DNA of 62,589 nucleotides, filler included. It is 8 parts of 8 records of this genome, joined end to end, with 100 filler letters (N's around TTAATTAATTAA, not from the genome) between each part and the next. Parts side by side here need not be neighbours in the genome. Positions count along the whole stretch, not along the records: positions 17,714 to 27,670 come from SRR31156797_42222; 7 more parts are not named here. One strand, 5' to 3'. How positions within the stretch are numbered: the first letter of the stretch is position 1; the number at the start of each line of letters is the position of its first letter. Under the pieces are notes generated by a model, which was given only the letters and a program-made list of their open reading frames with translations, was not told the origin of the DNA and did not search any database. The translations under genes and the position numbers were made by a program. Shown here piece by piece: positions 1 to 62,589 of this stretch.

Positions 1-118
1 TAAATCTTCTTGAAAATCTGCTGCTTTAATTCGGGATTTCCGTCGGGTCCGGGATTTGATTCGGTCATGCGCGGCTATTATGATATACTTGGTAGATAGT
101 TAAACAAGGACTTTGGTA

Positions 119-652
119 ATGACTATTTTGGACGACGCGTTGTCGGAATACGGCCCGGCGCTGAAATATTTCATCCGTCGCCGGGTGTCGGATGAAACAG
201 CGGCCGAAGATATTCTGCAGGATGTTCTGCTCAAGGTCCAGTCGCGACTTGGCAGCCTCAGGGATCCGGCCAGCCTGAAGTCCTGGATATATCAAATTTG
301 CCGTTACACGATTATTGATCATTACCGCCGCAAGAAATTCCCGGTTGAACCGCCGGATAATCTCATCGTGGAAACTATCATCGAAGAAGAACAATTCAGG
401 CACGATCTTGATTCATGCGTTCAGGAAATGGTCGAAAAACTGCCGCCCAAATACCGCCAGGCCATGATTATGAACGCCTATGAAGGCCTGACCCAAAAGG
501 AGATGAGTCAACAGTTGGGCATCTCCATTTCCGGCGCCAAGTCCAGGGTTCAACGAGCCAGGGAAAGGCTGAAGACGGATTTATTAAACTGCTGTCACAT
601 CGAGTTCGATTCGTTCGGTAAAATAATCCATTACACGCCAAGGGGAAAATAA
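119..652 (+). CDS. sigZ: ECF RNA polymerase sigma factor, SigZ-like
   Basis: Region 2 (AEDILQDVLLKV, SWIYQICRYTIIDHYR), region 4 (LPPKYRQA, GAKSRVQRAR) and C-terminal LLNCCHIEFD; start is TTG113 or ATG119. Confidence 0.85.
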   Translation: MTILDDALSEYGPALKYFIRRRVSDETAAEDILQDVLLKVQSRLGSLRDPASLKSWIYQICRYTIIDHYRRKKFPVEPPDNLIVETIIEEEQFRHDLDSCVQEMVEKLPPKYRQAMIMNAYEGLTQKEMSQQLGISISGAKSRVQRARERLKTDLLNCCHIEFDSFGKIIHYTPRGK

Positions 653-782
653 CCTCCAATTCTCCGGCATCTACAAGCAAGCTTCTTTAAGATAATCCAT
701 CTATTTCATATTCATTAAGTGCGTCTTTTTACCTCTTTTATCGTCTGCACATATAGAAAGCTATTAAGAAAGAGGTGAAAAA

Positions 783-1604
783 ATGAAAGAACAAGACAGG
801 GTAAGAGATATGGTCCGGCGCCGTTACGGCGGCCTGGCGGCTCAAGGCGGAACCTGCTGTGATACGGGCGTTGGCCGACAGTCATCTTGTTGCTGCACTC
901 AACCGGAAAGCGAATCCGGGACAACAAATCCCCAAGGTTTTTTTTATTCCGAACAAGAAGTAGGCGCGGCGCCGAAAGGGTCGTTTTTGGGCTTGGGCTG
1001 CGGCAATCCTTTGGCCCTGGCGGATTTGCGCCCGGGAGAAACTGTCCTGGACCTGGGCAGCGGCGCCGGCTTTGACTGCTTTTTAGCCGCTCAAAAGGTT
1101 GGGCCGCACGGAATGGTTATAGGCGTCGACATGACGCCTGAAATGGTCGCCGGCGCACGGGCCAATGCAGAACGGGAGGAATATAATAATATCGATTTCC
1201 GCCTGGGGGAATTGGAAAACCTGCCTGTTCCCGATGAAACAGTGGATGTCATCATCTCGAATTGCGTAGTAAACCTGTCTCCGGATAAACCGAGGGTGTT
1301 TGCCGAGGCGTTCCGCGTCCTGAAGCCGGGCGGCCGCTTGATGATAATGGATATGGTCGCCAGGGCGCCTTTGCCGGATCGGCTGCGAAACGATACAAGC
1401 CTCTATTGCGCCTGCATATCCGGGGCGGCGGAAGTTGAAACTGTTAGGGAAATGCTTTCCGCGGCGGGTTTTGTTTCCATCAATATCAACTTCCGGGACC
1501 AGGACCGGGAGTCGTCAGGCGAGGAAGTGACCGAGGATAATGTGCGCCAGGTAGTCTCTTCCGCCGGTATCGAAGCGTTCAAGCCCGGCCGGGCCTGCGC
1601 CTGA
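783..1604 (+). CDS. arsM: Arsenite S-adenosylmethionine methyltransferase
   Basis: LGLGCGNP, VLDLGSGAGFD, ISNCVVNL and ACISGA motifs; Cys-rich N-terminus; RBS AGAGGTG. Confidence 0.9.
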   Translation: MKEQDRVRDMVRRRYGGLAAQGGTCCDTGVGRQSSCCCTQPESESGTTNPQGFFYSEQEVGAAPKGSFLGLGCGNPLALADLRPGETVLDLGSGAGFDCFLAAQKVGPHGMVIGVDMTPEMVAGARANAEREEYNNIDFRLGELENLPVPDETVDVIISNCVVNLSPDKPRVFAEAFRVLKPGGRLMIMDMVARAPLPDRLRNDTSLYCACISGAAEVETVREMLSAAGFVSININFRDQDRESSGEEVTEDNVRQVVSSAGIEAFKPGRACA

Positions 1605-1665
1605 ATACCGATTAGCACCGTTATGTACTATTTCAGACCGTATATTCCTTTATCGGGGAAAACTA

Positions 1666-1773
1666 ATGGATGCCAGCCTTTTGAGCGTGCTTCTGATAGC
1701 CGGTTTATACCTGTTGATCCTGGTCCTGGCCAGGGCGCTGGACTTTTTACTGGCCAAGATCGATAAAGATTAA
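1666..1773 (+). CDS. Small single-helix membrane peptide (35 aa), not in ORF track
   Basis: Translates MDASLLSVLLIAGLYLLILVLARALDFLLAKIDKD; GGGGAA upstream; ends just before the terminator. Confidence 0.5.
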   Translation: MDASLLSVLLIAGLYLLILVLARALDFLLAKIDKD

Positions 1774-1777
1774 TGAA

Positions 1778-1808
1778 AAAAGGCGGGCTGCGATTCAACC
1801 CGCCTTTT
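1778..1808. terminator. Bidirectional intrinsic terminator
   Basis: AAAAGGCGGG...CCCGCCTTTT hairpin between convergent genes. Confidence 0.75.
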
Positions 1809-1826
1809 AACAGTACAAAGATAAAT

Positions 1827-1960
1827 TTACTTGCTTAGTTTTCTTCTTAAACCGGCAATGCCGACCAGGCCTGATCCCAACAGCCAGACAGCGCCGGGAA
1901 TGGGCACGGCTGAAGAGGGCGATAAAGTTCCGCCGCCAAGTATGGCCACGTCGCTATATC
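1827..1960 (-). pseudogene. C-terminal remnant of a PEP-CTERM/VPLPA-CTERM sorted protein
   Basis: Minus strand reads SAVPIPGAVWLLGSGLVGIAGLRRKLSK-stop; the 5' part is replaced by istB sequence. Confidence 0.8.
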
Positions 1961-1988
1961 CGCTTTCAAAGCGCCGTTTGGAGTAAGT

Positions 1989-2325
1989 TTATTCTTCGAT
2001 TTTATCCTTCATCCGATAGCTTTTTCCTTCGATGACTACCGTCTCGGCGTGATGCAGCAGTCTGTCGAGTATGGCCGAGGTGAGTGTTGCGTCGTGGTTA
2101 AAGATTTCCGGCCATTGTTTATATGCTCTGTTTGAAGTGATGATAAGCGCACCCCTTTCGTAGCGCCCGCTGATGACCTGGAAGATCAGGTCGGCGCCGC
2201 TTTTATCGATGGGCAGGTATCCGAGTTCGTCGAGTATGAGCAGGTTTGGTTTGATGTATTTATTGAGTTCCTGTTTTAAGCGGCCGGTATTTTTGGCTGC
2301 GGCGAGGGTGTTGACGACGTCCACG
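1989..2325 (-). mobile_element. istB: 3' half of IS21-family helper ATPase IstB (truncated)
   Basis: LLILDELGYLP, IITSN, AILDRLLHHA and GKSYR motifs; Walker A and istA absent. Confidence 0.85.
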
Positions 2326-2418
2326 GCCGGTGCGGAGGAGGAGGTGGGCATGGTTGGGGATCAGAGCCCAGGCATAGCAGCTTGTGGAGGTCTCCTTTAG
2401 AACACCCCAGAGCCGATC
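2326..2418 (-). pseudogene. Internal fragment of a Y1/HUH (RAYT/IS200-like) transposase
   Basis: Minus frame reads DRLWGVLKETSTSCYAWALIPNHAHLLLRTG, containing the HUH motif NHAHLL. Confidence 0.75.
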
Positions 2419-2428
2419 GTTATTTTCC

Positions 2429-3136
2429 TCATAAATTCACCGAAGTAAACAACCCCAAGATATAATCCTGGCACAAAGACTGGGCCTTAGGACCATTTCT
2501 TTCTGCCACTGCATCCGTGATATTTTTGAGCTCAGCGTGGGTTTTTCGCTTTACCAGCTCTGAAACCTTGCTTTCGGTACCCCGGCCGTCATAATTGACA
2601 CGACGCCGATGAAGGATAACTTGTTCGAATATATTGACCAGAAAATTATTCCCGGTGGCCTCATAGATACCCTTGGTTACTGCATAGATAGCCTCCTTGA
2701 ATTCCAGCCAGAACTCTGCTTCCATCAAATCATCTAGACGGCTTTGCAGCCGTTTTAGATCATCTGGTTTGGCATTATCGGCAGCCAGGGCTGCGGCGGC
2801 GGGCTCGAACATAAGCCTGGCTTCCAGAATCTCGCGAAAATTATAGGGGCCGCTGCTCAGGGGTTGCACACGGGCATCTTGGATTTCGATGATCTGAGCC
2901 GCATTGTCGGTCAAATACGTACCGCTGCCCACACGGCGCACAATGAGGTCTTGGCTTTGAATCATGGACAAGGCTTGGCGCACGACATCCCGGCCGGTTT
3001 CAAAACGTCGGGCCAACTCGCGCTCATTGGGAAGTTTATCGCCTGGCAGGTATACACCGTCCCGGATCATCTCGATTACCGCTTGGTAAACACGGTTGGT
3101 CATGCTACTTTGAATATTTGCTCTTGGCTCAGTCAT
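2429..3136 (-). CDS. GntR/FadR-family transcriptional regulator
   Basis: PGDKLPNERELA, VRQAL and GSGTY winged helix; FCD domain (LEARLMFEP). Confidence 0.9.
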   Translation of the reverse strand: MTEPRANIQSSMTNRVYQAVIEMIRDGVYLPGDKLPNERELARRFETGRDVVRQALSMIQSQDLIVRRVGSGTYLTDNAAQIIEIQDARVQPLSSGPYNFREILEARLMFEPAAAALAADNAKPDDLKRLQSRLDDLMEAEFWLEFKEAIYAVTKGIYEATGNNFLVNIFEQVILHRRRVNYDGRGTESKVSELVKRKTHAELKNITDAVAERNGPKAQSLCQDYILGLFTSVNL

Positions 3137-3170
3137 ATCTTGATCCCCTGAATATAGATTGCTGTATGAG

Positions 3171-3540
3171 TGGTTACTAATTAAGCAGGCAGCTTAGCAG
3201 ATTTTGGTCAACCATTCAATAACCAATTCGCAAATAGCAATGAAATTGATCTTCGATGGAAATGGATGTTCAATTTTGCGGAAAGGCTGCTTTAATTATC
3301 GTACCACCTTGAGTTATATGGAGCACCTTCATGAGATATTTGGGCCTCAGCATTTCAATTCTGGTAATGTTATCTCTTTTGGTAACCAATATCATACCAA
3401 TTGAGAGTCTAAAGTTTTTATTCAGCTTGGGATAATTAATATAAAAATCAATTTCTTACAAATTATCATTTTGAAATCAAAAAACCATTAAAAATATATT
3501 AATTTTTTTCTTGACATTTTAAGAAATAATGGCTAACCAA
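3171..3540. promoter_or_regulatory. Divergent promoter region with putative FadR-type operators
   Basis: TTGGTAACCAA at 3379-3389 and related sites TGGTTACTAA (3171), TGGTCAACCA (3205), TGGCTAACCAA (3530); TTGACA at 3511. Confidence 0.55.
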
Positions 3541-3639
3541 ATAACCAATCGAAAGAAAATCAGTGAAGCAAGGATGCAGATCGAGCATCTTTCTGCCGCC
3601 CAGCGCGCATCAATCAAACTAATGATAAAGGAGCAACAG

Positions 3640-4107
3640 GTGGCTTTAATCCGACAGCGTCTCCAGGAACTGGGCATCAAACTCCCCCAGGTGCCTCAAC
3701 CGGTGGGCAACTTTCAACCCTGTAGTATGCATGGCGGGCTGCTTTTCCTATCCGGTCAGGGACCGTTGCGGGCCGACGGCACCCTATCCACCGGCAAGGT
3801 CGGCGTCGAGGTGAGCACCCAGGAGGCTTACGAAGATGCTCGTCGCACCGGTTTAGTGCTCATCGCGGCCATGGAGCAATACCTCGGCGATTTGGATCGT
3901 GTAGAGCGGATTGTGAAACTTCTGGGTATGGTGAACGCCGCACCCGATTTCACGGAACATCCCGCAGTAATCAACGGCTGTTCCGACCTTATTGTGCAAG
4001 TGTTCGGAGAGGCTGGGCGGCACGCGCGTTCAGCGGTGGGCTTTGGTTCCCTACCGGGAAATATTACGGTTGAGATCGAGGCCATCGTAGCCGTGAAGTC
4101 AGAATAA
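3640..4107 (+). CDS. RidA/YjgF-family protein
   Basis: LFLSGQGP, VINGCSDL and GRHARSAVG motifs; start reassigned to GTG3640 behind AAGGAG. Confidence 0.85.
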   Translation: MALIRQRLQELGIKLPQVPQPVGNFQPCSMHGGLLFLSGQGPLRADGTLSTGKVGVEVSTQEAYEDARRTGLVLIAAMEQYLGDLDRVERIVKLLGMVNAAPDFTEHPAVINGCSDLIVQVFGEAGRHARSAVGFGSLPGNITVEIEAIVAVKSE

Positions 4108-4215
4108 AGAGGATTATCCCATAAGGGTACGGGAAGTTCATATTTAATTTTTCCCACAAAGTGATGGAGAAGTTCGAAAACCGTATCCGTTATTTTAGCA
4201 TTTAGGATAATAGCC

Positions 4216-5433
4216 ATGAAACCAAGTTCCGATTTATTCGAGCATTACGCCTTGACCCGAGTGATCAATGCCTCGGGCACCATGACCTATTTGGGATCTT
4301 CTCTAGCTGTGCCCCCAGCAGTATCGGCCGGGGCAGACATTTTAAACGAATTTGTAAGAATAGATCAATTGCAGGCGGCGGCAAGCCGCGTCGTTGCCCG
4401 GGTCACTGGCTCGGAGGCTGGTTTTATCACGGCCTGTTCAGCCGCCGGCATTGTGCTCGGTATCGCCGGCTGCATGACCGGCCCGGATCTGGCCAAAATC
4501 GAAGGACTGCCCGATGTCAGCGGCCTTAAAAATCAAGTGGTCGTACAGGCCGGCCATCTCATCAATTACGGGGCGCCCATTGAGCAGGCGATCCGCCAGT
4601 CCGGAGCAACGCCGGCGCCAGTGGGAACCGCCGCCCTGGCGCATACCTATCATCTTGAGAACGCCATTACCGAAAACACCGCCGCCGCGCTCTATGTGGT
4701 CTCCCATCATGTGGTGCAGGAAGGCCAGATCCTTTTGGCTGAATTTGCTGCAATCTGCAGGGAACGCTCAATTCCCCTTATCGTGGACATGGCCAGTGAA
4801 TATGATCTGCGTACTCCATTGGAATTGGGAGCCGCGCTAGCGATCTACAGCAGCCACAAGTTTTTAGGAGGCCCCACGGCTGGTATCGTGGCCGGAACCA
4901 TTGATGCGGTACGCAATGCCTATTTGCAGAACCGAGGCATTGGGCGCCCCATGAAAGTTGGCAAGGAAGGCATCGCAGGGGCTATGGCCGCTTTGGAGGC
5001 TTGGCAGGAACGTGATCATCAGGCTGTCAAAAACCAGGAGTCCGCCTACCTTCGTCATTGGAAGGAGGCTCTATCTCAGGTTCCCGGCTTACAGCTGGAG
5101 TTCCATGAGGACTGGACCGGCAACCCCATTGAGCGGCTCAAAGTTACCGTGAATCCGCAACAGGCAGGACTCTACGCCTGGGAATTGGCGGACCGATTGG
5201 CTGCCGGAGATCCCCTGATCCAAGTCCGAGATGATCTTATTGAGTGGGGATACTTTTTCCTGGATCCCTGCAACCTTAAAGCCGGGCAGGAAATCGTTGT
5301 TGGCCGTCGCATCAAGGAAGAGATTGAGCAAGCCCTAGCCAATGGGGACGGCTTGGCCTGCAGCTTGTCGGAAAGAAGGCGCCGAATCATTAAAAGCGCC
5401 CTGAGCTGGCCGCATGGGGAGGGATTTCAATAA
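4216..5433 (+). CDS. SelA-like/DgaE-like PLP-dependent enzyme
   Basis: VINASGTMTYLGSS, SSHKFLGGPTAG (PLP lysine) and GIGRPMKVGKE. Confidence 0.8.
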   Translation: MKPSSDLFEHYALTRVINASGTMTYLGSSLAVPPAVSAGADILNEFVRIDQLQAAASRVVARVTGSEAGFITACSAAGIVLGIAGCMTGPDLAKIEGLPDVSGLKNQVVVQAGHLINYGAPIEQAIRQSGATPAPVGTAALAHTYHLENAITENTAAALYVVSHHVVQEGQILLAEFAAICRERSIPLIVDMASEYDLRTPLELGAALAIYSSHKFLGGPTAGIVAGTIDAVRNAYLQNRGIGRPMKVGKEGIAGAMAALEAWQERDHQAVKNQESAYLRHWKEALSQVPGLQLEFHEDWTGNPIERLKVTVNPQQAGLYAWELADRLAAGDPLIQVRDDLIEWGYFFLDPCNLKAGQEIVVGRRIKEEIEQALANGDGLACSLSERRRRIIKSALSWPHGEGFQ

Positions 5434-5493
5434 AGCAACAACGTCCCGAGCACGGGACGAATCAACAACCTATAAGGTGAAAGGAGGAAAGTC

Positions 5494-6339
5494 ATGATGA
5501 GAAGAACACTCAATGTTATTGGGCTGATATGCCTGTCTGCCATCCTTATGGCCGGTGTTGCCAATGCTGGCGACAAAAGCAAATTGGACGAGGTCCTCGA
5601 AAGAGGTAAGCTGATCGTGGGGACTGGTAGCACCAACGCTCCATGGCACTTCAAGGATGCCAAAGGCAATTTGGTCGGTTTTGATGTCGATATCGCTAAA
5701 ATGATCGCAAAAGCCCTTTTCGATGATCCTGAGAAGGTGCAATTTGTCAATCAGTCCGGCGACTCCCGCATCCCCAACCTGACCACCGGCAAAGTAGACC
5801 TCACCTGCCAGTTCATGACCGTGACCGGCGGCCGCGCGCAACAGGTGGAATTCTCAATTCCGTACTACCGTGAAGGTGTTGGCCTGCTCCTTAAAGCCGG
5901 CGGCAAGTATAAAAATTATGCCGAGCTAAAAGCCGCCGGCAGCGATGTGGTTGTGTCCGTATTGCAGAATGTGTATGCTGAAGAAATGGTCCACAAAGCA
6001 TTACCCGATGCGAAAGTTGATCAGTACGACAGCCAAGACCTGATCTACCAGGCCTTGAATTCCGGCCGGTCCGATGCCGCCGCCACCGACCAGTCCGCCC
6101 TGCGCTGGTTCATAAAGCAAAACCCCAAACGCTATGTGGATGCGGGCTATGGTTGGAATCCCCAGAGCTATAGCTGCGCCGTTAAGCGCGGCGACCAGGT
6201 GTGGCTGAACTTTGTCAACACCGCCTTGCATGAAGCCATGACCGGTGTGGAATTCGAATCCTATGCCGCTTCTTTTAAAAAATGGTTCGGGGTCGAGCTG
6301 GAACCTCCCAAGATCGGCTTCCCAGTAGAATACAAGTAA
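5494..6339 (+). CDS. Polar amino-acid ABC transporter substrate-binding protein
   Basis: Signal peptide, GFDVDIAK and RIPNLTTGKVDL (SBP family 3). Confidence 0.9.
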   Translation: MMRRTLNVIGLICLSAILMAGVANAGDKSKLDEVLERGKLIVGTGSTNAPWHFKDAKGNLVGFDVDIAKMIAKALFDDPEKVQFVNQSGDSRIPNLTTGKVDLTCQFMTVTGGRAQQVEFSIPYYREGVGLLLKAGGKYKNYAELKAAGSDVVVSVLQNVYAEEMVHKALPDAKVDQYDSQDLIYQALNSGRSDAAATDQSALRWFIKQNPKRYVDAGYGWNPQSYSCAVKRGDQVWLNFVNTALHEAMTGVEFESYAASFKKWFGVELEPPKIGFPVEYK

Positions 6340-6370
6340 CCACAAGCTAAATTATTGCAGGAGCCGCAGC

Positions 6371-6808
6371 ATGGATTACAGGTTAAATTTTGATGCCGTG
6401 TGGAGGGATTTCGACCTTCTGCTTTCTGGTCTGGGGCTTGGTCTCGTTCTGGCCTTTATATCGATACTGATTGGTAGTCTTATCGGTTTGTTTGCGGCTT
6501 TTGCAATGCTGTCAAAAAACACTGTCACCCGCAGAATCGCCGTAGCATATGTTACAGCGATCCGCAATACGCCTATTTTGGTATTAATATTCTTCACCTT
6601 TTTCGCCCTGCCGCAATTAGGTGTGCGTCTAGGTAAAATCGAATCTTTCATATTTACCCTTACAATCTATTCGGGGGCCTACCTGACCGAAGTCTTCCGG
6701 GGCGGCTTGATAGCGCTGCCGCCTGGGCTTCATGATGCGGGGCTCGCTATTGGCTTGACCGAATGGAAGGCCAAAATATGCATCATAATACCAGTTATGA
6801 TCCGCAAT
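6371..6808 (+). CDS. Amino-acid ABC transporter permease (cut by contig end)
   Basis: RNTPILV and AYLTEVFRGG HisM/GlnP-type motifs. Confidence 0.9.
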
Positions 6809-6908
6809 NNNNNNNNNNNNNNNNNNNNNNNNNNNNNNNNNNNNNNNNNNNNTTAATTAATTAANNNNNNNNNNNNNNNNNNNNNNNNNNNNNNNNNNNN
6901 NNNNNNNN
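6809..6908. other. Artificial contig spacer
   Basis: 44 N + TTAATTAATTAA + 44 N. Confidence 0.98.
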
Positions 6909-7374
6909 CTTTCATATTTACTTTCCCGTATATGAAGGTGCAAGCGATGAAATATCCCCTGAAAAGCAGGCAGTGCCCTTGTCCGGGGGCCATGAAATCA
7001 TCATGCTCGTTGACGACGATGTCAAAATCAACGAGCTTGTTAAGAGGATTCTCATGGGATACGGATATGAGGTATATTCATTTACCGATGGGGTCCGGGC
7101 CTATGAAGAATTTGAAGGGCATCCGGATAAGTATGATCTTATCATCACCGACATGACCATGCCTTTTATGACCGGCGCGGAATTTTCCCGGAAAGCCCTT
7201 GAGATACGCCCAAATCTGCCGATCATTCTCTGTACCGGGCATAGTGAATTGATTAATGGTGAAAAGGCCCAGGCCATGGGCATCAGGGAGTATTGCGAGA
7301 AACCGCTGAATAAAAATCAGTTATTGCGCATTGTCAGGAAGGTCCTTGATAATGCCGAGGTTAATGGGGCATAA
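6909..7374 (+). CDS. C-terminus of hybrid histidine kinase (receiver domain), 5' truncated
   Basis: FHIYFP ATPase-domain end followed in frame by LVDDD, TDMTMP and KP receiver motifs. Confidence 0.85.
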
Positions 7375-7429
7375 GACTCCAAAAAGGCGCCAAACCCACC
7401 GTTTAACAAAACCTGGAAGGAGGAGACCC

Positions 7430-8494
7430 ATGAGCGAAGTCTGCATACGGAACAGCACATATAAGGCTCCCGAAATCGGGAAACTGTTGGCCCCGCTGGG
7501 CGGCATGAGCGAAGTCGTACAAAAGGGCGATCGGGTCCTCCTGAAAGTGAACCTTCTATCGGCCAGGAGTCCGGAAAAGGCCGTCACAACCCATCCTGAA
7601 CTGGTCAGGGCCGTTGCGCGCGAGGTCAAGAGGGCGGGCGGAAAACCGTTCATGGGAGATTCGCCCGCGGGGAGGTTTACCAAAAAGGGGTTGAGGAAAG
7701 CTTACAGGGCCACTGGACTGGCGGATATTTCGAAAGAAGAAGATGTTCCCCTCAATTGGGACACGGGGAGTACAAAGCGGGAAATTTCCGAGGGGAAGCG
7801 GTTGAAACGCGTGCCGATCTGTGATTTTGTCTTGAACGCCGATAAAATCATCGCCCTGCCGAAATTGAAGACCCACTCCCTCCAGTACATGACCCTTGCC
7901 TGCAAAATCATGTATGGGGCCGTCCCCGGACTGACCAAAGCCAAATATCACGCCCAGTTTCCAAGGCGCGCCCCCTTTGCCGACATGATGCTGGACATTC
8001 TGACGGTGATCAAGCCCGACCTCTATATTCTGGACGGAATATTGGGCATGCAGGGACAGGGGCCGGGGAACGGAGATCCGATCCGACTGGGTTGGCTCCT
8101 GGCCTCCACCGATCCCGTGGCCATGGATATGGCCGTCTGCCGCCTGATCGGCATTGAGCCCGTGGCCATTCCGGTTTTAAAGAAAGCCAGGGTTCGAAAG
8201 CTGTGGCCCGATCATATCCATTATCCCTTGCTCAAACCGGAAGAGATCCCCCGACCGGACTATAAAATGGCCAACACGGCCGATCACATCGTGACGGGGA
8301 AAAAGTCTCCGTCAAAAAAACCCGAGGTTTCCGAAAAATGCATCGCCTGCGGAGAGTGCAAGGTAATATGCCCCAAGGGCGCCATCCGCATGGAAAACGA
8401 GCGGGCTGCCGTTGACGATTCAACATGCATCCGCTGTTTCTGCTGCCATGAAGTCTGCCCGGAAGATGCCATACAACTGGTTTCCGCCCGGTAG
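7430..8494 (+). CDS. DUF362 protein with C-terminal 2x[4Fe-4S] ferredoxin domain
   Basis: VLLKVNLL, TTHPE, LPKLKTH; CIACGECKVICP and CIRCFCCHEVCP; RBS AGGAGGAG before ATG7430. Confidence 0.85.
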   Translation: MSEVCIRNSTYKAPEIGKLLAPLGGMSEVVQKGDRVLLKVNLLSARSPEKAVTTHPELVRAVAREVKRAGGKPFMGDSPAGRFTKKGLRKAYRATGLADISKEEDVPLNWDTGSTKREISEGKRLKRVPICDFVLNADKIIALPKLKTHSLQYMTLACKIMYGAVPGLTKAKYHAQFPRRAPFADMMLDILTVIKPDLYILDGILGMQGQGPGNGDPIRLGWLLASTDPVAMDMAVCRLIGIEPVAIPVLKKARVRKLWPDHIHYPLLKPEEIPRPDYKMANTADHIVTGKKSPSKKPEVSEKCIACGECKVICPKGAIRMENERAAVDDSTCIRCFCCHEVCPEDAIQLVSAR

Positions 8495-8712
8495 TCTTTG
8501 GGTTTTCCCTGATCTTGCGTCAATCCCCTAAAAGATTGACATGGGGAGGCAGATGTTCAGTTGTTTTTTGATTTGATCAAGAGAAAGCCGTGCCTTCGGA
8601 ATGCCGGATCGGTTTTTGTTACAGGCTTTTCAGGCCGCAACCCATAACCCGGTTGCGGCAAATACTGATCTCTGGTATGTTTCAATGAAAACACAGGTTA
8701 GGGCTCATTCCC

Positions 8713-10314
8713 ATGACACGCATCGACTGGGTCGTACTCTGCATTTACCTCATCTCCATTATCGGCATGAGCGGCTATATCGGCCGTCGCCAGAAGTCCC
8801 AGGAAGACTATTACCTGGGCGGGCGCGCCATGCCTGCCTGGCAGATCGGGCTTTCCATCATGGCCACCCAGGTGAGTGCCATCAGTCTGGTGGGCGCACC
8901 CGCCTTTATTGCTCTCAAAGGGAATGGCGGTCTCTTATGGCTGCAGTATGAATTCGCCATACCCCTGGCCATGATGGGCATTATGCTCATCATGGTCCCC
9001 CTCTACCACCGTACCCGGGCCATTACCATCTACGAATATCTGGAAAAACGGTTCGGCCGGTTGACCCGTATGAGCATCAGCGCGGTATTTCTGGTGAGCC
9101 GTGGCTTGGGTTCCGGTGTGGCCCTTCTGGCCACCGCCATTGTAACGGCGGTATGCCTGAAGTGGCCGCTCTGGCAAACCATCCTGCTCATCGGTGGCGT
9201 ATCCATTCTTTACACCACCTTTGGCGGGATTGTGGCGGACATCTATTCCGATATCCTTCAGCTCATTATCCTATGGGCCGGATCAATTCTGGCCATTGTG
9301 ATCCTCGTGGGCATGCTGGATGGTGAGGCCATCTCCCTGCTGAAGGCACAGCCTCAGCGGTTGCGCGTATTCGACTTCTCGGCCACGGGCTTGGGGGATG
9401 GAAAGACCTTTGGATTCTGGCCCATGCTCATGGGTGGCTTTTTCCTGTACCTTTCCTATTATGGGTGCGACCAGAGCCAGGCCCAGCGGCTGCTGACCAC
9501 CGCCACTCCCAGAGAAGCGCAGAAGGCATTATTGATCAATGGCATGTTTCGCATCCTTCTGGTCCTCACCTATTGTGCCCTCGGCGTTCTGCTGATCCCA
9601 TTTTTGTTGCGGCATCCCGAATTGACCCACAAATTGCAACATCAGCAGCCGGATTTCCTGGTCCCCTACTTTCTGATGGAATATTTTCCCAAGGGGATCC
9701 TGGGTATTCTTATCGCTGGATTTTTTGCGGCTTCCATGTCGAGTATTGACAGCGCCCTCAATTCTTTGAGCGCCGCAACCTATGAGGATTTCCTGGTTCG
9801 GGTGTTTCCGAAGCTGTCCAACATATCCGATGCCGGAAAAGTGCTGCTGTCACGCTGGTTGACCGTTTTCTGGGGCGTGATCGCCACCGGATTCGCCCTT
9901 CAAATGATCGGCGGACCGGAAACCCTATTGGAACTGGTCAACAAGATCGGCTCCGCGTTTTATGGGCCCATACTGGCGGTTTTCTGGCTGGGCATCCTGA
10001 CCCGGCGCGGATCCCAAATGGGCGCCATCGGCGGGCTGGCGGCCGGCGTTGGTTTCAATCTTTTTCTCTGGCAATTTTTTGGCAGTGCGGTTTCATGGTT
10101 ATGGTGGAATGTGTTCGGGTTTCTGGTTTCTTTTGGGGTCGGGTATGGGTTGAGCCTCCGGTCTCCCACCAAAAGTTGTCATGAAGTCTTCATTTTGAAG
10201 TATCAAGATCTTGTTGTGGAATATTTGTCGGAAAAGAAATATTATTGGACCTTGATGGCCGTTTTTCTGCTCATTCTAGTGGCGGGCTTTGTTCTGCAAA
10301 AGCTGCTTCTATAA
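8713..10314 (+). CDS. Sodium:solute symporter family transporter
   Basis: YYLGGR, YEYLEKRFG, DQSQAQRLL and AASMSSIDSALNSL; many TM helices. Confidence 0.9.
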   Translation: MTRIDWVVLCIYLISIIGMSGYIGRRQKSQEDYYLGGRAMPAWQIGLSIMATQVSAISLVGAPAFIALKGNGGLLWLQYEFAIPLAMMGIMLIMVPLYHRTRAITIYEYLEKRFGRLTRMSISAVFLVSRGLGSGVALLATAIVTAVCLKWPLWQTILLIGGVSILYTTFGGIVADIYSDILQLIILWAGSILAIVILVGMLDGEAISLLKAQPQRLRVFDFSATGLGDGKTFGFWPMLMGGFFLYLSYYGCDQSQAQRLLTTATPREAQKALLINGMFRILLVLTYCALGVLLIPFLLRHPELTHKLQHQQPDFLVPYFLMEYFPKGILGILIAGFFAASMSSIDSALNSLSAATYEDFLVRVFPKLSNISDAGKVLLSRWLTVFWGVIATGFALQMIGGPETLLELVNKIGSAFYGPILAVFWLGILTRRGSQMGAIGGLAAGVGFNLFLWQFFGSAVSWLWWNVFGFLVSFGVGYGLSLRSPTKSCHEVFILKYQDLVVEYLSEKKYYWTLMAVFLLILVAGFVLQKLLL

Positions 10315-10347
10315 CTTAATAAGAGGTTATGTAAGAGAGGGTGAGAC

Positions 10348-10593
10348 ATGAAGAAACTGATGGTTTATCTAATGGTGCTCGTTATGGTGTTGCCGGCGGT
10401 GGCTTTTGCTCAGGGGCCGGATCATAAGGCGAAGCAAGCCATAAAAGACGCAACAAGGCTCAGTGAGGGGCAAAAGCGCCAGGCCATGAAGGATCTGAAA
10501 GGTAAAGAGGCCGGCTATGGAGCGCAGGATCGGAATACCAAGCGAACCCTGCAAAGCATGGAAAAGGGTACTGACGGGCGGAAACAGCGGTAA
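10348..10593 (+). CDS. Small secreted hypothetical protein
   Basis: Clear signal peptide ending AFA; RBS GAGGG. Confidence 0.65.
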   Translation: MKKLMVYLMVLVMVLPAVAFAQGPDHKAKQAIKDATRLSEGQKRQAMKDLKGKEAGYGAQDRNTKRTLQSMEKGTDGRKQR

Positions 10594-10607
10594 GGAACGG
10601 GATACGT

Positions 10608-11255
10608 CTATGAACGTCCTCGGGCGTTGTTCCATGGTGCCACCATACCATGAAGATCCCGGGCGGCTTTCCGTGGGTCTTCCCGGCAACAGACCGCGGA
10701 AATAACCGCAATCCCATGGGCGCCCGCGCCCATCACATGGGATGCGTTGCCCTGGTCAATGCCGCCGATGGCAACAACCGGTACCGGCGTTGATGCAACG
10801 ATTCGTTTGAGATAATCGATACCGCTCACAGGCCCCGCATCGTCTTTGCTGCCGGTGGTGTAAATCGGCCCGAAGCCCACATAATCGGCACCTTCCCGAA
10901 TACAGGTTTCGATTTCTTCCGGGGTTGCGGCGGACCCGCCGATAATTCGGTCCTTTCCCAGAAGTTTTCTCGCCAAGGGAATGGGAAAATCGTCCTGTCC
11001 CAGATGAACGCCATCCGCTTCGGCTGCAATGGCCACATCGATCCGGTCATTGACAATGAAAGGTGTCCCGTTTTTCGAGCACAGGCTTTTCATTGCCGTG
11101 GCGATTTGGATCAACTCTTTCGTGGAACCGCTCTTCTGGCGGAACTGGATGGTATCCGCCCCTCCTGAAATGGCCTGTTCCGTTAGTTCCAGGTGTGAAA
11201 AACGGTTTTGCAGAACCGTATCCGTCAGCACATGCAATCTTCCGATCTTTTTCAT
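10608..11255 (-). CDS. thiE: Thiamine-phosphate synthase
   Basis: QFRQK, VNDRID, GVHLGQDD, TGSK and AIGGI motifs. Confidence 0.93.
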   Translation of the reverse strand: MKKIGRLHVLTDTVLQNRFSHLELTEQAISGGADTIQFRQKSGSTKELIQIATAMKSLCSKNGTPFIVNDRIDVAIAAEADGVHLGQDDFPIPLARKLLGKDRIIGGSAATPEEIETCIREGADYVGFGPIYTTGSKDDAGPVSGIDYLKRIVASTPVPVVAIGGIDQGNASHVMGAGAHGIAVISAVCCREDPRKAARDLHGMVAPWNNARGRS

Positions 11256-11493
11256 TCAGGTCCGACCCCCGTTTGAATTTTCAGACAGCCCCGTCATATG
11301 GCTAGAGATTATTTCAATGCCATGGCGGATGTCAAGCCCATGAAAGGGGAGGCGCAAAAGATCAAGAAACCATTTGTGCTTGATTTCACAGGTATTGCTG
11401 AGTAGTATCGTTGCTTTCGAAGCCCTTTCCATCATTATTTTTCAGAGACCACCGTTCGTCATAAAAAAAACGGAGGAGCCCCGGGTTTTCCAC

Positions 11494-13449
11494 ATGCCTC
11501 AAAGAATCGGCGTATATATTTGCCAGTGCGGTCCCAATATCAAAGATGCCGTGGACATTACGGAATTGTTAAAGGCGGCCCAGGGGTATAAAGACGTGGT
11601 GCTGGCGCGATCTTTCGGGTTTTTATGCTCACCGGATGGAAAAGCGTTTCTAAAGGAAGATATTCAAGCCCACAAACTGTCGCGGGTCGTCATTGCCGGG
11701 TGTTCTCCCAAAGAAAATGAGCAGACCTTTGCCGATGTATTGAAAAGTGCCGGCCTCAATCCCTTTTTTCTTCAGATGGCGAACATTCGGGAACAGTGCG
11801 CCTGGGTGATTAATGAGAAATCCCATGCCACCGAAAAAGCCGGGGAATTGATTCGCGGGGCCGTCAAACGGGTGGGTTTGCATGAACCTATCGAGATAAA
11901 AACAATCGCGTGCTGTGCGGATGTTCTTGTGGTGGGGGCGGGTGTTGCGGGAATCAGCACAGCCCTTGCCGTGGCACGGAAGAACCGGCGGGTGTATCTC
12001 ATCGATAAAGCGCCTTGTATCGGTGGGAGGGTTGCGGGGCATGAAGATCTCTATCCGGACATGGTGTGCGCATCCTGCCTGATGGAGTCGAAACTGGATG
12101 CCGTATTACACCATGACCACATTGAAGTGCTGACCTTGACTGAAATGGTTGAGGTGAAAGGGTTTCTGGGAAATTTTATTGTCAATGTCCGGCAAAAGGC
12201 GCGTTTTGTCGACCTTGATGCCTGTATCGGCTGCGGCGCCTGTTTTGAAGCCTGTCCCGTTATCGTGCCCGGTCCGTTCATGGGCGGGATGGCCGGTCGC
12301 AAGGCAATCCATGTCCCTTATTCAGGCGCTCTTCCCAATGTGGCTCTGATTGATGCGGAGAACTGTTTACGGTTTCAGGGTGAGTCATGCCGTTCTTGTC
12401 TGGAATCTTGTCCTTTTGGGGCCATACGGTATGAAGAGACCGAAGGGATTCGGGAATTGAAGGTGGGCGCCCTTGTGGTCGCCACGGGTTTCGGTTCCTT
12501 TGATCCCCAAAGGGATGACCGGTATGGTTATGGAAGAATTGAAAATGTTATCACCAGCCTTGATTTCGAGCAATTGGTCAATTCAAACGGTCCCACGGAA
12601 GGGAAAATCCTGCTGGCCGACGGTCGAGTCCCCCGGAATATCGCCTTTGTACATTGTGTGGGGTCGAGAACGGAAAAATTCAATGAATACTGTTCCGGTG
12701 TCTGCTGCCTTTATACCCTGAAGCATGCACACCAGGCCCGGTTACAGTTGCCGGAAGCCGGAATTTGCCAGTTCCATTCTGATTTATGTCTATGGGGAAA
12801 AGACTCCCAGCGTTTTTACCGAAAGGTTCTGACGGAAGATGGTATTGCGTTTTTTCGCATGTTGCGGCCGGATGCCATTGAGATCCGAAAGGGATCCGGA
12901 AACATTTTGATTACCCATACGGATATGCAAGGGGCGTTGGAACAAAACGGATTCGACATGGTCGTTCTGGCTACGGCCATGGAGAGTGGCGAGGGAACAG
13001 AGGGAATAGCGGGGATTCTTGATGTGAAATTGGGGGGGAACGGGTTTTTGGAGGAAGCCGATTCCAGATTGGATCCGGTCGCTACTGTTCGGGAAGGGAT
13101 TTTTATGGCAGGATGCGCACAGGGGCCTAAAGATATTCCATCCTCGGTGGCCCAGGGGCATGCCGCAGCCGGCAGAATCATGGGGAAGCTTTTGCCCGGA
13201 GAAAAACTGCCCCTGGAACCCATGGCCTGTGAAATTGATCCGGAGATCTGCTCCGGGTGCCTGGTCTGCAAAAGCCTCTGCGCATTCAAAGCCATTGTGG
13301 AAGAGGATTTCGGACCAACGGTTTCCATCAATGAAGCCATGTGCCGGGGATGCGGTGTATGTGCCGCACTCTGTCCCAGCGGGGCCATAGGGGCAAAGAA
13401 TTTTTCCTTACGGGCCATATCCTCCGAGTTAAGCGGTCTGATGGGTTAG
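11494..13449 (+). CDS. hdrA: Heterodisulfide reductase subunit A-like flavoprotein
   Basis: GVYICQCG, ANIREQC, GAGVAG, HCVGSR, YCSGVCC, GCAQGPKDI and ferredoxin motifs; ATG11494 preferred. Confidence 0.92.
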   Translation: MPQRIGVYICQCGPNIKDAVDITELLKAAQGYKDVVLARSFGFLCSPDGKAFLKEDIQAHKLSRVVIAGCSPKENEQTFADVLKSAGLNPFFLQMANIREQCAWVINEKSHATEKAGELIRGAVKRVGLHEPIEIKTIACCADVLVVGAGVAGISTALAVARKNRRVYLIDKAPCIGGRVAGHEDLYPDMVCASCLMESKLDAVLHHDHIEVLTLTEMVEVKGFLGNFIVNVRQKARFVDLDACIGCGACFEACPVIVPGPFMGGMAGRKAIHVPYSGALPNVALIDAENCLRFQGESCRSCLESCPFGAIRYEETEGIRELKVGALVVATGFGSFDPQRDDRYGYGRIENVITSLDFEQLVNSNGPTEGKILLADGRVPRNIAFVHCVGSRTEKFNEYCSGVCCLYTLKHAHQARLQLPEAGICQFHSDLCLWGKDSQRFYRKVLTEDGIAFFRMLRPDAIEIRKGSGNILITHTDMQGALEQNGFDMVVLATAMESGEGTEGIAGILDVKLGGNGFLEEADSRLDPVATVREGIFMAGCAQGPKDIPSSVAQGHAAAGRIMGKLLPGEKLPLEPMACEIDPEICSGCLVCKSLCAFKAIVEEDFGPTVSINEAMCRGCGVCAALCPSGAIGAKNFSLRAISSELSGLMG

Positions 13450-13456
13450 GTGAGCC

Positions 13457-13867
13457 ATGCATGGTTTTGAACCGAAGATCATCGTGTTTTTGTGCAACTG
13501 GTGTTCCTACGAAGGTGCGGATGCCGCAGGGCGAAGCCGGAGAGAATTTCCGTCCCGCAACCTGCGGGAAATCCGGGTCATGTGCAGCGGCGGGGTAGAT
13601 CCCCGATTGGTTCTGGAAGCTTTCGGGATCGGCGCCGACGGGGTTTTGATTCTTGGTTGTGCTCCGGGCGATTGCCATTATAAGATAGGGAATGTTGAGG
13701 CGTTGAAAAGAATCCCATTGCTGGAGGGGATTCTTCAGCAGTACGGCATTAAAAATGAGAGAATGCGGTTTGATTCCGTTTCAGCCGGCGACGGTGAAAA
13801 ATATGCCCGCATTACCGGGGAGATGGTTGAAACGTTGAAGGGATTGGGGCCATTGAACCATGTCTGA
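13457..13867 (+). CDS. mvhD: MvhD [2Fe-2S] subunit
   Basis: FLCNWCSY, RVMCSG and GADGVLILGCAPGDCHY. Confidence 0.92.
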   Translation: MHGFEPKIIVFLCNWCSYEGADAAGRSRREFPSRNLREIRVMCSGGVDPRLVLEAFGIGADGVLILGCAPGDCHYKIGNVEALKRIPLLEGILQQYGIKNERMRFDSVSAGDGEKYARITGEMVETLKGLGPLNHV

Positions 13868-14834
13868 AAAGCCAAAGATTGCCCTTTACTGGTGTTCCGG
13901 CTGCGGCGGATGCGAGGAATCGGTTATGGATCTTTCCTTGGATCTCCTGGAACTTCAAAGGCGTGCGGATATTGTTTTCTGGCCGGTTGCTTTGGATGGC
14001 AGACGCAAAGATCTGGAAGCGCTGGATGATGGCGGCATCGATCTGTCCCTGATTAACGGCGCCATAAGGCTCCATGAGCAGGCCCGTATGGCTCGGTTGC
14101 TGCGTCGAAAATCAAAGATTGTGCTTGCCCATGGCACATGTGCCCACCTGGGCGGTATTGTGGGATTGGGCAATTTCCACACTGTTCAAACGATTCTGGA
14201 ACGCTCCTTCAGGGAAGTCCCCACGGTGAAAAATCCCGATGGAATTTTGCCGGGCGGATCCAGGGAAAATTCGGAGCGGGAACCGAAACTTACAGGATTA
14301 ACCCACAAGGTAATGGCCCTGGATCAGGTGATCCGTGTGGATTACCATATTCCGGGATGCCCGCCCCCCCCTGAACTCGTGGGTGAGGCTGTATGGGCCG
14401 TACTGGAGGGACCGCTTCCGGAAAAGGGTTTTGTGTTCGGGGACAGAAAAGCGCTTTGTCACACATGTCCCCTTCTGGAAAGCAAACCCGAAAGGGTAAG
14501 GGTGAAAAGATTTAAACGGGTCCATGAAACCCTATGGGATCCGGGAAAGTGTTTTCTGCCCCAGGGGGTGATCTGCCTCGGACCCGCAACAAGGGGAGGT
14601 TGCGGGGGACGCTGTATCCGGGCGAACATGCCGTGTCGGGGCTGTTTCGGCCCGTTGGAAACAATGGAAGATCACGGGGCCGGCATGTTGTCTTTTATTG
14701 CGTCCATGATTGATGGGGACCTTGAAGATGAGATCAGGCGGATTACGGCCTCCATCCCTGATCCGGGAGGTCTTTTTTATCGGTACAGTGCGCCCCATTC
14801 CATTCTGGGTGGTGGAAAAGGGATCCAAATATGA
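13860..14834 (+). CDS. mvhG: Group 3c [NiFe]-hydrogenase small subunit
   Basis: CSGCGGCE, GTCA, PGCPP, CLGPATRGGC and PCRGCFG. Confidence 0.9.
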   Translation: MSEKPKIALYWCSGCGGCEESVMDLSLDLLELQRRADIVFWPVALDGRRKDLEALDDGGIDLSLINGAIRLHEQARMARLLRRKSKIVLAHGTCAHLGGIVGLGNFHTVQTILERSFREVPTVKNPDGILPGGSRENSEREPKLTGLTHKVMALDQVIRVDYHIPGCPPPPELVGEAVWAVLEGPLPEKGFVFGDRKALCHTCPLLESKPERVRVKRFKRVHETLWDPGKCFLPQGVICLGPATRGGCGGRCIRANMPCRGCFGPLETMEDHGAGMLSFIASMIDGDLEDEIRRITASIPDPGGLFYRYSAPHSILGGGKGIQI

Positions 14835-16216
14835 CCCGCAGAATTGTCATAGATCCCATGACCCGATTGGAAGGCCATGGGAAAATCCACATACGCCTCG
14901 ATTCCGGGGGCCGGGTGGATCGTGCGTTTTTCCAGATTCCGGACTTCAAGGGGTTTGAGAAGTTCTGCGAGGGGAGGGCGGCGGAGGAGATGCCGACCCT
15001 TACCCAGAAAATATGCGGGGTCTGTCCCACGGCCCACCACATGGCATCCGTAAAGGCGCTGGACGATCTCTTTCATGTGGAACCCACGGATGCGGCAAAA
15101 ATGATAAGGGAGTTGATGCACACGGCTTTTATTTATGAAGACCATCTCCTCCATTTTTTCTATCTCGGGGGGCCGGATTTACTCATCGGTTCCGGTGATA
15201 AGGGGCTCGGTAGAAATATCTTTGGTGTGATCGGTAAACTCGGGGAGAAAATCGGAAAAAAGGTTATTGAAATTCGAAAGAGGGTTCGGGGTCTCAATGC
15301 CCTGGTCAGTGGAAGCCCCCTTTACCCGGTCTGCGGGCTGCCAGGCGGCGTGTCAAAACCGGTATCCGAAAAAGAACGGGCCGGAATAAAGGAGATTGCG
15401 GGGGATGCTCTGGCGTTTGCGCGCCTTTGCCTGAATATTTTTGAAGAAGAGGTGCTTTCGAACCGGGAATATTTTGACCTGATGCATTCCGAGGCATTTT
15501 CCCTAAAAACCTATTACATGGGAATGGTTGACCGGAAAAACCGGATCAGTTTTTACGACGGTGAAATGAGGATTGTCGATCCCGAGGGCGGGGAGTTTGA
15601 AAAATTCGGTGCGGGAGATTATTTAAATCATCTGGAAGAACGGGTGGATGCCTGGAGTTATATGAAGACCCTCTACCTGAAAAGCATCGGATATCATGGC
15701 CTGTGTGATGGAAAAGAGAGCGGGTTGTACAGGGTGGGGCCCCTTGCCAGGTTGAATGCTTCAGAGGGCATGTCCACCCCTCTGGCACAACGGGAATATG
15801 AACGGATGTTTGAAGCATGCGGCGGGAAACCCGTTCACAATACCCTTGTGTATCACTGGGCGCGGCTCATAGAAGTTCTGTTTGCGGCGGAGCGGATGAA
15901 TGAAATTGCTTGCCATGATCAACTGACAGATCCCGGTATCAGAAACATTCCGGCACAGCCCCCATGTGAAGGGGTGGGGATGTGCGAAGCGCCGAGGGGA
16001 ACCCTGATTCATCACTATGAAACGGATGAAGCGGCGATTCTACAAAAGCTTAATCTGCTGGTTGCAACCCAAAACAATGCAGGCGCCATAAGCCTGTCCG
16101 TTCTGAAAGCGGCCCGGGCATTCATCAAAGGGGGAAAGGTTTCGGATTTGATTTTAAATCGCATTGAGATGGCTTATCGGGCATATGACCCGTGTATGGC
16201 CTGTGCAACGCACTGA
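14831..16216 (+). CDS. mvhA: Group 3c [NiFe]-hydrogenase large subunit
   Basis: TRLEGH, L1 ICGVCPTAH, EAPRGTLIHHY and L2 RAYDPCMACATH. Confidence 0.92.
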   Translation: MTRRIVIDPMTRLEGHGKIHIRLDSGGRVDRAFFQIPDFKGFEKFCEGRAAEEMPTLTQKICGVCPTAHHMASVKALDDLFHVEPTDAAKMIRELMHTAFIYEDHLLHFFYLGGPDLLIGSGDKGLGRNIFGVIGKLGEKIGKKVIEIRKRVRGLNALVSGSPLYPVCGLPGGVSKPVSEKERAGIKEIAGDALAFARLCLNIFEEEVLSNREYFDLMHSEAFSLKTYYMGMVDRKNRISFYDGEMRIVDPEGGEFEKFGAGDYLNHLEERVDAWSYMKTLYLKSIGYHGLCDGKESGLYRVGPLARLNASEGMSTPLAQREYERMFEACGGKPVHNTLVYHWARLIEVLFAAERMNEIACHDQLTDPGIRNIPAQPPCEGVGMCEAPRGTLIHHYETDEAAILQKLNLLVATQNNAGAISLSVLKAARAFIKGGKVSDLILNRIEMAYRAYDPCMACATH

Positions 16217-16237
16217 TGTTTTAAAGGAGAATTGAAA

Positions 16238-16462
16238 ATGGTGATTGAAGTCCTTGATATGCTTGGAATGAAGTGCCCGCAGCCGGTCCTCAAAATTGCA
16301 GTGAAAGCGCCGGATATGAACCCGGATGAGATTCTTGAGGTACTGGGGGATTGCCCCACCTTTGAAAGAGATGTGCGTGTTTGGTGTGAGCGGCTGGGGA
16401 AAACGTTCCTTTCCATCAGGGATGAGGGAAGCGGCAGGAAAAGGATTCAGATCCGGTTTTGA
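16238..16462 (+). CDS. TusA-family sulfur carrier
   Basis: LDMLGMKCPQP (CPxP motif); RBS AAGGAGA. Confidence 0.85.
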   Translation: MVIEVLDMLGMKCPQPVLKIAVKAPDMNPDEILEVLGDCPTFERDVRVWCERLGKTFLSIRDEGSGRKRIQIRF

Positions 16463-16535
16463 AGATCTGTTTCTTTTGTTCGGCGAGCCGGCAATGAATC
16501 GTGAAAAACTAACCTGAAGAGGATGGGAAGGCGCC

Positions 16536-17613
16536 ATGGCCGAAAAGAAAAAATGCTGGGAAATCTTTCAATGTATGGAGAGAAAATGTCCCGCGTACAG
16601 GTCCGAAAAAGAACATTGCTGGCTGGTGGATGGTACCCGCTGCCATCATGGAATTCAGGAAGATGTTCTCGAAAAGGTGGATCTGTGCATTGAATGTGAG
16701 GTCTTCTGCGTCAATATGGATTTGGCGGCCATGGGGGATTCCTTCAAGGCTATTTCCGGGAAATTTTGGCAGACGCGCAATGCCCTTGAAGCAAGGGATC
16801 GGGAATTGGAAAACATCAGCCTGGAGATGGCGCTGGGGCTCTCGGAGGTTTTCGAAGCGTTAAAGAAAATTTCTTCCGGAGACCCGATGGTTCGGATTCC
16901 GGAAGAGTCCAGCCTTGAGCTGATTTCAAAATTGAAAGAACTGGTCAACAAAACAGCCGAGAATCTGGGGGAGATGGTCGATTTATCCCATGAATTTGCC
17001 ATGGGGTTGGCCGAGCATTTTGATGTGCTGCACCGTGTAATAAGGGGTGATCTCATGGCGCGGGTTCGAGGGGAATCCAATATTGAACTCCTGGAATCTT
17101 TCAAGAATGTGACCAACCAGATGATCGGAAGTGTTCATGAAGAGATCAATGAACGGAAGCAGGTAACGGCGGATCTCAAGAGTAGTGAGGAAAAGTACCG
17201 TACCCTCATAGAGAATATTCAGGACGGTGTCTTCATTGTTCAGGACAATAAATTCCTCTTTGTAAATGATGCTCTGGCCAGGATGGCCGGGTACCCGTTG
17301 GCGGAACTCATCGGGATGGAATCTCAAACCATCGTGGCGCCGGAAGATCGGGACAAAATGACGGAACGTTACAGGCGGCGGATGGCAGGAGAAAACGTGG
17401 AAAAAGAATATGAATTCCGATTGCTTCACAAAGATGGTGAAACCCGCGTCTATGCAAATATGAATGTAGACGTCATTAACTATAATGATAAAGTTGCGAG
17501 CATCGGGACGGTGAAGAATATTACCGAAAAGAAGCTGGCCGACATGGAAAAACAGGAACTCGAGATCAGACTTCAGCGATCCGAGAAAATGGAAGCCATC
17601 GGCACCCTTGCCG
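16536..17613 (+). CDS. Sensor histidine kinase with N-terminal two-CW Cys-rich domain, HAMP-like segments and PAS (3' truncated)
   Basis: CWEIFQC, CPAY, CWLVDGTRC, CIECEVF; PAS core; SEKMEAIGTLA leading into the H-box. Confidence 0.85.
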
Positions 17614-17713
17614 NNNNNNNNNNNNNNNNNNNNNNNNNNNNNNNNNNNNNNNNNNNNTTAATTAATTAANNNNNNNNNNNNNNNNNNNNNNNNNNNNNNN
17701 NNNNNNNNNNNNN
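17614..17713. other. Artificial contig spacer
   Basis: N-run + TTAATTAATTAA + N-run. Confidence 0.98.
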
Positions 17714-17893
17714 AACTGTCGGGTTTTCGGCTTTGGAAATCGCATTGAGGGCCCTGAACTCCAGATCCGTCAGATCGAACTTTGAACCCTGCATCTTCCG
17801 ATCTCGGGTACCGGCTCCGACCAGGTTGATGTCGAATATTTCACGTGCCAGGGAAGCAAGTTCTCTCCGGGATTCCGGTGTCGGCATCTTCAA
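17714..17893 (-). CDS. Probable MarR-family regulator, N-terminal part (cut by contig end)
   Basis: FDLTDLEFRALNAISKAENPTV resembles the start of a MarR winged helix. Confidence 0.55.
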
Positions 17894-18444
17894 TGCTCCA
17901 GGGAAAACGAATCAATATCTGCTTTTTCGGATCAGAAAAGGGTTAATCTACAGCATCCATAAATATTTTCAACAAGATAATAATTGACCGGCAGGCAAAA
18001 ACCGGCAGGCAAAACTTCACAGTCTTACAAACCTCATACGTTTACTCCGCTTTTATGCCCCCAAATTGCCCAGAAAAGAATGCAACTCGCCAGACGCATA
18101 TAATGCATTGTTTATCCATTCGAGATGCAGCATCCATTACTCCATCCCGAATTGTATCCAACGCTCAAAAGAAATGAATCCAGAAACAAAGAGACAGTTA
18201 CCAAGCTCCCTGGATTGTCGGATTCTGTTTGAATACAGCCACACCAACATCAGCTTGCAGCATCCAAGCCGCAGCTTATCGGTCGAAAAAAAAGCTTCAC
18301 AAAAAATAATCAAAAAAAATATGCCAGGGAATATGCGAAACCCAAACAGCATTTTTGATATAAAAAACCATTTGCAACAGATGCTATGCAGATTCTGATC
18401 GCAAAAAGAAACACTGTCAGCAATTGTCATTCGAAAAGATTATC

Positions 18445-18472
18445 TTGACTTGGCCGATTCAAATCATAGACT
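18445..18472 (+). promoter_or_regulatory. Sigma70-type promoter
   Basis: TTGACT-N16-TAGACT, 54 nt upstream of the leader ATG. Confidence 0.6.
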
Positions 18473-18526
18473 GATAAGTGTTGAGACTGATAACCCCGGA
18501 GCGGTTCCGGGATAACAGCGGAAAAC

Positions 18527-18709
18527 ATGAACAAGCTTTTGAGTAAGGTCGTAGAAATGTTCAGTACAGGTACAAGTCATACCAACGCTCGTTGCCGATC
18601 GAAGCAGACATGCTTCAAGGTATCGCTAGGCGTACAGTGGCAAGTACCGTTCCGCGCGATTATCCTGGCTGGCCACTACTTCATGGACATTAACCAGCCG
18701 CCCCCGTAG
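18527..18709 (+). CDS. Putative attenuator leader peptide (60 aa) ending QPPP-stop
   Basis: Its last codons and stop form the 5' arm of the antiterminator. Confidence 0.7.
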   Translation: MNKLLSKVVEMFSTGTSHTNARCRSKQTCFKVSLGVQWQVPFRAIILAGHYFMDINQPPP

Positions 18710-18746
18710 GGTTCAGAAAAACGATAAGAGTTTTCAAACCCTGCGG
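18704..18746 (+). promoter_or_regulatory. Antiterminator hairpin
   Basis: CCGTAGGGTT (18704-18713) pairs with AACCCTGCGG (18737-18746); inner GAAAA/TTTTC extends the stem. Confidence 0.75.
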
Positions 18747-18774
18747 AGCAAAACAAAGCGACGCGGGGTTTTTT
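18736..18774 (+). terminator. Attenuator terminator
   Basis: AAACCCTGCG (18736-18745) pairs with CGCGGGGTTT (18762-18771); six-T run ending at 18774; mutually exclusive with the antiterminator. Confidence 0.8.
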
Positions 18775-18852
18775 CGTTAGAGACAGAGAAACGAACCGAA
18801 AACAGGATGCGGGACATCCGGGCGCGGTAGTTGCGCGCCGAACCAAAGAGTC

Positions 18853-19023
18853 ATGAACACAAACAACATCAACCCGAAGTGGACCAACATGATTCCTGCG
18901 GGAATCATTCGCGGCGGAATCCTGGCAGTACCGGAATCTGCACGGGTAGCGACTCTCACACGGATCGTACCGCCGCTATGCCTGCGGAGGCAGGATCCTC
19001 CGCTACAGGATGTACGCGAATGA
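18853..19023 (+). CDS. Small ORF (56 aa) with VPP and RQDPP motifs, not in ORF track
   Basis: MNTNNINPKWTNMIPAGIIRGGILAVPESARVATLTRIVPPLCLRRQDPPLQDVRE; AAAGAG upstream. Confidence 0.45.
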   Translation: MNTNNINPKWTNMIPAGIIRGGILAVPESARVATLTRIVPPLCLRRQDPPLQDVRE

Positions 19024-19430
19024 CACGAGTAAGGGCGAGAGAGCACTTGTGCTTTACGCAAACGGAAACGAAACGGTCGGGGGACGGCCGCAGACGGGAC
19101 AACCAGCTGAGCAGTGCAGAGAGCATGCTGAACGAAATTTCGCGGTCGTTTCCCCGACCTGCAGAAACGAGTCTGGGATGAACAAGAGTGACGGAGAAGA
19201 CATAAACTGGGAATGGAAACATTGGGAGTCTTTCAGTAAGGGCAATGCCCGGAAAGGAGGCCAAATGGAGTAAGGACCACACGACTGGCAGCTGCGAGGT
19301 TTGCCGGAAAGCCCAAACCCCGGTAGCGATACCGGCAAACCTCGCAACTTTTATAAACGGAAATTAGTCAGAAAACGAACAATCGATTGAAACAACAATA
19401 ACGTCAACTTGTATAACAAGGAGAAGGAAA

Positions 19431-19559
19431 ATGAGAAAGGAACTGTATTTCGGACGGACCACCACGACCATTGGTTCACACTACGGAGCGAGAATTGCTG
19501 TCAGGTGCCGTCCATTCTTGAGCGATAGCCACGCTCTGGAACGACCGCCTCCGAATTGA
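19431..19559 (+). CDS. Small ORF (42 aa) ending ERPPPN-stop, not in ORF track
   Basis: MRKELYFGRTTTTIGSHYGARIAVRCRPFLSDSHALERPPPN; strong RBS AAGGAGAAGGAAA in an A-rich context. Confidence 0.6.
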   Translation: MRKELYFGRTTTTIGSHYGARIAVRCRPFLSDSHALERPPPN

Positions 19560-19741
19560 CGCAAAGCCATGGATGGCTGCTGGGACGGGACAGAAGCAAC
19601 GAACGGCGCGATGCGCTGGAATGGGTGTGGAGAGAGAAACACTATTTCCCAATTACTTGGGACCCGAAACGGACGTAGTCCGAAGATGCTACTTGCCTCC
19701 TTTTCGACGAGCGACCCGCACGGGTCGTGTGACCTGTGAGC

Positions 19742-19772
19742 GGCTGGTCACCGGCATTCCCGGTGACCAGCC
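19742..19772. other. Perfect 13-bp hairpin at the end of the small-ORF unit
   Basis: GGCTGGTCACCGG-cattc-CCGGTGACCAGCC; no U-tract, so a terminator role is uncertain. Confidence 0.6.
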
Positions 19773-19865
19773 TCCCTCGCATTCTGGGAGAAGCAAGAAT
19801 CATCTTACCTGTATATTGATCCGTCAGGACGTTTTCATTTCTCAGATACAATCCAGAAGTCCATT

Positions 19866-20945
19866 TTATCTTTTTTTCAACATGATAAGATTGCCATCAC
19901 GACAGCAAGAAACAAGCTCTTCTTCGTCACATGAAGAATCAAGTTCACCTGCTATTAAATGGTGCATGGAGTTTTCTCCACTATAGATCACGTCAGCGTG
20001 CCAGAATCCTTTTTCGTCTTGTGATAGTTGAGTAATGTTTCCTGAATACCCAGTGCAGTACAGTTCCTCCCCCCGAGTATCCTGATCCAGATCTGCAATA
20101 ACAGCTCCACGAATTTTCCCAGTGTCGCGAGCCACAATATCTGATCTCCAGTAGCATCCGTCATGCTGCATAAGTGCCAGTTTGCCATCGTCCCCACCAC
20201 TGAGTATTCGACCGCCTGCAAACGCAATCCGGCTCTGACCAGCAGAATCCGAATACACAACGTCATGACACCAGCCCAGTTTTCCCTTCCAGAGGACGAC
20301 GATCTGCCCATCCGTTCCGCAGACGAGAATCTCGTTGCCTTTTTTCTCCGGGAGAATATCGTCGATGAGAGCGATTTTCAGGCGGCGATTGGCGACATAG
20401 ATGGTTTCTGCGGTCCACTTGTCTTTCTTGAGCCTGAGAATTTCTACTCGATGGTTGAATCCAACAATGATAATTTCTGTTCCCGGATGCTCCTGATCCA
20501 CCTCGCCAATAGCGACTCCGTGAACCGCATGGTTGCTGGTATAGATAGTCTCCGCTTCCCATTTTTTGTGGTCTTTATACAGCATCAATACCTGACCCTG
20601 GCCAGACAGAGATTCCTTGCCCTCCAACATGCCTACGCCAATGAACTCGTTGCCGGGATACCGATTATCCGCATCCCCGACAGCACACATGATCAATTCT
20701 CCTTTTCCCTTGTGAATGCTTGAGGAATTCCATTTCTCTTTTGCTTTGTATGCCAGGAGGATTTCTCCGGCGGAATTCACCGTAACAACCTCATTGCCGT
20801 CGAAAGCCGGATCCAGATCTCCAATTGCGGCACCATTCAGCCCACGTTGGGATTCAAGCAGTACCTTAGCACTCCATTTCTCCTGTTCTGCCAAAACCAA
20901 TGATCCTACGAGCAGAAGTACGATCCCTGAAATCGTGATTCGCAT
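19866..20945 (-). CDS. Secreted FG-GAP/VCBS-like repeat beta-propeller protein
   Basis: Signal peptide; repeated A(I/V)GD(L/A)DxxxxGNE(V/I/F) blades. Confidence 0.7.
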   Translation of the reverse strand: MRITISGIVLLLVGSLVLAEQEKWSAKVLLESQRGLNGAAIGDLDPAFDGNEVVTVNSAGEILLAYKAKEKWNSSSIHKGKGELIMCAVGDADNRYPGNEFIGVGMLEGKESLSGQGQVLMLYKDHKKWEAETIYTSNHAVHGVAIGEVDQEHPGTEIIIVGFNHRVEILRLKKDKWTAETIYVANRRLKIALIDDILPEKKGNEILVCGTDGQIVVLWKGKLGWCHDVVYSDSAGQSRIAFAGGRILSGGDDGKLALMQHDGCYWRSDIVARDTGKIRGAVIADLDQDTRGEELYCTGYSGNITQLSQDEKGFWHADVIYSGENSMHHLIAGELDSSCDEEELVSCCRDGNLIMLKKR

Positions 20946-20963
20946 TGTGGTTTCCTTTCCTGA

Positions 20964-21764
20964 TTATCGAAGAACGGTTGTATTTGCGGCATCGAAAAGC
21001 ATTCGACCGCCGCGGTTGAGTTGAATAACCAGTGCCGATGTAGGCTCAACGTCGATCATCACACCGGAAAAATCCCTTCCATCCTGCCGTACGGAGATCG
21101 ATTGTCCGAGGCCTGTTGCCCGATCCAGCCATGCCTGTCGGATTCTTTCTGATGCGTTGTGCATCGCGATTCCAAGCCAGCGATCACATTCCATGAGAAG
21201 CATTCGCGCCAGGGCAGCACGATCTACCGGCTCTGTACTTTCGATTTCGAGTGATGTGGCTTCGGTCCGTAATGTATCCGGGAAATGAACTCGGTGCTGG
21301 AGGCAGTTGATCCCAATTCCAGCCACGAAGGTTCTTCCCCCCCCAGCTCGCGGGCGGGCTTCTACTAGGATTCCTGCCAGTTTCCTGCCCTGGATCACCA
21401 GATCGTTCGGCCAGCGGATGTCCGCAGAAATTCCGGTTACTTTCCGGATGGCATCACAGGCAGCCACTGCCAGACTCAACCCCAGGAGCCCTCCATCCAG
21501 TTCCCCGGTTTCATCCACAAGTACCATGCTACAGAGAATCGAAGCTCCACGAGGTGATTCCCATTGCCTCGAAAACCGTCCGCGACCGGATGTCTGGTGC
21601 TCTGCAAACAGAATCGTCCCATCTGCGTCCTTCGATTCAGCACACGACCATGCCAGATCATTGGTGCTCATCACCGAATCATAGAGATGGATCGTTCGCC
21701 CGATCCTGTCCGGTTGCCATCCGGCAAGCAGAGATTCAGTCTGTAATGGTCCATGCATCGCCAT
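20964..21764 (-). CDS. birA: Biotin--[acetyl-CoA carboxylase] ligase
   Basis: STND, QTSGRGR, RWPNDL and KLAGILVE; no N-terminal HTH; start approximate. Confidence 0.9.
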   Translation of the reverse strand: MAMHGPLQTESLLAGWQPDRIGRTIHLYDSVMSTNDLAWSCAESKDADGTILFAEHQTSGRGRFSRQWESPRGASILCSMVLVDETGELDGGLLGLSLAVAACDAIRKVTGISADIRWPNDLVIQGRKLAGILVEARPRAGGGRTFVAGIGINCLQHRVHFPDTLRTEATSLEIESTEPVDRAALARMLLMECDRWLGIAMHNASERIRQAWLDRATGLGQSISVRQDGRDFSGVMIDVEPTSALVIQLNRGGRMLFDAANTTVLR

Positions 21765-21926
21765 CCCTTGAGAATACACGAAACGCAGTGTTGCGTGAAT
21801 CCTTCTCTTATCACGGAGTGACACACTGGAGAAGCTGCAGGATTCCAGAAGCACTTTCAGGGGACAAAAAAACCTCATGGGCAAAACCATGAGGTTGATT
21901 TCTCGTTGCATTATACCTGATAGCGT

Positions 21927-23438
21927 TTACTTTTTCTTTTCCTCACTGTCGGTACTCGAGGATTCAGATTCTTCCATTTCATCCGGTTCGAGTTCCCTAC
22001 TGAGAATTTCCGTCAGGCTGCCCGTCAGCATGTTGGTTGCTGCCAGGACCGTATGATTCTTAATCATCTTTTTTGAAATTTTGATCGGTCCTTTCATATC
22101 CTTCCTGAAGATAGCAACGCGATCATTCACACGGATCCTGACTCCCTGGCAAACCCGGTCATTCACAAGGACATAAGGAGATTGACCATCAGGCCCAACG
22201 CTTGTCGCCTCAATCTGCTGGGCGAGCTTTTCGTCAGCTTTCTTGATCTCCAGCTCCAGGCTATCTGCCTGGAACATCATTTCGGTTGCCTTTTCTTTTT
22301 GTTCGGTACTCAGCCTTTTGGCGTTCGCGAGAAGAGGAGCAACCGTTTCGCGAATGCGTGTAATCGCAGTTCTCTTTTTCTTAGACTCTTCCGCCTGCTG
22401 TGCGAGTTCGCGATACAAATGCACGGGAACTCCTACCTCAATATTGGTCGCAACACCAGCATCACTTCCGAAGACTTTTGCCTCTATTGCATGCTGAGCA
22501 TACACTTTTCCACCAATAATCGAGCCTAAGGGGATGCTGACGCTTCCACCCGAATGAATGGAGCTGTTGAGGATTTCACGATCAATGATAATGCTGCTTT
22601 TGCTTTTCAGGTTCGCCTCTACGCAGAATCGAACCGTAATTTCCTTGCCAGCGTGAACAAAGCCTTTTCCATGCCCGAGGATTCCTCCCCTGACCCGGAC
22701 CTCATCTGCAGCTTCCACCTCTGCCGCCTCAATAGCTCCACCGACAGTCAATGACTTTTCGGTTACGACCTTAAAGAGATCTTTAATATTTCGCCGAACG
22801 ACCAGATCCGAAGGGACATCCAGGTTTCCTGTTTCGTAATCGACATCGCCACTGATCTCAATCACATCCCGAACACTGACGGATTGTTTTCCTTGAATCA
22901 CGAGCCCGGGAGTCGTGGCTTTCACCGTTTTCCCGTCTTCAGCCATTTCGACATTTTCGCCGATTTCGGTTTCAATCGGATCAGTTGGGTAGGGAATTTC
23001 CGCACCATGCACGTCTCGTCCAGGCACAGAGGGTTCCGGTGCGGATATCGTGCCGATGGAATCCCCGTCTTCAACAACGGCAATACTGGTAGAAGCACGG
23101 AAATCGACGGATCCTTCTTCCTCATCCGAGCCACCACTGGTCTGAATCAGGTTCGGCGCGAGGGAAAAGAATCCATCTTTTCCTGGCTGAGGAGCAGTGC
23201 CTTTGGCAACCAGGAAACTCTGTAGTTGAATTTCCTTGGCCTTCAGCGCTTCGCAATATTTCACTGCGCGCGCTTTCACGTGATTCGTGATTTCAATTTT
23301 GGACTCTTTGAGTGCCTTGACTACCATCTCCAGTGTGACCTGCTGGGGATCCGCCTGGCGCGCGAGGGCAATCTGAGCAGACAATTTGTCCTGAGAAATC
23401 CTGACAGAAAAAACTGATTCTGTTGCCGTAGTAGTCAT
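21927..23438 (-). CDS. DUF342/FapA-family protein
   Basis: PGKDG, VDFR, GRDVHG, GDVDYETGNL and beta-helix repeats. Confidence 0.8.
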   Translation of the reverse strand: MTTTATESVFSVRISQDKLSAQIALARQADPQQVTLEMVVKALKESKIEITNHVKARAVKYCEALKAKEIQLQSFLVAKGTAPQPGKDGFFSLAPNLIQTSGGSDEEEGSVDFRASTSIAVVEDGDSIGTISAPEPSVPGRDVHGAEIPYPTDPIETEIGENVEMAEDGKTVKATTPGLVIQGKQSVSVRDVIEISGDVDYETGNLDVPSDLVVRRNIKDLFKVVTEKSLTVGGAIEAAEVEAADEVRVRGGILGHGKGFVHAGKEITVRFCVEANLKSKSSIIIDREILNSSIHSGGSVSIPLGSIIGGKVYAQHAIEAKVFGSDAGVATNIEVGVPVHLYRELAQQAEESKKKRTAITRIRETVAPLLANAKRLSTEQKEKATEMMFQADSLELEIKKADEKLAQQIEATSVGPDGQSPYVLVNDRVCQGVRIRVNDRVAIFRKDMKGPIKISKKMIKNHTVLAATNMLTGSLTEILSRELEPDEMEESESSSTDSEEKKK

Positions 23439-23477
23439 TTTTTCTCCCGAACCCTGAAGGAGAAATCATCGACAGGC

Positions 23478-23846
23478 TCAAGCGTTGAGTTTCGCCATCG
23501 TCTGATCGATTTTCTCCGACAGTGTTTCACCGGTAAACGGCTTGACTACATAGTTATTGACACCTGCCTGGATCGCTTCGATAACGCGCGATTTTTCGGC
23601 TTCGGTCGTGCACATAATGATGGGCGTGTCTTTGTCCATCTCACGAATTTTTCGAACGAACGTAATTCCATCCATGTTTGGCATATTCCAGTCCACCAGC
23701 ATGAGTTCCGGTTTTTCCTGGTTGTAGCTGGCAAGAGCTTCAACACCATCACCGGCTTCCATGATTTCGGTGTGGCCGATCTCCGCCAGAACATTTTTCT
23801 GGATGTTCCGGATCGTTCTTGAGTCATCAACCAGAAGAATTTTCAT
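23478..23846 (-). CDS. cheY: CheY-like response regulator
   Basis: LVDDS, DWNMPNMDG and YVVKPFT in a single domain. Confidence 0.88.
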   Translation of the reverse strand: MKILLVDDSRTIRNIQKNVLAEIGHTEIMEAGDGVEALASYNQEKPELMLVDWNMPNMDGITFVRKIREMDKDTPIIMCTTEAEKSRVIEAIQAGVNNYVVKPFTGETLSEKIDQTMAKLNA

Positions 23847-24346
23847 ACCGAAGCTCCTGTAGCGGCAACCTGATCAGACGTTGCAGCGGTTTTCGTTTCC
23901 ATACCCACTTCCACATACAGTGGTCCACAGTCGGTCTCGCATGGAATAACAATTCGTGGTGTTTGTTTCGACTGAGACACCATATGTTCTTTCCCGATAA
24001 TCACGCTTGGAAGCGAGATTGCGATATTCATTCCGTGGAATTCCTTCTTGGCGTTTCCAGCAACCATGTTGGCCAATTCACCAATTGCATCAGCGAAATC
24101 AGCATGCGATTCGTCAATCTCAATACCCGCAAAGGTCGATGCCGCTTTGGTTGCAACCTCAAGCGGAAAGCTCAATACAACGCATCCAGCCGCATCTCCC
24201 GAAAAGCCGATCACACCCGAGACATCCGCACTTGCACACTGATCATTTTTGACATAGGGCTTCCCGACACGAACCTCTGTCTGAACCATTGTGACGAATA
24301 CACGCTTCACTGAAGCGATAAAAGGATTAATGAACTTAACATCCAT
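23843..24346 (-). CDS. cheX: Chemotaxis phosphatase CheX
   Basis: FINPFI, DVSGVIGFSG and DAIGELANMVAG. Confidence 0.9.
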   Translation of the reverse strand: MDVKFINPFIASVKRVFVTMVQTEVRVGKPYVKNDQCASADVSGVIGFSGDAAGCVVLSFPLEVATKAASTFAGIEIDESHADFADAIGELANMVAGNAKKEFHGMNIAISLPSVIIGKEHMVSQSKQTPRIVIPCETDCGPLYVEVGMETKTAATSDQVAATGASV

Positions 24347-24820
24347 ATTCGTGTGTCCTCCGAATAGCCTGTTCCTTTACTCCAGCCCAAATCCGGGCCC
24401 TAGCCAGTTCCTGTTTCAATTCGTTCATCGGACATTTTTCCACTCTGGTTTAGAGCGGAGAATCAGGCATGGGCAGAAATACGGGTATAGAGCTGTTTTT
24501 CGGACTTTGCAGTGGTTTCAATTCAAAGACACAATTCCCGTTTTTTCTCAAAACGGATCATGTAAAGAGTGCCAGAAGCAAGCAAAACTCGTCAAAAACC
24601 GCATTTTCAACCATAAAAAAGGTGTTTTCGCGATACCGGTTATAACGATTGGTTTCTTCCAGAGAGCCATCCAATCAGAGCCGATATGCTCCTCTGGCCA
24701 GTGGCTCCAGTTGCATTCCTGGCTGTGTTTGACTCGCTTTTCCTGTGACCGACACGACCTGTCTCATTGCCAGAATTACCGGAAACCCCCTTAAAAACAG
24801 CAAATTCGGCAAAATTTGTC

Positions 24821-24849
24821 TTGCGGGGATTGCAAGGAAGCCCTAGAAT
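24821..24849 (+). promoter_or_regulatory. Sigma70-type promoter of the histone gene
   Basis: TTGCGG-N17-TAGAAT. Confidence 0.5.
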
Positions 24850-24933
24850 TCGCGATCAACCGGAGCAATGGAGGCTTCGGTTAAGCGTCACGGTCTGTTT
24901 TAGAAACGGTTATTGAATCAGGAGAAACACTCA

Positions 24934-25176
24934 ATGGCCAAGAAAAAGAAAGCTGCAAAGAAAAAAACAAAAAAGAGCTGCAAGAGCAAAAAGTGTGCAA
25001 ATCGGGAAGTCCTGGTTGTCGCAAGCAAGGTGAAGGCTTACATGAAAGCCAAGAACATGAATACCTCTGCCGATGCGATTCAGGCTCTGTCCGATAAGGT
25101 ATACTGCCTGCTGGACTGCGCAGCCGAGCGTACCAACGCGAACAACCGCAAGACCGTCAAGCCGCAGGACGTTTAA
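24934..25176 (+). CDS. Bacterial histone-fold protein with Lys-rich N-terminal tail (80 aa)
   Basis: EVLVVASKVK, MNTS and RKTVKPQD (RxTxxxxD histone-fold signature); RBS AGGAGA before ATG24934. Confidence 0.88.
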   Translation: MAKKKKAAKKKTKKSCKSKKCANREVLVVASKVKAYMKAKNMNTSADAIQALSDKVYCLLDCAAERTNANNRKTVKPQDV

Positions 25177-25195
25177 TCCACGGCCAATTGACGAA

Positions 25196-25232
25196 AACAG
25201 GCGGGCATCCGTTCCACGGATACCCGCCTGTT
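25196..25232. terminator. Terminator between the histone gene and hutH
   Basis: AACAGGCGGG-c-ATCCGT/ACGGAT-a-CCCGCCTGTT followed by T-rich sequence. Confidence 0.8.
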
Positions 25233-25269
25233 CTACTTTTTACTTTCAACCACCTCAATCTCCAGTGAA

Positions 25270-26820
25270 TCAATGCAGGTCCCCAACAGCCTCTTCAGCC
25301 GCCTCCACAACTTGCTGCGAACGAAGAAGTGACAACGATCGACGTATATCCTCACCGAAAAGACGGTCATGATCGGCATAGCTGATTTTCCTCCTGATGG
25401 CCGAATGAACCGCTTCTATCGCTTTTCCCGACTTCATTGGTTTGCGGAAATCAAGTGCCTGAGCAGCACACATCTGCTCTATCGCCAGAACGGTTTCCGT
25501 ATTCTCCATAACCCGCCAGGCTTTCGTTGCACCATTGGCCCCCATGCTGACATGATCTTCCTGGCCCAGCGACGTTGGAATCGAATCAACCGAAGATGGT
25601 GTCGCAAGCTGCTTGTTCTGGCTGACGAGTGCTGCTGCCGTATACTGCGGCAACATGAACCCACTGTTCAGTCCCGTATCCTGCATAAGCAGGCTCGGAA
25701 GACCAGCATGTCCACTGAGAAGCAGATAGATCCTCCGCTCGGAAATATTCGCCAGTTCAGCCATAGCGATCGAAAGATAATCCAGAACAAGTGCCAATGG
25801 CTGACCGTGGAAGTTCCCGCCACTGATCACGTTTTCCTTATCCAGAACGACCGGGTTATCAGTAACGGCATTCACATCCGTCTGAATCACAGCTGCGATA
25901 TGGCGAACAGCATCCCGTGACGCACCATGAACCTGGGGAACACATCTCAGGGAATACGGATCCTGCACTCGGGAACACTGCTGGTGAGACGCATTGATTT
26001 CACTGTCCTCCAGGAGTCGGCGGACATTTTCTGCAGTTTCGATCGCCCCGGCATGAGGCCTGACCTGGTGCAATCCATCGTGATACGGTCGAACACTGCC
26101 AGCATAACCGTCCAGTGAAGCCGCTGCGATCACATCCGCATGCTTCAACAGACGCTTTGCACGGACTACGAGAGCCGCCCCATAGGAGGACATGAACTGC
26201 GTCCCATTGATCAGCGCGAGCCCCTCTTTCGGCCCCAGCTTGATCGGCTGGATTCCTGCTCGTTGCAGTCCCACCGAAGCATCCACTTCTTTCCCGTCCA
26301 CCAGTACCTTACCTCGCCCGAGAATTGGCAAAACCATGTGCGCCAGAGGGGCGAGATCTCCACTTGCGCCGAGCGAACCTTGCGTCGGGATCACGGGGAG
26401 CACGTCCGCATTCAACAAAGCGGTCAATGACTCAACCGGCCTGCGACTCACACCGCTGACCCCCTGCCCTAGAGCATGAATTTTGAACAACATCAGCCAA
26501 CGAACCAATTCGGAGGGCATGTCTGGTCCTACACCTACTGCATGCGACAGGATCAGGTTTTCCTGAAGTTCCTCAAGCTGCTGATCAGAAATACGTTCAC
26601 TGCAAAGGCTGCCAAAACCTGTATTGAGACCGTAGACGGTATCTCCACGCTCAATTATCTCTCGCACATTCGCACAGGATTTATCGATTCGTTTCCACAT
26701 TTCATCCGAAACGGTAACCTTCAACGGTTTTCCATATGCTTTATCCAGCCATTCGTATCCGATTGAAGTTCCATCCAGTGTGATAGAGACGGGAGTCTGT
26801 TTTGTCTGATCTGTCATCAT
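25270..26820 (-). CDS. hutH: Histidine ammonia-lyase
   Basis: YGLNTGFG, GASGDLAPL (MIO), QDPYSLRC, GGNFHG and QEDHVSMG; start near 26820/26817. Confidence 0.93.
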   Translation of the reverse strand: MMTDQTKQTPVSITLDGTSIGYEWLDKAYGKPLKVTVSDEMWKRIDKSCANVREIIERGDTVYGLNTGFGSLCSERISDQQLEELQENLILSHAVGVGPDMPSELVRWLMLFKIHALGQGVSGVSRRPVESLTALLNADVLPVIPTQGSLGASGDLAPLAHMVLPILGRGKVLVDGKEVDASVGLQRAGIQPIKLGPKEGLALINGTQFMSSYGAALVVRAKRLLKHADVIAAASLDGYAGSVRPYHDGLHQVRPHAGAIETAENVRRLLEDSEINASHQQCSRVQDPYSLRCVPQVHGASRDAVRHIAAVIQTDVNAVTDNPVVLDKENVISGGNFHGQPLALVLDYLSIAMAELANISERRIYLLLSGHAGLPSLLMQDTGLNSGFMLPQYTAAALVSQNKQLATPSSVDSIPTSLGQEDHVSMGANGATKAWRVMENTETVLAIEQMCAAQALDFRKPMKSGKAIEAVHSAIRRKISYADHDRLFGEDIRRSLSLLRSQQVVEAAEEAVGDLH

Positions 26821-26896
26821 ATTCCTCATCACAAAGCTGATACTGATTGCGACATCTTTACTGAGTGGTACACTCCTCAGCAAGAGGGATTATCGT

Positions 26897-27670
26897 ATGC
26901 AGGAAACGATTATTATGCAAAGAGCCACAACATTATCAAAATACGTCTTTATTCTGATCGCATGTGCGTTTTTCTCAACGGGCTTGACGAGATCGTCACT
27001 GGCCCAACCAGCGACCACACAACCAGCCGAGCCAGAAGTTCACACCTCTTCGAAGGTATCCGAATCGCTGGATCGCTCCACTCCACGACATACCATTGAG
27101 TCGTTTCTTGTTGCAATGGACGAGTTCCAGCAGGGGAAAACAGAACGAACAGCTGACCTTATGGCTTGCCTGGATCTGTCCGGACTGCCTTCAGACCTGA
27201 GCAGCGAAGCGAAGCATCAGAAGGTCCGCATGATCGCGACTACTCTTTCAAAATACCTGGAGAATCTTTTTCAACAGGATGGAATAAGTCTTGCCGAAAT
27301 CCCCAACCCTGAAGAAGACCATCTAGCCATTGGAGAAACAGATGCTCATCCAGGACTGGAGATGGTTCGTAACCAGGCGGGAAACTGGGTGTTTTCCTGG
27401 AAATCACTGGAAAACCCAAAAGAACTCATCGCTGCCAAACCCGTTCCGGAAAAGGATCTGGTTCACACTGCAGATGATGTCGGCTCCAATGCTGACGACA
27501 CACCAACCGAATTCCCCAAAGAAGAGAAGAAAGCTGACCAGAAAGAACCAGAAGAGACAACAGTAGATAAAGAAATACCACAGCAATATCGGTCCCCCAG
27601 GGCAACCCTAAGAACGTTTCGAGACGCGATGCTTGCCCAGGATCTGAATCTTGCTTCGGAGTGCATGGAT
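26897..27670 (+). CDS. Exported N-terminal region of a probable large MscS-family channel (3' truncated)
   Basis: Signal peptide; repeated (S/T)PRxT(I/L)x(S/T)F...CLDLS and WVFS motifs. Confidence 0.55.
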
Positions 27671-27770
27671 NNNNNNNNNNNNNNNNNNNNNNNNNNNNNN
27701 NNNNNNNNNNNNNNTTAATTAATTAANNNNNNNNNNNNNNNNNNNNNNNNNNNNNNNNNNNNNNNNNNNN
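27671..27770. other. Artificial contig spacer
   Basis: N-run + TTAATTAATTAA + N-run. Confidence 0.98.
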
Positions 27771-28837
27771 AGTTCATCCGGACCCATATCAAAACCTTTG
27801 ATATTTCCATCGTCACCTGTTATTCTTTCCACCCAAACGATGTAACGTCCGTCAACTCGGTATTGACCGTAACCGGTAGCCGTGTGACCGGTACCGGATT
27901 GGCTTAGAGTTCCGTGAACGTCATCGGCTGTACCGACTTCACCGTCTGCTCCCAAACTAAACACTTTCAGGTCAGTTGTTGAGTAATCATGTTTGGTATA
28001 TGTATGAACAATAGTATTTCCCCCTGTCCGAGGGCCTCCAAAATTGTCATGACGATAATAAGGTCCATCCAGGATTGAATCCGCTACAATTTCAAAACGC
28101 TCTCCGGTTTCCATATTGTGTGCAAGGATCTGATTGTTCCAACCCATGCCTTTGTTGCCCACCCGCATCATCCATGTATCGGATACGCCAAAACCCTCAA
28201 AGCCATATCCAAAATTCTCTGCCTCGCCCTGTTCTCCGGTGCTAACGTCAACCCAGTACCAACGCATATCGGAATTTGAGATCGCGGGATTCATAAAATG
28301 GAAAGCATAGCAGATCTTATTTTTGCCGGCAGCCATGAACAAAGGTTCATCACCTTCCAGTTCAGTATCAATATAGTGATGCCAAGTCGAGTCCTTTTCC
28401 ATATCCCAAAATGTAAAACCGGATAACTGTCCTTCAACATCTGTTTCTTTGTAGGCAAGAACATTGCCGGCCATAGCGACACCCTGGTGCCAACCGGCCG
28501 CACCCTGGCTTCCGCGCTTTACGACCACACCCAGGGGGAGCCCGCTTTCGGGTTCGGGCGATAAATCGTCGGTGTAAATATGTTCAGAGGATTTTATTAC
28601 CTCGTGGGTAAATCCGTAGTCATTAAAAATATCAATTGCAGAAGCATCGCATCTTGCCAGGATCATGCCGCTTTCTTCCGCAATGATCTCTATATTTGTT
28701 TTTATTTTCAGAGAGGCTTCTTCATAATCTTGTGCTGAGAATCTGATGATGGTTTCAGCCGCAAATGCTGTGGCAAACAGGGAAAATGCCAGAATAAGAA
28801 CCATCAAAGTCTTTGGAGTTGAGCAATGTTTAAACAT
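27771..28837 (-). CDS. Secreted beta-rich hypothetical protein (3' truncated)
   Basis: Signal peptide ending AFA; GADGEVGTADD repeat-like motif. Confidence 0.7.
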
Positions 28838-29142
28838 GATACACCTTCTTTTTTCATAATAATGACAAACAGACACCGCTATCCCTACCTGTGCCGTTTG
28901 TCATATTTTTTATCAGTTAAACGTGAGATATTCCTATCTTCCGCGTTCTTTTTTATTATTGTATTATAGTTTAACGCTTTTTCCGAACAATGCAAATATA
29001 AATATATGGTTAAATACTAGAGTGAGGGGTCAGGGGCGCAATGCTTGGTTGCAGACTCCAGACCCCTGACTCCCTAATAATCCTTCTTGCAAATAAGAAC
29101 TATTTCTCCATAAATTTCATCTACTTTTAATAAGGAGTAATT

Positions 29143-29604
29143 ATGGATAGCAATTGGCATGCACAACCCGGCAAGGGGATGGGAAATATTTTATTCGGTA
29201 TCAGCAAAGAGAAACTCGTTGAGTTGCTGGACGAACCGGATGCACTTGATTCAACAAACGAAGACGGCGATGTCTGTGAACATTATTATTATGATGATCT
29301 GGATATCGCTTTTACATTTTCCTCCGCGGAAAAAGATAGATTGCTCGTGATCACGATCGGCAATCCGCAATATCTGGTTGACGGGAAATTACACACCGGA
29401 ATGGAAATGGAAGAAGCTTTATCAGAAATTGAAAAGCTAAAATGGGAAACGCCGGATATTGAAGAATTAGAAGATGAGAATCTGATCTTTTCCTTTGGCG
29501 ATACGGGGGTGGATGTCTGGTTTGAAGACGGCATCCTGACGGGATTTCAAATGGTACCGCAGTGGAAGAATGATGATGAAATTGCGTGGCCAACTGCCAC
29601 TTGA
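29143..29604 (+). CDS. Acidic hypothetical protein
   Basis: RBS AAGGAG; 153-aa ORF. Confidence 0.75.
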   Translation: MDSNWHAQPGKGMGNILFGISKEKLVELLDEPDALDSTNEDGDVCEHYYYDDLDIAFTFSSAEKDRLLVITIGNPQYLVDGKLHTGMEMEEALSEIEKLKWETPDIEELEDENLIFSFGDTGVDVWFEDGILTGFQMVPQWKNDDEIAWPTAT

Positions 29605-29665
29605 TATATGAACATTCGATCATTCGATTACTCGACCATTCGATTGGTCGGTTGATCAATATAAA

Positions 29666-29787
29666 TGTCATCTCGACCGGATCAGCCGAGCTTTGCGATG
29701 GCGGAGAAGCGGAGAGATCTCAAATTACGAAACAATTATAATACGTTTGAGATTTCTCCACTTCGCTACGCTTCGGTCGAAATGACA
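29666..29787. repeat. Palindromic intergenic repeat element (REP/RPE-like)
   Basis: Ends TGTCATCTCGACCG and CGGTCGAAATGACA; inner GAAGCGGAGAGATCTCAAA pairs with TTTGAGATTTCTCCACTTC. Confidence 0.8.
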
Positions 29788-29797
29788 GAAAAAGAAA

Positions 29798-30700
29798 ATG
29801 AACAATAAAAATAATAAAATCGCATTAATCTCCGCCGGCATCGTCTTGCTCTTATGGTCCTCCGTAGCCACAGCATTTAAGATCGCCTTGCGTTATCTTG
29901 AACCATTCGAATTATTGTTTCTTTCGACGCTTTTTTCCTCTCTGGCTTTAACCTTGATCATGTTGTTCACTGGACGCTTCAAAAAATTGAAAACAGTGGG
30001 CAAAAAGAATCTCTCTCGTTTGCTTTTTGCCGGACTTCTAAATCCGGTGATCTATTATCTTTTATTGTTTAAAGCTTATGACATGCTACCCGCACAATTC
30101 GCCCAAGCGGTTAACTTTACCTGGCCTTTGGTGTTGGCTGTTTTCGCCATGTTATTAAAGCATGAACGCTTTCATATCCTGCGCCTGTTGATGCTGTTAG
30201 TGTCCTTTGGTGGTGCTCTGGTCGTTGTTTTAGGCGGGAATGCCGTACCGGGCGGTATCAGTTTGTCGGGTGTTTTGATCGCATTTGCGACGACGATCTT
30301 CTGGGTCTTTTACTGGCTGATCACCAAAACAGTCAAAGAGGATCCGGTTATTTCTTTATGGATTCCCTTCGCCGTGGGAACACTTATACTTTCGGTCACA
30401 GCTACATTCCTTTTTAGGCCATCGCAGCTCAGCTGGAATGCATTATTTTCTGCCGGATATGTCGGACTCTTCGAAATGAGCCTGACCTTCCTGCTATGGT
30501 TGAACGCACTTAGAAAAACCACCTCAACAGCATTGGTCAGCAATTTTATTTATGCCGTACCTTTCTTTTCTCTGATCTTCATTAGATTTGTTTTGGATGA
30601 ACCCATTCAAGCAACGACCCTGATCGGACTCTTCATGATAGCAAGCGGGATCCTTGGACAAGTTTTTATACACAAGGGACAATTGACAAAGAATAATTGA
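29798..30700 (+). CDS. EamA/DMT-family transporter
   Basis: About ten TM helices in two EamA repeats. Confidence 0.88.
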   Translation: MNNKNNKIALISAGIVLLLWSSVATAFKIALRYLEPFELLFLSTLFSSLALTLIMLFTGRFKKLKTVGKKNLSRLLFAGLLNPVIYYLLLFKAYDMLPAQFAQAVNFTWPLVLAVFAMLLKHERFHILRLLMLLVSFGGALVVVLGGNAVPGGISLSGVLIAFATTIFWVFYWLITKTVKEDPVISLWIPFAVGTLILSVTATFLFRPSQLSWNALFSAGYVGLFEMSLTFLLWLNALRKTTSTALVSNFIYAVPFFSLIFIRFVLDEPIQATTLIGLFMIASGILGQVFIHKGQLTKNN

Positions 30701-30709
30701 CGACCCGTA

Positions 30710-31699
30710 TTATCGGATCAAATCTAAATATGCCGGTGCACCATAATATGTGTAGCCGGCATTTTCATTTTCTGTACCGCTTAACATGGAATGGATAAAT
30801 CCATTGCGATAAACCTGTACCGTGTGAAGAATAGCGGCAGTGTGATTTTTCTTAAGAATAATTTGAATTCTTCCATCCTGCGCTTTGAAGAAAAACATAT
30901 TTTCATCGTGCAATAAATTAAACTCAAAATATCCATTCAGGTTTTTCAGCATTTGGTGGCTGTTCCACCAGGTGCCACCTTCTGCAGATACCACATGTGT
31001 GCCCCGGTAAAGCGCAACACTATCGTTATATGCCATTACACATAAGTAGCTGTCGTCCCGATCCCGTAAAAACTCAACCAGAAGACTGTCATAATGGCCG
31101 GCATCATATTTATAATTGTAATTACTGTCCAAAAAAGCGATGCGATCGATCCAGTCCGGGATTTTATTAATTCCCTGCAAATATCTCAGCACCCAGGATC
31201 CTCCGGCGCTATGGCCGTTTAGTGTAACTTTATAATTAAGATCCTTAAAAGGCGTAAGCAGATCGATCGTCATTTCTTGTATCAGATCAAGATAATCATC
31301 CGGGTGCTTATCATCATAAAGTTGCCAAGCCCTATATGTTGGCTGAAGATAGATCACGATCAGGTTTTTGTCTTCAAGGATCCGTCTTAAGAAGCGCGTC
31401 TGGGCGCCGATATGCTGAATGTCATAATGCCAATCATCATCACTTGTCATTTTTTTACCAATGGTCCACTCAATGGTATTGCCCGCCGGCAGGGCATAAA
31501 AAACGATGATCGTTTCTTTTTCCGGATCTAACTTATCTTTTCCCGGTGCATTGATATGAATATCTACATCCTCTCCCCAAATAAATGTACGCGTTTGCTC
31601 CTGGGTATTCTCCTCTTCTGAAAAATCCGGTAAAGCAATTGCATTGAGCAACAAGGTTCCCACTAAGATAATGACAGCTGTTCTTATTATTTGTTTCAC
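30710..31699 (-). CDS. Secreted alpha/beta-hydrolase-like protein
   Basis: GHSAGG nucleophile elbow; signal peptide after GTG31699; start uncertain. Confidence 0.6.
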   Translation of the reverse strand: MKQIIRTAVIILVGTLLLNAIALPDFSEEENTQEQTRTFIWGEDVDIHINAPGKDKLDPEKETIIVFYALPAGNTIEWTIGKKMTSDDDWHYDIQHIGAQTRFLRRILEDKNLIVIYLQPTYRAWQLYDDKHPDDYLDLIQEMTIDLLTPFKDLNYKVTLNGHSAGGSWVLRYLQGINKIPDWIDRIAFLDSNYNYKYDAGHYDSLLVEFLRDRDDSYLCVMAYNDSVALYRGTHVVSAEGGTWWNSHQMLKNLNGYFEFNLLHDENMFFFKAQDGRIQIILKKNHTAAILHTVQVYRNGFIHSMLSGTENENAGYTYYGAPAYLDLIR

Positions 31700-31893
31700 G
31701 CCAAATAATAAGTAGATAATTTTGCTAAAACAACTGTAACAATACGCCACGGAGTGTCTCTATTTAAAGATACCGCTCACCCTCATACCATTCACCACTG
31801 TTCACTGTTCACCATTTACTTTTCACTATAATGGCAAAACCGCCCGTTGGAGGACGAGCGGTTTATAGGTTGGCTAATAAGATAAGGAAGTTG

Positions 31894-33273
31894 TTATTTT
31901 GTTTTCACGGTAATGAAACGTTTATTCCCGTTTTTTGTTTCAATTAAAAGTAAGATAGTTTGCTTTTTTTCAAGTTTATTGAACTGTTCTTTGAAGTCAT
32001 CCATATCTTTTATGGTTTTACCTTCTAGTGTCACGATCCTGTTGCCGTCACGAACACCTTTTTGATAAGCCTCAGATCCGGGTTTAACATTTACGATCAC
32101 AACGCCTTTCTTGGTGTCCAGATCATATTTACCGGCAATTTCATCGTTATTCGAGCGAACTGAAAAGCCAAGATCCACATCAGCTTCTTCGTCTTCGGCT
32201 TCAACAATTTCTTCATCACCGGGAAGTTCATCCAGTTTAACGGAAATGATCTTTGTTTTACCATCACGTACCAGGGAAAGCTTAACTGTTTCACCCGGCG
32301 AACGCGAGGAAATATTGATCTGAAGTTCTGAAGGTGTGCTGACTTCGTCATCATTGACTTTAAAGATCACATCTCCTGATTTCAATTTTGCCTTTTCGGC
32401 TGGACTTTCTTCTACCACATCAGAGATCAAGATACCATCCAGATCATCCAGGTTAAGAGATTCTGCAAGGTCCTGATTCAATTCCTGAATACTTACACCC
32501 AGCCATGCGCGTATCACGCGGCCTTCTTTGATGAGATCTTTCATGACCTTTTTAGCAAGATCAATGGGAATGGCAAAACCGATTCCATTCGATCCGCCAC
32601 TGCGGGAAAGAATAGCAGAATTAATACCGATGACCTCACCGTCAAGATTGACCAGCGCGCCACCGGAGTTTCCGGGATTGATCGAGGCGTCGGTTTGAAT
32701 ATAATTTTCATAGGTGCTTAACTGCATGCCCGAACGTCCAAGTCCGGATACGATGCCATGCGTGACGGTATTACCCAATCTTGCCGAGAATGGCGACCCA
32801 ATGGCCAACACCATTTCTCCCACGCGCAATTTCTTGGAATTCCCAAGTTTTGCCATGGGAAGTTTACCGTCATTTATTTTTAATACGGCAATATCGGTTT
32901 TGGAATCTCCGCCGATCAGTTCAACCTCATATTCTCTTTTGTCGGAAAGAACCACCTTGATCTCTTCTGCATCTTTGATCACATGATTATTTGTAATGAC
33001 ATAACCGTCTTTTACAATAACACCTGATCCAAGTGCGGATGAACGATATTCATGTTCTTTCTTGGGTGTTTTGAATCCGAAAAACTCATATGGCAGATCA
33101 AATTCAGAAAAGGGGTTTGTTACTTTGGTTACTTTTTGAGCTGTAATGGTTACAACAGAAGGACTGACTTTGTCGGCAACTTCAACAAATTGATCACTGA
33201 GGCTCTTGAGATCTTGTGCACCCAGTGGCACCAACATGACAGCGATAAGTAAAAATGATATGATTTTTTTCAT
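31894..33273 (-). CDS. DegP/DegQ (HtrA) serine protease with two PDZ domains
   Basis: TNNHVI, DIAVLKI and QTDASINPGNSGGAL. Confidence 0.95.
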   Translation of the reverse strand: MKKIISFLLIAVMLVPLGAQDLKSLSDQFVEVADKVSPSVVTITAQKVTKVTNPFSEFDLPYEFFGFKTPKKEHEYRSSALGSGVIVKDGYVITNNHVIKDAEEIKVVLSDKREYEVELIGGDSKTDIAVLKINDGKLPMAKLGNSKKLRVGEMVLAIGSPFSARLGNTVTHGIVSGLGRSGMQLSTYENYIQTDASINPGNSGGALVNLDGEVIGINSAILSRSGGSNGIGFAIPIDLAKKVMKDLIKEGRVIRAWLGVSIQELNQDLAESLNLDDLDGILISDVVEESPAEKAKLKSGDVIFKVNDDEVSTPSELQINISSRSPGETVKLSLVRDGKTKIISVKLDELPGDEEIVEAEDEEADVDLGFSVRSNNDEIAGKYDLDTKKGVVIVNVKPGSEAYQKGVRDGNRIVTLEGKTIKDMDDFKEQFNKLEKKQTILLLIETKNGNKRFITVKTK

Positions 33274-33315
33274 TCGTGTTCTCCTTTTGGTCGTATTGGT
33301 ATATGAATAGGAGCG

Positions 33316-33415
33316 NNNNNNNNNNNNNNNNNNNNNNNNNNNNNNNNNNNNNNNNNNNNTTAATTAATTAANNNNNNNNNNNNNNNNNNNNNNNNNNNNN
33401 NNNNNNNNNNNNNNN
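33316..33415. other. Artificial contig spacer
   Basis: N-run + TTAATTAATTAA + N-run. Confidence 0.98.
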
Positions 33416-33492
33416 AGATGTACAGAATACAATGAGTGCAAGAATGAGTGTTTCCATAAGTAATTATCCATAAAGGTGATCACTCTTCTGTA

Positions 33493-34197
33493 TCACTTCA
33501 CCTTTACATACTTTTCCTTGAATCGGCTGATCTCTTCTTTCCCGCCCACAACAGCAACGATATCTCCTTCTTGAATTATAATAGAAGACTCTATGTCAGT
33601 AATGGGTTTGCCGCGTCTCTCGATGCCAATAATAGTGCATCCGAATCTGTTGCGCAGGTCGATGTCCGCAATGGATTTGTTCGCAAGGTCCTTTTCTCCG
33701 CTGACTGTGTGTTTCTCGATATCTATGCCTTCATACAGCATAATATCCTCGTTCAGCTTACTGCATGAAGCAGCAAGGCAGGAGGATGTCATCTTTGCAA
33801 GCATCTGGCCGGCAACTATTGGCAGTGCTGCAACATAGTCAGCTCCGGCTTTGTATATCTTATCAATGGATCTGTATGAATTTGCTCTGGCTATGATGGT
33901 GGACTTTGGATTAAGTCCTCTTGCAATAAGTGTGGCGAACATTACATCCGTATCATCATTAAGGCATACGATAACCGTGGAGGCAGTCGGAACCCCTGCC
34001 TCTATGAGTATCTCTTCATCCGTTGCATTCCCAATAACAAAGTCTTGGTCTGCATTCTCAAAGCTCTGTTCATTAGAATCTACTACCGAGAATCTGATAT
34101 TAGTGTATTTGAGGGTCTCCACAACCCTTCTCCCCACATCTCCGCATCCGAGTACAACCAGATCACCCATTATTCTCTCAGTTTCCATTAAACTCAC
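33493..34197 (-). CDS. Stand-alone RCK (TrkA-N/TrkA-C) protein
   Basis: VLGCGDVG, GNATDE and KIYKAGADYV. Confidence 0.85.
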   Translation of the reverse strand: MSLMETERIMGDLVVLGCGDVGRRVVETLKYTNIRFSVVDSNEQSFENADQDFVIGNATDEEILIEAGVPTASTVIVCLNDDTDVMFATLIARGLNPKSTIIARANSYRSIDKIYKAGADYVAALPIVAGQMLAKMTSSCLAASCSKLNEDIMLYEGIDIEKHTVSGEKDLANKSIADIDLRNRFGCTIIGIERRGKPITDIESSIIIQEGDIVAVVGGKEEISRFKEKYVKVK

Positions 34198-35210
34198 TCC
34201 GTGTATTGTGTCAGCTTTTTCAGGAGAGATAGTTGCTCCGTGGAACCAATTGCAAGCAGAACGGAATTGTCTTTTATGACATCATCAGGTTTGATGAAGA
34301 AGGTAAGACTTCCTCCTTTCCACATACCTACAACATTGGAACCAGTCTTTTCCCTAATGGCTGCATTTTTCATGCTTTTGCCTATCAGGGGACTTTTCGG
34401 GTATATGGGCAGTTCCACGATGCTCACTCCTTCAAAGAACTCGGTTGCTCCGGTTAACCTGTTGACAAAAGGATCGGCAGCTTTCCTCCCAATAAACCTT
34501 CCAAACATCTCCTTTGGGGAGACAACACTGGTAGCACCGGCATATTTAAGGTACTTCTTATTGGACCTGTCCTCTACTATGGCAATTATATTAAGCTCGC
34601 TGCTGATATTTCGGGCTGTAAGGATGATATTTGCATTCATTTCATCCGAGCGGTTTGCGATCAGGAACTGTGCCTCTTTGATATTTGCAGAGTTAAGTGT
34701 CTCTTCTTCATACACTTCACCGAAGATAGTATGAATGTTCTTTTTGAGCATATCCCTTACAAATTCCGTATCATCCTCTATCAGGATGTAGGGTACATCA
34801 TTCTCCTTCAACTCGTCGATTAATGTCTCTATAAGCTTGTTGTAGCCACAGATTATTATATGGCCTCTGAGTTTTTTCGGGGCTCTGGTCGGTATGTTGG
34901 AATGGATCATTTTTTCCATCCAGGGTATGATGAGGAGGGTGAAGAAAACTCCGAATACAAGAGGGATTCCAGATAACTGTACAAGTACTGCGAATATCTT
35001 CCCGATATCTGATGTTACTATAATATCTCCGTATCCTACGGTTGTGAGGGTGGAGATTACCCAGTAGAACGCATCAACAAGGTTTGCATGATCTACCTGT
35101 CCTTCATGGTACATTATCCTTATGAAAAAAAGCATGTAGAACAGGATGATCGCAAGAGCTCCCATTACGGTTCTCAGCAATGTCTTATGCCAGAGATGCT
35201 TTATTTTCAT
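34194..35210 (-). CDS. 2-TM potassium channel with RCK domain
   Basis: TTVGYGD selectivity filter; HIIICGY. Confidence 0.92.
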   Translation of the reverse strand: MKIKHLWHKTLLRTVMGALAIILFYMLFFIRIMYHEGQVDHANLVDAFYWVISTLTTVGYGDIIVTSDIGKIFAVLVQLSGIPLVFGVFFTLLIIPWMEKMIHSNIPTRAPKKLRGHIIICGYNKLIETLIDELKENDVPYILIEDDTEFVRDMLKKNIHTIFGEVYEEETLNSANIKEAQFLIANRSDEMNANIILTARNISSELNIIAIVEDRSNKKYLKYAGATSVVSPKEMFGRFIGRKAADPFVNRLTGATEFFEGVSIVELPIYPKSPLIGKSMKNAAIREKTGSNVVGMWKGGSLTFFIKPDDVIKDNSVLLAIGSTEQLSLLKKLTQYTE

Positions 35211-35256
35211 TTAGGTCACCACTTTTATTCGTTCATGCGTCGTGTTGGAGGACGAT

Positions 35257-37008
35257 TCAGAATCCATGAACAATATATGGTCCGAATATCATGAACAGGA
35301 ATGACAGGAGTATCAGCATTGCAAATGAAGCTGCAATCAGTGCTGATATGTGCTCTGCTTTCTCCTCATCGTTTACGATCCTGTTTATGAAACCGTTCAT
35401 ATAATCCCTGAACACGTGTCCGCCGTCAAGGGGAACTGCAGGCAGGCAATTGAAGAGTCCCACATAAAAGTTAAGCCAGCCGATCCACAGCAGGGCATCT
35501 GCAAGCCAGAATACTCCCATTCCGAAAGGCTCTGCCCAACCCACAGGTTCATAGAATGGTGCAAGAGTTCCGCTAAAGCCAAGGAATCCTTCTCCTGCAA
35601 AACCTATTATAGGCAGTCCCAGAAGAATTATCCAGCCTCCCAGACCCTTAAGCATTTGTGGTATGCTCTTAAAGAGGTCAAGGTATGCAGTGGCAGGGAA
35701 CTCCCCGACAGATATTCCAAGGGATGTTGCGACCTGTCCTTCAAAGTTAGTAACAATTCCAAGGAATCCCTTTGTTTCAACATCAGGATGTTGTGCCAGG
35801 GTTACATTGTATTCTAAATATTCTTCACCATCTTCTGATCTGGCTTCAACAAAAACTTCCTGGTCTGGCAAAGTTGAATTCATTATACTATGGAAATCAG
35901 TGTATGAACGGATAGGATTTCCGTCAATATAGAGTATGCTCGTACCAGCTTCAAGTCCTGCCTCAGATGCAGGAGAATTGTCTACTACGCTTTGTATGCT
36001 TATTCCCGAAGGCTCAATGTTTGTATCGATAACTCTGGTTTCATAGATTGATACGACCTGATCAGAGGCAGCATATACGGTAACTTTCGAATCAGTTTCC
36101 AGTCCGTCCAGGTACTCCAGCATGTCGTTGACACTACTAATTTGTGTGTTATCGATCTGCGTTATGACCATATCCTCCCTGATACCGGCTTCATAGGCAG
36201 GACTGCCTTCTGTAACTTCTACAATCACTGTATCACTAAGTGGTGCCATTGCACCCAGTACCGGTCCAAACAGCAGGCCAAATGCAATAAGCGCAACTAC
36301 GAAATTAGCCATCACACCGGCTGCAAGGATACGTGCCCTTTGTTTTCTGGTTGCTATCTTCTCATCGGTTTTTTTGATTACTTTCTTTTCTTCCTCACCG
36401 ATGATAATTCCCAGCCTGCGGTCTCCATAAGGATCATTCTGCTCATCGAGTTTTTCTTCCTGCTTTCCGAAGAGTTCCTCTTCATCAGGTTCTGCAAATC
36501 CTCCGATTGGAACTACTGCAAGTAATATTCCCATGGATTTTACTCTGATGTCTTCAACGCGGCAGAGTATGGCATGTGAGAATTCATGTACTACCAGGGT
36601 TACAACAAGTGCGATAACTCCCCAAGTAAGGGGAATAAATTCATTAACACCCGGGATCAAAAAGATGTTTCTTGCTTCATTAAATTTTCCCGGCTCAGGC
36701 AATGAGTTCTCACCTATTGAGCTTAGCATGGCAATGTCAGATAAAATGACCACCAGAAACATTGCCACCATACCAACAAACATCAGCCTGATGCCTATGT
36801 CGGCGTAGATGCGCCATGCTTTCCTTGGAATTGCAAGCTTGTCCAGAAGATTAAGCCCGTGTGTGGTTCTAATCATCAGGATTGGTCCGTAAGTACTGAT
36901 GTTGTATTTTTTCAATATCCCTTTTCTTTCCAGCCCGATTACAGCCAGCCAGTAAAGCAAAAAGAGTGCTAATGCAATATTTGTTCCGTCCAAAAAAACT
37001 CTCCGCAT
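35257..37008 (-). CDS. Site-2 (M50) membrane metalloprotease with PDZ domains
   Basis: HEFSH and NCLPAVPLDGGH; two PDZ segments. Confidence 0.92.
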   Translation of the reverse strand: MRRVFLDGTNIALALFLLYWLAVIGLERKGILKKYNISTYGPILMIRTTHGLNLLDKLAIPRKAWRIYADIGIRLMFVGMVAMFLVVILSDIAMLSSIGENSLPEPGKFNEARNIFLIPGVNEFIPLTWGVIALVVTLVVHEFSHAILCRVEDIRVKSMGILLAVVPIGGFAEPDEEELFGKQEEKLDEQNDPYGDRRLGIIIGEEEKKVIKKTDEKIATRKQRARILAAGVMANFVVALIAFGLLFGPVLGAMAPLSDTVIVEVTEGSPAYEAGIREDMVITQIDNTQISSVNDMLEYLDGLETDSKVTVYAASDQVVSIYETRVIDTNIEPSGISIQSVVDNSPASEAGLEAGTSILYIDGNPIRSYTDFHSIMNSTLPDQEVFVEARSEDGEEYLEYNVTLAQHPDVETKGFLGIVTNFEGQVATSLGISVGEFPATAYLDLFKSIPQMLKGLGGWIILLGLPIIGFAGEGFLGFSGTLAPFYEPVGWAEPFGMGVFWLADALLWIGWLNFYVGLFNCLPAVPLDGGHVFRDYMNGFINRIVNDEEKAEHISALIAASFAMLILLSFLFMIFGPYIVHGF

Positions 37009-37490
37009 TCGTGTTAGTTGAATATGCCTTTAATTCTTTTTATAAGGTATATATTTTTGTCATTATTAGTCATAAAAAGCATATATAAATTTTCAGTAGT
37101 GCAACATGCTTAATTAATGATGTGCATAATTGTATAATATAGATAAATATAATAATAATCCGGGATAAATATATATAGACTCACTGTTAAATGTACAGTT
37201 TAGCGTAAGTAAGCTTTACAATCTTTTGTGTTGAATACTTATGTCTTCAGGTTAAATAAAACATCTTGTCATCCCTTTATGGTTAACTCTTTGAAATTAA
37301 TTGTATTGAGTTGATGGGTGCCAATTTTAACTTGCATAAAAGGATAAGTATAAAAACCATTAGAGTAATATAGCAATTACAGAAATCCTAAACGTTAATA
37401 AACGTTGATAAATGGTTACAGTAAAACCGAGCAACAGTTAAAAAACAACTACACTATACCGCAATGACACAAATCCGTGAGGGGATGAAA

Positions 37491-38690
37491 GTGCAATCAA
37501 TAGTTCAGGAAGCATTAAGACACACAGAGAAAGAGAAAGAGTACCGCCATTCAATAGCAGTCAATGATGAATTTGATATCCTTGGACAGCCAAGGATTAT
37601 GATCGTTGGGTGTGGTGGTGCAGGCAATAACACCATCAACAGACTTTATAACATGGGTATTGAGGGCGCCGAGACAGTGGCTATAAACACTGACAAGCAG
37701 CACCTTGACCTTATCCGTGCAGATAAGAAGATTCTCGTGGGCAAGACACTTACCAGAGGTCTTGGTGCCGGAGGTTATCCGGAAGTAGGAGCCAAGGCAG
37801 CAGAACTTGCACGCGGCACCCTTGAGGAGATCTTCAAAGATGCAGACCTTGTTTTCATTACAGCTGGTATGGGTGGAGGAACCGGTACCGGTGTCGCACC
37901 TGTAGTTGCTGAAGTGGCAAAGGAACAGGGAGCAATTGTAGTAGGTATGGTATCCAGTCCTTTCAGAGTTGAAAGGGCAAGGGCTGTCAAGGCAGAAGAA
38001 GGACTTGAAGAGTTCCGCCGTGCAGCTGACACAGTTATTGTACTCGATAACAATAGGCTCCTTGAGTACGTGCCAAACCTTCCAATAGACCAGGCATTCT
38101 CAGTAATGGACCAGATCATTTCTGAGACCGTAAAAGGAATTACAGAAACTATCACACAGCCTTCACTGATTAACATCGACTATGCTGACATCAGAGCTAT
38201 TATGGGCTGTGGCGGCGTTGCAGTAATGCTTGTGGGCGAGAGTAAGAATCAGGATAAGAGTGACGATGTCGTTCGCGCAGCACTCAATCATCCACTTCTT
38301 GATGTTGATTACAGAGGCGCAACAGGCAGTCTTGTACACATCACAGGTGGACCTGATCTCAGTCTCAAGGAAGCCGAAGAGATCGCTGCTTCACTCACAT
38401 ACGAACTCTCATCCAGTGCAAATGTGATATGGGGAGCACGTATCACTCCTGAGTACGAGGGTAAAGTGCGTGTAATGGCCATCATGACAGGTGTCCAGTC
38501 AGCACAGATCCTTGGACAGCCACAGTGCAGTAGTATATCATACGAGAATGCTAGTGAACCAGTCAGGGAAGCAGAGCCACCACGCCAATACAGACGTGCA
38601 AGCACATCAATTAACAGGGTAAGCCGTCCAGTAGTTGAACCAATCCAGTCCAAAAACAATGGCGGTTCAATAATCGACATTATCCACTAA
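37491..38690 (+). CDS. ftsZ: Archaeal cell division protein FtsZ
   Basis: GCGGAGNN, GGGTGTG and INIDYAD; start GTG37491 or ATG37485. Confidence 0.96.
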
Positions 38691-38782
38691 AATTCTAAAA
38701 CAACTGTCCGGTTTATGCCGGACACGTTGATTTTTTCTAATCGGCAGTTATTCTTTTTTACTTTCACTGCTATTTTCCATGC

Positions 38783-40264
38783 ATGATAATTCTTGTAGCT
38801 ACAGGCACACTTGCTGAAAAGACTGTAAGGAGTGCAGTTGGGGATCTTGCAGATGTCGTTGTTGCCGATACGAAGATTGCTGCATTCATTACTCCACGCA
38901 AACTGCTTGCAGCAATTGCTGAAGATGCCAGAGACCTCGATCCTGACCTTATTTTCATCCCAGGTCTTGTGGCCGGTGACTTCGCAAAAGCTGAAGCTGA
39001 ACTGGGATGCAAGATATGCCTTGGTCCAAAACATGCCTATGATCTTGGTTTTGTACTCCCTTTTGCAGGAAAGATGGAATTCTCCAGAGAGATACCCGCC
39101 TGTGAGCTTCTTGCCGACGTCCGCAGGGAAATAGCTCTTGAAAAAGTAAGGGAGCTTGAAAATGCTGCTGTTGTACCCATGAAACTGGGCAATATGAAAG
39201 TAGGCGGGAATTCTCGCATGAAAGTGCTGGCAGAGGTTGTGGATGCTACCGGACTGGACTCTGAGCTACTTGCCCTGAGGATAAGCAGTTTTGAGAAGAA
39301 GGGTGCTGATATGATCGATCTCGGTGCATCCCTGCACGCCACTCCTGATGATGTGCGTCGTGCCGTTAGAATCGCACGTGATACGACAGCTCTCCCTGTA
39401 AGCATCGATACACTCGACCCCGCACTCATCAATGCTGCCCTTGACAGTGGCATAGACCTTGTCCTGAGTCTTGACAGCAGCAATATAGCTACCATTGGCC
39501 CGCACGTAGCAGAAGCAGAAGTTCCTGCCGTTGTGATCCCTGACCAGGGTGAGGGTTTTGACAGTCTCATCAGAAACATGGATCTTGCTCGCAAAGCAGG
39601 AGTAAAACAAATCATAGCTGATCCTGTCCTTGATCCAATAGGACACGGCATAGGCTGTTCCATTGTCAGGTATATGGAGTTCCATGAGCAGAATCCTGAT
39701 GTTCCTGTATTCTTCGGAATAGGTAACGTGACAGAACTCATAGATGCCGATTCCACAGGCGTGAATGCCACCCTCTGTGGTATAGGTGCAGACCTTGGTG
39801 CAAGTATCCTCTTTACTCCTGAGTACAGCAACAAGACCCAGGGTTCTATCAATGAACTTAAAAAGGCATCACAAATGATGATACTTGCAGAGGAGCGTGA
39901 GAGTTCCCCAAAGGATCTGGGAATTGATCTTATCGAGATCAAAGAGAAAAGAAGGCGTACGGATTCCATTCTCCCTGAAACCTTTGTCCGTGCAGAGAAA
40001 AGCAAGATGTGGACGCTGGACCCAAAAGGCAGCATAAGGGTAAGTATCATCCCTGATCCTTCAGGAATGAAAGGTGGACAGATCCTTGCTGAACATGACA
40101 GTGCTTCCATCGTTGGTGAAACTGCAAGGCAACTCATGGATACAATTCTTAAAATGGAGCTTGTTTCAAGGATGGAACATGCTGCATATCTGGGACAGGA
40201 GTTGAAAAAGGCGGAGCTTGCTTTGAAGTTGGGGAGGAGTTATTCGCAGGATGATGAGTTCTGA
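38783..40264 (+). CDS. Archaeal dihydropteroate-synthase-like (pterin-binding) protein
   Basis: GADMIDLG, SIDT, ADPVLDP, GNVTELIDADS and HAAYLGQELKKAE. Confidence 0.85.
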   Translation: MIILVATGTLAEKTVRSAVGDLADVVVADTKIAAFITPRKLLAAIAEDARDLDPDLIFIPGLVAGDFAKAEAELGCKICLGPKHAYDLGFVLPFAGKMEFSREIPACELLADVRREIALEKVRELENAAVVPMKLGNMKVGGNSRMKVLAEVVDATGLDSELLALRISSFEKKGADMIDLGASLHATPDDVRRAVRIARDTTALPVSIDTLDPALINAALDSGIDLVLSLDSSNIATIGPHVAEAEVPAVVIPDQGEGFDSLIRNMDLARKAGVKQIIADPVLDPIGHGIGCSIVRYMEFHEQNPDVPVFFGIGNVTELIDADSTGVNATLCGIGADLGASILFTPEYSNKTQGSINELKKASQMMILAEERESSPKDLGIDLIEIKEKRRRTDSILPETFVRAEKSKMWTLDPKGSIRVSIIPDPSGMKGGQILAEHDSASIVGETARQLMDTILKMELVSRMEHAAYLGQELKKAELALKLGRSYSQDDEF

Positions 40265-40604
40265 AGTTCTAATCAATTTGCGCTATTAAAAGGAAAAAGT
40301 TCAGGAGACTTCCACCTCCTGTATTTTTTTAAGTGACTGTTCTGCACTCTGCCTTATCACAGGATATTATTCCTTCTCATCGACATAATGCATGTTACCT
40401 AACGGGGTTTTGAAAAAAATGCACTTCAAAAGGATACTCATCCGTATCAAGTCACCCCGGAGTCTCCATACAATAAAAAATGCATAATTGTTTTATTTCT
40501 TTTTGCCTTGATGTCTATCGTTTTTGTGCAGCAAAAGAACAACATGATAATAATAATAATAATTGGACATCTTTATATAAATGTAGATTTATATTGTATA
40601 ATGA

Positions 40605-42080
40605 ATGACGGCAGCTAAAAGCAAGATTCTAATTGTAGATGATGAACCTTTAAACGTAGAGCTTCTATCTGTATATCTTGAGGATTCTTATGACATTATA
40701 ATTTCCTACAATGGAAAGGATGCTCTTGAAAAAGTAAAAAGTGAGCATCCGGATCTTATTCTTCTTGATGTTATGATGCCAGATATGAATGGTTACGAAG
40801 TGTGTCGCACTATTCGTAATGATTTTAAGATGGACTTTATACCTGTTATAATGGTAACAGCTCTTACAGACAAAGCAGATCACCAGAGAGGGATGGATGC
40901 CGGAGCTGACGAATTCTTAAAAAAACCCGTAGGAAAGTTTGAGCTGGATAAAAAGATAAGTTCACTTCTGAGAATTAAGGAGCAGCATGATACTCTTCTT
41001 TCAGAAAAAAATAAAGCTTATCAGTATCTTGATTATGTCGGTGTACTTGTAGCAGTACTTGATCCAGATTACCGTATAATTCATGTAAACAAGAAAGGAT
41101 CTGAGTTTCTGGGATACACATATGATAAACTGATGGAAAAAGAATGGATAGAATCTTTCATTCCTCGTAGTTCAGTAGAAGAAGTAAGGAATCATTATGA
41201 TAATCTTGTATCAGGCACAGAACAGGCTTACGAGTATTTTGAATTCCCTATTATCACAAGTACAGGAGAAAAGCACCTTTACAGGTGGTTTGATTCTCCT
41301 TTAACAGATGATTCCGGTAGTTTCATAGGTATTTTAATTTCAGGTGAAGATATAACTGAAAGCAGGGAAGCCGAAAAAAGACTCAAGGAATATGCCCGTG
41401 AACTTAAACGTTCAAGTGACCTTAAGGACCTTTTCACAGACGTGATGAGGCATGATCTTCTTAATCCTGCAGGTCTTATCAAATCATTTGTAAGCTTGCT
41501 TCTTGAAATGGAAAATGATGAAAGGAAGACTCATTTACTTTCAAATGTAAATGTAACGACTGAAAAATTAATTTCCATTATTGAAGGTGCGGCACATCTG
41601 GCGAAACTTGAATCCGTTGACGATATCAGTTTTGTCAGGATCGATATTGCTTCAATGCTGAAGGATACTGCAGATAGTTTTATACATCAGAGCAAGGAAA
41701 AAAACATAGATGTCAAAATTCAGTTGAAGGCCGATGCCTATGCCGTTGCAAATCCCATGATCGAAAGGGTGTTTGTTAACCTCCTTTCCAACTCTATAAA
41801 GTATAGTCCTGAAGGTAGCACAGTAACTATCGATATTAAAAATTATGCCGACAAGTTGAAAATAAGTTTTATTGACCAGGGTGAAGGTATACCTGATTCC
41901 AGCAAGGCTTCAGTTTTTGAACGCTTCAAGCGTCTGCACAAAGAAGATATCAAAGGTACGGGCATAGGTCTTGCTATTGTTAAAAGGATAGTTGACCTGC
42001 ACAAAGAAGAAATAGCAGTTGAAGACAACCCCGAAGGAAAGGGTAGTGTGTTCTGGCTGACCCTCAAAAAAGAAGTCTGA
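40605..42080 (+). CDS. Receiver-PAS-histidine kinase
   Basis: VDDEP, DVMMP, H-box MRHDLLNP, NLLSNSIKY and GTGIGL. Confidence 0.92.
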   Translation: MTAAKSKILIVDDEPLNVELLSVYLEDSYDIIISYNGKDALEKVKSEHPDLILLDVMMPDMNGYEVCRTIRNDFKMDFIPVIMVTALTDKADHQRGMDAGADEFLKKPVGKFELDKKISSLLRIKEQHDTLLSEKNKAYQYLDYVGVLVAVLDPDYRIIHVNKKGSEFLGYTYDKLMEKEWIESFIPRSSVEEVRNHYDNLVSGTEQAYEYFEFPIITSTGEKHLYRWFDSPLTDDSGSFIGILISGEDITESREAEKRLKEYARELKRSSDLKDLFTDVMRHDLLNPAGLIKSFVSLLLEMENDERKTHLLSNVNVTTEKLISIIEGAAHLAKLESVDDISFVRIDIASMLKDTADSFIHQSKEKNIDVKIQLKADAYAVANPMIERVFVNLLSNSIKYSPEGSTVTIDIKNYADKLKISFIDQGEGIPDSSKASVFERFKRLHKEDIKGTGIGLAIVKRIVDLHKEEIAVEDNPEGKGSVFWLTLKKEV

Positions 42081-42228
42081 TACTAAGCCATGTATCTGCT
42101 GGCTTTTTCTTTTCTATTTTTCATCAATCCTATATTTAAACTTAAATTTGAAAGTCACAGCTTATCGAAAAGCAAAACATGAACGCGGGATAAAACTCCA
42201 CAAATTATATATCCTTAACTGCCTAATG

Positions 42229-42328
42229 NNNNNNNNNNNNNNNNNNNNNNNNNNNNNNNNNNNNNNNNNNNNTTAATTAATTAANNNNNNNNNNNNNNNN
42301 NNNNNNNNNNNNNNNNNNNNNNNNNNNN
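42229..42328. other. Artificial contig spacer
   Basis: N-run + TTAATTAATTAA + N-run. Confidence 0.98.
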
Positions 42329-42333
42329 TTGGG

Positions 42334-42480
42334 ACCCACTTTTCTTTATTTTGAAAAGGCACAAAGTTGTTTGACCAAAGGGAGTTCTTTGTGTCTCAAA
42401 ATAAGGAAAATAGTGGGTAAGTGAGTGATGCAGTCGGCGGTCTTTTTTGTTCACCTTTTTTGGCTGTAGAAAAAAGTGAA
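42334..42480. repeat. Palindromic repeat element at contig edge
   Basis: ACCCACTTTTCTTTATTTTGA pairs imperfectly with TCAAAATAAGGAAAATAGTGGGT; second hairpin TTCAC...GTGAA. Confidence 0.6.
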
Positions 42481-42604
42481 AGCCTTTGCGGCTTGAGCAA
42501 AAGATGTTTTTTCTTTTAAAAATTAGAATTGACTAAAAGAAACAGTTTAATTACGAATATACTGTATTCCAAAGCCTATGATTTGCTAATGCTTTTATTT
42601 TGTA

Positions 42605-42632
42605 TATTTTTGCATACTGGTAGGAACCAGTA
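42605..42632 (+). promoter_or_regulatory. Bacteroidota -7 promoter element plus palindromic operator
   Basis: TATTTTTG (TAnnTTTG) followed by TACTGGT-N4-ACCAGTA. Confidence 0.65.
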
Positions 42633-42646
42633 GGTTTTATAGATTT

Positions 42647-43651
42647 ATGGTAAAGAAAATCATTAAAATAACTTCGGAACATTCGCAGGCCAAATACCGT
42701 CAGATCATTCAATCGGTGATTAACTCCATAGCAGAAGGAGTTATCAAAAAGGGAGACAAAGTTCCATCGATTAACGAAATAGCCAATGAGTATAACTTAT
42801 CACGTGATACCGTTATGCTTGCTTTTAATGAGTTAAAGGCCAGAGGTATTCTGGGGGCAGTTCCGGGAAAAGGTTATTTTGTTGAGAGTGATAATATTGG
42901 TATTAAAAACAAAGTACTATTGCTATTTGATGAATTAAATTCCTTTAAGGAAGAGCTGTATAATGCTTTTATCGAAAGCCTGCCGGATGAAACACAAGTA
43001 GATTTGTACTTTCACCATTTTGATATCAATGTCTTTTCATCCTTAATTAGAGAACGAATAGGCAAGTATTCTGCGTATGTGATTATGCCCGCCAATTTAA
43101 AGGATATTCTCCCGATTATTCAGTTATTACCTGCAGATAAGGTATATATTTTAGATAGAAAGCTGGATGAATTAAAGGATTACCCTGTTATTTATCAGTC
43201 GTTTGATGAAGATTTATATAATGGACTAAGTGAAGGCTTAAGGTTTATCGAAAAATACGAGAAAACGATTTTAGTTTATCCGGGAGGGAAGGAGCCAAGA
43301 GGATTTTTAACAGGCTATGAGCGATTTTGTAATGATCATGCTATAACGCCAGTTATATACGATCAGATTAAGGATAAAGAGATTCATAAGGGAGAGGTTT
43401 TTATTTTACCAACAGACCGTATGTTGGTGAATCTGGTAAAAAGATGCTGGGAACAAGGGCTTAAAATAGGAAAAGATGTAGGTATTATCTCCATTAATGA
43501 GTCCGCATTAAAAGAAGTGGTGGCCAACGGTATTTCAACGATATCAACTGATTTTAAAATGATGGGAAAAACACTGGCCGATTTTGTAGAGAATAAAAGA
43601 TCGGGCGAAGTAAAAAATATTTCCCGCTTTAAACAGCGACAATCATTGTAG
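42647..43651 (+). CDS. GntR-family regulator with periplasmic-binding-protein-like C-terminal domain
   Basis: GDKVPSINE, SRDTV and PGKGYFV; DVGIISINE and ISTISTDF. Confidence 0.9.
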   Translation: MVKKIIKITSEHSQAKYRQIIQSVINSIAEGVIKKGDKVPSINEIANEYNLSRDTVMLAFNELKARGILGAVPGKGYFVESDNIGIKNKVLLLFDELNSFKEELYNAFIESLPDETQVDLYFHHFDINVFSSLIRERIGKYSAYVIMPANLKDILPIIQLLPADKVYILDRKLDELKDYPVIYQSFDEDLYNGLSEGLRFIEKYEKTILVYPGGKEPRGFLTGYERFCNDHAITPVIYDQIKDKEIHKGEVFILPTDRMLVNLVKRCWEQGLKIGKDVGIISINESALKEVVANGISTISTDFKMMGKTLADFVENKRSGEVKNISRFKQRQSL

Positions 43652-43751
43652 CTGTTATCATTTGCAAAGTAGGAAGTTACCGTATTTACATTTCTATATT
43701 CCATTAAGTATAAAAGATAGAAGGTTTGCTTTGTGGTAATAAAAAATATTG

Positions 43752-43779
43752 TAAATTTGCCTACCAGTACCTACTAGTT
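43752..43779 (+). promoter_or_regulatory. galT promoter -7 element plus second operator copy
   Basis: TAAATTTG then CCTACCAGTACCTACTAGT, whose reverse complement resembles the site at 42616. Confidence 0.55.
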
Positions 43780-43850
43780 TGGGTGCGACTGAAGAATTTG
43801 ATCATAACGTTAGTTTCATATAACACTAATTGCAACTAAAAAAGAATAAA

Positions 43851-44894
43851 ATGGCGCAATTTAACATGGAGGATCATCCTCATAAAAGATTAAATGTACT
43901 TACCGGAGAATGGGTTTTGGTTTCTCCACACAGAGCAAAACGTCCATGGCAAGGACAGGTAGAAAAAGTGTCTGAGGAAAAAAGACCTGAATACGACCCT
44001 AAATGTTATTTGTGTCCGGGAAATGAACGTATTGGAGGGCATTTAAATCCTAAATATGATGAGCCTTATGTGTTTGTAAATGATTTTTCTGCGTTGTTAA
44101 AGGATACACCGGAAGGTGGCGTAGATGAAGGATTATTTCAGGCAAGAAGCGAAAGTGGAATCTGTAAAGTAATTTGTTTTTCTCCACGTCACGATTTAAC
44201 GGTTCCTGAAATGGAAGTGTCGGAAATTAAGAAAGTAGTGGATTTATGGACTTCAGAATATAAGTCTATTGGCGAAAATGACTTTGTTAACTACGTACAA
44301 ATATTTGAGAATAAAGGAAGTGTGATGGGATGTAGTAATCCGCATCCACATGGACAGATATGGTCGAACAGTACCATTCCAAATGAGCCCGCTAAAAAGC
44401 AGGTAAAGATGAAGGAGTACTACGAGAAGAACGGGAAGAGTTTACTTGGTGATTATATAGCAGCTGAGTTAGAGAAGAAAGAGCGTATTCTTTTCGAAAA
44501 CGATCACTTTGTAGGTTTGGTGCCTTACTGGGCTGTGTGGCCATTTGAGGCAATGATTGTGAGTAAGCGTCATGTATCAAGCCTATTAGAATTAACAGAA
44601 GAGGAAAAAGAATCATTTGCAGCTGCTTATAAAGAGTTAACAGTGATGTATGATAACCTGTTTGAGGTTTCTTTCCCTTATTCGGCTGGTATACATCAGG
44701 CACCAACCGATGGAGAAGAGCATCCTGAGTGGCATTTGCATATGAGTTTTTATCCACCATTGTTGCGTTCGGCAACAGTGAAGAAGTTTATGGTAGGATA
44801 TGAAATGTTGGGAACACCTCAGCGTGACATTACTGCCGAAACTAGTGCACAAAGGCTTCGTGACCTGCCTAAGGTTCATTATAAGCACAGGTAG
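43851..44894 (+). CDS. galT: Galactose-1-phosphate uridylyltransferase
   Basis: [28 protein letters not shown] and KFMVGYE. Confidence 0.96.
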
Positions 44895-44914
44895 TTTTTT
44901 GGTTTTAGAGTAAG

Positions 44915-44948
44915 AGAGGTTACTGTGGTAGGTAACCTCTTTTTTTTG
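44915..44948 (+). terminator. Intrinsic terminator of galT
   Basis: AGAGGTTAC/GTAACCTCT followed by a long T run. Confidence 0.85.
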
Positions 44949-44978
44949 CTTTAAATGTTTTCTTTTTTAAAACAGATT

Positions 44979-47072
44979 CTATCTAATAATTATTTTCTTA
45001 ACGTATTCGCCTGAAGAAGTTATAATTTTTAAAAAGTAAAATCCTCCGTTTATATCTTGCACATCGATAACCGGTTGGTTTTTAAGTTCCTTTATCACTT
45101 GTCCGGTTTGCGAGATAAGTTGCATGCCAAGAATTTCTTTAGTGCAATCAATTCTAACCACATCATTAGCCGGATTTGGATAAACGACTATTTCATTATT
45201 CTCTTTTTCTGGTGATTTTAATGCTGTACTAATGAGTGGTGTGTATTGTTCCGAAATAAAGGAGCAAATATCATTATAAGCATATAAGGCATAGGTATCA
45301 TTGGTTTGAGGCATTTCAAAAATTGTTGATGTTTCGGTAGATAAATACTCAATGTTATTATCATTTGTGAATTTTACCCACATATAACTAAAATCACCAG
45401 TATTATTTAAACTTAATGTATTCCCTTCCTGGCTAATATTTAAAACAAAGTCGCAATAACTTATACGAACCATTCCATCGGCTCCATTGGTGTTTACGTA
45501 ACCGCTTCCATTTCCACCACTCCCTCCACCTCCGTAGTTTGAAGGTGCTATAGAAGGGTTAGAGTTAGCATACCCATGAAGGCAATTATAGTAACCAGCA
45601 CCTTTACCACCGCTACCTCCCGGAAAACCACCAGATTCTCCCGCAGATCCACCTTCATGTGAACAACCGTCGGGATCATATGGATGCGTATCTCCGCCAT
45701 TGTTACCATTTCCAAATCGCCCGGCTGCGCCACCGCCACCGCCGCCATAATATGTCCAGTAGCCTTTACCACCATCACCTCCTGTAAAGTTAGCAATATT
45801 ACCATTGCTTCCGGTTCCTCCAACACCCACTAATCCATAACCATCATCATCCCTGCTATAGCTTGAGTTGGTTCCAGAACTTGCAGATAACAAACCAAGC
45901 ACCTGTGTAATCTCATTTTGACCTGCCTCAGCTACCTCAATAGATAGAGATTGATTTAATGTAAGTGTGTAAATACCTGAGGCATATCCACCACCTCCAC
46001 CACCAGACAGTCCATTGGATCTTCCATTTCCTCCTCCACCAACAACTTCTATATAAGCATTGTTAGTTATGGTGTTAAGATGTTCGTAGTTGCCTGAAGT
46101 CTCGTAAATAGCTGCACCAATGGATTCTGAATTATTGGCTATATCCTCAAATGTATAAGTATAGAAAGCGGATGTGCGGGTAATACCATTGTGTGTTAAC
46201 TCTACCGCATAGTTTCCTGGTTGCGTAACCATAAAACTTCGGTTAGTTTCTCCTGCTATAGGGTTATTATCTTCATCAATCCATTGATAGCTTGATTCTG
46301 CATCATTGGCATGTAAAGTTAAACCGATAGGGGTAAGGCCATTGATTAACGAAGCTGTTGATATTCTTACATAACCGTTAGCTCCGGTGGTGCTTGCGTA
46401 ACCACTTCCATTTCCACCACTTCCACCACCACCATAATTAATAGGGTCAGTAGATGGATTAGAGTTAGCATACCCATGAAGGCAATTGTAATAACCGGCA
46501 CCTTTACCGCCGTTTCCTCCAGGAAAACCTCCCGATTCTCCGGCAGCACCCCCTTCATGTGAGCAACCATCAGGATCGTAGGGGTGTGTATCTCCACCAT
46601 TTTTACCATTTCCATCAGGTCCGGCAGCTCCACCGCCACCGCCACCATAATAGGTCCAATAGCCTTTGCCGCCATCACCACCAGTGTAGTTTGCAATATT
46701 ACCATTACTTCCGGTTCCACCAGTTCCAACAATACCATAACCATCATCGTCTCTTGAATAACTGGCATTGGTTCCTGAGCTGGCTGAAATTAAGTCAGCA
46801 ACACTTGTTATTTCGCTAGAACCTGCATTAGCCACTGTTACAGTAAGTGTTTGGCCAGGAATAACGGTATATTTTCCCAGTGCATAACCGCCACCTCCGC
46901 CACCTGATAAACCATTGGATCTGCCGTTCCCTCCGGCACCAACAACTTCAATCCAAATGCTTGTTATGCCATCAGGTACTGTATATTGTCCATCACTAAA
47001 AAAAGTAACTTCCTGGCTGAATATAAATTGACTAAGTAATAATAGTGTTATGAGTTGTGCGATTGTCTTCAT
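44979..47072 (-). CDS. T9SS-secreted protein with two glycine-rich domains
   Basis: Signal peptide; C-terminal VYPNPAND and GFYFLKI..KKIII sorting domain; internal duplication. Confidence 0.88.
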   Translation of the reverse strand: MKTIAQLITLLLLSQFIFSQEVTFFSDGQYTVPDGITSIWIEVVGAGGNGRSNGLSGGGGGGYALGKYTVIPGQTLTVTVANAGSSEITSVADLISASSGTNASYSRDDDGYGIVGTGGTGSNGNIANYTGGDGGKGYWTYYGGGGGGAAGPDGNGKNGGDTHPYDPDGCSHEGGAAGESGGFPGGNGGKGAGYYNCLHGYANSNPSTDPINYGGGGSGGNGSGYASTTGANGYVRISTASLINGLTPIGLTLHANDAESSYQWIDEDNNPIAGETNRSFMVTQPGNYAVELTHNGITRTSAFYTYTFEDIANNSESIGAAIYETSGNYEHLNTITNNAYIEVVGGGGNGRSNGLSGGGGGGYASGIYTLTLNQSLSIEVAEAGQNEITQVLGLLSASSGTNSSYSRDDDGYGLVGVGGTGSNGNIANFTGGDGGKGYWTYYGGGGGGAAGRFGNGNNGGDTHPYDPDGCSHEGGSAGESGGFPGGSGGKGAGYYNCLHGYANSNPSIAPSNYGGGGSGGNGSGYVNTNGADGMVRISYCDFVLNISQEGNTLSLNNTGDFSYMWVKFTNDNNIEYLSTETSTIFEMPQTNDTYALYAYNDICSFISEQYTPLISTALKSPEKENNEIVVYPNPANDVVRIDCTKEILGMQLISQTGQVIKELKNQPVIDVQDINGGFYFLKIITSSGEYVKKIIIR

Positions 47073-47254
47073 TTTTAAAAGAGTTAGTTTTTAGTTATTG
47101 TTAGTTTAACGGCGGCAAAAATACATTTTACTATACCGAACGCAAAATTTTTTTTTGTTAAAAAAAATCTGCAAAATCATAAAGTGTGTTCGCACAAAAG
47201 TAATTTTTTGGATAATTGTAGTGTGTTTATATTCAATTGAGAGCATTTAGTGTT

Positions 47255-47304
47255 AAACAAAAGCCGAAGTAGAAAAGAAATTCAACTCCGGCTTTTGTTT
47301 TTTT
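47255..47304. terminator. Terminator-like hairpin
   Basis: AAACAAAAGCCG...CGGCTTTTGTTT. Confidence 0.65.
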
Positions 47305-47324
47305 ATTTCAATAATTATGAACAA

Positions 47325-47612
47325 TGTGAATCAAGGGTTGAATTTAAAGTAAAAAAATGAGTTAATTATCTGAATACTAAGACTTTGAATTTGTTTAAAT
47401 CCTTGAATATCAGTATCTTGCAATAGTTTCTCACGCTGTTGAAAGTATGATTTCCAAGGATAAAGACCACAATTTAATAAGAATATACGAGTTAGTCTGT
47501 GACTATTATACAAAGAGCTGGCAAAGTTAGATCTACTAAAGGTTTGATAGTTCATGCATTTGGAAAGCTTTCTGCGGCATTTTTAAACTATACTTTTAAC
47601 CCTTGATTCACA
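47325..47612. mobile_element. MITE / internally deleted IS, 288 bp
   Basis: Perfect 15-bp TIRs TGTGAATCAAGGGTT and AACCCTTGATTCACA; TGAACAA duplicated at 47318-47324 and 47613-47619. Confidence 0.85.
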
Positions 47613-47626
47613 TGAACAACTATCAT

Positions 47627-48280
47627 TTAACTCTTGACTTTTTTGCCCAGGCTTTCTAACAGCTGAGGAGAATCTTCGAATGCAATTTTGGCAATGGCAA
47701 AGAAGTCTCGCATCCATTTATCCAACTTTTTCATTGCTTGATCTTTCGATTTTGTGGCAGACTGTGATTTTCCTCTTAAATCTAAATAGACTTTGCGTAA
47801 GGTTTTTACCTCGGCATGTAATGCAGTTGCCGTACTAATATCATCCTGACTCACTTTAAAACCGAGTAATTGATTTTTAGCCGTCTCATTTGTATTCAGT
47901 TCGTTATAAAATAGCTCAATGGAGTTCATCAGGCTTAAATAGTCCTTAGGTATAGCATGAACTAAATCAAGTTTCATCATAAGTTCGTAATCTTCTTTAA
48001 ATATTACTTTGCTCTTCTTGCGATGGGCACGATAATAAGTTTTCAAATCTGTTAATTTTGCATCGAATTTTTTATGTGCAATCAATGTCTCCCTATTTTC
48101 TTTTTCATTATAGTGATAGGCATCAGAAGCACTCTGTACTATATTTTTACCTACGTCAATTTGTTCGCCACCTATACCAACTTCACTCATTAATGAAGCA
48201 ATTTGTGTATTTGAAACTACATTTTTCAATGCAATTTGGCCTTGCTCAATAGTGGCCAGTTCGGTTCTTTGTTTTGTCAT
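47627..48280 (-). CDS. Helical hypothetical protein
   Basis: 217-aa ORF ending LDKWMRDFFAIAKIAFEDSPQLLESLG. Confidence 0.8.
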   Translation of the reverse strand: MTKQRTELATIEQGQIALKNVVSNTQIASLMSEVGIGGEQIDVGKNIVQSASDAYHYNEKENRETLIAHKKFDAKLTDLKTYYRAHRKKSKVIFKEDYELMMKLDLVHAIPKDYLSLMNSIELFYNELNTNETAKNQLLGFKVSQDDISTATALHAEVKTLRKVYLDLRGKSQSATKSKDQAMKKLDKWMRDFFAIAKIAFEDSPQLLESLGKKVKS

Positions 48281-48825
48281 AATAAACGGTTTAAAAATTT
48301 GAATAAAACTTTGAATTATTCAATAAGTTAACCGGATATTATGCGTTTGTCAATAGCTGAAATTATAAAAATGAAGATATTATTGTATTTTGTTAATGAA
48401 TTATATAAAAGTTCAGGAGTTGATTAATTTCAAATAATAAAGAAATCATATCCTTATTCAGTTGAAAATAAATAAAAGACTGAAATTTAGATGTATTTCA
48501 AAACTATAATAGATACTGATAGCGTTGCATCTTTATTTAAGGTAAAGGAAAATTAATGGCAATGATCTGGAGATAAGAGAAAATGACTTGATTATTTTGG
48601 ATGATGACTTATTTATGCTGTTGTATGATTGAAAATACTTTTGTTTGACTTGAGTATTTTGAAAGATGACATTACGATAAAAACAAGTGACATGAATGTT
48701 TAGTACTATGTCTTCAGTATAAAACTCAAAGGCTAGCTATAAAATATTAAGATTTCGATATTTTATCATTATGAACAGGTTAAACAACACAATTGAAATA
48801 ATATGCAACTCCGCTGGAGTTGTAA

Positions 48826-48925
48826 NNNNNNNNNNNNNNNNNNNNNNNNNNNNNNNNNNNNNNNNNNNNTTAATTAATTAANNNNNNNNNNNNNNNNNNN
48901 NNNNNNNNNNNNNNNNNNNNNNNNN
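48826..48925. other. Artificial contig spacer
   Basis: N-run + TTAATTAATTAA + N-run. Confidence 0.98.
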
Positions 48926-49135
48926 TCCCACGGCCTAGAGCATATTCAACCGAATTGTTCACCCTGAAAAATGAAACCAACACATTCAATTTTCTCTATG
49001 ATGTCGTTTTTATACGATATTTGGTCTTTTACATTCTATCCACTTTTCAAGACATGGGGTAGTATGCCTATCATTGAAGGGATCTGGGTCAAATGCGTGA
49101 ACTAAAATAACACTTTTTTTTAAAGAGGAGAGGAT

Positions 49136-50563
49136 ATGGGAATACCAGCCAAAAGAAATATTGAATTCAGCATCTTGTCAAAGGATAAAATTGACCAGAT
49201 CCATGAAGCCACCATTTATCTTATGGAAAATGTTGGCATGCGGGTCGGCGGCGACAGGGGGCTTGAACTCCTGGCACAAGCCGGCTGCCCGGCAGATGAG
49301 AACCAGATGGTTAAAATTCCCAGAGCCATGGTTGAGCAGGCCTTGGAATCCGTACCCAAAACCCTGAATCTCTACAACAGGGACGGTGATCTGACCATGT
49401 CCATTGACCGGAGCAACCCGGTGTTTTTCGGAACCCATGCCGATCAGCTGGAGTATGTGGATCCTGATACCGGGGCGGTCAGGGATTTTTTGAAAAAAGA
49501 CACAAAAACCATGTGTACCCTTGCCGACGGTTTAGACAATATTGATTTCATTTTGAGCGTTGGCATGTCCAAGGACGTCAACCCAGCCATCCAAACTCAG
49601 ATTTCATTCATCGAAACGGTGAAGCACTTCAGCAAAACCATAAATTTTTCCACCAATGACATTGACTCCCTCCAGGAGGTGATTGATATTGCCGCACTGG
49701 TGGCGGGCGGGCTGGAAAAATTGCAGGAGAAGCCTTTTATTTTCAACTACTGCGAACCCATTCCCCCCATGACCCATCCTGAAGAAAGCACTGAAAAACT
49801 GATTATCAGTGCCCTGAACAAAATTCCTGTTGTTTACATGCCCTATTGCATGATGGGCGGAACCGCTCCCATGAGTTTCAGTGCGACCCTGGCCCAGTGT
49901 AATGCCGAGGCTTTGGGCGGTCTTGTGGTCCATCAGCTGGCCAACCCAGGCGCGCCTTTTATATACGGTGCCATGCCCTCCATCATGGATATGCAGTCTA
50001 CCATCGGCAGCTACGGGGCTGTGGAATTTCATTTGATGATTGCCGCGGCCTCGGAACTTGTTGACTCCTATGGTCTTCCCTTTTTCGGCACCGCAGGCTG
50101 TACCGATGCCAAATTCCTGGATGAACAGGCTGCTTCCGAAGCCACCATGGAAATTTTTTCCACCCTGCTGTCCAAGGCCAATCTCATCCATGATGTAGGC
50201 GTATCAGACCATTGCAACTCCGTGAACCCGGCCCTGGTAGTCCTCTGCGACGAAATCATTGAAAACCTGAAGCATTACACCAGGGGCGTGGATCTGGAAT
50301 CCAATGATATCATCACCGAACTCATTGAAAATGCAGGGCCTGGCGGTGCATACCTCACCCTTCCCCATACCATGCAGAATTTTAAATCCATATTCTATCC
50401 CGAGCTTTTCAGCAGAAAGATGAAAAACCCTGATTTTTCCGAAGTGGGTGGAAAGATAAAAGCAAAAATCGACCGTATTCTGGAAACCCACAAGGTTGCC
50501 TCGTTATCCCAGGCGGTTTTGGCCGAACTGGACCGGATTACCGCTGAACTGGAAGCTAGATAA
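49136..50563 (+). CDS. MttB-superfamily (non-pyrrolysine) corrinoid methyltransferase
   Basis: QIHEAT, GGTAPMS, QLANPGAPFIYG and GPGGAYL; no in-frame amber. Confidence 0.88.
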   Translation: MGIPAKRNIEFSILSKDKIDQIHEATIYLMENVGMRVGGDRGLELLAQAGCPADENQMVKIPRAMVEQALESVPKTLNLYNRDGDLTMSIDRSNPVFFGTHADQLEYVDPDTGAVRDFLKKDTKTMCTLADGLDNIDFILSVGMSKDVNPAIQTQISFIETVKHFSKTINFSTNDIDSLQEVIDIAALVAGGLEKLQEKPFIFNYCEPIPPMTHPEESTEKLIISALNKIPVVYMPYCMMGGTAPMSFSATLAQCNAEALGGLVVHQLANPGAPFIYGAMPSIMDMQSTIGSYGAVEFHLMIAAASELVDSYGLPFFGTAGCTDAKFLDEQAASEATMEIFSTLLSKANLIHDVGVSDHCNSVNPALVVLCDEIIENLKHYTRGVDLESNDIITELIENAGPGGAYLTLPHTMQNFKSIFYPELFSRKMKNPDFSEVGGKIKAKIDRILETHKVASLSQAVLAELDRITAELEAR

Positions 50564-50588
50564 TTCAGGATCACATCAGGGATAGAAT

Positions 50589-51995
50589 ATGGAGGAAAAC
50601 TATATGGAAGATACGTTGGAACGGCTGCACCAGGCCTCTGTAGCCATATTGGAGGATACGGGGATCAAAATCCACCACCCCCGGGTGCTTGAAATATTAA
50701 AAGCGTATGGAGTGAAGCTGGACGGGGATATCGCCTTTTTTACCGAAGGGCTGCTCATGGAATGGGTTAAAAAAGCACCGGAGGCGTTTACCATATACGC
50801 CAGAAATCCGGCCCATGACATGTCTCTGGGTTCAGGGCAGACCTGGTACGGATCCGGATACGGATGCCCGGCCATAATTGAGGCCGACGGCACCCGGCGC
50901 AGTGCCATGTTCGAAGACTATACGACCTTTTTAAAACTGGTTCATCAATGTGACAGCTTCCATCTCAACGGCGGGGCGGTGGTCCAGCCTTCAGATCTGG
51001 ACCCGTCCACCTGTTTCCCTCTGATGTTTGATGCGGTTATCCGCCACTCGGATAAATGCCTCATGGGATTTCCCGGATCCGGATCCCAGGTCCAGGACAT
51101 CATGGATCTTGCCGCTGCGGTTTTCGGCGGCAAAGCGGCTTTAAAGGAAAAGCCCAGGGTGATCACCCTGGTGAACACCACAAGTCCTTTGCAGCTGGAC
51201 GATATCGCCCTTTCAACCATTTTAACCTGCGCTGAAAACGGGCAGCCTGTGATCATCTCCCCGGGGCCCATCGCCGGGGCCACCGGCCCCATCACCCCTG
51301 CCGGAAACATTGCTCTGGGCAATGCAGAACTTCTTGCAGGCATTGCCATAAGCCAGATGATTAAACCTGGCACGCCTGTGGTTTACGGCCTCCAGGCCAC
51401 AACGGCGGACATGAAAACCGGCGGGATATCCATCGGCTCCCCGGGCTTCTCCATTGAAGCGGCCTGGGGCATCCGCCTTGCCAAATGGTACAGGCTACCC
51501 TGCCGTGCCGGGGGAGCAAGCTCCGACGCCAAGGGGGTATCGGTTCAAAGCGGGTACGAAAGCATGATGGCCATGTTCGTTACCCGACAGGAACAGGCGG
51601 ATATAACCTTGCACAGTGCCGGTATTCTCGACGCGTATGGCGCCATGTCCTATGAGCAATTCATCGTGGATACGGAAATCATCAGCATGGTTGAATATTA
51701 TCTCAATGGAATGACAGTCAATGATGATTCCCTGGCTCTGGAATCCATCAATACCGCCGGCCCGGGCGGCCAGTTCCTCTCGGTCCCCCACACCTTTGAG
51801 CATTGCAGGACCGTGCCCTGGCAGCCGGGAGTCACCCATAGAGGCAACCTGACCACTGCAGATGCACAGGAAGAGGTCATGAAAAATATCAAAATCAAAA
51901 AGCAGGCCCTGCTTGATGCATATCAGGCACCGGCTTTGGAAAAGGAGGTTGAAACAGCCCTGGACAATACGCTGTCCCACATTCTATCGCGCTGA
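50589..51995 (+). CDS. MttB-superfamily (non-pyrrolysine) corrinoid methyltransferase, second paralog
   Basis: NTTSPLQLD, GATGPITPAG, PGTPVVYG, QSGYES and GPGGQFL. Confidence 0.9.
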   Translation: MEENYMEDTLERLHQASVAILEDTGIKIHHPRVLEILKAYGVKLDGDIAFFTEGLLMEWVKKAPEAFTIYARNPAHDMSLGSGQTWYGSGYGCPAIIEADGTRRSAMFEDYTTFLKLVHQCDSFHLNGGAVVQPSDLDPSTCFPLMFDAVIRHSDKCLMGFPGSGSQVQDIMDLAAAVFGGKAALKEKPRVITLVNTTSPLQLDDIALSTILTCAENGQPVIISPGPIAGATGPITPAGNIALGNAELLAGIAISQMIKPGTPVVYGLQATTADMKTGGISIGSPGFSIEAAWGIRLAKWYRLPCRAGGASSDAKGVSVQSGYESMMAMFVTRQEQADITLHSAGILDAYGAMSYEQFIVDTEIISMVEYYLNGMTVNDDSLALESINTAGPGGQFLSVPHTFEHCRTVPWQPGVTHRGNLTTADAQEEVMKNIKIKKQALLDAYQAPALEKEVETALDNTLSHILSR

Positions 51996-52138
51996 TGACA
52001 GGGCTAATTACAAGACAAAGGCAAAGCAGCTGTTCTTTTGGAAACACTTCCGGCAAAGAAGCGGCCCACCGGGTTGTCCGGATACTATAGAGAGATAGAG
52101 CAACCATTTAACCTTTAAGAAAGACGAGGAAAGCAAGC

Positions 52139-53731
52139 ATGAGAGAAGACATTACGCCCCCTATGGACAATCTTCCCTGGTACAAGCGGATTGAAACTTT
52201 TGTGGTGACCAGTACCCTGACCGTTATTTTTTTGTTTTTTACATGGGCATTTACTGACACCGACGGCATGGGCGAAACCATGAACGTAATCTTTAAATTC
52301 GTAACCGGTCAGTTCGGCTGGCTTTATCTTCTGGTTGGTTTTCTACTCGTTCTTTTTGCCCTCTGGCTTGCATTTGGGCGGTTCGGGAATGTCCGGCTGG
52401 GAAAAGATACGGACCGGCCTGAATATTCATTTTTTTCCTGGTTCGCGATGATATTTGCCTGCGGATACGGTGTGGGCCTGGTTTATTGGGGGGCGGCAGA
52501 GCCCCTGTCCATATTCAAGGCGCCGCCATTCGGTGTTGAAACCGGCACTCCGGAGGCGGGCGTCCTCTCCCTGGCATATGCCTTTTTCCACTGGGGATGG
52601 ACCCCGTGGGCCATTTATATGGCCATTGGCGCTCCCATCGGCTATTTCATGCACAGAAGGGGGATGAGCCCGAGATTCTCCTCCGCCCTGCGTCCCCTGA
52701 TCGGTAACTATGCCGACGGTATTTTGGCCAAGCTGCTGGATTCCTTTCTGGTCATCGGCGTCATCGGCGGGGTCACTACCGCCACAGGCCTTGGGATTAT
52801 GCAATTGTCTTCAGGGTTAAACTCCCTGTTTGGCATTCCTGAGACCAAAATGGTTTACCTGGTCATTGCCGTGATCTGGGTATCCATATTTACCTTCAGT
52901 GCCGTCTCCGGAATAGACAAGGGAATTAAGGTTTTGAGCAATATTAACATTCCCCTGGCCATGGGACTGATGCTCTTTGTATTTCTGGCCGGCCCCACGG
53001 TTTTCCAGATCAATATCGGCATGGATGCCTTTGGTTCTTATCTCACAAATTTCATGAAGATGAGTTTCTGGACCGACTCTATCAACCACGGCGGATTCCC
53101 CCAGGGATGGACCATTTTTTACTGGGCCTGGTGGATCGCCTCCGCTCCGGCAACAGGTCTTTTTGTTGCCAATATTTCCAAGGGCAGAACCATTAAAGAG
53201 GTGGTTCTGGTCCATATGGGCATTGCGCCCATTGCCACCTGGCTGTGGTTTGCCTCTTTCGGTGGTACCGCCCTTCACCAGGAATTGGTTGAAAAGACCG
53301 GGCTTGTGGCTTCCATGACAACAAACGGCACCGGAAGCGTGGTATTCACCATGCTGGAAAATTTACCCATGGGCGGAGTTATGGCCGGGGCATTTCTGAT
53401 TCTGGTGGTGATATTTCTTTCCACCACCGTGGATTCCTTCTCCTATGTATGCGCCCAGGTCTCCACAAAAACAGACTGCAACCCGGAACTGCCCCCCAAG
53501 GGGATCCGGGCACTCTGGGCCATTACCATCGGTTCCCTGGGCATTACCCTGGTCCTGGTGGGAAAAGGAATCTCTGGCCTACAGCTTTCTTCTATCATGG
53601 CCTCTTTGCTCATCATTTTCATCATGGTGGCGATGTGCATTGCCATGGTCAAATCCCTGTACGAGCATGAAGTAAAAGACGAACCAATTGACCATCCGAC
53701 CCCCGCGCTGCAGCCGGATATTCAAAACTAA
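52139..53731 (+). CDS. BCCT (betaine/carnitine/choline) transporter
   Basis: SWFAMIF, FHWGWTPWAIY, WTIFYWAWW and ISKGRTIKE. Confidence 0.93.
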   Translation: MREDITPPMDNLPWYKRIETFVVTSTLTVIFLFFTWAFTDTDGMGETMNVIFKFVTGQFGWLYLLVGFLLVLFALWLAFGRFGNVRLGKDTDRPEYSFFSWFAMIFACGYGVGLVYWGAAEPLSIFKAPPFGVETGTPEAGVLSLAYAFFHWGWTPWAIYMAIGAPIGYFMHRRGMSPRFSSALRPLIGNYADGILAKLLDSFLVIGVIGGVTTATGLGIMQLSSGLNSLFGIPETKMVYLVIAVIWVSIFTFSAVSGIDKGIKVLSNINIPLAMGLMLFVFLAGPTVFQINIGMDAFGSYLTNFMKMSFWTDSINHGGFPQGWTIFYWAWWIASAPATGLFVANISKGRTIKEVVLVHMGIAPIATWLWFASFGGTALHQELVEKTGLVASMTTNGTGSVVFTMLENLPMGGVMAGAFLILVVIFLSTTVDSFSYVCAQVSTKTDCNPELPPKGIRALWAITIGSLGITLVLVGKGISGLQLSSIMASLLIIFIMVAMCIAMVKSLYEHEVKDEPIDHPTPALQPDIQN

Positions 53732-53743
53732 ACCCAATTCCTT

Positions 53744-53773
53744 ACCGCCCCGGAACCTGTTCCCGGGGCGGTA
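53744..53773. other. Intercistronic GC-rich hairpin
   Basis: ACCGCCCCGG...CCGGGGCGGT without a U-tract. Confidence 0.55.
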
Positions 53774-53790
53774 CCAGATAGAGGACATAA

Positions 53791-54402
53791 ATGAGCAAAG
53801 AGCCCAGCCAGATTCTACTAAAAGTTCAGGAATTCACCCGAGTTTTTAAAGCTCACCTAGACGAGATCAATTGGCAGGATCCGGAGTTCACACAAATTCA
53901 AAAGACCTTTGATAGAATATTTGCCTTTGAGGACCCTGCTGACGTTGTTGTGAGCCCCGGCTTGAAACCGGTCTCCCGACACTGGGAAAAGGTTCTGGCT
54001 TCAGCTGGCCAGGGCCGGCTGTCAAATATGATGAGCATCCTTGAAAGCCTGACCCCCTGCCTAGAGTGGCTGGACGATCCCCATTACCGGGGGAAGGATG
54101 TGGACAGGGAGTTTCTGGAAAACTATGGATGCTTTGAACTGGTAGGAAACCACGGCCTGATCCGGGACGACCGGGCCACCTTGGGCTGCATATTGCTCAG
54201 TCCTGAGATATATTTCCCCCTTCACGCCCATAAGGGCGTGGAACTCTTGTATGTCGTGTCCGGGCGGGGGACCTGGCATATGGACAAGGGACCCATTATC
54301 AGCATCCCCAGGGAGACCCATATCCTGATTCCCAGCAGTCGGATGCACGCATGCTGGTCTCTGGGGTCAGCCCCCATGGCGGCAGTTTACATCTGCGGAT
54401 GA
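53791..54402 (+). CDS. Cupin of the DMSP-lyase (DddQ/DddL-like) family
   Basis: YGCFELVG, YFPLHAHKGVELLYVVSG (HxHxxxE) and second motif PSSRMHA. Confidence 0.65.
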   Translation: MSKEPSQILLKVQEFTRVFKAHLDEINWQDPEFTQIQKTFDRIFAFEDPADVVVSPGLKPVSRHWEKVLASAGQGRLSNMMSILESLTPCLEWLDDPHYRGKDVDREFLENYGCFELVGNHGLIRDDRATLGCILLSPEIYFPLHAHKGVELLYVVSGRGTWHMDKGPIISIPRETHILIPSSRMHACWSLGSAPMAAVYICG

Positions 54403-54474
54403 TGAATATAATATGCAGCATATGCATTTCTCTGTCTCTTTACTGCATGTATTTTATTAATAAGCGGGGGCAAG

Positions 54475-55080
54475 ATGACGGCAAAAAAATCCACACATAA
54501 AAACACCACCAAAGCATCCGGGAGTCTGTCCATCGGATTTATTCTCGTATCCGATTTTACACTGATTGCCTTTGCCGGGTTTGTTGCCGTACTCCGGCAT
54601 GCCGCAGACGAAGGGGACCGGAGTAAACAAAAGCTGTGCAAATGGACCATTATGGGAGAGACCCTTGACCCTATCAAGTCAAGTTCCGGGGTGGAAATCA
54701 TCCCTTGGGAGCCATTTAAGAATCCAGAGGAATTTGATTATGTGGTGATTGTGGGCGGACTTTTGCCCGAGGATAGCCGATACGATATCAGGATTCTAAA
54801 TTATTTGAAAAAGGCGGATCGTGCCGGAGTCCCAATTATCGGGGTCTGTACGGGGAGCTTCTATATGGCCGAAGCAGGCCTCATGGAAGGTAAAAAAGCA
54901 TGTGTCCACTGGTACCATTACCACGATTTCATCAATGCGTTTCCCGACCTGATTCCGGTTACCGATGAGATTTTCATAGAGGATAAGACGATGATCACCT
55001 GTCCCGGCGGCAGTTCAGTGACGGACCTGGCTCTGTTCATCATCGAACGTCACCTGGGAAAAGAAAGGGCCATCAAATGC
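54475..55080 (+). CDS. GlxA/GbdR-type AraC regulator (3' truncated)
   Basis: VLRHAADEGD, GVCTGS and CVHWYH GATase-like domain. Confidence 0.88.
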
Positions 55081-55180
55081 NNNNNNNNNNNNNNNNNNNN
55101 NNNNNNNNNNNNNNNNNNNNNNNNTTAATTAATTAANNNNNNNNNNNNNNNNNNNNNNNNNNNNNNNNNNNNNNNNNNNN
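55081..55180. other. Artificial contig spacer
   Basis: N-run + TTAATTAATTAA + N-run. Confidence 0.98.
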
Positions 55181-55959
55181 AAATGGCCCTTTACACATCC
55201 ATTCAGCAAGCCCTGATTTCCCACGCCGAGCGGGACAGGTACTGCATTGCCGTTCTAGACTCCCCGTCGAACCAAACCCCACAGAGCGCCCGGGAAGCAA
55301 GAAGCCGTATCGACAGTTCCTATGCGGCGATGTATTACCCCTGGGTCACGGTGGCCAACCCCTTGTGGAAACCTGGAAACAGCCAGGCCCCCAAGGAAAT
55401 CAACGTACCGCCCTCGGGGTTTATAACCGGTATTTACGCCCGGACCGATGTGAACCGCGGTGTATGGAAAGCCCCGGCCAATGAAGTCGTCCGGGGGGCC
55501 ATCCGGTTTGAGCGGGAGATCAACCATGCCCAGCAGGAAATGCTCAACCCCGAAGGCATCAACTGCCTGCGCTTCTTTTTCGGACGCGGGAACCGGGTCT
55601 GGGGGGCACGAACCGCCACCTCTGATCCGGAATGGAAATACGTAAATATCCGCCGGTATTTCATTTATTTGGAACACTCCATTGACCGCTCCACCCAGTG
55701 GGCCGTGTTTGAGCCCAACAGTGAGCGTCTCTGGACCAACATCACGGACACCGTGTCCGCCTTTTTGTATAACGAATGGCGCAGCGGCGCCCTGCTGGGG
55801 GGCACCCCGGAGCAGGCCTACTTTGTCCGGTGCGACCGTTCCACCATGACCCAGGCTGATCTGGACAACGGACGTTTGATTTGTGAAATCGCTGTCGCCG
55901 CCGTGAAACCGGCGGAATTCGTTATTTTCAGAATTGGTCAGAAAACCGCGGATGCGTAA
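55181..55959 (+). CDS. Contractile tail sheath, C-terminal part (5' truncated)
   Basis: YYPW, RGVWKAPAN, VWGART, FEPN and KPAEFVIFRI. Confidence 0.93.
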
Positions 55960-55983
55960 CAAAGACCGTAAGGAGAATCAATC

Positions 55984-56436
55984 ATGTCAAATCAACGCAC
56001 ATCACCATACAGCGCGTTTAATTTTCTGGTCGAATTCAACGGGCAGGATATTTCAGCGGGCTTTTCCGAAGTGACCGGGTTGGGCGCGGAAATTACCATG
56101 GCGGAATATAGAAACGGAAATGATCCGGAAAACCAGGTCCGTAAAATTCCCAATATCAGCAAGGTCAGCGACGTAACCTTAAAACGGGGCATCATCAAAT
56201 CCAAGGATCTGTGGGACTGGATTGATCTGACTCGCAGGGAAGGCTGGACCGCCCAGCGGAATGTAACCATCACCATGATGGACGAGGCCAACCAGAACAC
56301 AGTCATGCGCTGGACCCTCCAAAATTCCGTGCCCATTAAATATACCGGCCCCAGCCTGAATGCCAAAGGCGGATCGGATGTGGCCATGGAGGAACTGGTC
56401 CTTTCCGCCGAAGGCATCCGGTACGCTGAAGGGTAA
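55984..56436 (+). CDS. Tail tube protein (gp19/Afp1-like)
   Basis: FNFLVE, GFSEVTGL, VTLKRGI and VAMEEL. Confidence 0.92.
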   Translation: MSNQRTSPYSAFNFLVEFNGQDISAGFSEVTGLGAEITMAEYRNGNDPENQVRKIPNISKVSDVTLKRGIIKSKDLWDWIDLTRREGWTAQRNVTITMMDEANQNTVMRWTLQNSVPIKYTGPSLNAKGGSDVAMEELVLSAEGIRYAEG

Positions 56437-56441
56437 ACAGC

Positions 56442-58028
56442 ATGCGCGGCATCACCTTCAATAACCAACCCCCGATTCGACCAATGGAGCCTGGCCGGAT
56501 GGATGTGGCATGTTTCATCGGCTTTGCCCCCCTTGCCCGGTCGCCGTTGTTCTCCAACACGTTGAAACAATGGCTGAACGGGTATGGATGGGACAAAGAT
56601 AAGATCCAACGGCTGGACACGGAGCCCGGGTTGATCCGCAATACCCCCGTGCCCCTGGAATCCTGGGATGGGTTTTTGGCCTTATTCGGTGAGAACCGCC
56701 TGGGATTTGAAACCGTCCCGGCCGATGCCCATTATCTACCCCATTATGCCGGGGCGGCCATCAAGGCGTTTTTCCGCCAGGGCGGCCGGAAGTGTTATTT
56801 CATCTGCATGGGGGAGCCTTTGCCTTACCATGCCCCGGACCTGGAAAAATCCAGACAGCTTTATACCCTGGTATGGGGAAAAGAAAAATCCGATGCCGCC
56901 TTAGAGGATATGGAAACATTCACCCGGAATGATTGGCTTCATATTTGGTTTTCCGCCATCCCCCACGGGGCGTCACCGGTCCGTGACTGGTATGGGGTGT
57001 CCCATCTGGCCGGCCTTTCCGACGTGACCTATGTATGTTTTCCGGATCTTGTGGATGTCCTGGGAAATCCGGCTGGGGAAGAACCGGAAAAACTGGTCGT
57101 CGAAGACAAGGAAGTGTTTGTGCCCTGCAGCGAGTCCGAAGCCGAACCGGACTGGTTTTATGCCGAATATGAAAAACTGCCCGAGTATACGGCCACATCC
57201 TTTGCCGTGTGGAAACGGGTGGTGAAACATATCCTGGCCTTTTTGTCAGCCCATAATCCCACGGTTCAGCTGGTTGCCGGCCTGCCCATTCCGGCCAAAG
57301 ATGTGCTAAAGGCGTTTGAAGCGTTTGTTGCAAACAATCTGTTGGCCGACGCGGAACATAACGAAACCGATTACAAACACCTTCAGCTGGTTTTTCCCTG
57401 GCTGAAAACCGATCGTTCCGGAAGTCTGCCCGGTGCCCTGGAGCCCCCGGAAGGCATACTATTAGGTATTCTGGCTGCCCAGTCCCGGAGAATCGGCGCT
57501 TTTCGAAGCGTGGCCGGGTCTTATGTGGAAACCGCCTATGATCTGTCACCCCGGGATATTGATGCCTACGGTTCCCCCCTGCCAAAGGGGCTTAGCTTTG
57601 CCGACCAGGTGTCCTGGTTTGATTTTGTTCCGGACGGAATCCGTCTTCAGTCCGATGTCACGGCCGTGCGTCACGGCAACTACCGGTACGGGGCCGTGCG
57701 CCGGATCATGATCCTGATCCAGCGAGCCGCCCACCGCATCGGATTGGATTATGTGTTTGAACCGGGTTCCGAACGGGTCTGGCGGTCCATCAAGGACGGC
57801 CTGACCGACCTGCTTCACCGGATTTACCTGCAGAACGGGCTTCGGGGAAAGTCAGCCAAAGACGCCTATTCCGTGGCCTGCGGCCGTTCCACCATGACCC
57901 GGAACGATATTGACAACGGCCGTCTTATTGCCAGCGTCTCTTTGCAGCCGGCAGTGCCCATTGAGACCATTGCCGTGGATGTCCTGATGGAGCGGGACCG
58001 GGCCGTATTGTTCGGAGGGGACAGATGA
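56442..58028 (+). CDS. Second, divergent sheath protein
   Basis: RMDVACFIG, FFRQGGRKCY, VFEP and NDIDNGRLI. Confidence 0.82.
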   Translation: MRGITFNNQPPIRPMEPGRMDVACFIGFAPLARSPLFSNTLKQWLNGYGWDKDKIQRLDTEPGLIRNTPVPLESWDGFLALFGENRLGFETVPADAHYLPHYAGAAIKAFFRQGGRKCYFICMGEPLPYHAPDLEKSRQLYTLVWGKEKSDAALEDMETFTRNDWLHIWFSAIPHGASPVRDWYGVSHLAGLSDVTYVCFPDLVDVLGNPAGEEPEKLVVEDKEVFVPCSESEAEPDWFYAEYEKLPEYTATSFAVWKRVVKHILAFLSAHNPTVQLVAGLPIPAKDVLKAFEAFVANNLLADAEHNETDYKHLQLVFPWLKTDRSGSLPGALEPPEGILLGILAAQSRRIGAFRSVAGSYVETAYDLSPRDIDAYGSPLPKGLSFADQVSWFDFVPDGIRLQSDVTAVRHGNYRYGAVRRIMILIQRAAHRIGLDYVFEPGSERVWRSIKDGLTDLLHRIYLQNGLRGKSAKDAYSVACGRSTMTRNDIDNGRLIASVSLQPAVPIETIAVDVLMERDRAVLFGGDR

Positions 58029-58549
58029 GCGAGCAGGATGAAAACAGAGGAACCATTCTGGATTACCCGCTGCCGGTGTTCCGGTTTGAAGTACGGTTTA
58101 CCGTGTCTGCTGATAATTCCGGGGCTAGTGGCGAACGCTTGTTGTGCGGCGGGGCGTTTTCCGAATGCAGCGGCCTGGAAGCCACAATGGAGCCCCGGGC
58201 CATCAAGGCCGGGGGAAATAATTATGGTGAGATCCAACGGGCCGGACGTGTCAGCTTTTCCACCGTAATCCTGAAGCGGGGCGTCACCCGGAACCGGGAT
58301 TTGTGGAAGTGGTTCGAACTGGTTGCCAAAGGCGCCTACGCCTTTCGCCTGAAGGCGGAAGTCACCTTGTTTGATTTTGATATCAACGGAAAGAAAAAGC
58401 CGGTTATGGCCTGGGAAATGGTGAATGCACTACCGACCAAATTCAAGACCGCTGATTTTAATTCCACCTTTACCCAGGCAGCCATCGAGGAGCTGCACTT
58501 TGTACATGAGGGGTTAATTCATAAAGATAATTTAGAGCAAGAAACCTAA
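58025..58549 (+). CDS. Second tail tube protein (Afp5-like)
   Basis: FSECSGLEATME, LKRGVT and AIEELHFVHEGL. Confidence 0.9.
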   Translation: MSEQDENRGTILDYPLPVFRFEVRFTVSADNSGASGERLLCGGAFSECSGLEATMEPRAIKAGGNNYGEIQRAGRVSFSTVILKRGVTRNRDLWKWFELVAKGAYAFRLKAEVTLFDFDINGKKKPVMAWEMVNALPTKFKTADFNSTFTQAAIEELHFVHEGLIHKDNLEQET

Positions 58550-58582
58550 AATATAGAATAAAAAAAACCGGAGATTGAAATT

Positions 58583-59644
58583 ATGCCGGACACACCCAAC
58601 ACCCATCCCAGACCGAGAGAGGAATTACAGACCACGGCTGTTTTCATGCCCAAAACCGATGAAAACGGTCAGACCCTTTCCGATAATGAACAGCGGGACA
58701 ATAAGGTGACCGTGCATTTCAATCCTGAATCCCTGGACATCACTTTTACCAACAGTGTGCAGAAAGGTCGGAGAAACCAGCCCGCCCAGGTTTCCGTGAC
58801 CGAAACAACGGCCAAGCTCAGCATGGAGCTGGTGTTCGATACCACCCGGGACGGTGCGGATGTCCGCACCCGGACCAACCTGTTGGGCCGGATGATGGAT
58901 CCGGCCCAGCAGCGTCCCCGGCGGAACAACCGGAGCCGGAAGATTCCGTCCATCGTAATTTTTCAATGGGGCACCATCTGGTTTGAAGGGTATATTGATT
59001 CATACAAAGAAAAGTTGGATTTTTTTTCTGCCGAAGGCGTGCCCCTGCGTGCTGTTGTTACGTTGTCCATGACCCAGCAGCAGCGGAATTTTGCCCCCAA
59101 CACCAGTGTAAATCCAGCAAATAATACGGCCGGAGATATCACACCGGGCACCAATGATTCGGCAACCCGGTCGGGAACCCTTTCCGCTAATTCACCGGTA
59201 AACCAGACCGGTGCCAACACCAGTGTTACGGATGCAGTGGCATCGAAAAATTCTATGGCCGCAGGCAATTCCATGGCCTCCCGGGCCGTGGCAGCGGCAA
59301 ACGGCATTGAAAACATGCGGCTTCCTGAAGTGAATGAAATAGTGCTGCCCAACCTGCAGGCGTCTGCCGGGGCCAATGTGTCATTGAACGCCGGGGCCGG
59401 CGTCAGTTTCCAGGCAAGCAGCGAAACCGCGGCACAGTTTGCGAACCTGAAGCAATCCGTGACCACGCCCATGGGGGTCGGGGTTTCATTTGATCTTGAA
59501 AGCCATTTTGATGCCGGGTTTCAAATGGACGCCGAAATGTCCCAAGGGCTGAACATCGGGGGCAGTACCGCAGCCGACTCAAGCATGTCTGCGGATGTAG
59601 GTGTGTCAGCCGATATTGAACCGGGAATAACCTTTGAGGATTGA
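58583..59644 (+). CDS. Tube initiator/Afp7-like protein with LysM-like motif and long C-terminal extension
   Basis: VHFNPESL, LVFDTT, FQWG, GVPLRA and AAANGIENMR. Confidence 0.8.
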   Translation: MPDTPNTHPRPREELQTTAVFMPKTDENGQTLSDNEQRDNKVTVHFNPESLDITFTNSVQKGRRNQPAQVSVTETTAKLSMELVFDTTRDGADVRTRTNLLGRMMDPAQQRPRRNNRSRKIPSIVIFQWGTIWFEGYIDSYKEKLDFFSAEGVPLRAVVTLSMTQQQRNFAPNTSVNPANNTAGDITPGTNDSATRSGTLSANSPVNQTGANTSVTDAVASKNSMAAGNSMASRAVAAANGIENMRLPEVNEIVLPNLQASAGANVSLNAGAGVSFQASSETAAQFANLKQSVTTPMGVGVSFDLESHFDAGFQMDAEMSQGLNIGGSTAADSSMSADVGVSADIEPGITFED

Positions 59645-59646
59645 CC

Positions 59647-59826
59647 ATGGGTATTACCATTGATGAAGTGGAATCGGGCATTACAATGCCGGATGAAAAT
59701 ATTGGGTTGCCCGAAGAGGCGCCCCAGGGCGATTCATCATTACCGGCAAGCGGTGAATCGGAACATACATTGACAGAAACAATTCGGCGGATTGAATATC
59801 GCCGGTTGCGATTAACAGCGGATTGA
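59647..59826 (+). CDS. Small eCIS-associated hypothetical protein
   Basis: Tightly packed in the operon; ends RRLRLTAD. Confidence 0.65.
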   Translation: MGITIDEVESGITMPDENIGLPEEAPQGDSSLPASGESEHTLTETIRRIEYRRLRLTAD

Positions 59827-59828
59827 CC

Positions 59829-60923
59829 ATGACCGAAGAAACGCCATTATCCCAAATGGATATTTATATAGCCCGGCCGATTATCGAGGTCGAGGGCCAG
59901 CTCAATGATATGGTCCAAAACCTTTTGATCAGCATGGATCTGTCTGAAATGGATCAGGGCATGGCTGCCATGGAACTGAATTTTTTTAATTCCGCCACCG
60001 TGGAAGGCCGGGGCAATGACCTGGCGTTTGAGTACGCTGACAACGATTTGTTGTCCCTGGGCAAATCCATACGGGTTCTGGGGGGGGACAACAATGATCC
60101 GGTGGAATTGTTCAGGGGAATAATCACGGCCCTGGAAATGCAGATGGGCGGTGAAAATGAACCCAGATTAATGGTTTTGGCTGAAGATGCCCTTCAAAAG
60201 GCCAGGATGACCCGGCGCACCCGCCTCTTTGAATCCGGAACCTTACGTTCCATCATTGAGTCTGCGGCATCGGACCTGGGGGTGCAAACGGATATTACGG
60301 ACATGGATCAAACGGTGGATGATCAACTTCAGCTTAACGAATCAGACCTGGCTTTTCTAAGGCGGCTCATCGACCGGCATGACGGAGATCTTTGGATGGC
60401 CGAGGATGTCCTGACCGTGGCCCCCCGGTCTGAGGTCCGGCGCAATGAAGTACGCCTGGAAATGAACAGTCAGCTGGAAAGTATCCGGATCATGGCTGAC
60501 CTGGCCCACCAGGTCAACAAGGTCACCTTTTCCGGATGGGATGTGGGTGCCGGTGAGCAGATCAATGTGGAAAGCGACACGTCCGTAGATTACGGTCCCG
60601 GGCAGGGACAAAACGGGGCGCAGTTTCTTTCCCAGGCTTTAGTAGAGCGCAGTGAACATTTATCCCGGACCGGGGCTGCGGACGACATTGAGGCCCAGGC
60701 CCTGGTGAACGCCGATTTTTCACAACGGGCCCGCAAATTTGTCTGCGCCCAGGGCGTAACAGAAGGAAACCCGGCCATCCGGGTGGGAACCCATTTGACA
60801 CTTGACGGTGTTGGGCCCCGGTTTGAAAACACCTATTTTGTCACCCGGGTCCGCCACCAATTTACTATGGAAAAGGGATATAAAACCACATTCCACGCCG
60901 AATGTGCTTATCTGGGAGGATAA
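59829..60923 (+). CDS. Baseplate hub (gp27/GpD-like)
   Basis: QLNESDLAFLRRL, GNPAIRVG and YFVTRVRHQF. Confidence 0.88.
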   Translation: MTEETPLSQMDIYIARPIIEVEGQLNDMVQNLLISMDLSEMDQGMAAMELNFFNSATVEGRGNDLAFEYADNDLLSLGKSIRVLGGDNNDPVELFRGIITALEMQMGGENEPRLMVLAEDALQKARMTRRTRLFESGTLRSIIESAASDLGVQTDITDMDQTVDDQLQLNESDLAFLRRLIDRHDGDLWMAEDVLTVAPRSEVRRNEVRLEMNSQLESIRIMADLAHQVNKVTFSGWDVGAGEQINVESDTSVDYGPGQGQNGAQFLSQALVERSEHLSRTGAADDIEAQALVNADFSQRARKFVCAQGVTEGNPAIRVGTHLTLDGVGPRFENTYFVTRVRHQFTMEKGYKTTFHAECAYLGG

Positions 60924-60934
60924 ATATAATTAAT

Positions 60935-61621
60935 ATGCCGGCACCGCTACAACAATCCAGCCTGAACCAGGATCTCCACCTGGCCAAAGTTACGTCCGTG
61001 AACGATCCGGAACAGTTGAACCGTGTCCAGATCAGGTTGCTGTCCCATTCCAGCGCCACACAACAGGAAGGCACCCTCTGGGCCAGGGTGGCTGTGCCCT
61101 GCGCCGGTAGTAACAAGGGCGCGTTCTTCATTCCCGATGTGGATGACGAGGTGGTGGTGTCATTCATCAACGGCGACAGCCGCTACCCCGTCATTCTGGG
61201 ATCTTTGTGGAACGGCAATGACCAGGCCCCGGAGACCCTTGGGGGCAGCGGGAACGCCGTGGACCGCTGGACCCTGGTGGGGAAAGCCGGAACCCGCATT
61301 GCCATCGAAGAAGAAACACCGGCCGCTGCCACCATCAAATTCACAACACCGGGCGGTACCAGCGGGGAACTCACCGACACCGGGGGCGGAAAAATTGAAT
61401 TCAAAACGGCCGGCACCACGGTAACCGTTAACACCCAGGGAGTTACGGTGAACACCCCCCTGGAAGTTAAAGTCCAGGCCACCCTGGTGACGGTGTCCGC
61501 GGCCCAGGTCAAAGTTGACGCGCCCATGTCCATGTTCAGCGGGGTGGTCCAGGCCCAGACCGTGATCACCAACAGTGTGGTCAGTGCATCCTATACACCG
61601 GGAGCAGGAAACATATGGTAA
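60935..61621 (+). CDS. Baseplate spike (gp5/GpV OB-fold)
   Basis: DPEQLNRV, WARVA and PDVDDEVVVSFINGDSRYPVILGSLWNG. Confidence 0.9.
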   Translation: MPAPLQQSSLNQDLHLAKVTSVNDPEQLNRVQIRLLSHSSATQQEGTLWARVAVPCAGSNKGAFFIPDVDDEVVVSFINGDSRYPVILGSLWNGNDQAPETLGGSGNAVDRWTLVGKAGTRIAIEEETPAAATIKFTTPGGTSGELTDTGGGKIEFKTAGTTVTVNTQGVTVNTPLEVKVQATLVTVSAAQVKVDAPMSMFSGVVQAQTVITNSVVSASYTPGAGNIW

Positions 61622-62589
61622 CCAAGACAAAACAACCGAACATCCTGTGGATGGCCCCGTCGCCGCTATGGGGAGAGCAAAGCGCGTGGATGCGCGTTCC
61701 CGGATCCGGGCAGGGCCTAATGGCCCGGCCGGTGATCCTGCGGTTTGCCAATGACCTGTTCATGGATGAAATGATCGCCATGCTGACCCACACACCCTGG
61801 CGGCTGGCCGAATGGGTGGCCCGGCCCGAAACCTGGCGGAACCCCATGCCCACCCCCAAACCTGTGGAAATCACCCGGCCCGGGGGGGGGCTGCCCAAGG
61901 CCTACAATACGACCAAACAGCTGGTTCAAAATTATTCCCGGGAAAAGCGGATCGACCAGATAAAACAGCGAATTAAAACCCCCGCATCCGTGCCTGATCT
62001 GCCGTCCACGGATGATGTTAAACTGTTTCAGCCGGCCCACCAGCGCTATTATGTGGTGACCGGGTCTCTTATCTCCGGGGAAAAAGGGCTCCCTGATTAC
62101 CCTGTGGACCTCAGCGCCCGGGAACGGGCCACCTTTGTGGTGCGGGCCCTGAAAACAAACCCAAAGGAAGTCACCGAAGAATTCGGCTTTGTGGCCACGT
62201 CTTCGGGCATGGCCTGGCAGAAACTGGGCGCCCATGGAGACGACAATATTGCTGTGATGCGCATTCTGCCCAACGAGGAACAGCACCCCCTTTTTCCGGT
62301 CACCTATCCGGACCGGTGTGACCGTTTCAGGCAAGTGTTTGGCGGTCTTATTCCCGTCAGCCAAAGAGATGGATGGATAGATGCACCGGCCTACACGGGC
62401 AATGATCAGGACACGGTGATCGCAAGTCCGGTTCCCTCCAATGACGGCGGCGTAGACTTGTACAGGGAAATTTTGTACGCCGATGTGATCGCGCCCTGGA
62501 AAGCCATGATCGACCAGGCTGAAACCGATAAACGCGTAAACAGTGAACAGGAAGTGTCATCCGCAAATTTTGGCTTGGTCACGCCGAAG
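61615..62589 (+). CDS. Large eCIS-associated hypothetical protein (runs off the window; absent from ORF track)
   Basis: ATG61615 overlaps the spike gene end; reads MVTKTKQPNILWMAPSPLW...PVILRF...RPETWR...KLFQPAHQRYYVV. Confidence 0.75.
   Translation, partial: MVTKTKQPNILWMAPSPLWGEQSAWMRVPGSGQGLMARPVILRFANDLFMDEMIAMLTHTPWRLAEWVARPETWRNPMPTPKPVEITRPGGGLPKAYNTTKQLVQNYSREKRIDQIKQRIKTPASVPDLPSTDDVKLFQPAHQRYYVVTGSLISGEKGLPDYPVDLSARERATFVVRALKTNPKEVTEEFGFVATSSGMAWQKLGAHGDDNIAVMRILPNEEQHPLFPVTYPDRCDRFRQVFGGLIPVSQRDGWIDAPAYTGNDQDTVIASPVPSNDGGVDLYREILYADVIAPWKAMIDQAETDKRVNSEQEVSSANFGLVTPK

Follow-up and report, generated by a model that had tools for sequence, protein, structure and literature searches.

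A candidate attenuator-gated structured RNA locus in an uncultivated planctomycete-like genome

In leader-peptide attenuators of the trpL, hisL and pyrL type, the position of the ribosome decides which of two helices is formed. The locus described here resembles them in that the end of a promoter-proximal short ORF overlaps an antiterminator arm, whose pairing excludes a U-tract terminator. It differs from them in that no biosynthetic or other gene lies downstream, the ORF has 60 codons (8 if a mini-ORF is taken) and the only 'regulatory' codons are PPP just before the stop. Translation of the leader is putative, and its sensor may be something other than the ribosome. TnaC is a leader peptide with a Pro-stop end; it needs free tryptophan, and a ribosome that stays on its stop codon regulates downstream termination by blocking Rho. 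ORF1 of the present locus also ends in Pro-stop. However, an intrinsic terminator follows it, and termination would be promoted, not prevented, by a ribosome held there.

Termination switches controlling RNA products are rare, and we know of no attenuator class with an RNA effector as the regulated product in Planctomycetota. In the riboswitch-gated non-coding RNAs EutX/Rli55 and AspocR, as proposed here, a 5' termination switch governs the synthesis of a longer RNA that contains no protein gene, but the present locus has no known aptamer and its payload is about 1 kb. A preliminary description of the locus had called such a payload unexpected for an attenuator. This claim is softened by the existence of these RNAs. 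OLE, GOLLD and ROOL are large structured bacterial RNAs of unknown function. Like them, the locus is intergenic, long and GC-enriched, with no gene and with A-rich linkers between its many helices, but it has no Rfam match and is found in one organism and one close relative. Staphylococcus aureus RNAIII is a dual-function RNA encoding delta-haemolysin; a multi-hairpin RNA with one short ORF behind a good ribosome-binding site is also predicted here. Finally, ApdA, ApdP and ApcA are ribosome arrest peptides of the RAPP/RGPP type, as described in three reports (PMC7897499, PMC10951233, PMC10987492). Small ORFs with Pro-Pro near the C-terminus are common to both, and the RPPP of ORF3 fits RxPP. 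Unlike the arrest peptides, the ORFs of the locus lack the RAPP/RGPP core, a secretory or membrane segment, a downstream Sec/YidC or other regulated gene and a conserved family.

The window, which is the whole stretch of DNA analysed (62,589 nucleotides, filler included), consists of contigs chained via N...TTAATTAATTAA...N spacers. The contig of the locus occupies 17714-27670, and positions to the left of 17714 are not true neighbours. The host is an uncultivated planctomycete-like genome of a poorly studied lineage. The orphan unit is placed on the + strand from about 18480 to about 19734-19780 (about 1.3 kb), with 53.6% GC compared to 49.9% for the contig. On the 5' side it is flanked by the following features.

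17714-17893, - strand: gene fragment, N-terminal 60 codons, running off the contig start; codon score 0.223, gene-like
17949-18266, + strand: three copies of TGCAGCATCCA (one copy with one mismatch) in the AT-rich divergent spacer, from a pattern scan

The product of the fragment had 34% identity over 58 aa to a 156-aa protein of genome G005 (pairwise E 1e-8), which matches Pfam MarR (PF01047); a Pfam search with the fragment itself gave no match. The fragment therefore probably belongs to a regulator of the MarR family, with its gene oriented away from the RNA unit. Three of the four matches to TGCAGCATCCA in the whole window were located within these 318 nt, and the repeats are candidate operator sites. 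On the 3' side the unit faces a convergent gene row, CheX-CheY-FapA-BirA-FG-GAP, the nearest stop codon of which is at 19866.

The terminator/antiterminator switch is solidly the best-supported element of the locus. Its parts and surroundings are:

18445-18472, + strand: sigma-70-like promoter TTGACT-N16-TAGACT, 9/12 matches
18495-18511, + strand: 5' hairpin CCCGGA-gcggt-TCCGGG, mean pair probability 0.99
18527-18709, + strand: ORF1, 60 codons, C-terminus INQPPP-stop, without Shine-Dalgarno sequence (SD); codon score -0.001
18569-18648, + strand: long irregular leader hairpin of four nested helices, pair probabilities 0.96-0.99
18683-18709, + strand: in-frame 8-codon mini-ORF MDINQPPP inside ORF1, read from the sequence
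18704-18746, + strand: antiterminator, 18704-18713 (CCG UAG GGUU) paired with 18737-18746, 10 contiguous pairs, ensemble probability 0.35
18736-18775, + strand: intrinsic terminator, stem 18736-18746 with 18762-18771 and T6 at 18769-18774, -20.6 kcal/mol alone, ensemble probability 0.65

The promoter was present at the place given in the preliminary description, and implies a transcript start near 18480; promoter-like sites as a class were not above chance here (4 compared to 2.6 +/- 1.2 in shuffles). The 5' arm of the antiterminator consists of the last Pro codon of ORF1, the stop codon and four further nucleotides. The switch claimed earlier was also recovered, as two mutually exclusive helices of near-equal energy: over 18480-18780 the fold had -101.2 kcal/mol with the antiterminator forced and -102.3 kcal/mol with the terminator. 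The 10-bp antiterminator pairing was equalled in only 4 of 5000 shuffles, and the terminator was the sole remaining fold once 18712 and everything upstream of it was masked. A simple terminator scanner overlooked the stem at 18736-18775 because of its long loop. Compared to a leader attenuator, the element has the short ORF (about 47 nt past the implied start), the intrinsic terminator and the maskable, mutually exclusive antiterminator. The regulated structural gene is missing: no such gene was found on the same strand between 18776 and the convergent stop, nor 3' of ORF3.

That no recognisable gene follows the switch was likewise confirmed, since the ORFs tried in 18776-19865 had no Pfam match and no coding window was found there. 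The best six-frame window of 50 codons scored 0.103, compared to 0.13-0.40 in the neighbouring gene. A Pfam search with the three ORFs ending in Pro-Pro (PP) and nine other ORFs of 17894-19986 gave nothing significant and nothing under an E of 0.2. The three PP-ending ORFs were found again at the same positions and with the same C-termini as in the preliminary description, the second and third being:

18853-19023, + strand: ORF2, 56 codons, C-terminus RRQDPPLQDVRE-stop; codon score 0.054
19418-19559, + strand: AAGGAG SD and ORF3 (19431-19559), 42 codons, C-terminus ALERPPPN-stop; codon score -0.068

Codon scores were 0.215 +/- 0.113 for real gene chunks and -0.097 +/- 0.159 for spurious ORFs. 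The codon usage of the three ORFs is between spurious and real, with ORF1 and ORF3 under the 5th percentile of real gene chunks. The three ORFs as real proteins are not supported.

The GC-rich stems and A-rich linkers of the preliminary description were present. Great length together with raised GC content in an intergenic region is an established hallmark of structured RNA genes, according to one report (PMC8632094). The predicted structure beyond the switch includes:

19075-19159, + strand: hairpin domain of three nested helices, pair probabilities 0.96-1.00
19250-19261, + strand: 5' strand CGGAAAGGAGGC of a long-range 12-bp helix, minimum-energy fold, -21.8 kcal/mol
19290-19349, + strand: 15-18 bp hairpin, probability 0.98, within the 87-nt block 19264-19350
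19351-19404, + strand: A-rich linker in which divergence is concentrated, from the comparison with X2
19695-19706, + strand: 3' strand GCCTCCTTTTCG of the long-range helix, pairing with 19250-19261
19711-19734, + strand: hairpin GCGACCC-gcac-GGGTCGT followed by 6 nt, predicted fold
19736-19780, no strand assigned: 18-bp hairpin with 13 perfect pairs at 19742-19772, between the convergent units, probability 1.00

The predicted hairpins have mostly tri- and pentaloop caps and few GNRA loops. The fold z was -3.6 for 18473-18830 and -3.69 for 19127-19734, values of about -3.5 being unexceptional compared to control regions (-5.07, -1.45 and -4.0, the last containing a small ORF).

X2, one related population from a different study and 93-97% identical, was the only relative found. 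Its library source is METATRANSCRIPTOMIC, yet it was flagged 'RNA? (probably DNA)', and transcription is not read from it. No run containing the locus was classed outright as RNA, and a further run, X3, gave no cover. Contigs of X2 cover 18504-18825, which is past the terminator and 50 nt beyond the T tract, and 19127-19734. There was no cover on 17720-18489, 18930-19039 and 19810-21000 and almost none on 18826-18929, and missing cover is not taken as evidence. Up to five differences within 18504-18825 are unlisted, so conservation of the switch in X2 is not asserted.

Substitutions in X2 followed the predicted helices. The changes at 18575 and 18643 both fall in a 2x2 internal loop of the leader hairpin 18569-18648. 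Neither strand of the long-range helix 19250-19261/19695-19706 was changed, and the 87 nt of 19264-19350 held no listed change. Divergence was patchy, with 13 changed positions in 19327-19406 compared to none in 19287-19326, and per 40 nt there were no changes in helices and 8 in the linker. Over 19158-19703, none of the 40 changed positions was in a + strand pair of probability above 0.7, compared to 142 of the 506 unchanged positions (p=5.8e-6; p = 6e-5 were a single unlisted change to fall in a stem). The depletion was seen for G/C (0/14 compared to 110/262, p=0.0011) and less so for A/T (0/26 compared to 32/244, p=0.053). No depletion was found for - strand pairs (8/40 compared to 136/506, p=0.46), and 7 of 10 X2 changes in these were pair-breaking. 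When summed pairing probabilities were used, the depletion was weaker, alike on both strands and gone after stratification into A/T and G/C. The sparing of stems is conservation and not covariation. A search for compensatory pairs between the window and X2, a single relative, gave two weak candidates, one of them across the two contigs, and none convincing with its helix context.

The explanation we tentatively prefer, and regard as possible though somewhat short of probable, is that the locus is an orphan, attenuator-gated, structured + strand RNA, which is non-coding or at most dual-function by means of ORF3. It would form an independent transcription unit between the divergent MarR-like gene and the convergent CheX-CheY-FapA-BirA-FG-GAP row, and its first 300 nt would act as a bistable attenuator. 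The antiterminator would be transcribed first, favouring read-through, and an occupant on 18704-18713 would leave only the terminator to form. A ribosome could be this occupant, having paused where either ORF1 or its 8-codon mini-ORF ends in PPP-stop, but so could some other factor. The read-through RNA would combine conserved GC helices with fast-evolving A-rich linkers and have its 3' end at one of two hairpins, that near 19734 or the 18-bp one. Illumina adapter letters were found in the X2 contig directly behind 19734, a candidate RNA 3' end, and the hairpin at 19736-19780, which has no U tract, probably terminates transcription in both directions.

Production of an mRNA or dual-function RNA with the 42-aa ORF3 as its real product, the surrounding structure being leader and trailer, is unlikely, but accounts for several observations. 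The SD of ORF3 (AAGGAG, including GGAG) precedes the ATG by 7 nt and has unstructured, A-rich surroundings, and SD sequences are used by some genes of the bin (a 4-mer before 13/33 genes, a 5-mer before 4/33). X2 retains the SD, ATG and frame of ORF3, whereas stops or frameshifts have arisen there in three further + strand ORFs, at 19010, 19556 and 19569. However, by our arithmetic intactness is expected by chance for an ORF of this size at the divergence of X2. Of the seven changes in ORF3, 3 are synonymous and 4 are not; 4/7 are at third positions, which is not significant. ORF1 and ORF3 are both intact in X2, which together with the strong SD of ORF3 leaves some probability to a coding role; the pattern of changes tracked the + strand helices instead. 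The encoded protein would be basic, but no homologue of 23-74 aa was found among 5.8 billion proteins, the codon score of -0.068 is not that of a gene and no hydrophobic segment was seen. In this hydropathy check, the maximum Kyte-Doolittle(15) values were 1.13, 1.51 and 0.42 for ORF1, ORF2 and ORF3.

Two separate small RNAs, a first of about 300 nt bounded by the promoter and the 18775 terminator and a second of at least about 600 nt covering 19075-19734, are a distinctly unlikely alternative to the single gated RNA. A terminator 295 nt after the promoter is usual small-RNA gene anatomy. X2 has two contigs of different depth (5.7 for the first and 17 for the second), and the stretch between them, 18826-19126 around ORF2, was not significantly structured (fold z -0.94). 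Against this, the first X2 contig extends beyond the T tract, the stretch 18776-19127 yielded no promoter-like site, and RNA ends and levels are not to be read from contig breaks and depths. The second contig begins in the middle of the hairpin domain 19075-19159, and its start is therefore not a natural end.

There is a small chance that the region has no function, being spacer or what is left of a decayed gene or mobile element, and that its hairpins, ORFs and PP motifs arose by accident. This reading is favoured by the orphan status of the locus. No known Rfam family was found in the whole window among 4227 models at gathering score, known aptamers included, and the sole match for 17700-20000 at an E of up to 5 was a 16-nt chance match. 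DNA searches gave no match in five genomes or in phage and plasmid collections, and in 401 sampled genomes of the class of G001 only matches of 22-57 nt in nine genomes (per-genome E 2.6e-5 to 0.009), which were read as chance. There were no matches in a 21-mer scan of metagenome contigs or for two patterns in viral contigs. Covariance models from the single sequence (19236-19352 and 18564-18778) found nothing in 151 genomes each, a negative of little weight, as the search had no positive control. For ORF1, 356 pattern matches in metagenome contigs yielded none confirmed. Two matches among 1.84 billion representatives were long, internally repetitive proteins aligned in 5-6 stretches, and were rejected as repeat artefacts. 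A protein search with ORF2 gave no candidate. Beyond X2, these searches found no homologue of the peptides or of the RNA. An exact-word scan of genome contigs for the 359-aa neighbour protein found no homologue, and an alignment-based scan gave nine loci, the homologues having at most 56% identity. In these nine distant syntenic relatives the long spacer was absent downstream of the homologue, and neither blastn nor nhmmer detected similarity between their DNA and 17714-19865. The bin is also heterogeneous, with contig GC from 36% to 55%. However, the rarity of the antiterminator pairing among shuffles, the strand-specific sparing of helices, the patchy divergence and a GC content above that of the contig all argue against a mere spacer. 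For a decayed protein-coding gene there was neither residual frame-specific codon bias in six frames nor a domain match.

The preliminary description had proposed a ribosome-sensing attenuator, taken here to sense EF-P as well, that releases stall-prone PP peptides (ORF2 and ORF3) and hairpins, which might act on ribosomes or EF-P, for instance by sequestering them, under translation stress. The overlap of the PPP-stop with the antiterminator arm fits this proposal. The C-termini of the ORFs carry QPPP, DPP and RPPP, and PP was found in the last 12 residues of 3/6 + strand ATG ORFs of 40-70 aa in 18440-19800, compared to 12/155 in the whole window, these three included. ORF1 and ORF3 are two of the three PPP cases in the window, and at least three PP-ending ORFs were found in 0 of 2000 mononucleotide shuffles. 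The enrichment is nominally above chance, for a feature picked after the fact, and is explained by the C-rich helix strands, from which the PP motifs in the predicted fold mostly appear to derive. A GCGGAGG/CCUCCGC hairpin has the PP codons of ORF2 in its 3' arm, and the PPP codons of ORF1 lie in a helix arm and the antiterminator arm. The RAPP/RGPP core was absent from all three ORFs, ORF3 fitting only the looser RxPP. A pairing switch between the PPP codons and the SD of ORF3 was rejected, as the duplexes obtained were weak (-8.8 to -13.2 kcal/mol). RxPP (x = Gly, Ala, Ser, Pro) occurs in arrest-inducing sequences from E. coli screens according to one report (PMC12992588), and polyproline before the pyrL terminator gave more termination in cells without efp according to another (PMC5021804). 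Release of such peptides is nevertheless very unlikely, as the ORFs have no credible homologue, their codon usage is not gene-like, no frame has a coding signal, substitutions in X2 track + strand RNA helices instead, ORF1 has no SD and is heavily base-paired throughout in the predicted fold, no regulated gene follows, and a PPP stall and an ordinary stop would mask the same arm, so that a PPP-specific output is not evident.

A role of the gated RNA in translation stress is speculation. As the boldest form of it, and the least probable of the ideas considered here, the locus could by itself sense the state of translation. With a ribosome on the PPP-stop the antiterminator arm would be hidden, and the RNA effector of about 1 kb would be made only when leader translation fails or is uncoupled from transcription. 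This RNA, with its RxPP-ending ORF behind a strong SD and its anti-SD-like CCUCC tracts, might in turn have ribosomes, EF-P or the convergent chemotaxis/FapA row as its target.

At present the gated RNA is known as one orphan locus and one close relative, and is a lead and not an established class. The engineered polyproline-pyrL coupling reporter would have a natural counterpart in a PPP-stop that lies within the antiterminator arm. If the preferred explanation is true, a transcription attenuator gates a large structured RNA, and not a gene, in an uncultivated planctomycete-like lineage.

The most plausible reading of the locus is that of an orphan transcription unit, about 1.3 kb in length, on the + strand. 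GC content of the unit was 53.6%, compared with 49.9% for its contig, and part of PMC8632094 treats a long GC-enriched intergenic region as a hallmark for finding structured RNAs. The anatomy of the locus is real. The promoter-like site, the three small ORFs with Pro-Pro (PP) near their C-termini and the terminator/antiterminator pair of the preliminary description were all recovered as listed below, together with many GC helices and A-rich linkers on the + strand from 17900 to 19700, a region with a strong A-over-T bias (AT skew up to 0.35).

Features of the locus and its surroundings (window positions)
6809-6908, 17614-17713, 27671-27770, 33316-33415, 42229-42328, 48826-48925 and 55081-55180: seven spacers, N(44)-TTAATTAATTAA-N(44)
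17714-17893, - strand: contig-edge gene, first 60 codons, running off the contig; codon score 0.223, gene-like
17894-19865: gene-less stretch
18445-18472: promoter-like TTGACT-N16-TAGACT
18527-18709, + strand: ORF1, ending INQPPP-stop
18704-18713 with 18737-18746, + strand: antiterminator, 10 contiguous pairs
18736-18775, + strand: terminator stem followed by T6, -20.6 kcal/mol folded alone
18853-19023, + strand: ORF2, ending RRQDPPLQDVRE-stop
19250-61 with 19695-706, + strand: 12-bp long-range helix, -21.8 kcal/mol
19431-19559, + strand: ORF3, ending ALERPPPN-stop, GGAG 7 nt ahead of ATG
19866-20945, - strand: FG-GAP-like gene, 359 aa
Beyond the gene-less stretch, - strand: row of the FG-GAP-like gene, a biotin-ligase-family gene, FapA, a response-regulator receiver gene and CheX

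The seven spacers mean that the window is made of eight bin contigs, artificially joined, and genes flanking a spacer are no true neighbours. The contig with the unit occupies 17714-27670. A PAS histidine kinase gene at 16536 is truncated at its H-box by a spacer. GC content of the eight contigs ranged from 36.4% to 55.3%, and because of this spread the bin may be mixed. The best relatives of the FG-GAP-like protein were 40-52% identical and found in MAGs labelled Phycisphaerae, Pirellulaceae, Isosphaeraceae and Planctomycetaceae, which point to Planctomycetota.

Over 58 aa, the product of the contig-edge gene shared 34% identity with a MarR-domain protein (156 aa) of the comparison genome G005, and it probably represents the N-terminal part of a MarR-family regulator. 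From the gene order, the unit is divergent from this gene and convergent with the chemotaxis-related row, and the divergent placement makes the MarR-like protein a candidate regulator of the RNA unit. Within the AT-rich divergent spacer, TGCAGCATCCA occurs three times, once with a mismatch (17949-17959, 18126-18136 and 18256-18266), with only 4 matches in the entire 62.6-kb window; these copies may be operator sites. A perfect tandem duplication of ACCGGCAGGCAAAA at 17987-18014, some 100 nt upstream of where the MarR-like gene starts, also scored as a terminator-like hairpin on the - strand. The 37 nt at 18125-18161 were matched with 6 differences, and with loose ends on both sides, by an 11-kb contig from elsewhere in X1, the sequencing run that is the probable source, which suggests a short repeated element within the community. 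Further along the contig, a region first taken for intergenic holds a small lysine-rich ORF (24934-25176, + strand, 80 aa from ATG) with a KKKK-rich N-terminus and a helical-looking C-terminal half. Its product had no Pfam match and is possibly a small DNA-binding protein of nucleoid type.

Of all parts of the locus, the switch has the strongest support, and the in silico results agree with the preliminary description on it. The antiterminator was the minimum-energy fold of 18696-18758, that is, ahead of transcription of the 3' arm of the terminator. One arm, CCG UAG GGUU, consists of the last Pro codon of ORF1, the stop codon and 4 nt, and its partner is the 5' arm of the terminator, so that the 10-bp helix excludes the terminator. 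For the complete leader (18480-18780), both folds came out nearly equal in energy, -101.2 kcal/mol for the antiterminator and -102.3 kcal/mol for the terminator (gap 1.1 kcal/mol), with ensemble probabilities of 0.35 and 0.65. Comparable 10-bp pairing within 97 nt upstream was reached in only 4 of 5000 shuffles. When 18712 and everything upstream was masked, mimicking a ribosome at the ORF1 end, the terminator alone persisted. Occupancy of the ORF1 end would thus favour termination, and free RNA would favour read-through because the antiterminator is transcribed before the terminator. The arm that is masked is the same for a PPP stall as for an ordinary stop, so PPP would prolong occupancy and not alter the outcome. 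In part of PMC5021804, an engineered polyproline tract ahead of the pyrL terminator is reported to increase termination in cells lacking efp. ORF1 has no Shine-Dalgarno (SD) sequence, and much of it, including the start codon, lies inside predicted helices; an 8-codon in-frame mini-ORF, MDINQPPP, starts at 18683 in a hairpin loop. The sensor may be a ribosome or possibly another factor, and no match to a known aptamer was found.

The suggestion that the payload of the unit is a set of stall-prone PP peptides was not borne out. Codon-usage scores were -0.001, 0.054 and -0.068 for ORF1, ORF2 and ORF3, compared with 0.215 +/- 0.113 (5th percentile 0.015) for real 50-codon chunks and -0.097 +/- 0.159 for spurious ORFs inside genes. 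Five ORFs, the three PP ORFs among them, matched no Pfam family at E up to 0.01, and for the contig-edge fragment and another seven ORFs from the gene-less stretch no Pfam match fell below E 0.2. No homologue candidate of ORF2 or ORF3 was found among 5.8 billion proteins of near lengths, and none of 356 pattern matches to ORF1 in JGI metagenome contigs was confirmed. Two matches to ORF1 among 1.84 billion representatives were internally repetitive long proteins aligned in 5-6 stretches, and were rejected as artefacts. ORF1, ORF2 and ORF3 also had no membrane-like segment.

Of the six ATG ORFs with 40-70 aa on the + strand between 18440 and 19800, three had PP within the last 12 residues, compared with 12 of 155 ORFs in the whole window, where two of the 3 PPP cases are ORF1 and ORF3. 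Three PP-ending ORFs were reached in 0 of 2000 shuffles. The local enrichment is nominally above chance for a feature chosen post hoc, and is explained structurally, as PP codons fall on RNA elements: CCG CCC CCG of ORF1 runs from the 3' arm of helix 18667-72/18694-99 into the antiterminator arm, and CCU CCG of ORF2 forms the 3' side of a hairpin, GCGGAGG/CCUCCGC. Promoter-like sites were not enriched (4 found, 2.6 +/- 1.2 in shuffles).

A dual-function RNA with translated ORF3 is kept as a rival, because ORF3 is the sole PP ORF with a strong SD and its RPPP fits the loose RxPP arrest pattern as given in part of PMC12992588. In X2, a sequencing run from a related population, the frames of ORF1 and ORF3 were open, ORF3 with 3 synonymous and 4 non-synonymous changes, and the + strand ORFs at 19010, 19556 and 19569 had acquired stops or frameshifts; a 42-codon frame would, however, be expected intact anyway at this divergence. 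A decayed protein-coding gene is unlikely, since no 50-codon window in a six-frame scan of 17894-19865 scored above 0.103.

X1 and X2 were found through a word index of public runs. X2 is a sediment metagenome of a different study, with library source METATRANSCRIPTOMIC and strategy WGS, flagged 'RNA? (probably DNA)'. Comparison over 17720-21000 gave two contigs.

Contigs of X2 matching the locus
18504-18825: contig 1, 322 nt, 9 other letters and 2 gaps, up to 5 differences unlisted
19127-19734: contig 2, 37 other letters and 5 gaps

Contig 1 extends 50 nt beyond the T tract; in view of its unlisted differences, the switch in X2 may carry changes. In contig 2, Illumina adapter letters directly follow 19734, 6 nt past a hairpin at 19711-19728, and transcription of the unit is suggested. 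A perfect palindrome of 13 bp around a 5-nt loop is present at 19742-19772, its 31 nt equal to the word length of the assembler, and contigs break at 19738 in X1 and 19734 in X2, so the apparent end near 19734 may partly be an assembly effect and not an RNA end.

Structure was compared with divergence over 19158-19703, using the best-partner probability per position (maximum span 150). None of the 40 changed positions, but 142 of the 506 unchanged ones, fell in pairs above 0.7 on the + strand (p=5.8e-6; p = 6e-5 in the worst case for a single unlisted change), and this helix sparing held when G/C positions (p=0.0011) and A/T positions (p=0.053) were taken separately. Counts for the - strand were 8 of 40 and 136 of 506 (p=0.46), and of 10 changes located in - strand pairs, 7 disrupted the pairing. 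With summed pairing probabilities instead, depletion was weaker, alike on both strands and gone after stratification. Divergence was patchy, as 19264-19350, where the hairpin of 15-18 bp is located, had no change and 19327-19406 had 13 changed positions. No convincing compensatory pairs were found between X2 and the locus, and fold z-scores of about -3.6 lay within the range of control regions (-5.07, -1.45 and -4.0).

No Rfam match was found in the whole window at gathering scores, and at E up to 5 no match was credible. Searches for DNA similarity at 9 syntenic-gene loci and in 5 whole genomes, for the locus in phage and plasmid collections, for a 21-mer of it in JGI metagenome contigs, for two of its patterns in viral contigs and with two single-sequence covariance models (151 genomes each) gave no match. 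Matches in 401 sampled genomes of the class of comparison genome G001 were short, at chance level only, and were rejected. The negative results carry little weight given how distant the nearest genomes are (the neighbour protein reaches no more than 56% identity), and by these searches the locus is, for now, an orphan.

The switch works like those of leader-type attenuators, but the regulated gene downstream of such attenuators is absent here, and the unit is not a RAPP/RGPP arrest-peptide system. A role in translation stress is attractive and of low probability. The orphan unit would begin with a bistable terminator/antiterminator, and read-through would lead into a helix-rich RNA closed by the 12-bp long-range helix.

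What the first reader, a model, noticed from the sequence alone, without database searches (positions are those of the whole stretch)
24934..25176. Bacterial histone with a lysine-rich N-terminal tail
Seen: an 80-aa monocistronic gene with its own promoter, RBS and terminator. The core EVLVVASKVK..MNTS..RKTVKPQD is preceded by MAKKKKAAKKKTKKSCKSKKC, with 12 Lys in the first 20 residues; the protein has four Cys. Known: RxTxxxxD is the histone-fold signature, and the core resembles, from my recollection, the short Bdellovibrio Bd0055 and Leptospira histones; Bd0055 has no such tail. Inference: a bacterial chromatin protein whose tail could be modified or aid compaction, with Cys pairs possibly binding metal or sensing redox. 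Tailed prokaryotic histones have been noticed computationally but are little characterised.
Basis: partly seen in the sequence, partly recalled or inferred. Interest (0 to 1): 0.75.

Follow-up and report, generated by a model that had tools for sequence, protein, structure and literature searches.

The report
Lysine-tailed face-to-face bacterial histone gene
This small stand-alone gene encodes a genuine bacterial histone with a floppy lysine-rich front tail, but it belongs to an already described histone family of Planctomycetota in which such tails are common, so it is a clean example and not a new kind of protein.

Summary
Window 24934-25176 (+) is an 80-codon gene with 12 Lys in its first 20 residues, four Cys and an RxTxxxxD motif. 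The core is a histone fold. It matches the Leptospira perolatii histone HLp (E 3.5e-15), Bdellovibrio HBb/Bd0055 (E about 3e-6) and archaeal HTkC. The AlphaFold2 model superposes on HLp at 1.0 A. It carries the residues that mark the tetramer-forming "face-to-face" (FtF) class (R66, N70, R72, T74, D79, chain ending one residue after D79). Bd0055 lacks two of these, so it is HLp-like, not Bd0055-like. The tail is translated: no in-frame start codon exists before Val33, inside helix 1. It is typical of the family: all 120 listed homologues carry a Lys/Ala-rich tail of 6-36 residues. Schwab et al. [quoted passage not shown] This scan has met the same kind at least seven times on other DNA. The Cys idea is weak: Cys58 is a common family residue, and Cys62 is Ser in a roughly 95% identical relative. 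Tail-base Cys pairs do co-occur with Cys pairs on helix 2 in a few lineages. Verdict: new member of a known kind.

The parts
24821..24849 (+). Weak promoter-like site (TTGCGG, 17-nt spacer, TAGAAT), 8 of 12 consensus positions. Inferred only.
   Evidence: Read by eye. The sigma-70 scan of 24300-25400 found 0 sites, so this is a guess, not a finding.
24920..24924 (+). Shine-Dalgarno AGGAG, 9 nt upstream of the ATG.
   Evidence: In 6 of 6 related loci examined, the start that gives the MAK-type N-terminus is preceded by a purine-rich stretch.
24934..25176 (+). Histone gene, 80 codons plus stop.
24934..25005 (+). Disordered Lys/Ala-rich N-terminal tail, residues 1-24 (12 Lys, 1 Arg, no acidic residue, net +13). 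Cys16 (24979-24981) and Cys21 (24994-24996) lie at its base.
   Evidence: pLDDT below 50 for residues 1-20.
25006..25173 (+). Histone-fold core, residues 25-80. Helix 1 spans 30-39 and helix 2 spans 46-69. Helix 3 is cut to a single turn at the C-terminus.
   Evidence: AlphaFold2 blocks over residues 31-80 average pLDDT 90-94. Foldseek gives HLp TM 0.92 and rmsd 1.0 A over 56 residues.
25129..25170 (+). FtF signature R66-x3-N70-x-R72-x-T74-x4-D79. It comprises the tetramer contacts, the RD clamp and the L2 DNA-contact threonine.
   Evidence: Alignment to HLp, mapped onto HLp R49, N53, R55, D62 (PMC12701072 section 7) and onto HMM positions 48, 52, 54, 56, 61 (PMC11390915 section 7). In alignment A1, R66, R72 and D79 are invariant, and N70 and T74 are at least 90% conserved.
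25105..25119 (+). Cys58 and Cys62, one helical turn apart on helix 2.
   Evidence: Cys58 occurs in 69 of 121 and Cys62 in 18 of 121 close family members. Cys62 is Ser in the related contig of run X2.
25196..25248 (+). Intrinsic-terminator-like hairpin (25196-25232) and T-rich run (25233-25248). It lies between the two convergent genes and may act on both.
   Evidence: -27.5 kcal/mol, z = -4.81, and 1 of 200 shuffles folds as well.

Best explanation
The gene encodes a nucleoid (chromatin) protein of the alpha3-truncated, face-to-face (FtF) histone family, from an uncultured Planctomycetota bacterium, probably of the Phycisphaerae. Shown here: the core folds as a histone fold nearly identical to HLp. 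Inferred from HLp and HTkC: two chains pair through their antiparallel helix 2. Two such dimers then close into a ring-shaped tetramer. The contacts are R66, N70 and R72 with the C-terminal carboxylate one residue after D79. About 60 bp of DNA wraps around the ring. DNA contacts are A30-S31-K32, K34 and K38 on helix 1, T44 in loop 1 and T74 in loop 2. Each chain adds a disordered 24-residue tail of net charge +13, which leaves the fold at the DNA-binding face. Inferred: the four tails (about +52 per tetramer) neutralise phosphate charge. This would raise non-specific DNA affinity and could bridge or condense neighbouring DNA, as the basic tails of eukaryotic histones and H1-like tails of other bacterial nucleoid proteins do. 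The gene is a single, self-contained transcription unit. Four related genomes each hold one such histone gene together with HU/IHF-type genes.
For: Sequence: HLp (9qt0) E 3.5e-15 over query residues 21-79, HBb E about 3e-6, HTkC E 0.023. With the family profile the values are 8e-27, 6e-16 and 5e-12. Fold: the top 9 Foldseek matches are HLp, HBb and HTkC, with TM 0.85-0.93 and rmsd 0.7-1.3 A, on a model whose core averages pLDDT above 90. FtF residues: R66, N70, R72, T74 and D79 have exactly the spacing of HMM positions 48, 52, 54, 56 and 61. HBb has Ser and Asp at the R66 and N70 positions. The HLp tetramer residues R49, N53 and R55 are all kept. The arginine equivalent to R66 is required for tetramers in HTkC (bioRxiv 10.64898/2025.12.06.692711, section 5; the equivalence is inferred through the HMM numbering). 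The chain ends one residue after D79, as in all 121 of 121 close members. HLp DNA-contact residues are identical at A13, S14, K15, K17, K21, T27 and T57 (7 of 9), while G29 and T56 differ. Tail: 121 of 121 sequences (query plus 120 listed of 974 hits) carry a tail of 6-36 residues, median 16. On average it is 44% Lys and 0.6% acidic, and 113 of 121 begin MAK. Among 105 analysable singlet representatives of the wider family, 30 carry a basic tail of at least 8 residues. No ATG, GTG or TTG lies in frame between codon 1 and Val33 (read). Purifying selection is shown. Named homologues are from Planctomycetes and Phycisphaerae MAGs. The flanking ammonia-lyase is 62% identical to that of a Phycisphaerae MAG. 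Four of 4 related genomes have exactly one histone match and 1-3 HU/IHF (PF00216) matches.
Against: No experiment exists for any Planctomycetota member, so DNA binding, tetramer formation and the tail's role are all inferred. Three HLp tetramer-network residues differ: S52 is Ala, T61 is Gln and F63 is Val. Pfam histone models score below their cut-offs (CBFD_NFYB_HMF 16.5 against 21.4 bits). Expression is not shown. HU/IHF genes in relatives mean the histone need not be the main nucleoid protein.
Confidence: 0.85

Rival explanations
1. It is a dimeric, DNA-bending histone of the Bdellovibrio HBb/Bd0055 type (the 'bacterial dimer' class) rather than a ring tetramer.
For: HBb is a clear sequence and fold match (E 2.5e-6; TM about 0.9). 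Three of the six HLp tetramer-network residues are not identical.
Against: HLp is the far better match. The two residues that PMC11390915 says the dimer class lacks (HMM R48 and N52) are present here as R66 and N70. R66 is invariant and N70 at least 90% conserved in the 150-sequence family alignment.
Confidence: 0.08
2. The two Cys at the tail base (16, 21) and the two Cys on helix 2 (58, 62) form a metal site or disulfide switch. This would pin or release the tail according to metal or redox state.
For: In 331 singlet family sequences, 11 of 13 with two or more Cys in the last 12 tail residues also have Cys one turn apart on helix 2 (54+58 or 58+62). The figure is 24 of 318 for the rest (9 of 11 against 17 of 213). 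The 13 fall into about five lineages by my reading of their sequences. At least three of those (this protein, the clade with a Cys-Ser-Cys tail base, and P0207) carry the helix-2 pair. From general knowledge of the histone fold, the start of helix 1 lies over the middle of helix 2, so the four Cys could be close.
Against: The counts are not corrected for shared ancestry, so the Fisher values overstate the case. Cys58 is simply common in the family (69 of 121). Helix-2 pairs occur without tail Cys in 24 sequences. Within the Cys-Ser-Cys clade some members have only one tail Cys. The roughly 95% identical contig in run X2 has Ser for Cys62 while showing no listed change in the other three Cys codons. 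No model coordinates were available to measure distances.
Confidence: 0.1
3. It is a histone-fold protein with another role, for example RNA binding or a specific regulator, and not a general DNA-packaging protein.
For: PMC11390915 itself cautions that not all prokaryotic histone-fold proteins need be global genome organisers (discussion passage seen). Relatives also carry HU/IHF genes.
Against: The HLp DNA-contact residues are largely conserved. The gene is single-copy and stand-alone in 4 of 4 relatives. It is linked to no partner gene on its contig.
Confidence: 0.04

Closest known systems
HLp, FtF histone of Leptospira perolatii (PDB 9QT0, 9QT1, 9QT2; PMC12701072)
   Same: About 52% identical over the fold, rmsd 1.0 A. 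It shares the truncated helix 3, the RD clamp, the tetramer residues R49, N53 and R55, and most DNA-contact residues. It is likewise a single stand-alone gene.
   Different: HLp has only a short N-terminal stretch; its first 6-7 residues are not seen in the crystals. This protein has a 24-residue tail of net charge +13. Leptospira lacks HU, whereas relatives of this organism have HU/IHF genes. Tetramer-network residues S52, T61 and F63 are Ala, Gln and Val here.
HTkC, archaeal FtF histone of Thermococcus kodakarensis (PDB 9F2C; PMC11390915; bioRxiv 10.64898/2025.12.06.692711)
   Same: The same short fold (TM 0.87). It has the same arginine-to-C-terminal-carboxylate tetramer lock. It wraps DNA around a ring (abstract and section 5).
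   Different: About 33% identity. It has no tail, and it is archaeal.
HBb / Bd0055, 'bacterial dimer' histone of Bdellovibrio bacteriovorus (PDB 8CMP, 8FVX, 9EZZ, 9F0E; PMC10627809, PMC11317129)
   Same: The alpha3-truncated fold, about 46% identity and the RKT motif.
   Different: HBb lacks the two FtF interface residues (Ser and Asp at the R66 and N70 positions). It acts as a dimer and has no tail.
Tailed bacterial FtF histones catalogued by Schwab et al. 2024 (PMC11390915, section 7 and its Supplementary Fig. 13, which I could not see)
   Same: Same family, same phylum list (Planctomycetota named) and the same statement that the tails are common and mostly positively charged.
   Different: None in kind. 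This is one more member. Its tail is longer than the median of close relatives (24 against 16 residues) and it carries two Cys at the tail base.
H1-like Lys/Ala-rich tails on other bacterial nucleoid proteins (mycobacterial HupB, Deinococcus HU, chlamydial Hc1). Recalled from general knowledge, not checked in any call.
   Same: Low-complexity Lys/Ala-rich disordered extensions attached to a small DNA-binding fold.
   Different: The folds are different (HU or H1-like), with no homology to this protein.

Membership tests
Histone fold, alpha3-truncated ('alpha3') histones | Helix-loop-long helix-loop fold, with helix 3 reduced to 3-4 residues. | tested here: met
   The AlphaFold2 model has helices 30-39 and 46-69 and no third helix of 4 or more residues. 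The chain ends one residue after D79. Foldseek's top hits are HLp, HBb and HTkC.
Histone fold, alpha3-truncated ('alpha3') histones | RxTxxxxD motif in loop 2 and helix 3. | tested here: met
   R72-K-T74-V-K-P-Q-D79. R72 and D79 are invariant in 150 sequences.
Face-to-face (FtF) histones | Conserved interface residues at HMM positions 48 (Arg) and 52 (Asn). | tested here: met
   R66 and N70 have the same spacing to R72, T74 and D79 as HMM positions 48, 52, 54, 56 and 61. They equal HLp R49 and N53.
Face-to-face (FtF) histones | A free C-terminal carboxylate directly after the motif Asp, as partner of the interface Arg. | tested here: met
   The stop codon follows V80. The core length is 56 in 121 of 121 sequences. 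The role of the carboxylate is described.
Face-to-face (FtF) histones | Forms a closed ring tetramer. The family is defined by this predicted or solved tetramer. | not testable with these tools
   It needs SEC-MALS, a crystal structure or a multimer model with coordinates. The one attempt is described under Tried and rejected.
Bacterial dimer histones (HBb/Bd0055 class) | Sequence clusters with Bd0055 and lacks R48 and N52. | tested here: not met
   Both residues are present. The E-value to HLp is 3.5e-15 against 2.5e-6 to HBb, and 8e-27 against 6e-16 with the profile.
ZZ histones | N-terminal ZZ-type zinc finger (a C4 and a C2H2 site) before the histone fold. | tested here: not met
   The tail has two Cys, no His and 24 residues. 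True ZZ forms of 200-270 residues appear among distant representatives.
Pfam PF00808 CBFD_NFYB_HMF | Score over the gathering cut-off. | tested here: not met
   16.5 bits against a cut-off of 21.4. DUF1931 scores 13.6 against 21.8. The models are insensitive to this short class.
Nucleoid-associated (chromatin) protein | Abundant and binds DNA genome-wide. | not testable with these tools
   No RNA or protein data were available for this organism.

The most novel reading that the evidence does not exclude
In a few Planctomycetota lineages, this one included, a Cys pair at the base of the lysine tail and a Cys pair one turn apart in the middle of helix 2 would form a metal or disulfide latch. The latch would hold the tail against the histone core or release it onto DNA. 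DNA compaction by a bacterial histone would then respond to redox or metal state.
Probability: 0.1. Interest if true: 0.55.

Novelty: new member of a known kind. Interest (0 to 1): 0.25.

Why it matters
Bacterial histones were recognised only recently, and only HBb and HLp have been studied at the bench. The Planctomycetota clade is large: 974 hits at 90% clustering and 395 clusters at 50%. Lysine tails are nearly universal in it, and none has been tested. In four full-text searches I found no paper with an experiment on a tailed bacterial histone. A member like this is a convenient test of what a histone tail does in a cell that has no nucleosomes. As a finding, however, it adds one more example to a kind already catalogued in print and already met repeatedly in this scan.

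Tried and rejected
1. Tetramer model. One complex-prediction job was run with four copies of residues 14-80 and four zinc ions riding along. It was accepted and collected. It gave no verdict: score 0.08 against a mark of 0.32. The tool did not use my alignment, and no contacts or coordinates were returned. It says nothing for or against tetramer formation or a zinc site.

2. Expression. The look-up of sequencing runs listed no RNA holder. Run X2 is labelled metatranscriptomic but flagged as probably DNA. It is kept as contigs, so no claim on expression is made.

3. No whole genome is held for the window. Paralogues and HU genes could therefore be sought only in four related genomes.

4. The Rfam search of 24200-25400 found nothing at E up to 1.

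5. The sigma-70 promoter scan found 0 sites, and the terminator scan missed the hairpin that folding found.

6. The 167-codon ORF on the + strand at 24291-24794, in the long upstream gap, has no Pfam match. I treated it as non-coding without further test.

7. A search with P0113, the one homologue with a similar Cys-x4-Cys tail base, found no further sequence with that motif among the 120 listed of 216 hits. The motif is therefore not a conserved clade feature.

8. I first suspected an odd organism, because an FtsZ gene is in the window and four Planctomycetota relatives gave no FtsZ match. I rejected this: that FtsZ sits on a different, archaeal contig.

9. The sequence look-up in earlier findings returned nothing.

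10. Synteny around the homologues in L001 and L003 was listed but not analysed further.

Full report
WHAT IS THERE. Window 24934-25176 (+) is an open frame of 80 codons plus a stop. The first 20 residues contain 12 Lys. Cys lie at positions 16, 21, 58 and 62, and residues 72-79 fit RxTxxxxD. An AGGAG lies 9 nt upstream of the ATG. The upstream neighbour is a CheX / CheY-like receiver / FapA / biotin-lipoate ligase gene row on the minus strand. The downstream neighbour is an aromatic (histidine) ammonia-lyase, also on the minus strand. The gene therefore stands alone between a divergent and a convergent neighbour. After the stop codon, a 16-bp hairpin (25196-25232) followed by a T-rich run folds at -27.5 kcal/mol, with z = -4.8 against shuffles. 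A sigma-70 consensus scan found no promoter. By eye I see only a weak TTGCGG-17-TAGAAT at 24821-24849.

THE WINDOW IS A COMPOSITE. It consists of eight contigs joined by a spacer of 44 N, a 12-base all-frame stop sequence and 44 N. The histone lies on the piece 17714-27670 (GC 0.50). Only genes on that piece are physically linked to it. Another piece (33416-42228, GC 0.42) carries an FtsZ that is 95% identical to Methanolobus FtsZ. The bin therefore mixes a bacterium and an archaeon. The histone contig is bacterial and probably from Planctomycetota/Phycisphaerae. The named homologues of the histone come from such MAGs. The adjacent ammonia-lyase is 62% identical to that of a Phycisphaerae MAG.

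THE GENE IS REAL AND THE TAIL IS TRANSLATED. Three observations support this.
- There is no in-frame ATG, GTG or TTG between codon 1 and Val33 (read). Val33 lies inside helix 1, after the conserved Ala-Ser-Lys DNA-contact motif. Any later start would destroy the fold.
- The upstream TTG at 24913 would place the Shine-Dalgarno inside the coding sequence. It would also add seven residues that none of the 120 listed homologues shares.
- A 268-nt contig of a related strain (run X2, covering 24883-25149) differs at 10 listed places. Eight are synonymous third-position changes. The other two fall in one codon and turn Cys62 into Ser (codons read). This is the pattern of a protein-coding gene under purifying selection.

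In 6 of 6 related loci examined, the frame contains an ATG that gives an N-terminus beginning Met-Ala-Lys, preceded by a purine-rich stretch.

IT IS A HISTONE FOLD OF THE FACE-TO-FACE CLASS. Pfam's histone models score below their cut-offs. A search of the Protein Data Bank sequences gives:
- HLp of Leptospira perolatii (9QT0) at E 3.5e-15.
- HBb/Bd0055 of Bdellovibrio at about 3e-6.
- HTkC of Thermococcus at 0.023.

With a profile of 150 family members the values are 8e-27, 6e-16 and 5e-12. An AlphaFold2 model built on that alignment has blocks averaging pLDDT 90-94 over residues 31-80 and below 50 for residues 1-20. Its helices span 30-39 and 46-69, with no full third helix. The nine best Foldseek matches in the PDB are chains of HLp, HBb and HTkC. 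HLp matches at TM 0.92 and rmsd 1.0 A.

Schwab et al. 2024 (PMC11390915, section 7 read) define the FtF class by a ring tetramer. Its conserved residues sit at HMM positions 48, 52, 54, 56 and 61. They state that the Bd0055-type "bacterial dimers" lack positions 48 and 52 (passage). Here R66, N70, R72, T74 and D79 have exactly that spacing. In the alignment, Bd0055 has Ser and Asp where this protein has R66 and N70. In HLp the same residues (R49, N53, R55) make the dimer-dimer contacts (PMC12701072 section 7). In HTkC the equivalent arginine binds the C-terminal carboxylate of the opposing dimer, and changing it to Ala gives dimers (bioRxiv 10.64898/2025.12.06.692711, section 5). This protein, like all 121 of 121 close relatives, ends exactly one residue after the motif Asp.

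Seven of the nine HLp residues that contact DNA in the crystals are identical here. I therefore place the protein in the FtF class and not in the Bd0055 class. The tetramer itself was not shown: the one multimer job gave no verdict (see Tried and rejected).

THE TAIL IS A FAMILY TRAIT. The word-index search found 974 homologues at E up to 1e-3 among 1001 candidates. In the query plus the 120 listed:
- Every sequence (121 of 121) has an N-terminal tail of 6-36 residues, median 16.
- On average the tail is 44% Lys and 24% Ala, with 0.6% acidic residues.
- 113 of 121 begin Met-Ala-Lys.

The tail here (24 residues, 12 Lys, net +13) is longer than the median but not extreme. The exhaustive search of 50% representatives found 395 clusters at E up to 1e-3. 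Of the 150 listed, 105 carry the FtF-type signature. I analysed the 105 singlets with exactly one RxTxxxxD motif and enough sequence before it; the other 45 rows were left out. Of those 105 singlets:
- 30 have a basic tail of at least 8 residues.
- 25 have fewer than 8 residues before the core.
- 50 have other extensions, several of which look like start codons called too far upstream of an internal Met-Ala-Lys.

[quoted passage not shown] Hocher et al. 2023 (PMC10627809, passages) note the persistence of histone genes in Planctomycetota. The earlier notes of this scan list at least seven follow-ups on other genomes with the same conclusion. I reached my reading before seeing them (it is recorded).

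LIKELY MECHANISM. By homology with HLp and HTkC, two chains form a handshake dimer. Two dimers then close face to face into a ring, and about 60 bp of DNA wraps around it. The four tails leave the fold just before helix 1, on the DNA-binding face. They add about +52 charges per tetramer. The most economical reading is non-specific charge neutralisation, which would raise affinity and could bridge or condense DNA. Four related genomes each have one histone gene and one to three HU/IHF genes. Unlike in Leptospira, the histone here need not be the only major nucleoid protein.

THE CYSTEINES. Cys58 is an ordinary family residue (69 of 121), while Cys62 is rarer (18 of 121). Tail Cys are rare: 110 of 121 sequences have none.

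There is a pattern for a link. Among 331 singlet sequences, 11 of 13 with two or more Cys in the last 12 tail residues also have two Cys one helical turn apart on helix 2. The figure is 24 of 318 for the others. The 13 fall into about five lineages by my reading of their sequences, so the nominal Fisher value (2.5e-10) is inflated.

Several observations count against an obligatory four-Cys site:
- Some members of the Cys-Ser-Cys clade have only one tail Cys.
- Helix-2 pairs occur without tail Cys.
- The one other sequence with a similar Cys-x4-Cys tail base has no relatives that share it.
- The roughly 95% identical contig in X2 has Ser at position 62.

I rate a metal or redox latch at about 10%.

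VERDICT. The novelty is low. This is a new member of a known, catalogued and experimentally untested clade.

Noticed in passing
window 6809-6908, 17614-17713, 27671-27770, 33316-33415, 42229-42328, 48826-48925, 55081-55180: The window is eight contigs joined by a spacer (44 N, a 12-base all-frame stop sequence, 44 N). GC ranges from 0.36 to 0.55 between the pieces. Gene neighbourhood arguments are valid only within a piece.
   Followed up: yes
window 37464-38687 (+), on piece 33416-42228: An FtsZ gene 95% identical to Methanolobus FtsZ. It gave no match in four Planctomycetota relatives. This piece is archaeal (Methanosarcinaceae), so the bin is mixed.
   Followed up: partly
window 55183-61621 (+), last piece: A row of contractile-injection-system or phage-tail-like genes: sheath, T4 gp19-like tube, CIS tube, gpD-like baseplate hub and gpV-like spike.
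   Followed up: no
window 49136-54402 (+): Two MttB-family methyltransferase genes, a BCCT betaine/choline transporter and a DMSP-lyase-like cupin lie in a row. This suggests use of methylated amines or DMSP. The organism of this piece was not determined.
   Followed up: no
window 24347-24933: An unusually long gap of about 590 nt lies between the divergent CheX gene and the histone gene. There is no Rfam match. Its only long ORF (24291-24794, +, 167 codons) has no Pfam match.
   Followed up: partly
protein P0264 (distant family representative): An FtF-signature histone with a strongly acidic N-terminal tail (net -15 over 37 residues), the opposite of the usual basic tail.
   Followed up: no
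proteins P0131, P0180, P0187, P0190, P0217, P0225, P0268: Distant representatives of 200-270 residues with a Cys-rich N-terminal domain, most followed by two histone folds. They look like the ZZ-type histones of PMC11390915 in doublet form.
   Followed up: no
window 11374-16216 (+): Genes for an Fe-S/FAD oxidoreductase, an MvhD/FlpD-like subunit and the small and large subunits of a NiFe hydrogenase lie in a row. This points to an anaerobic hydrogen-metabolising organism for that piece.
   Followed up: no
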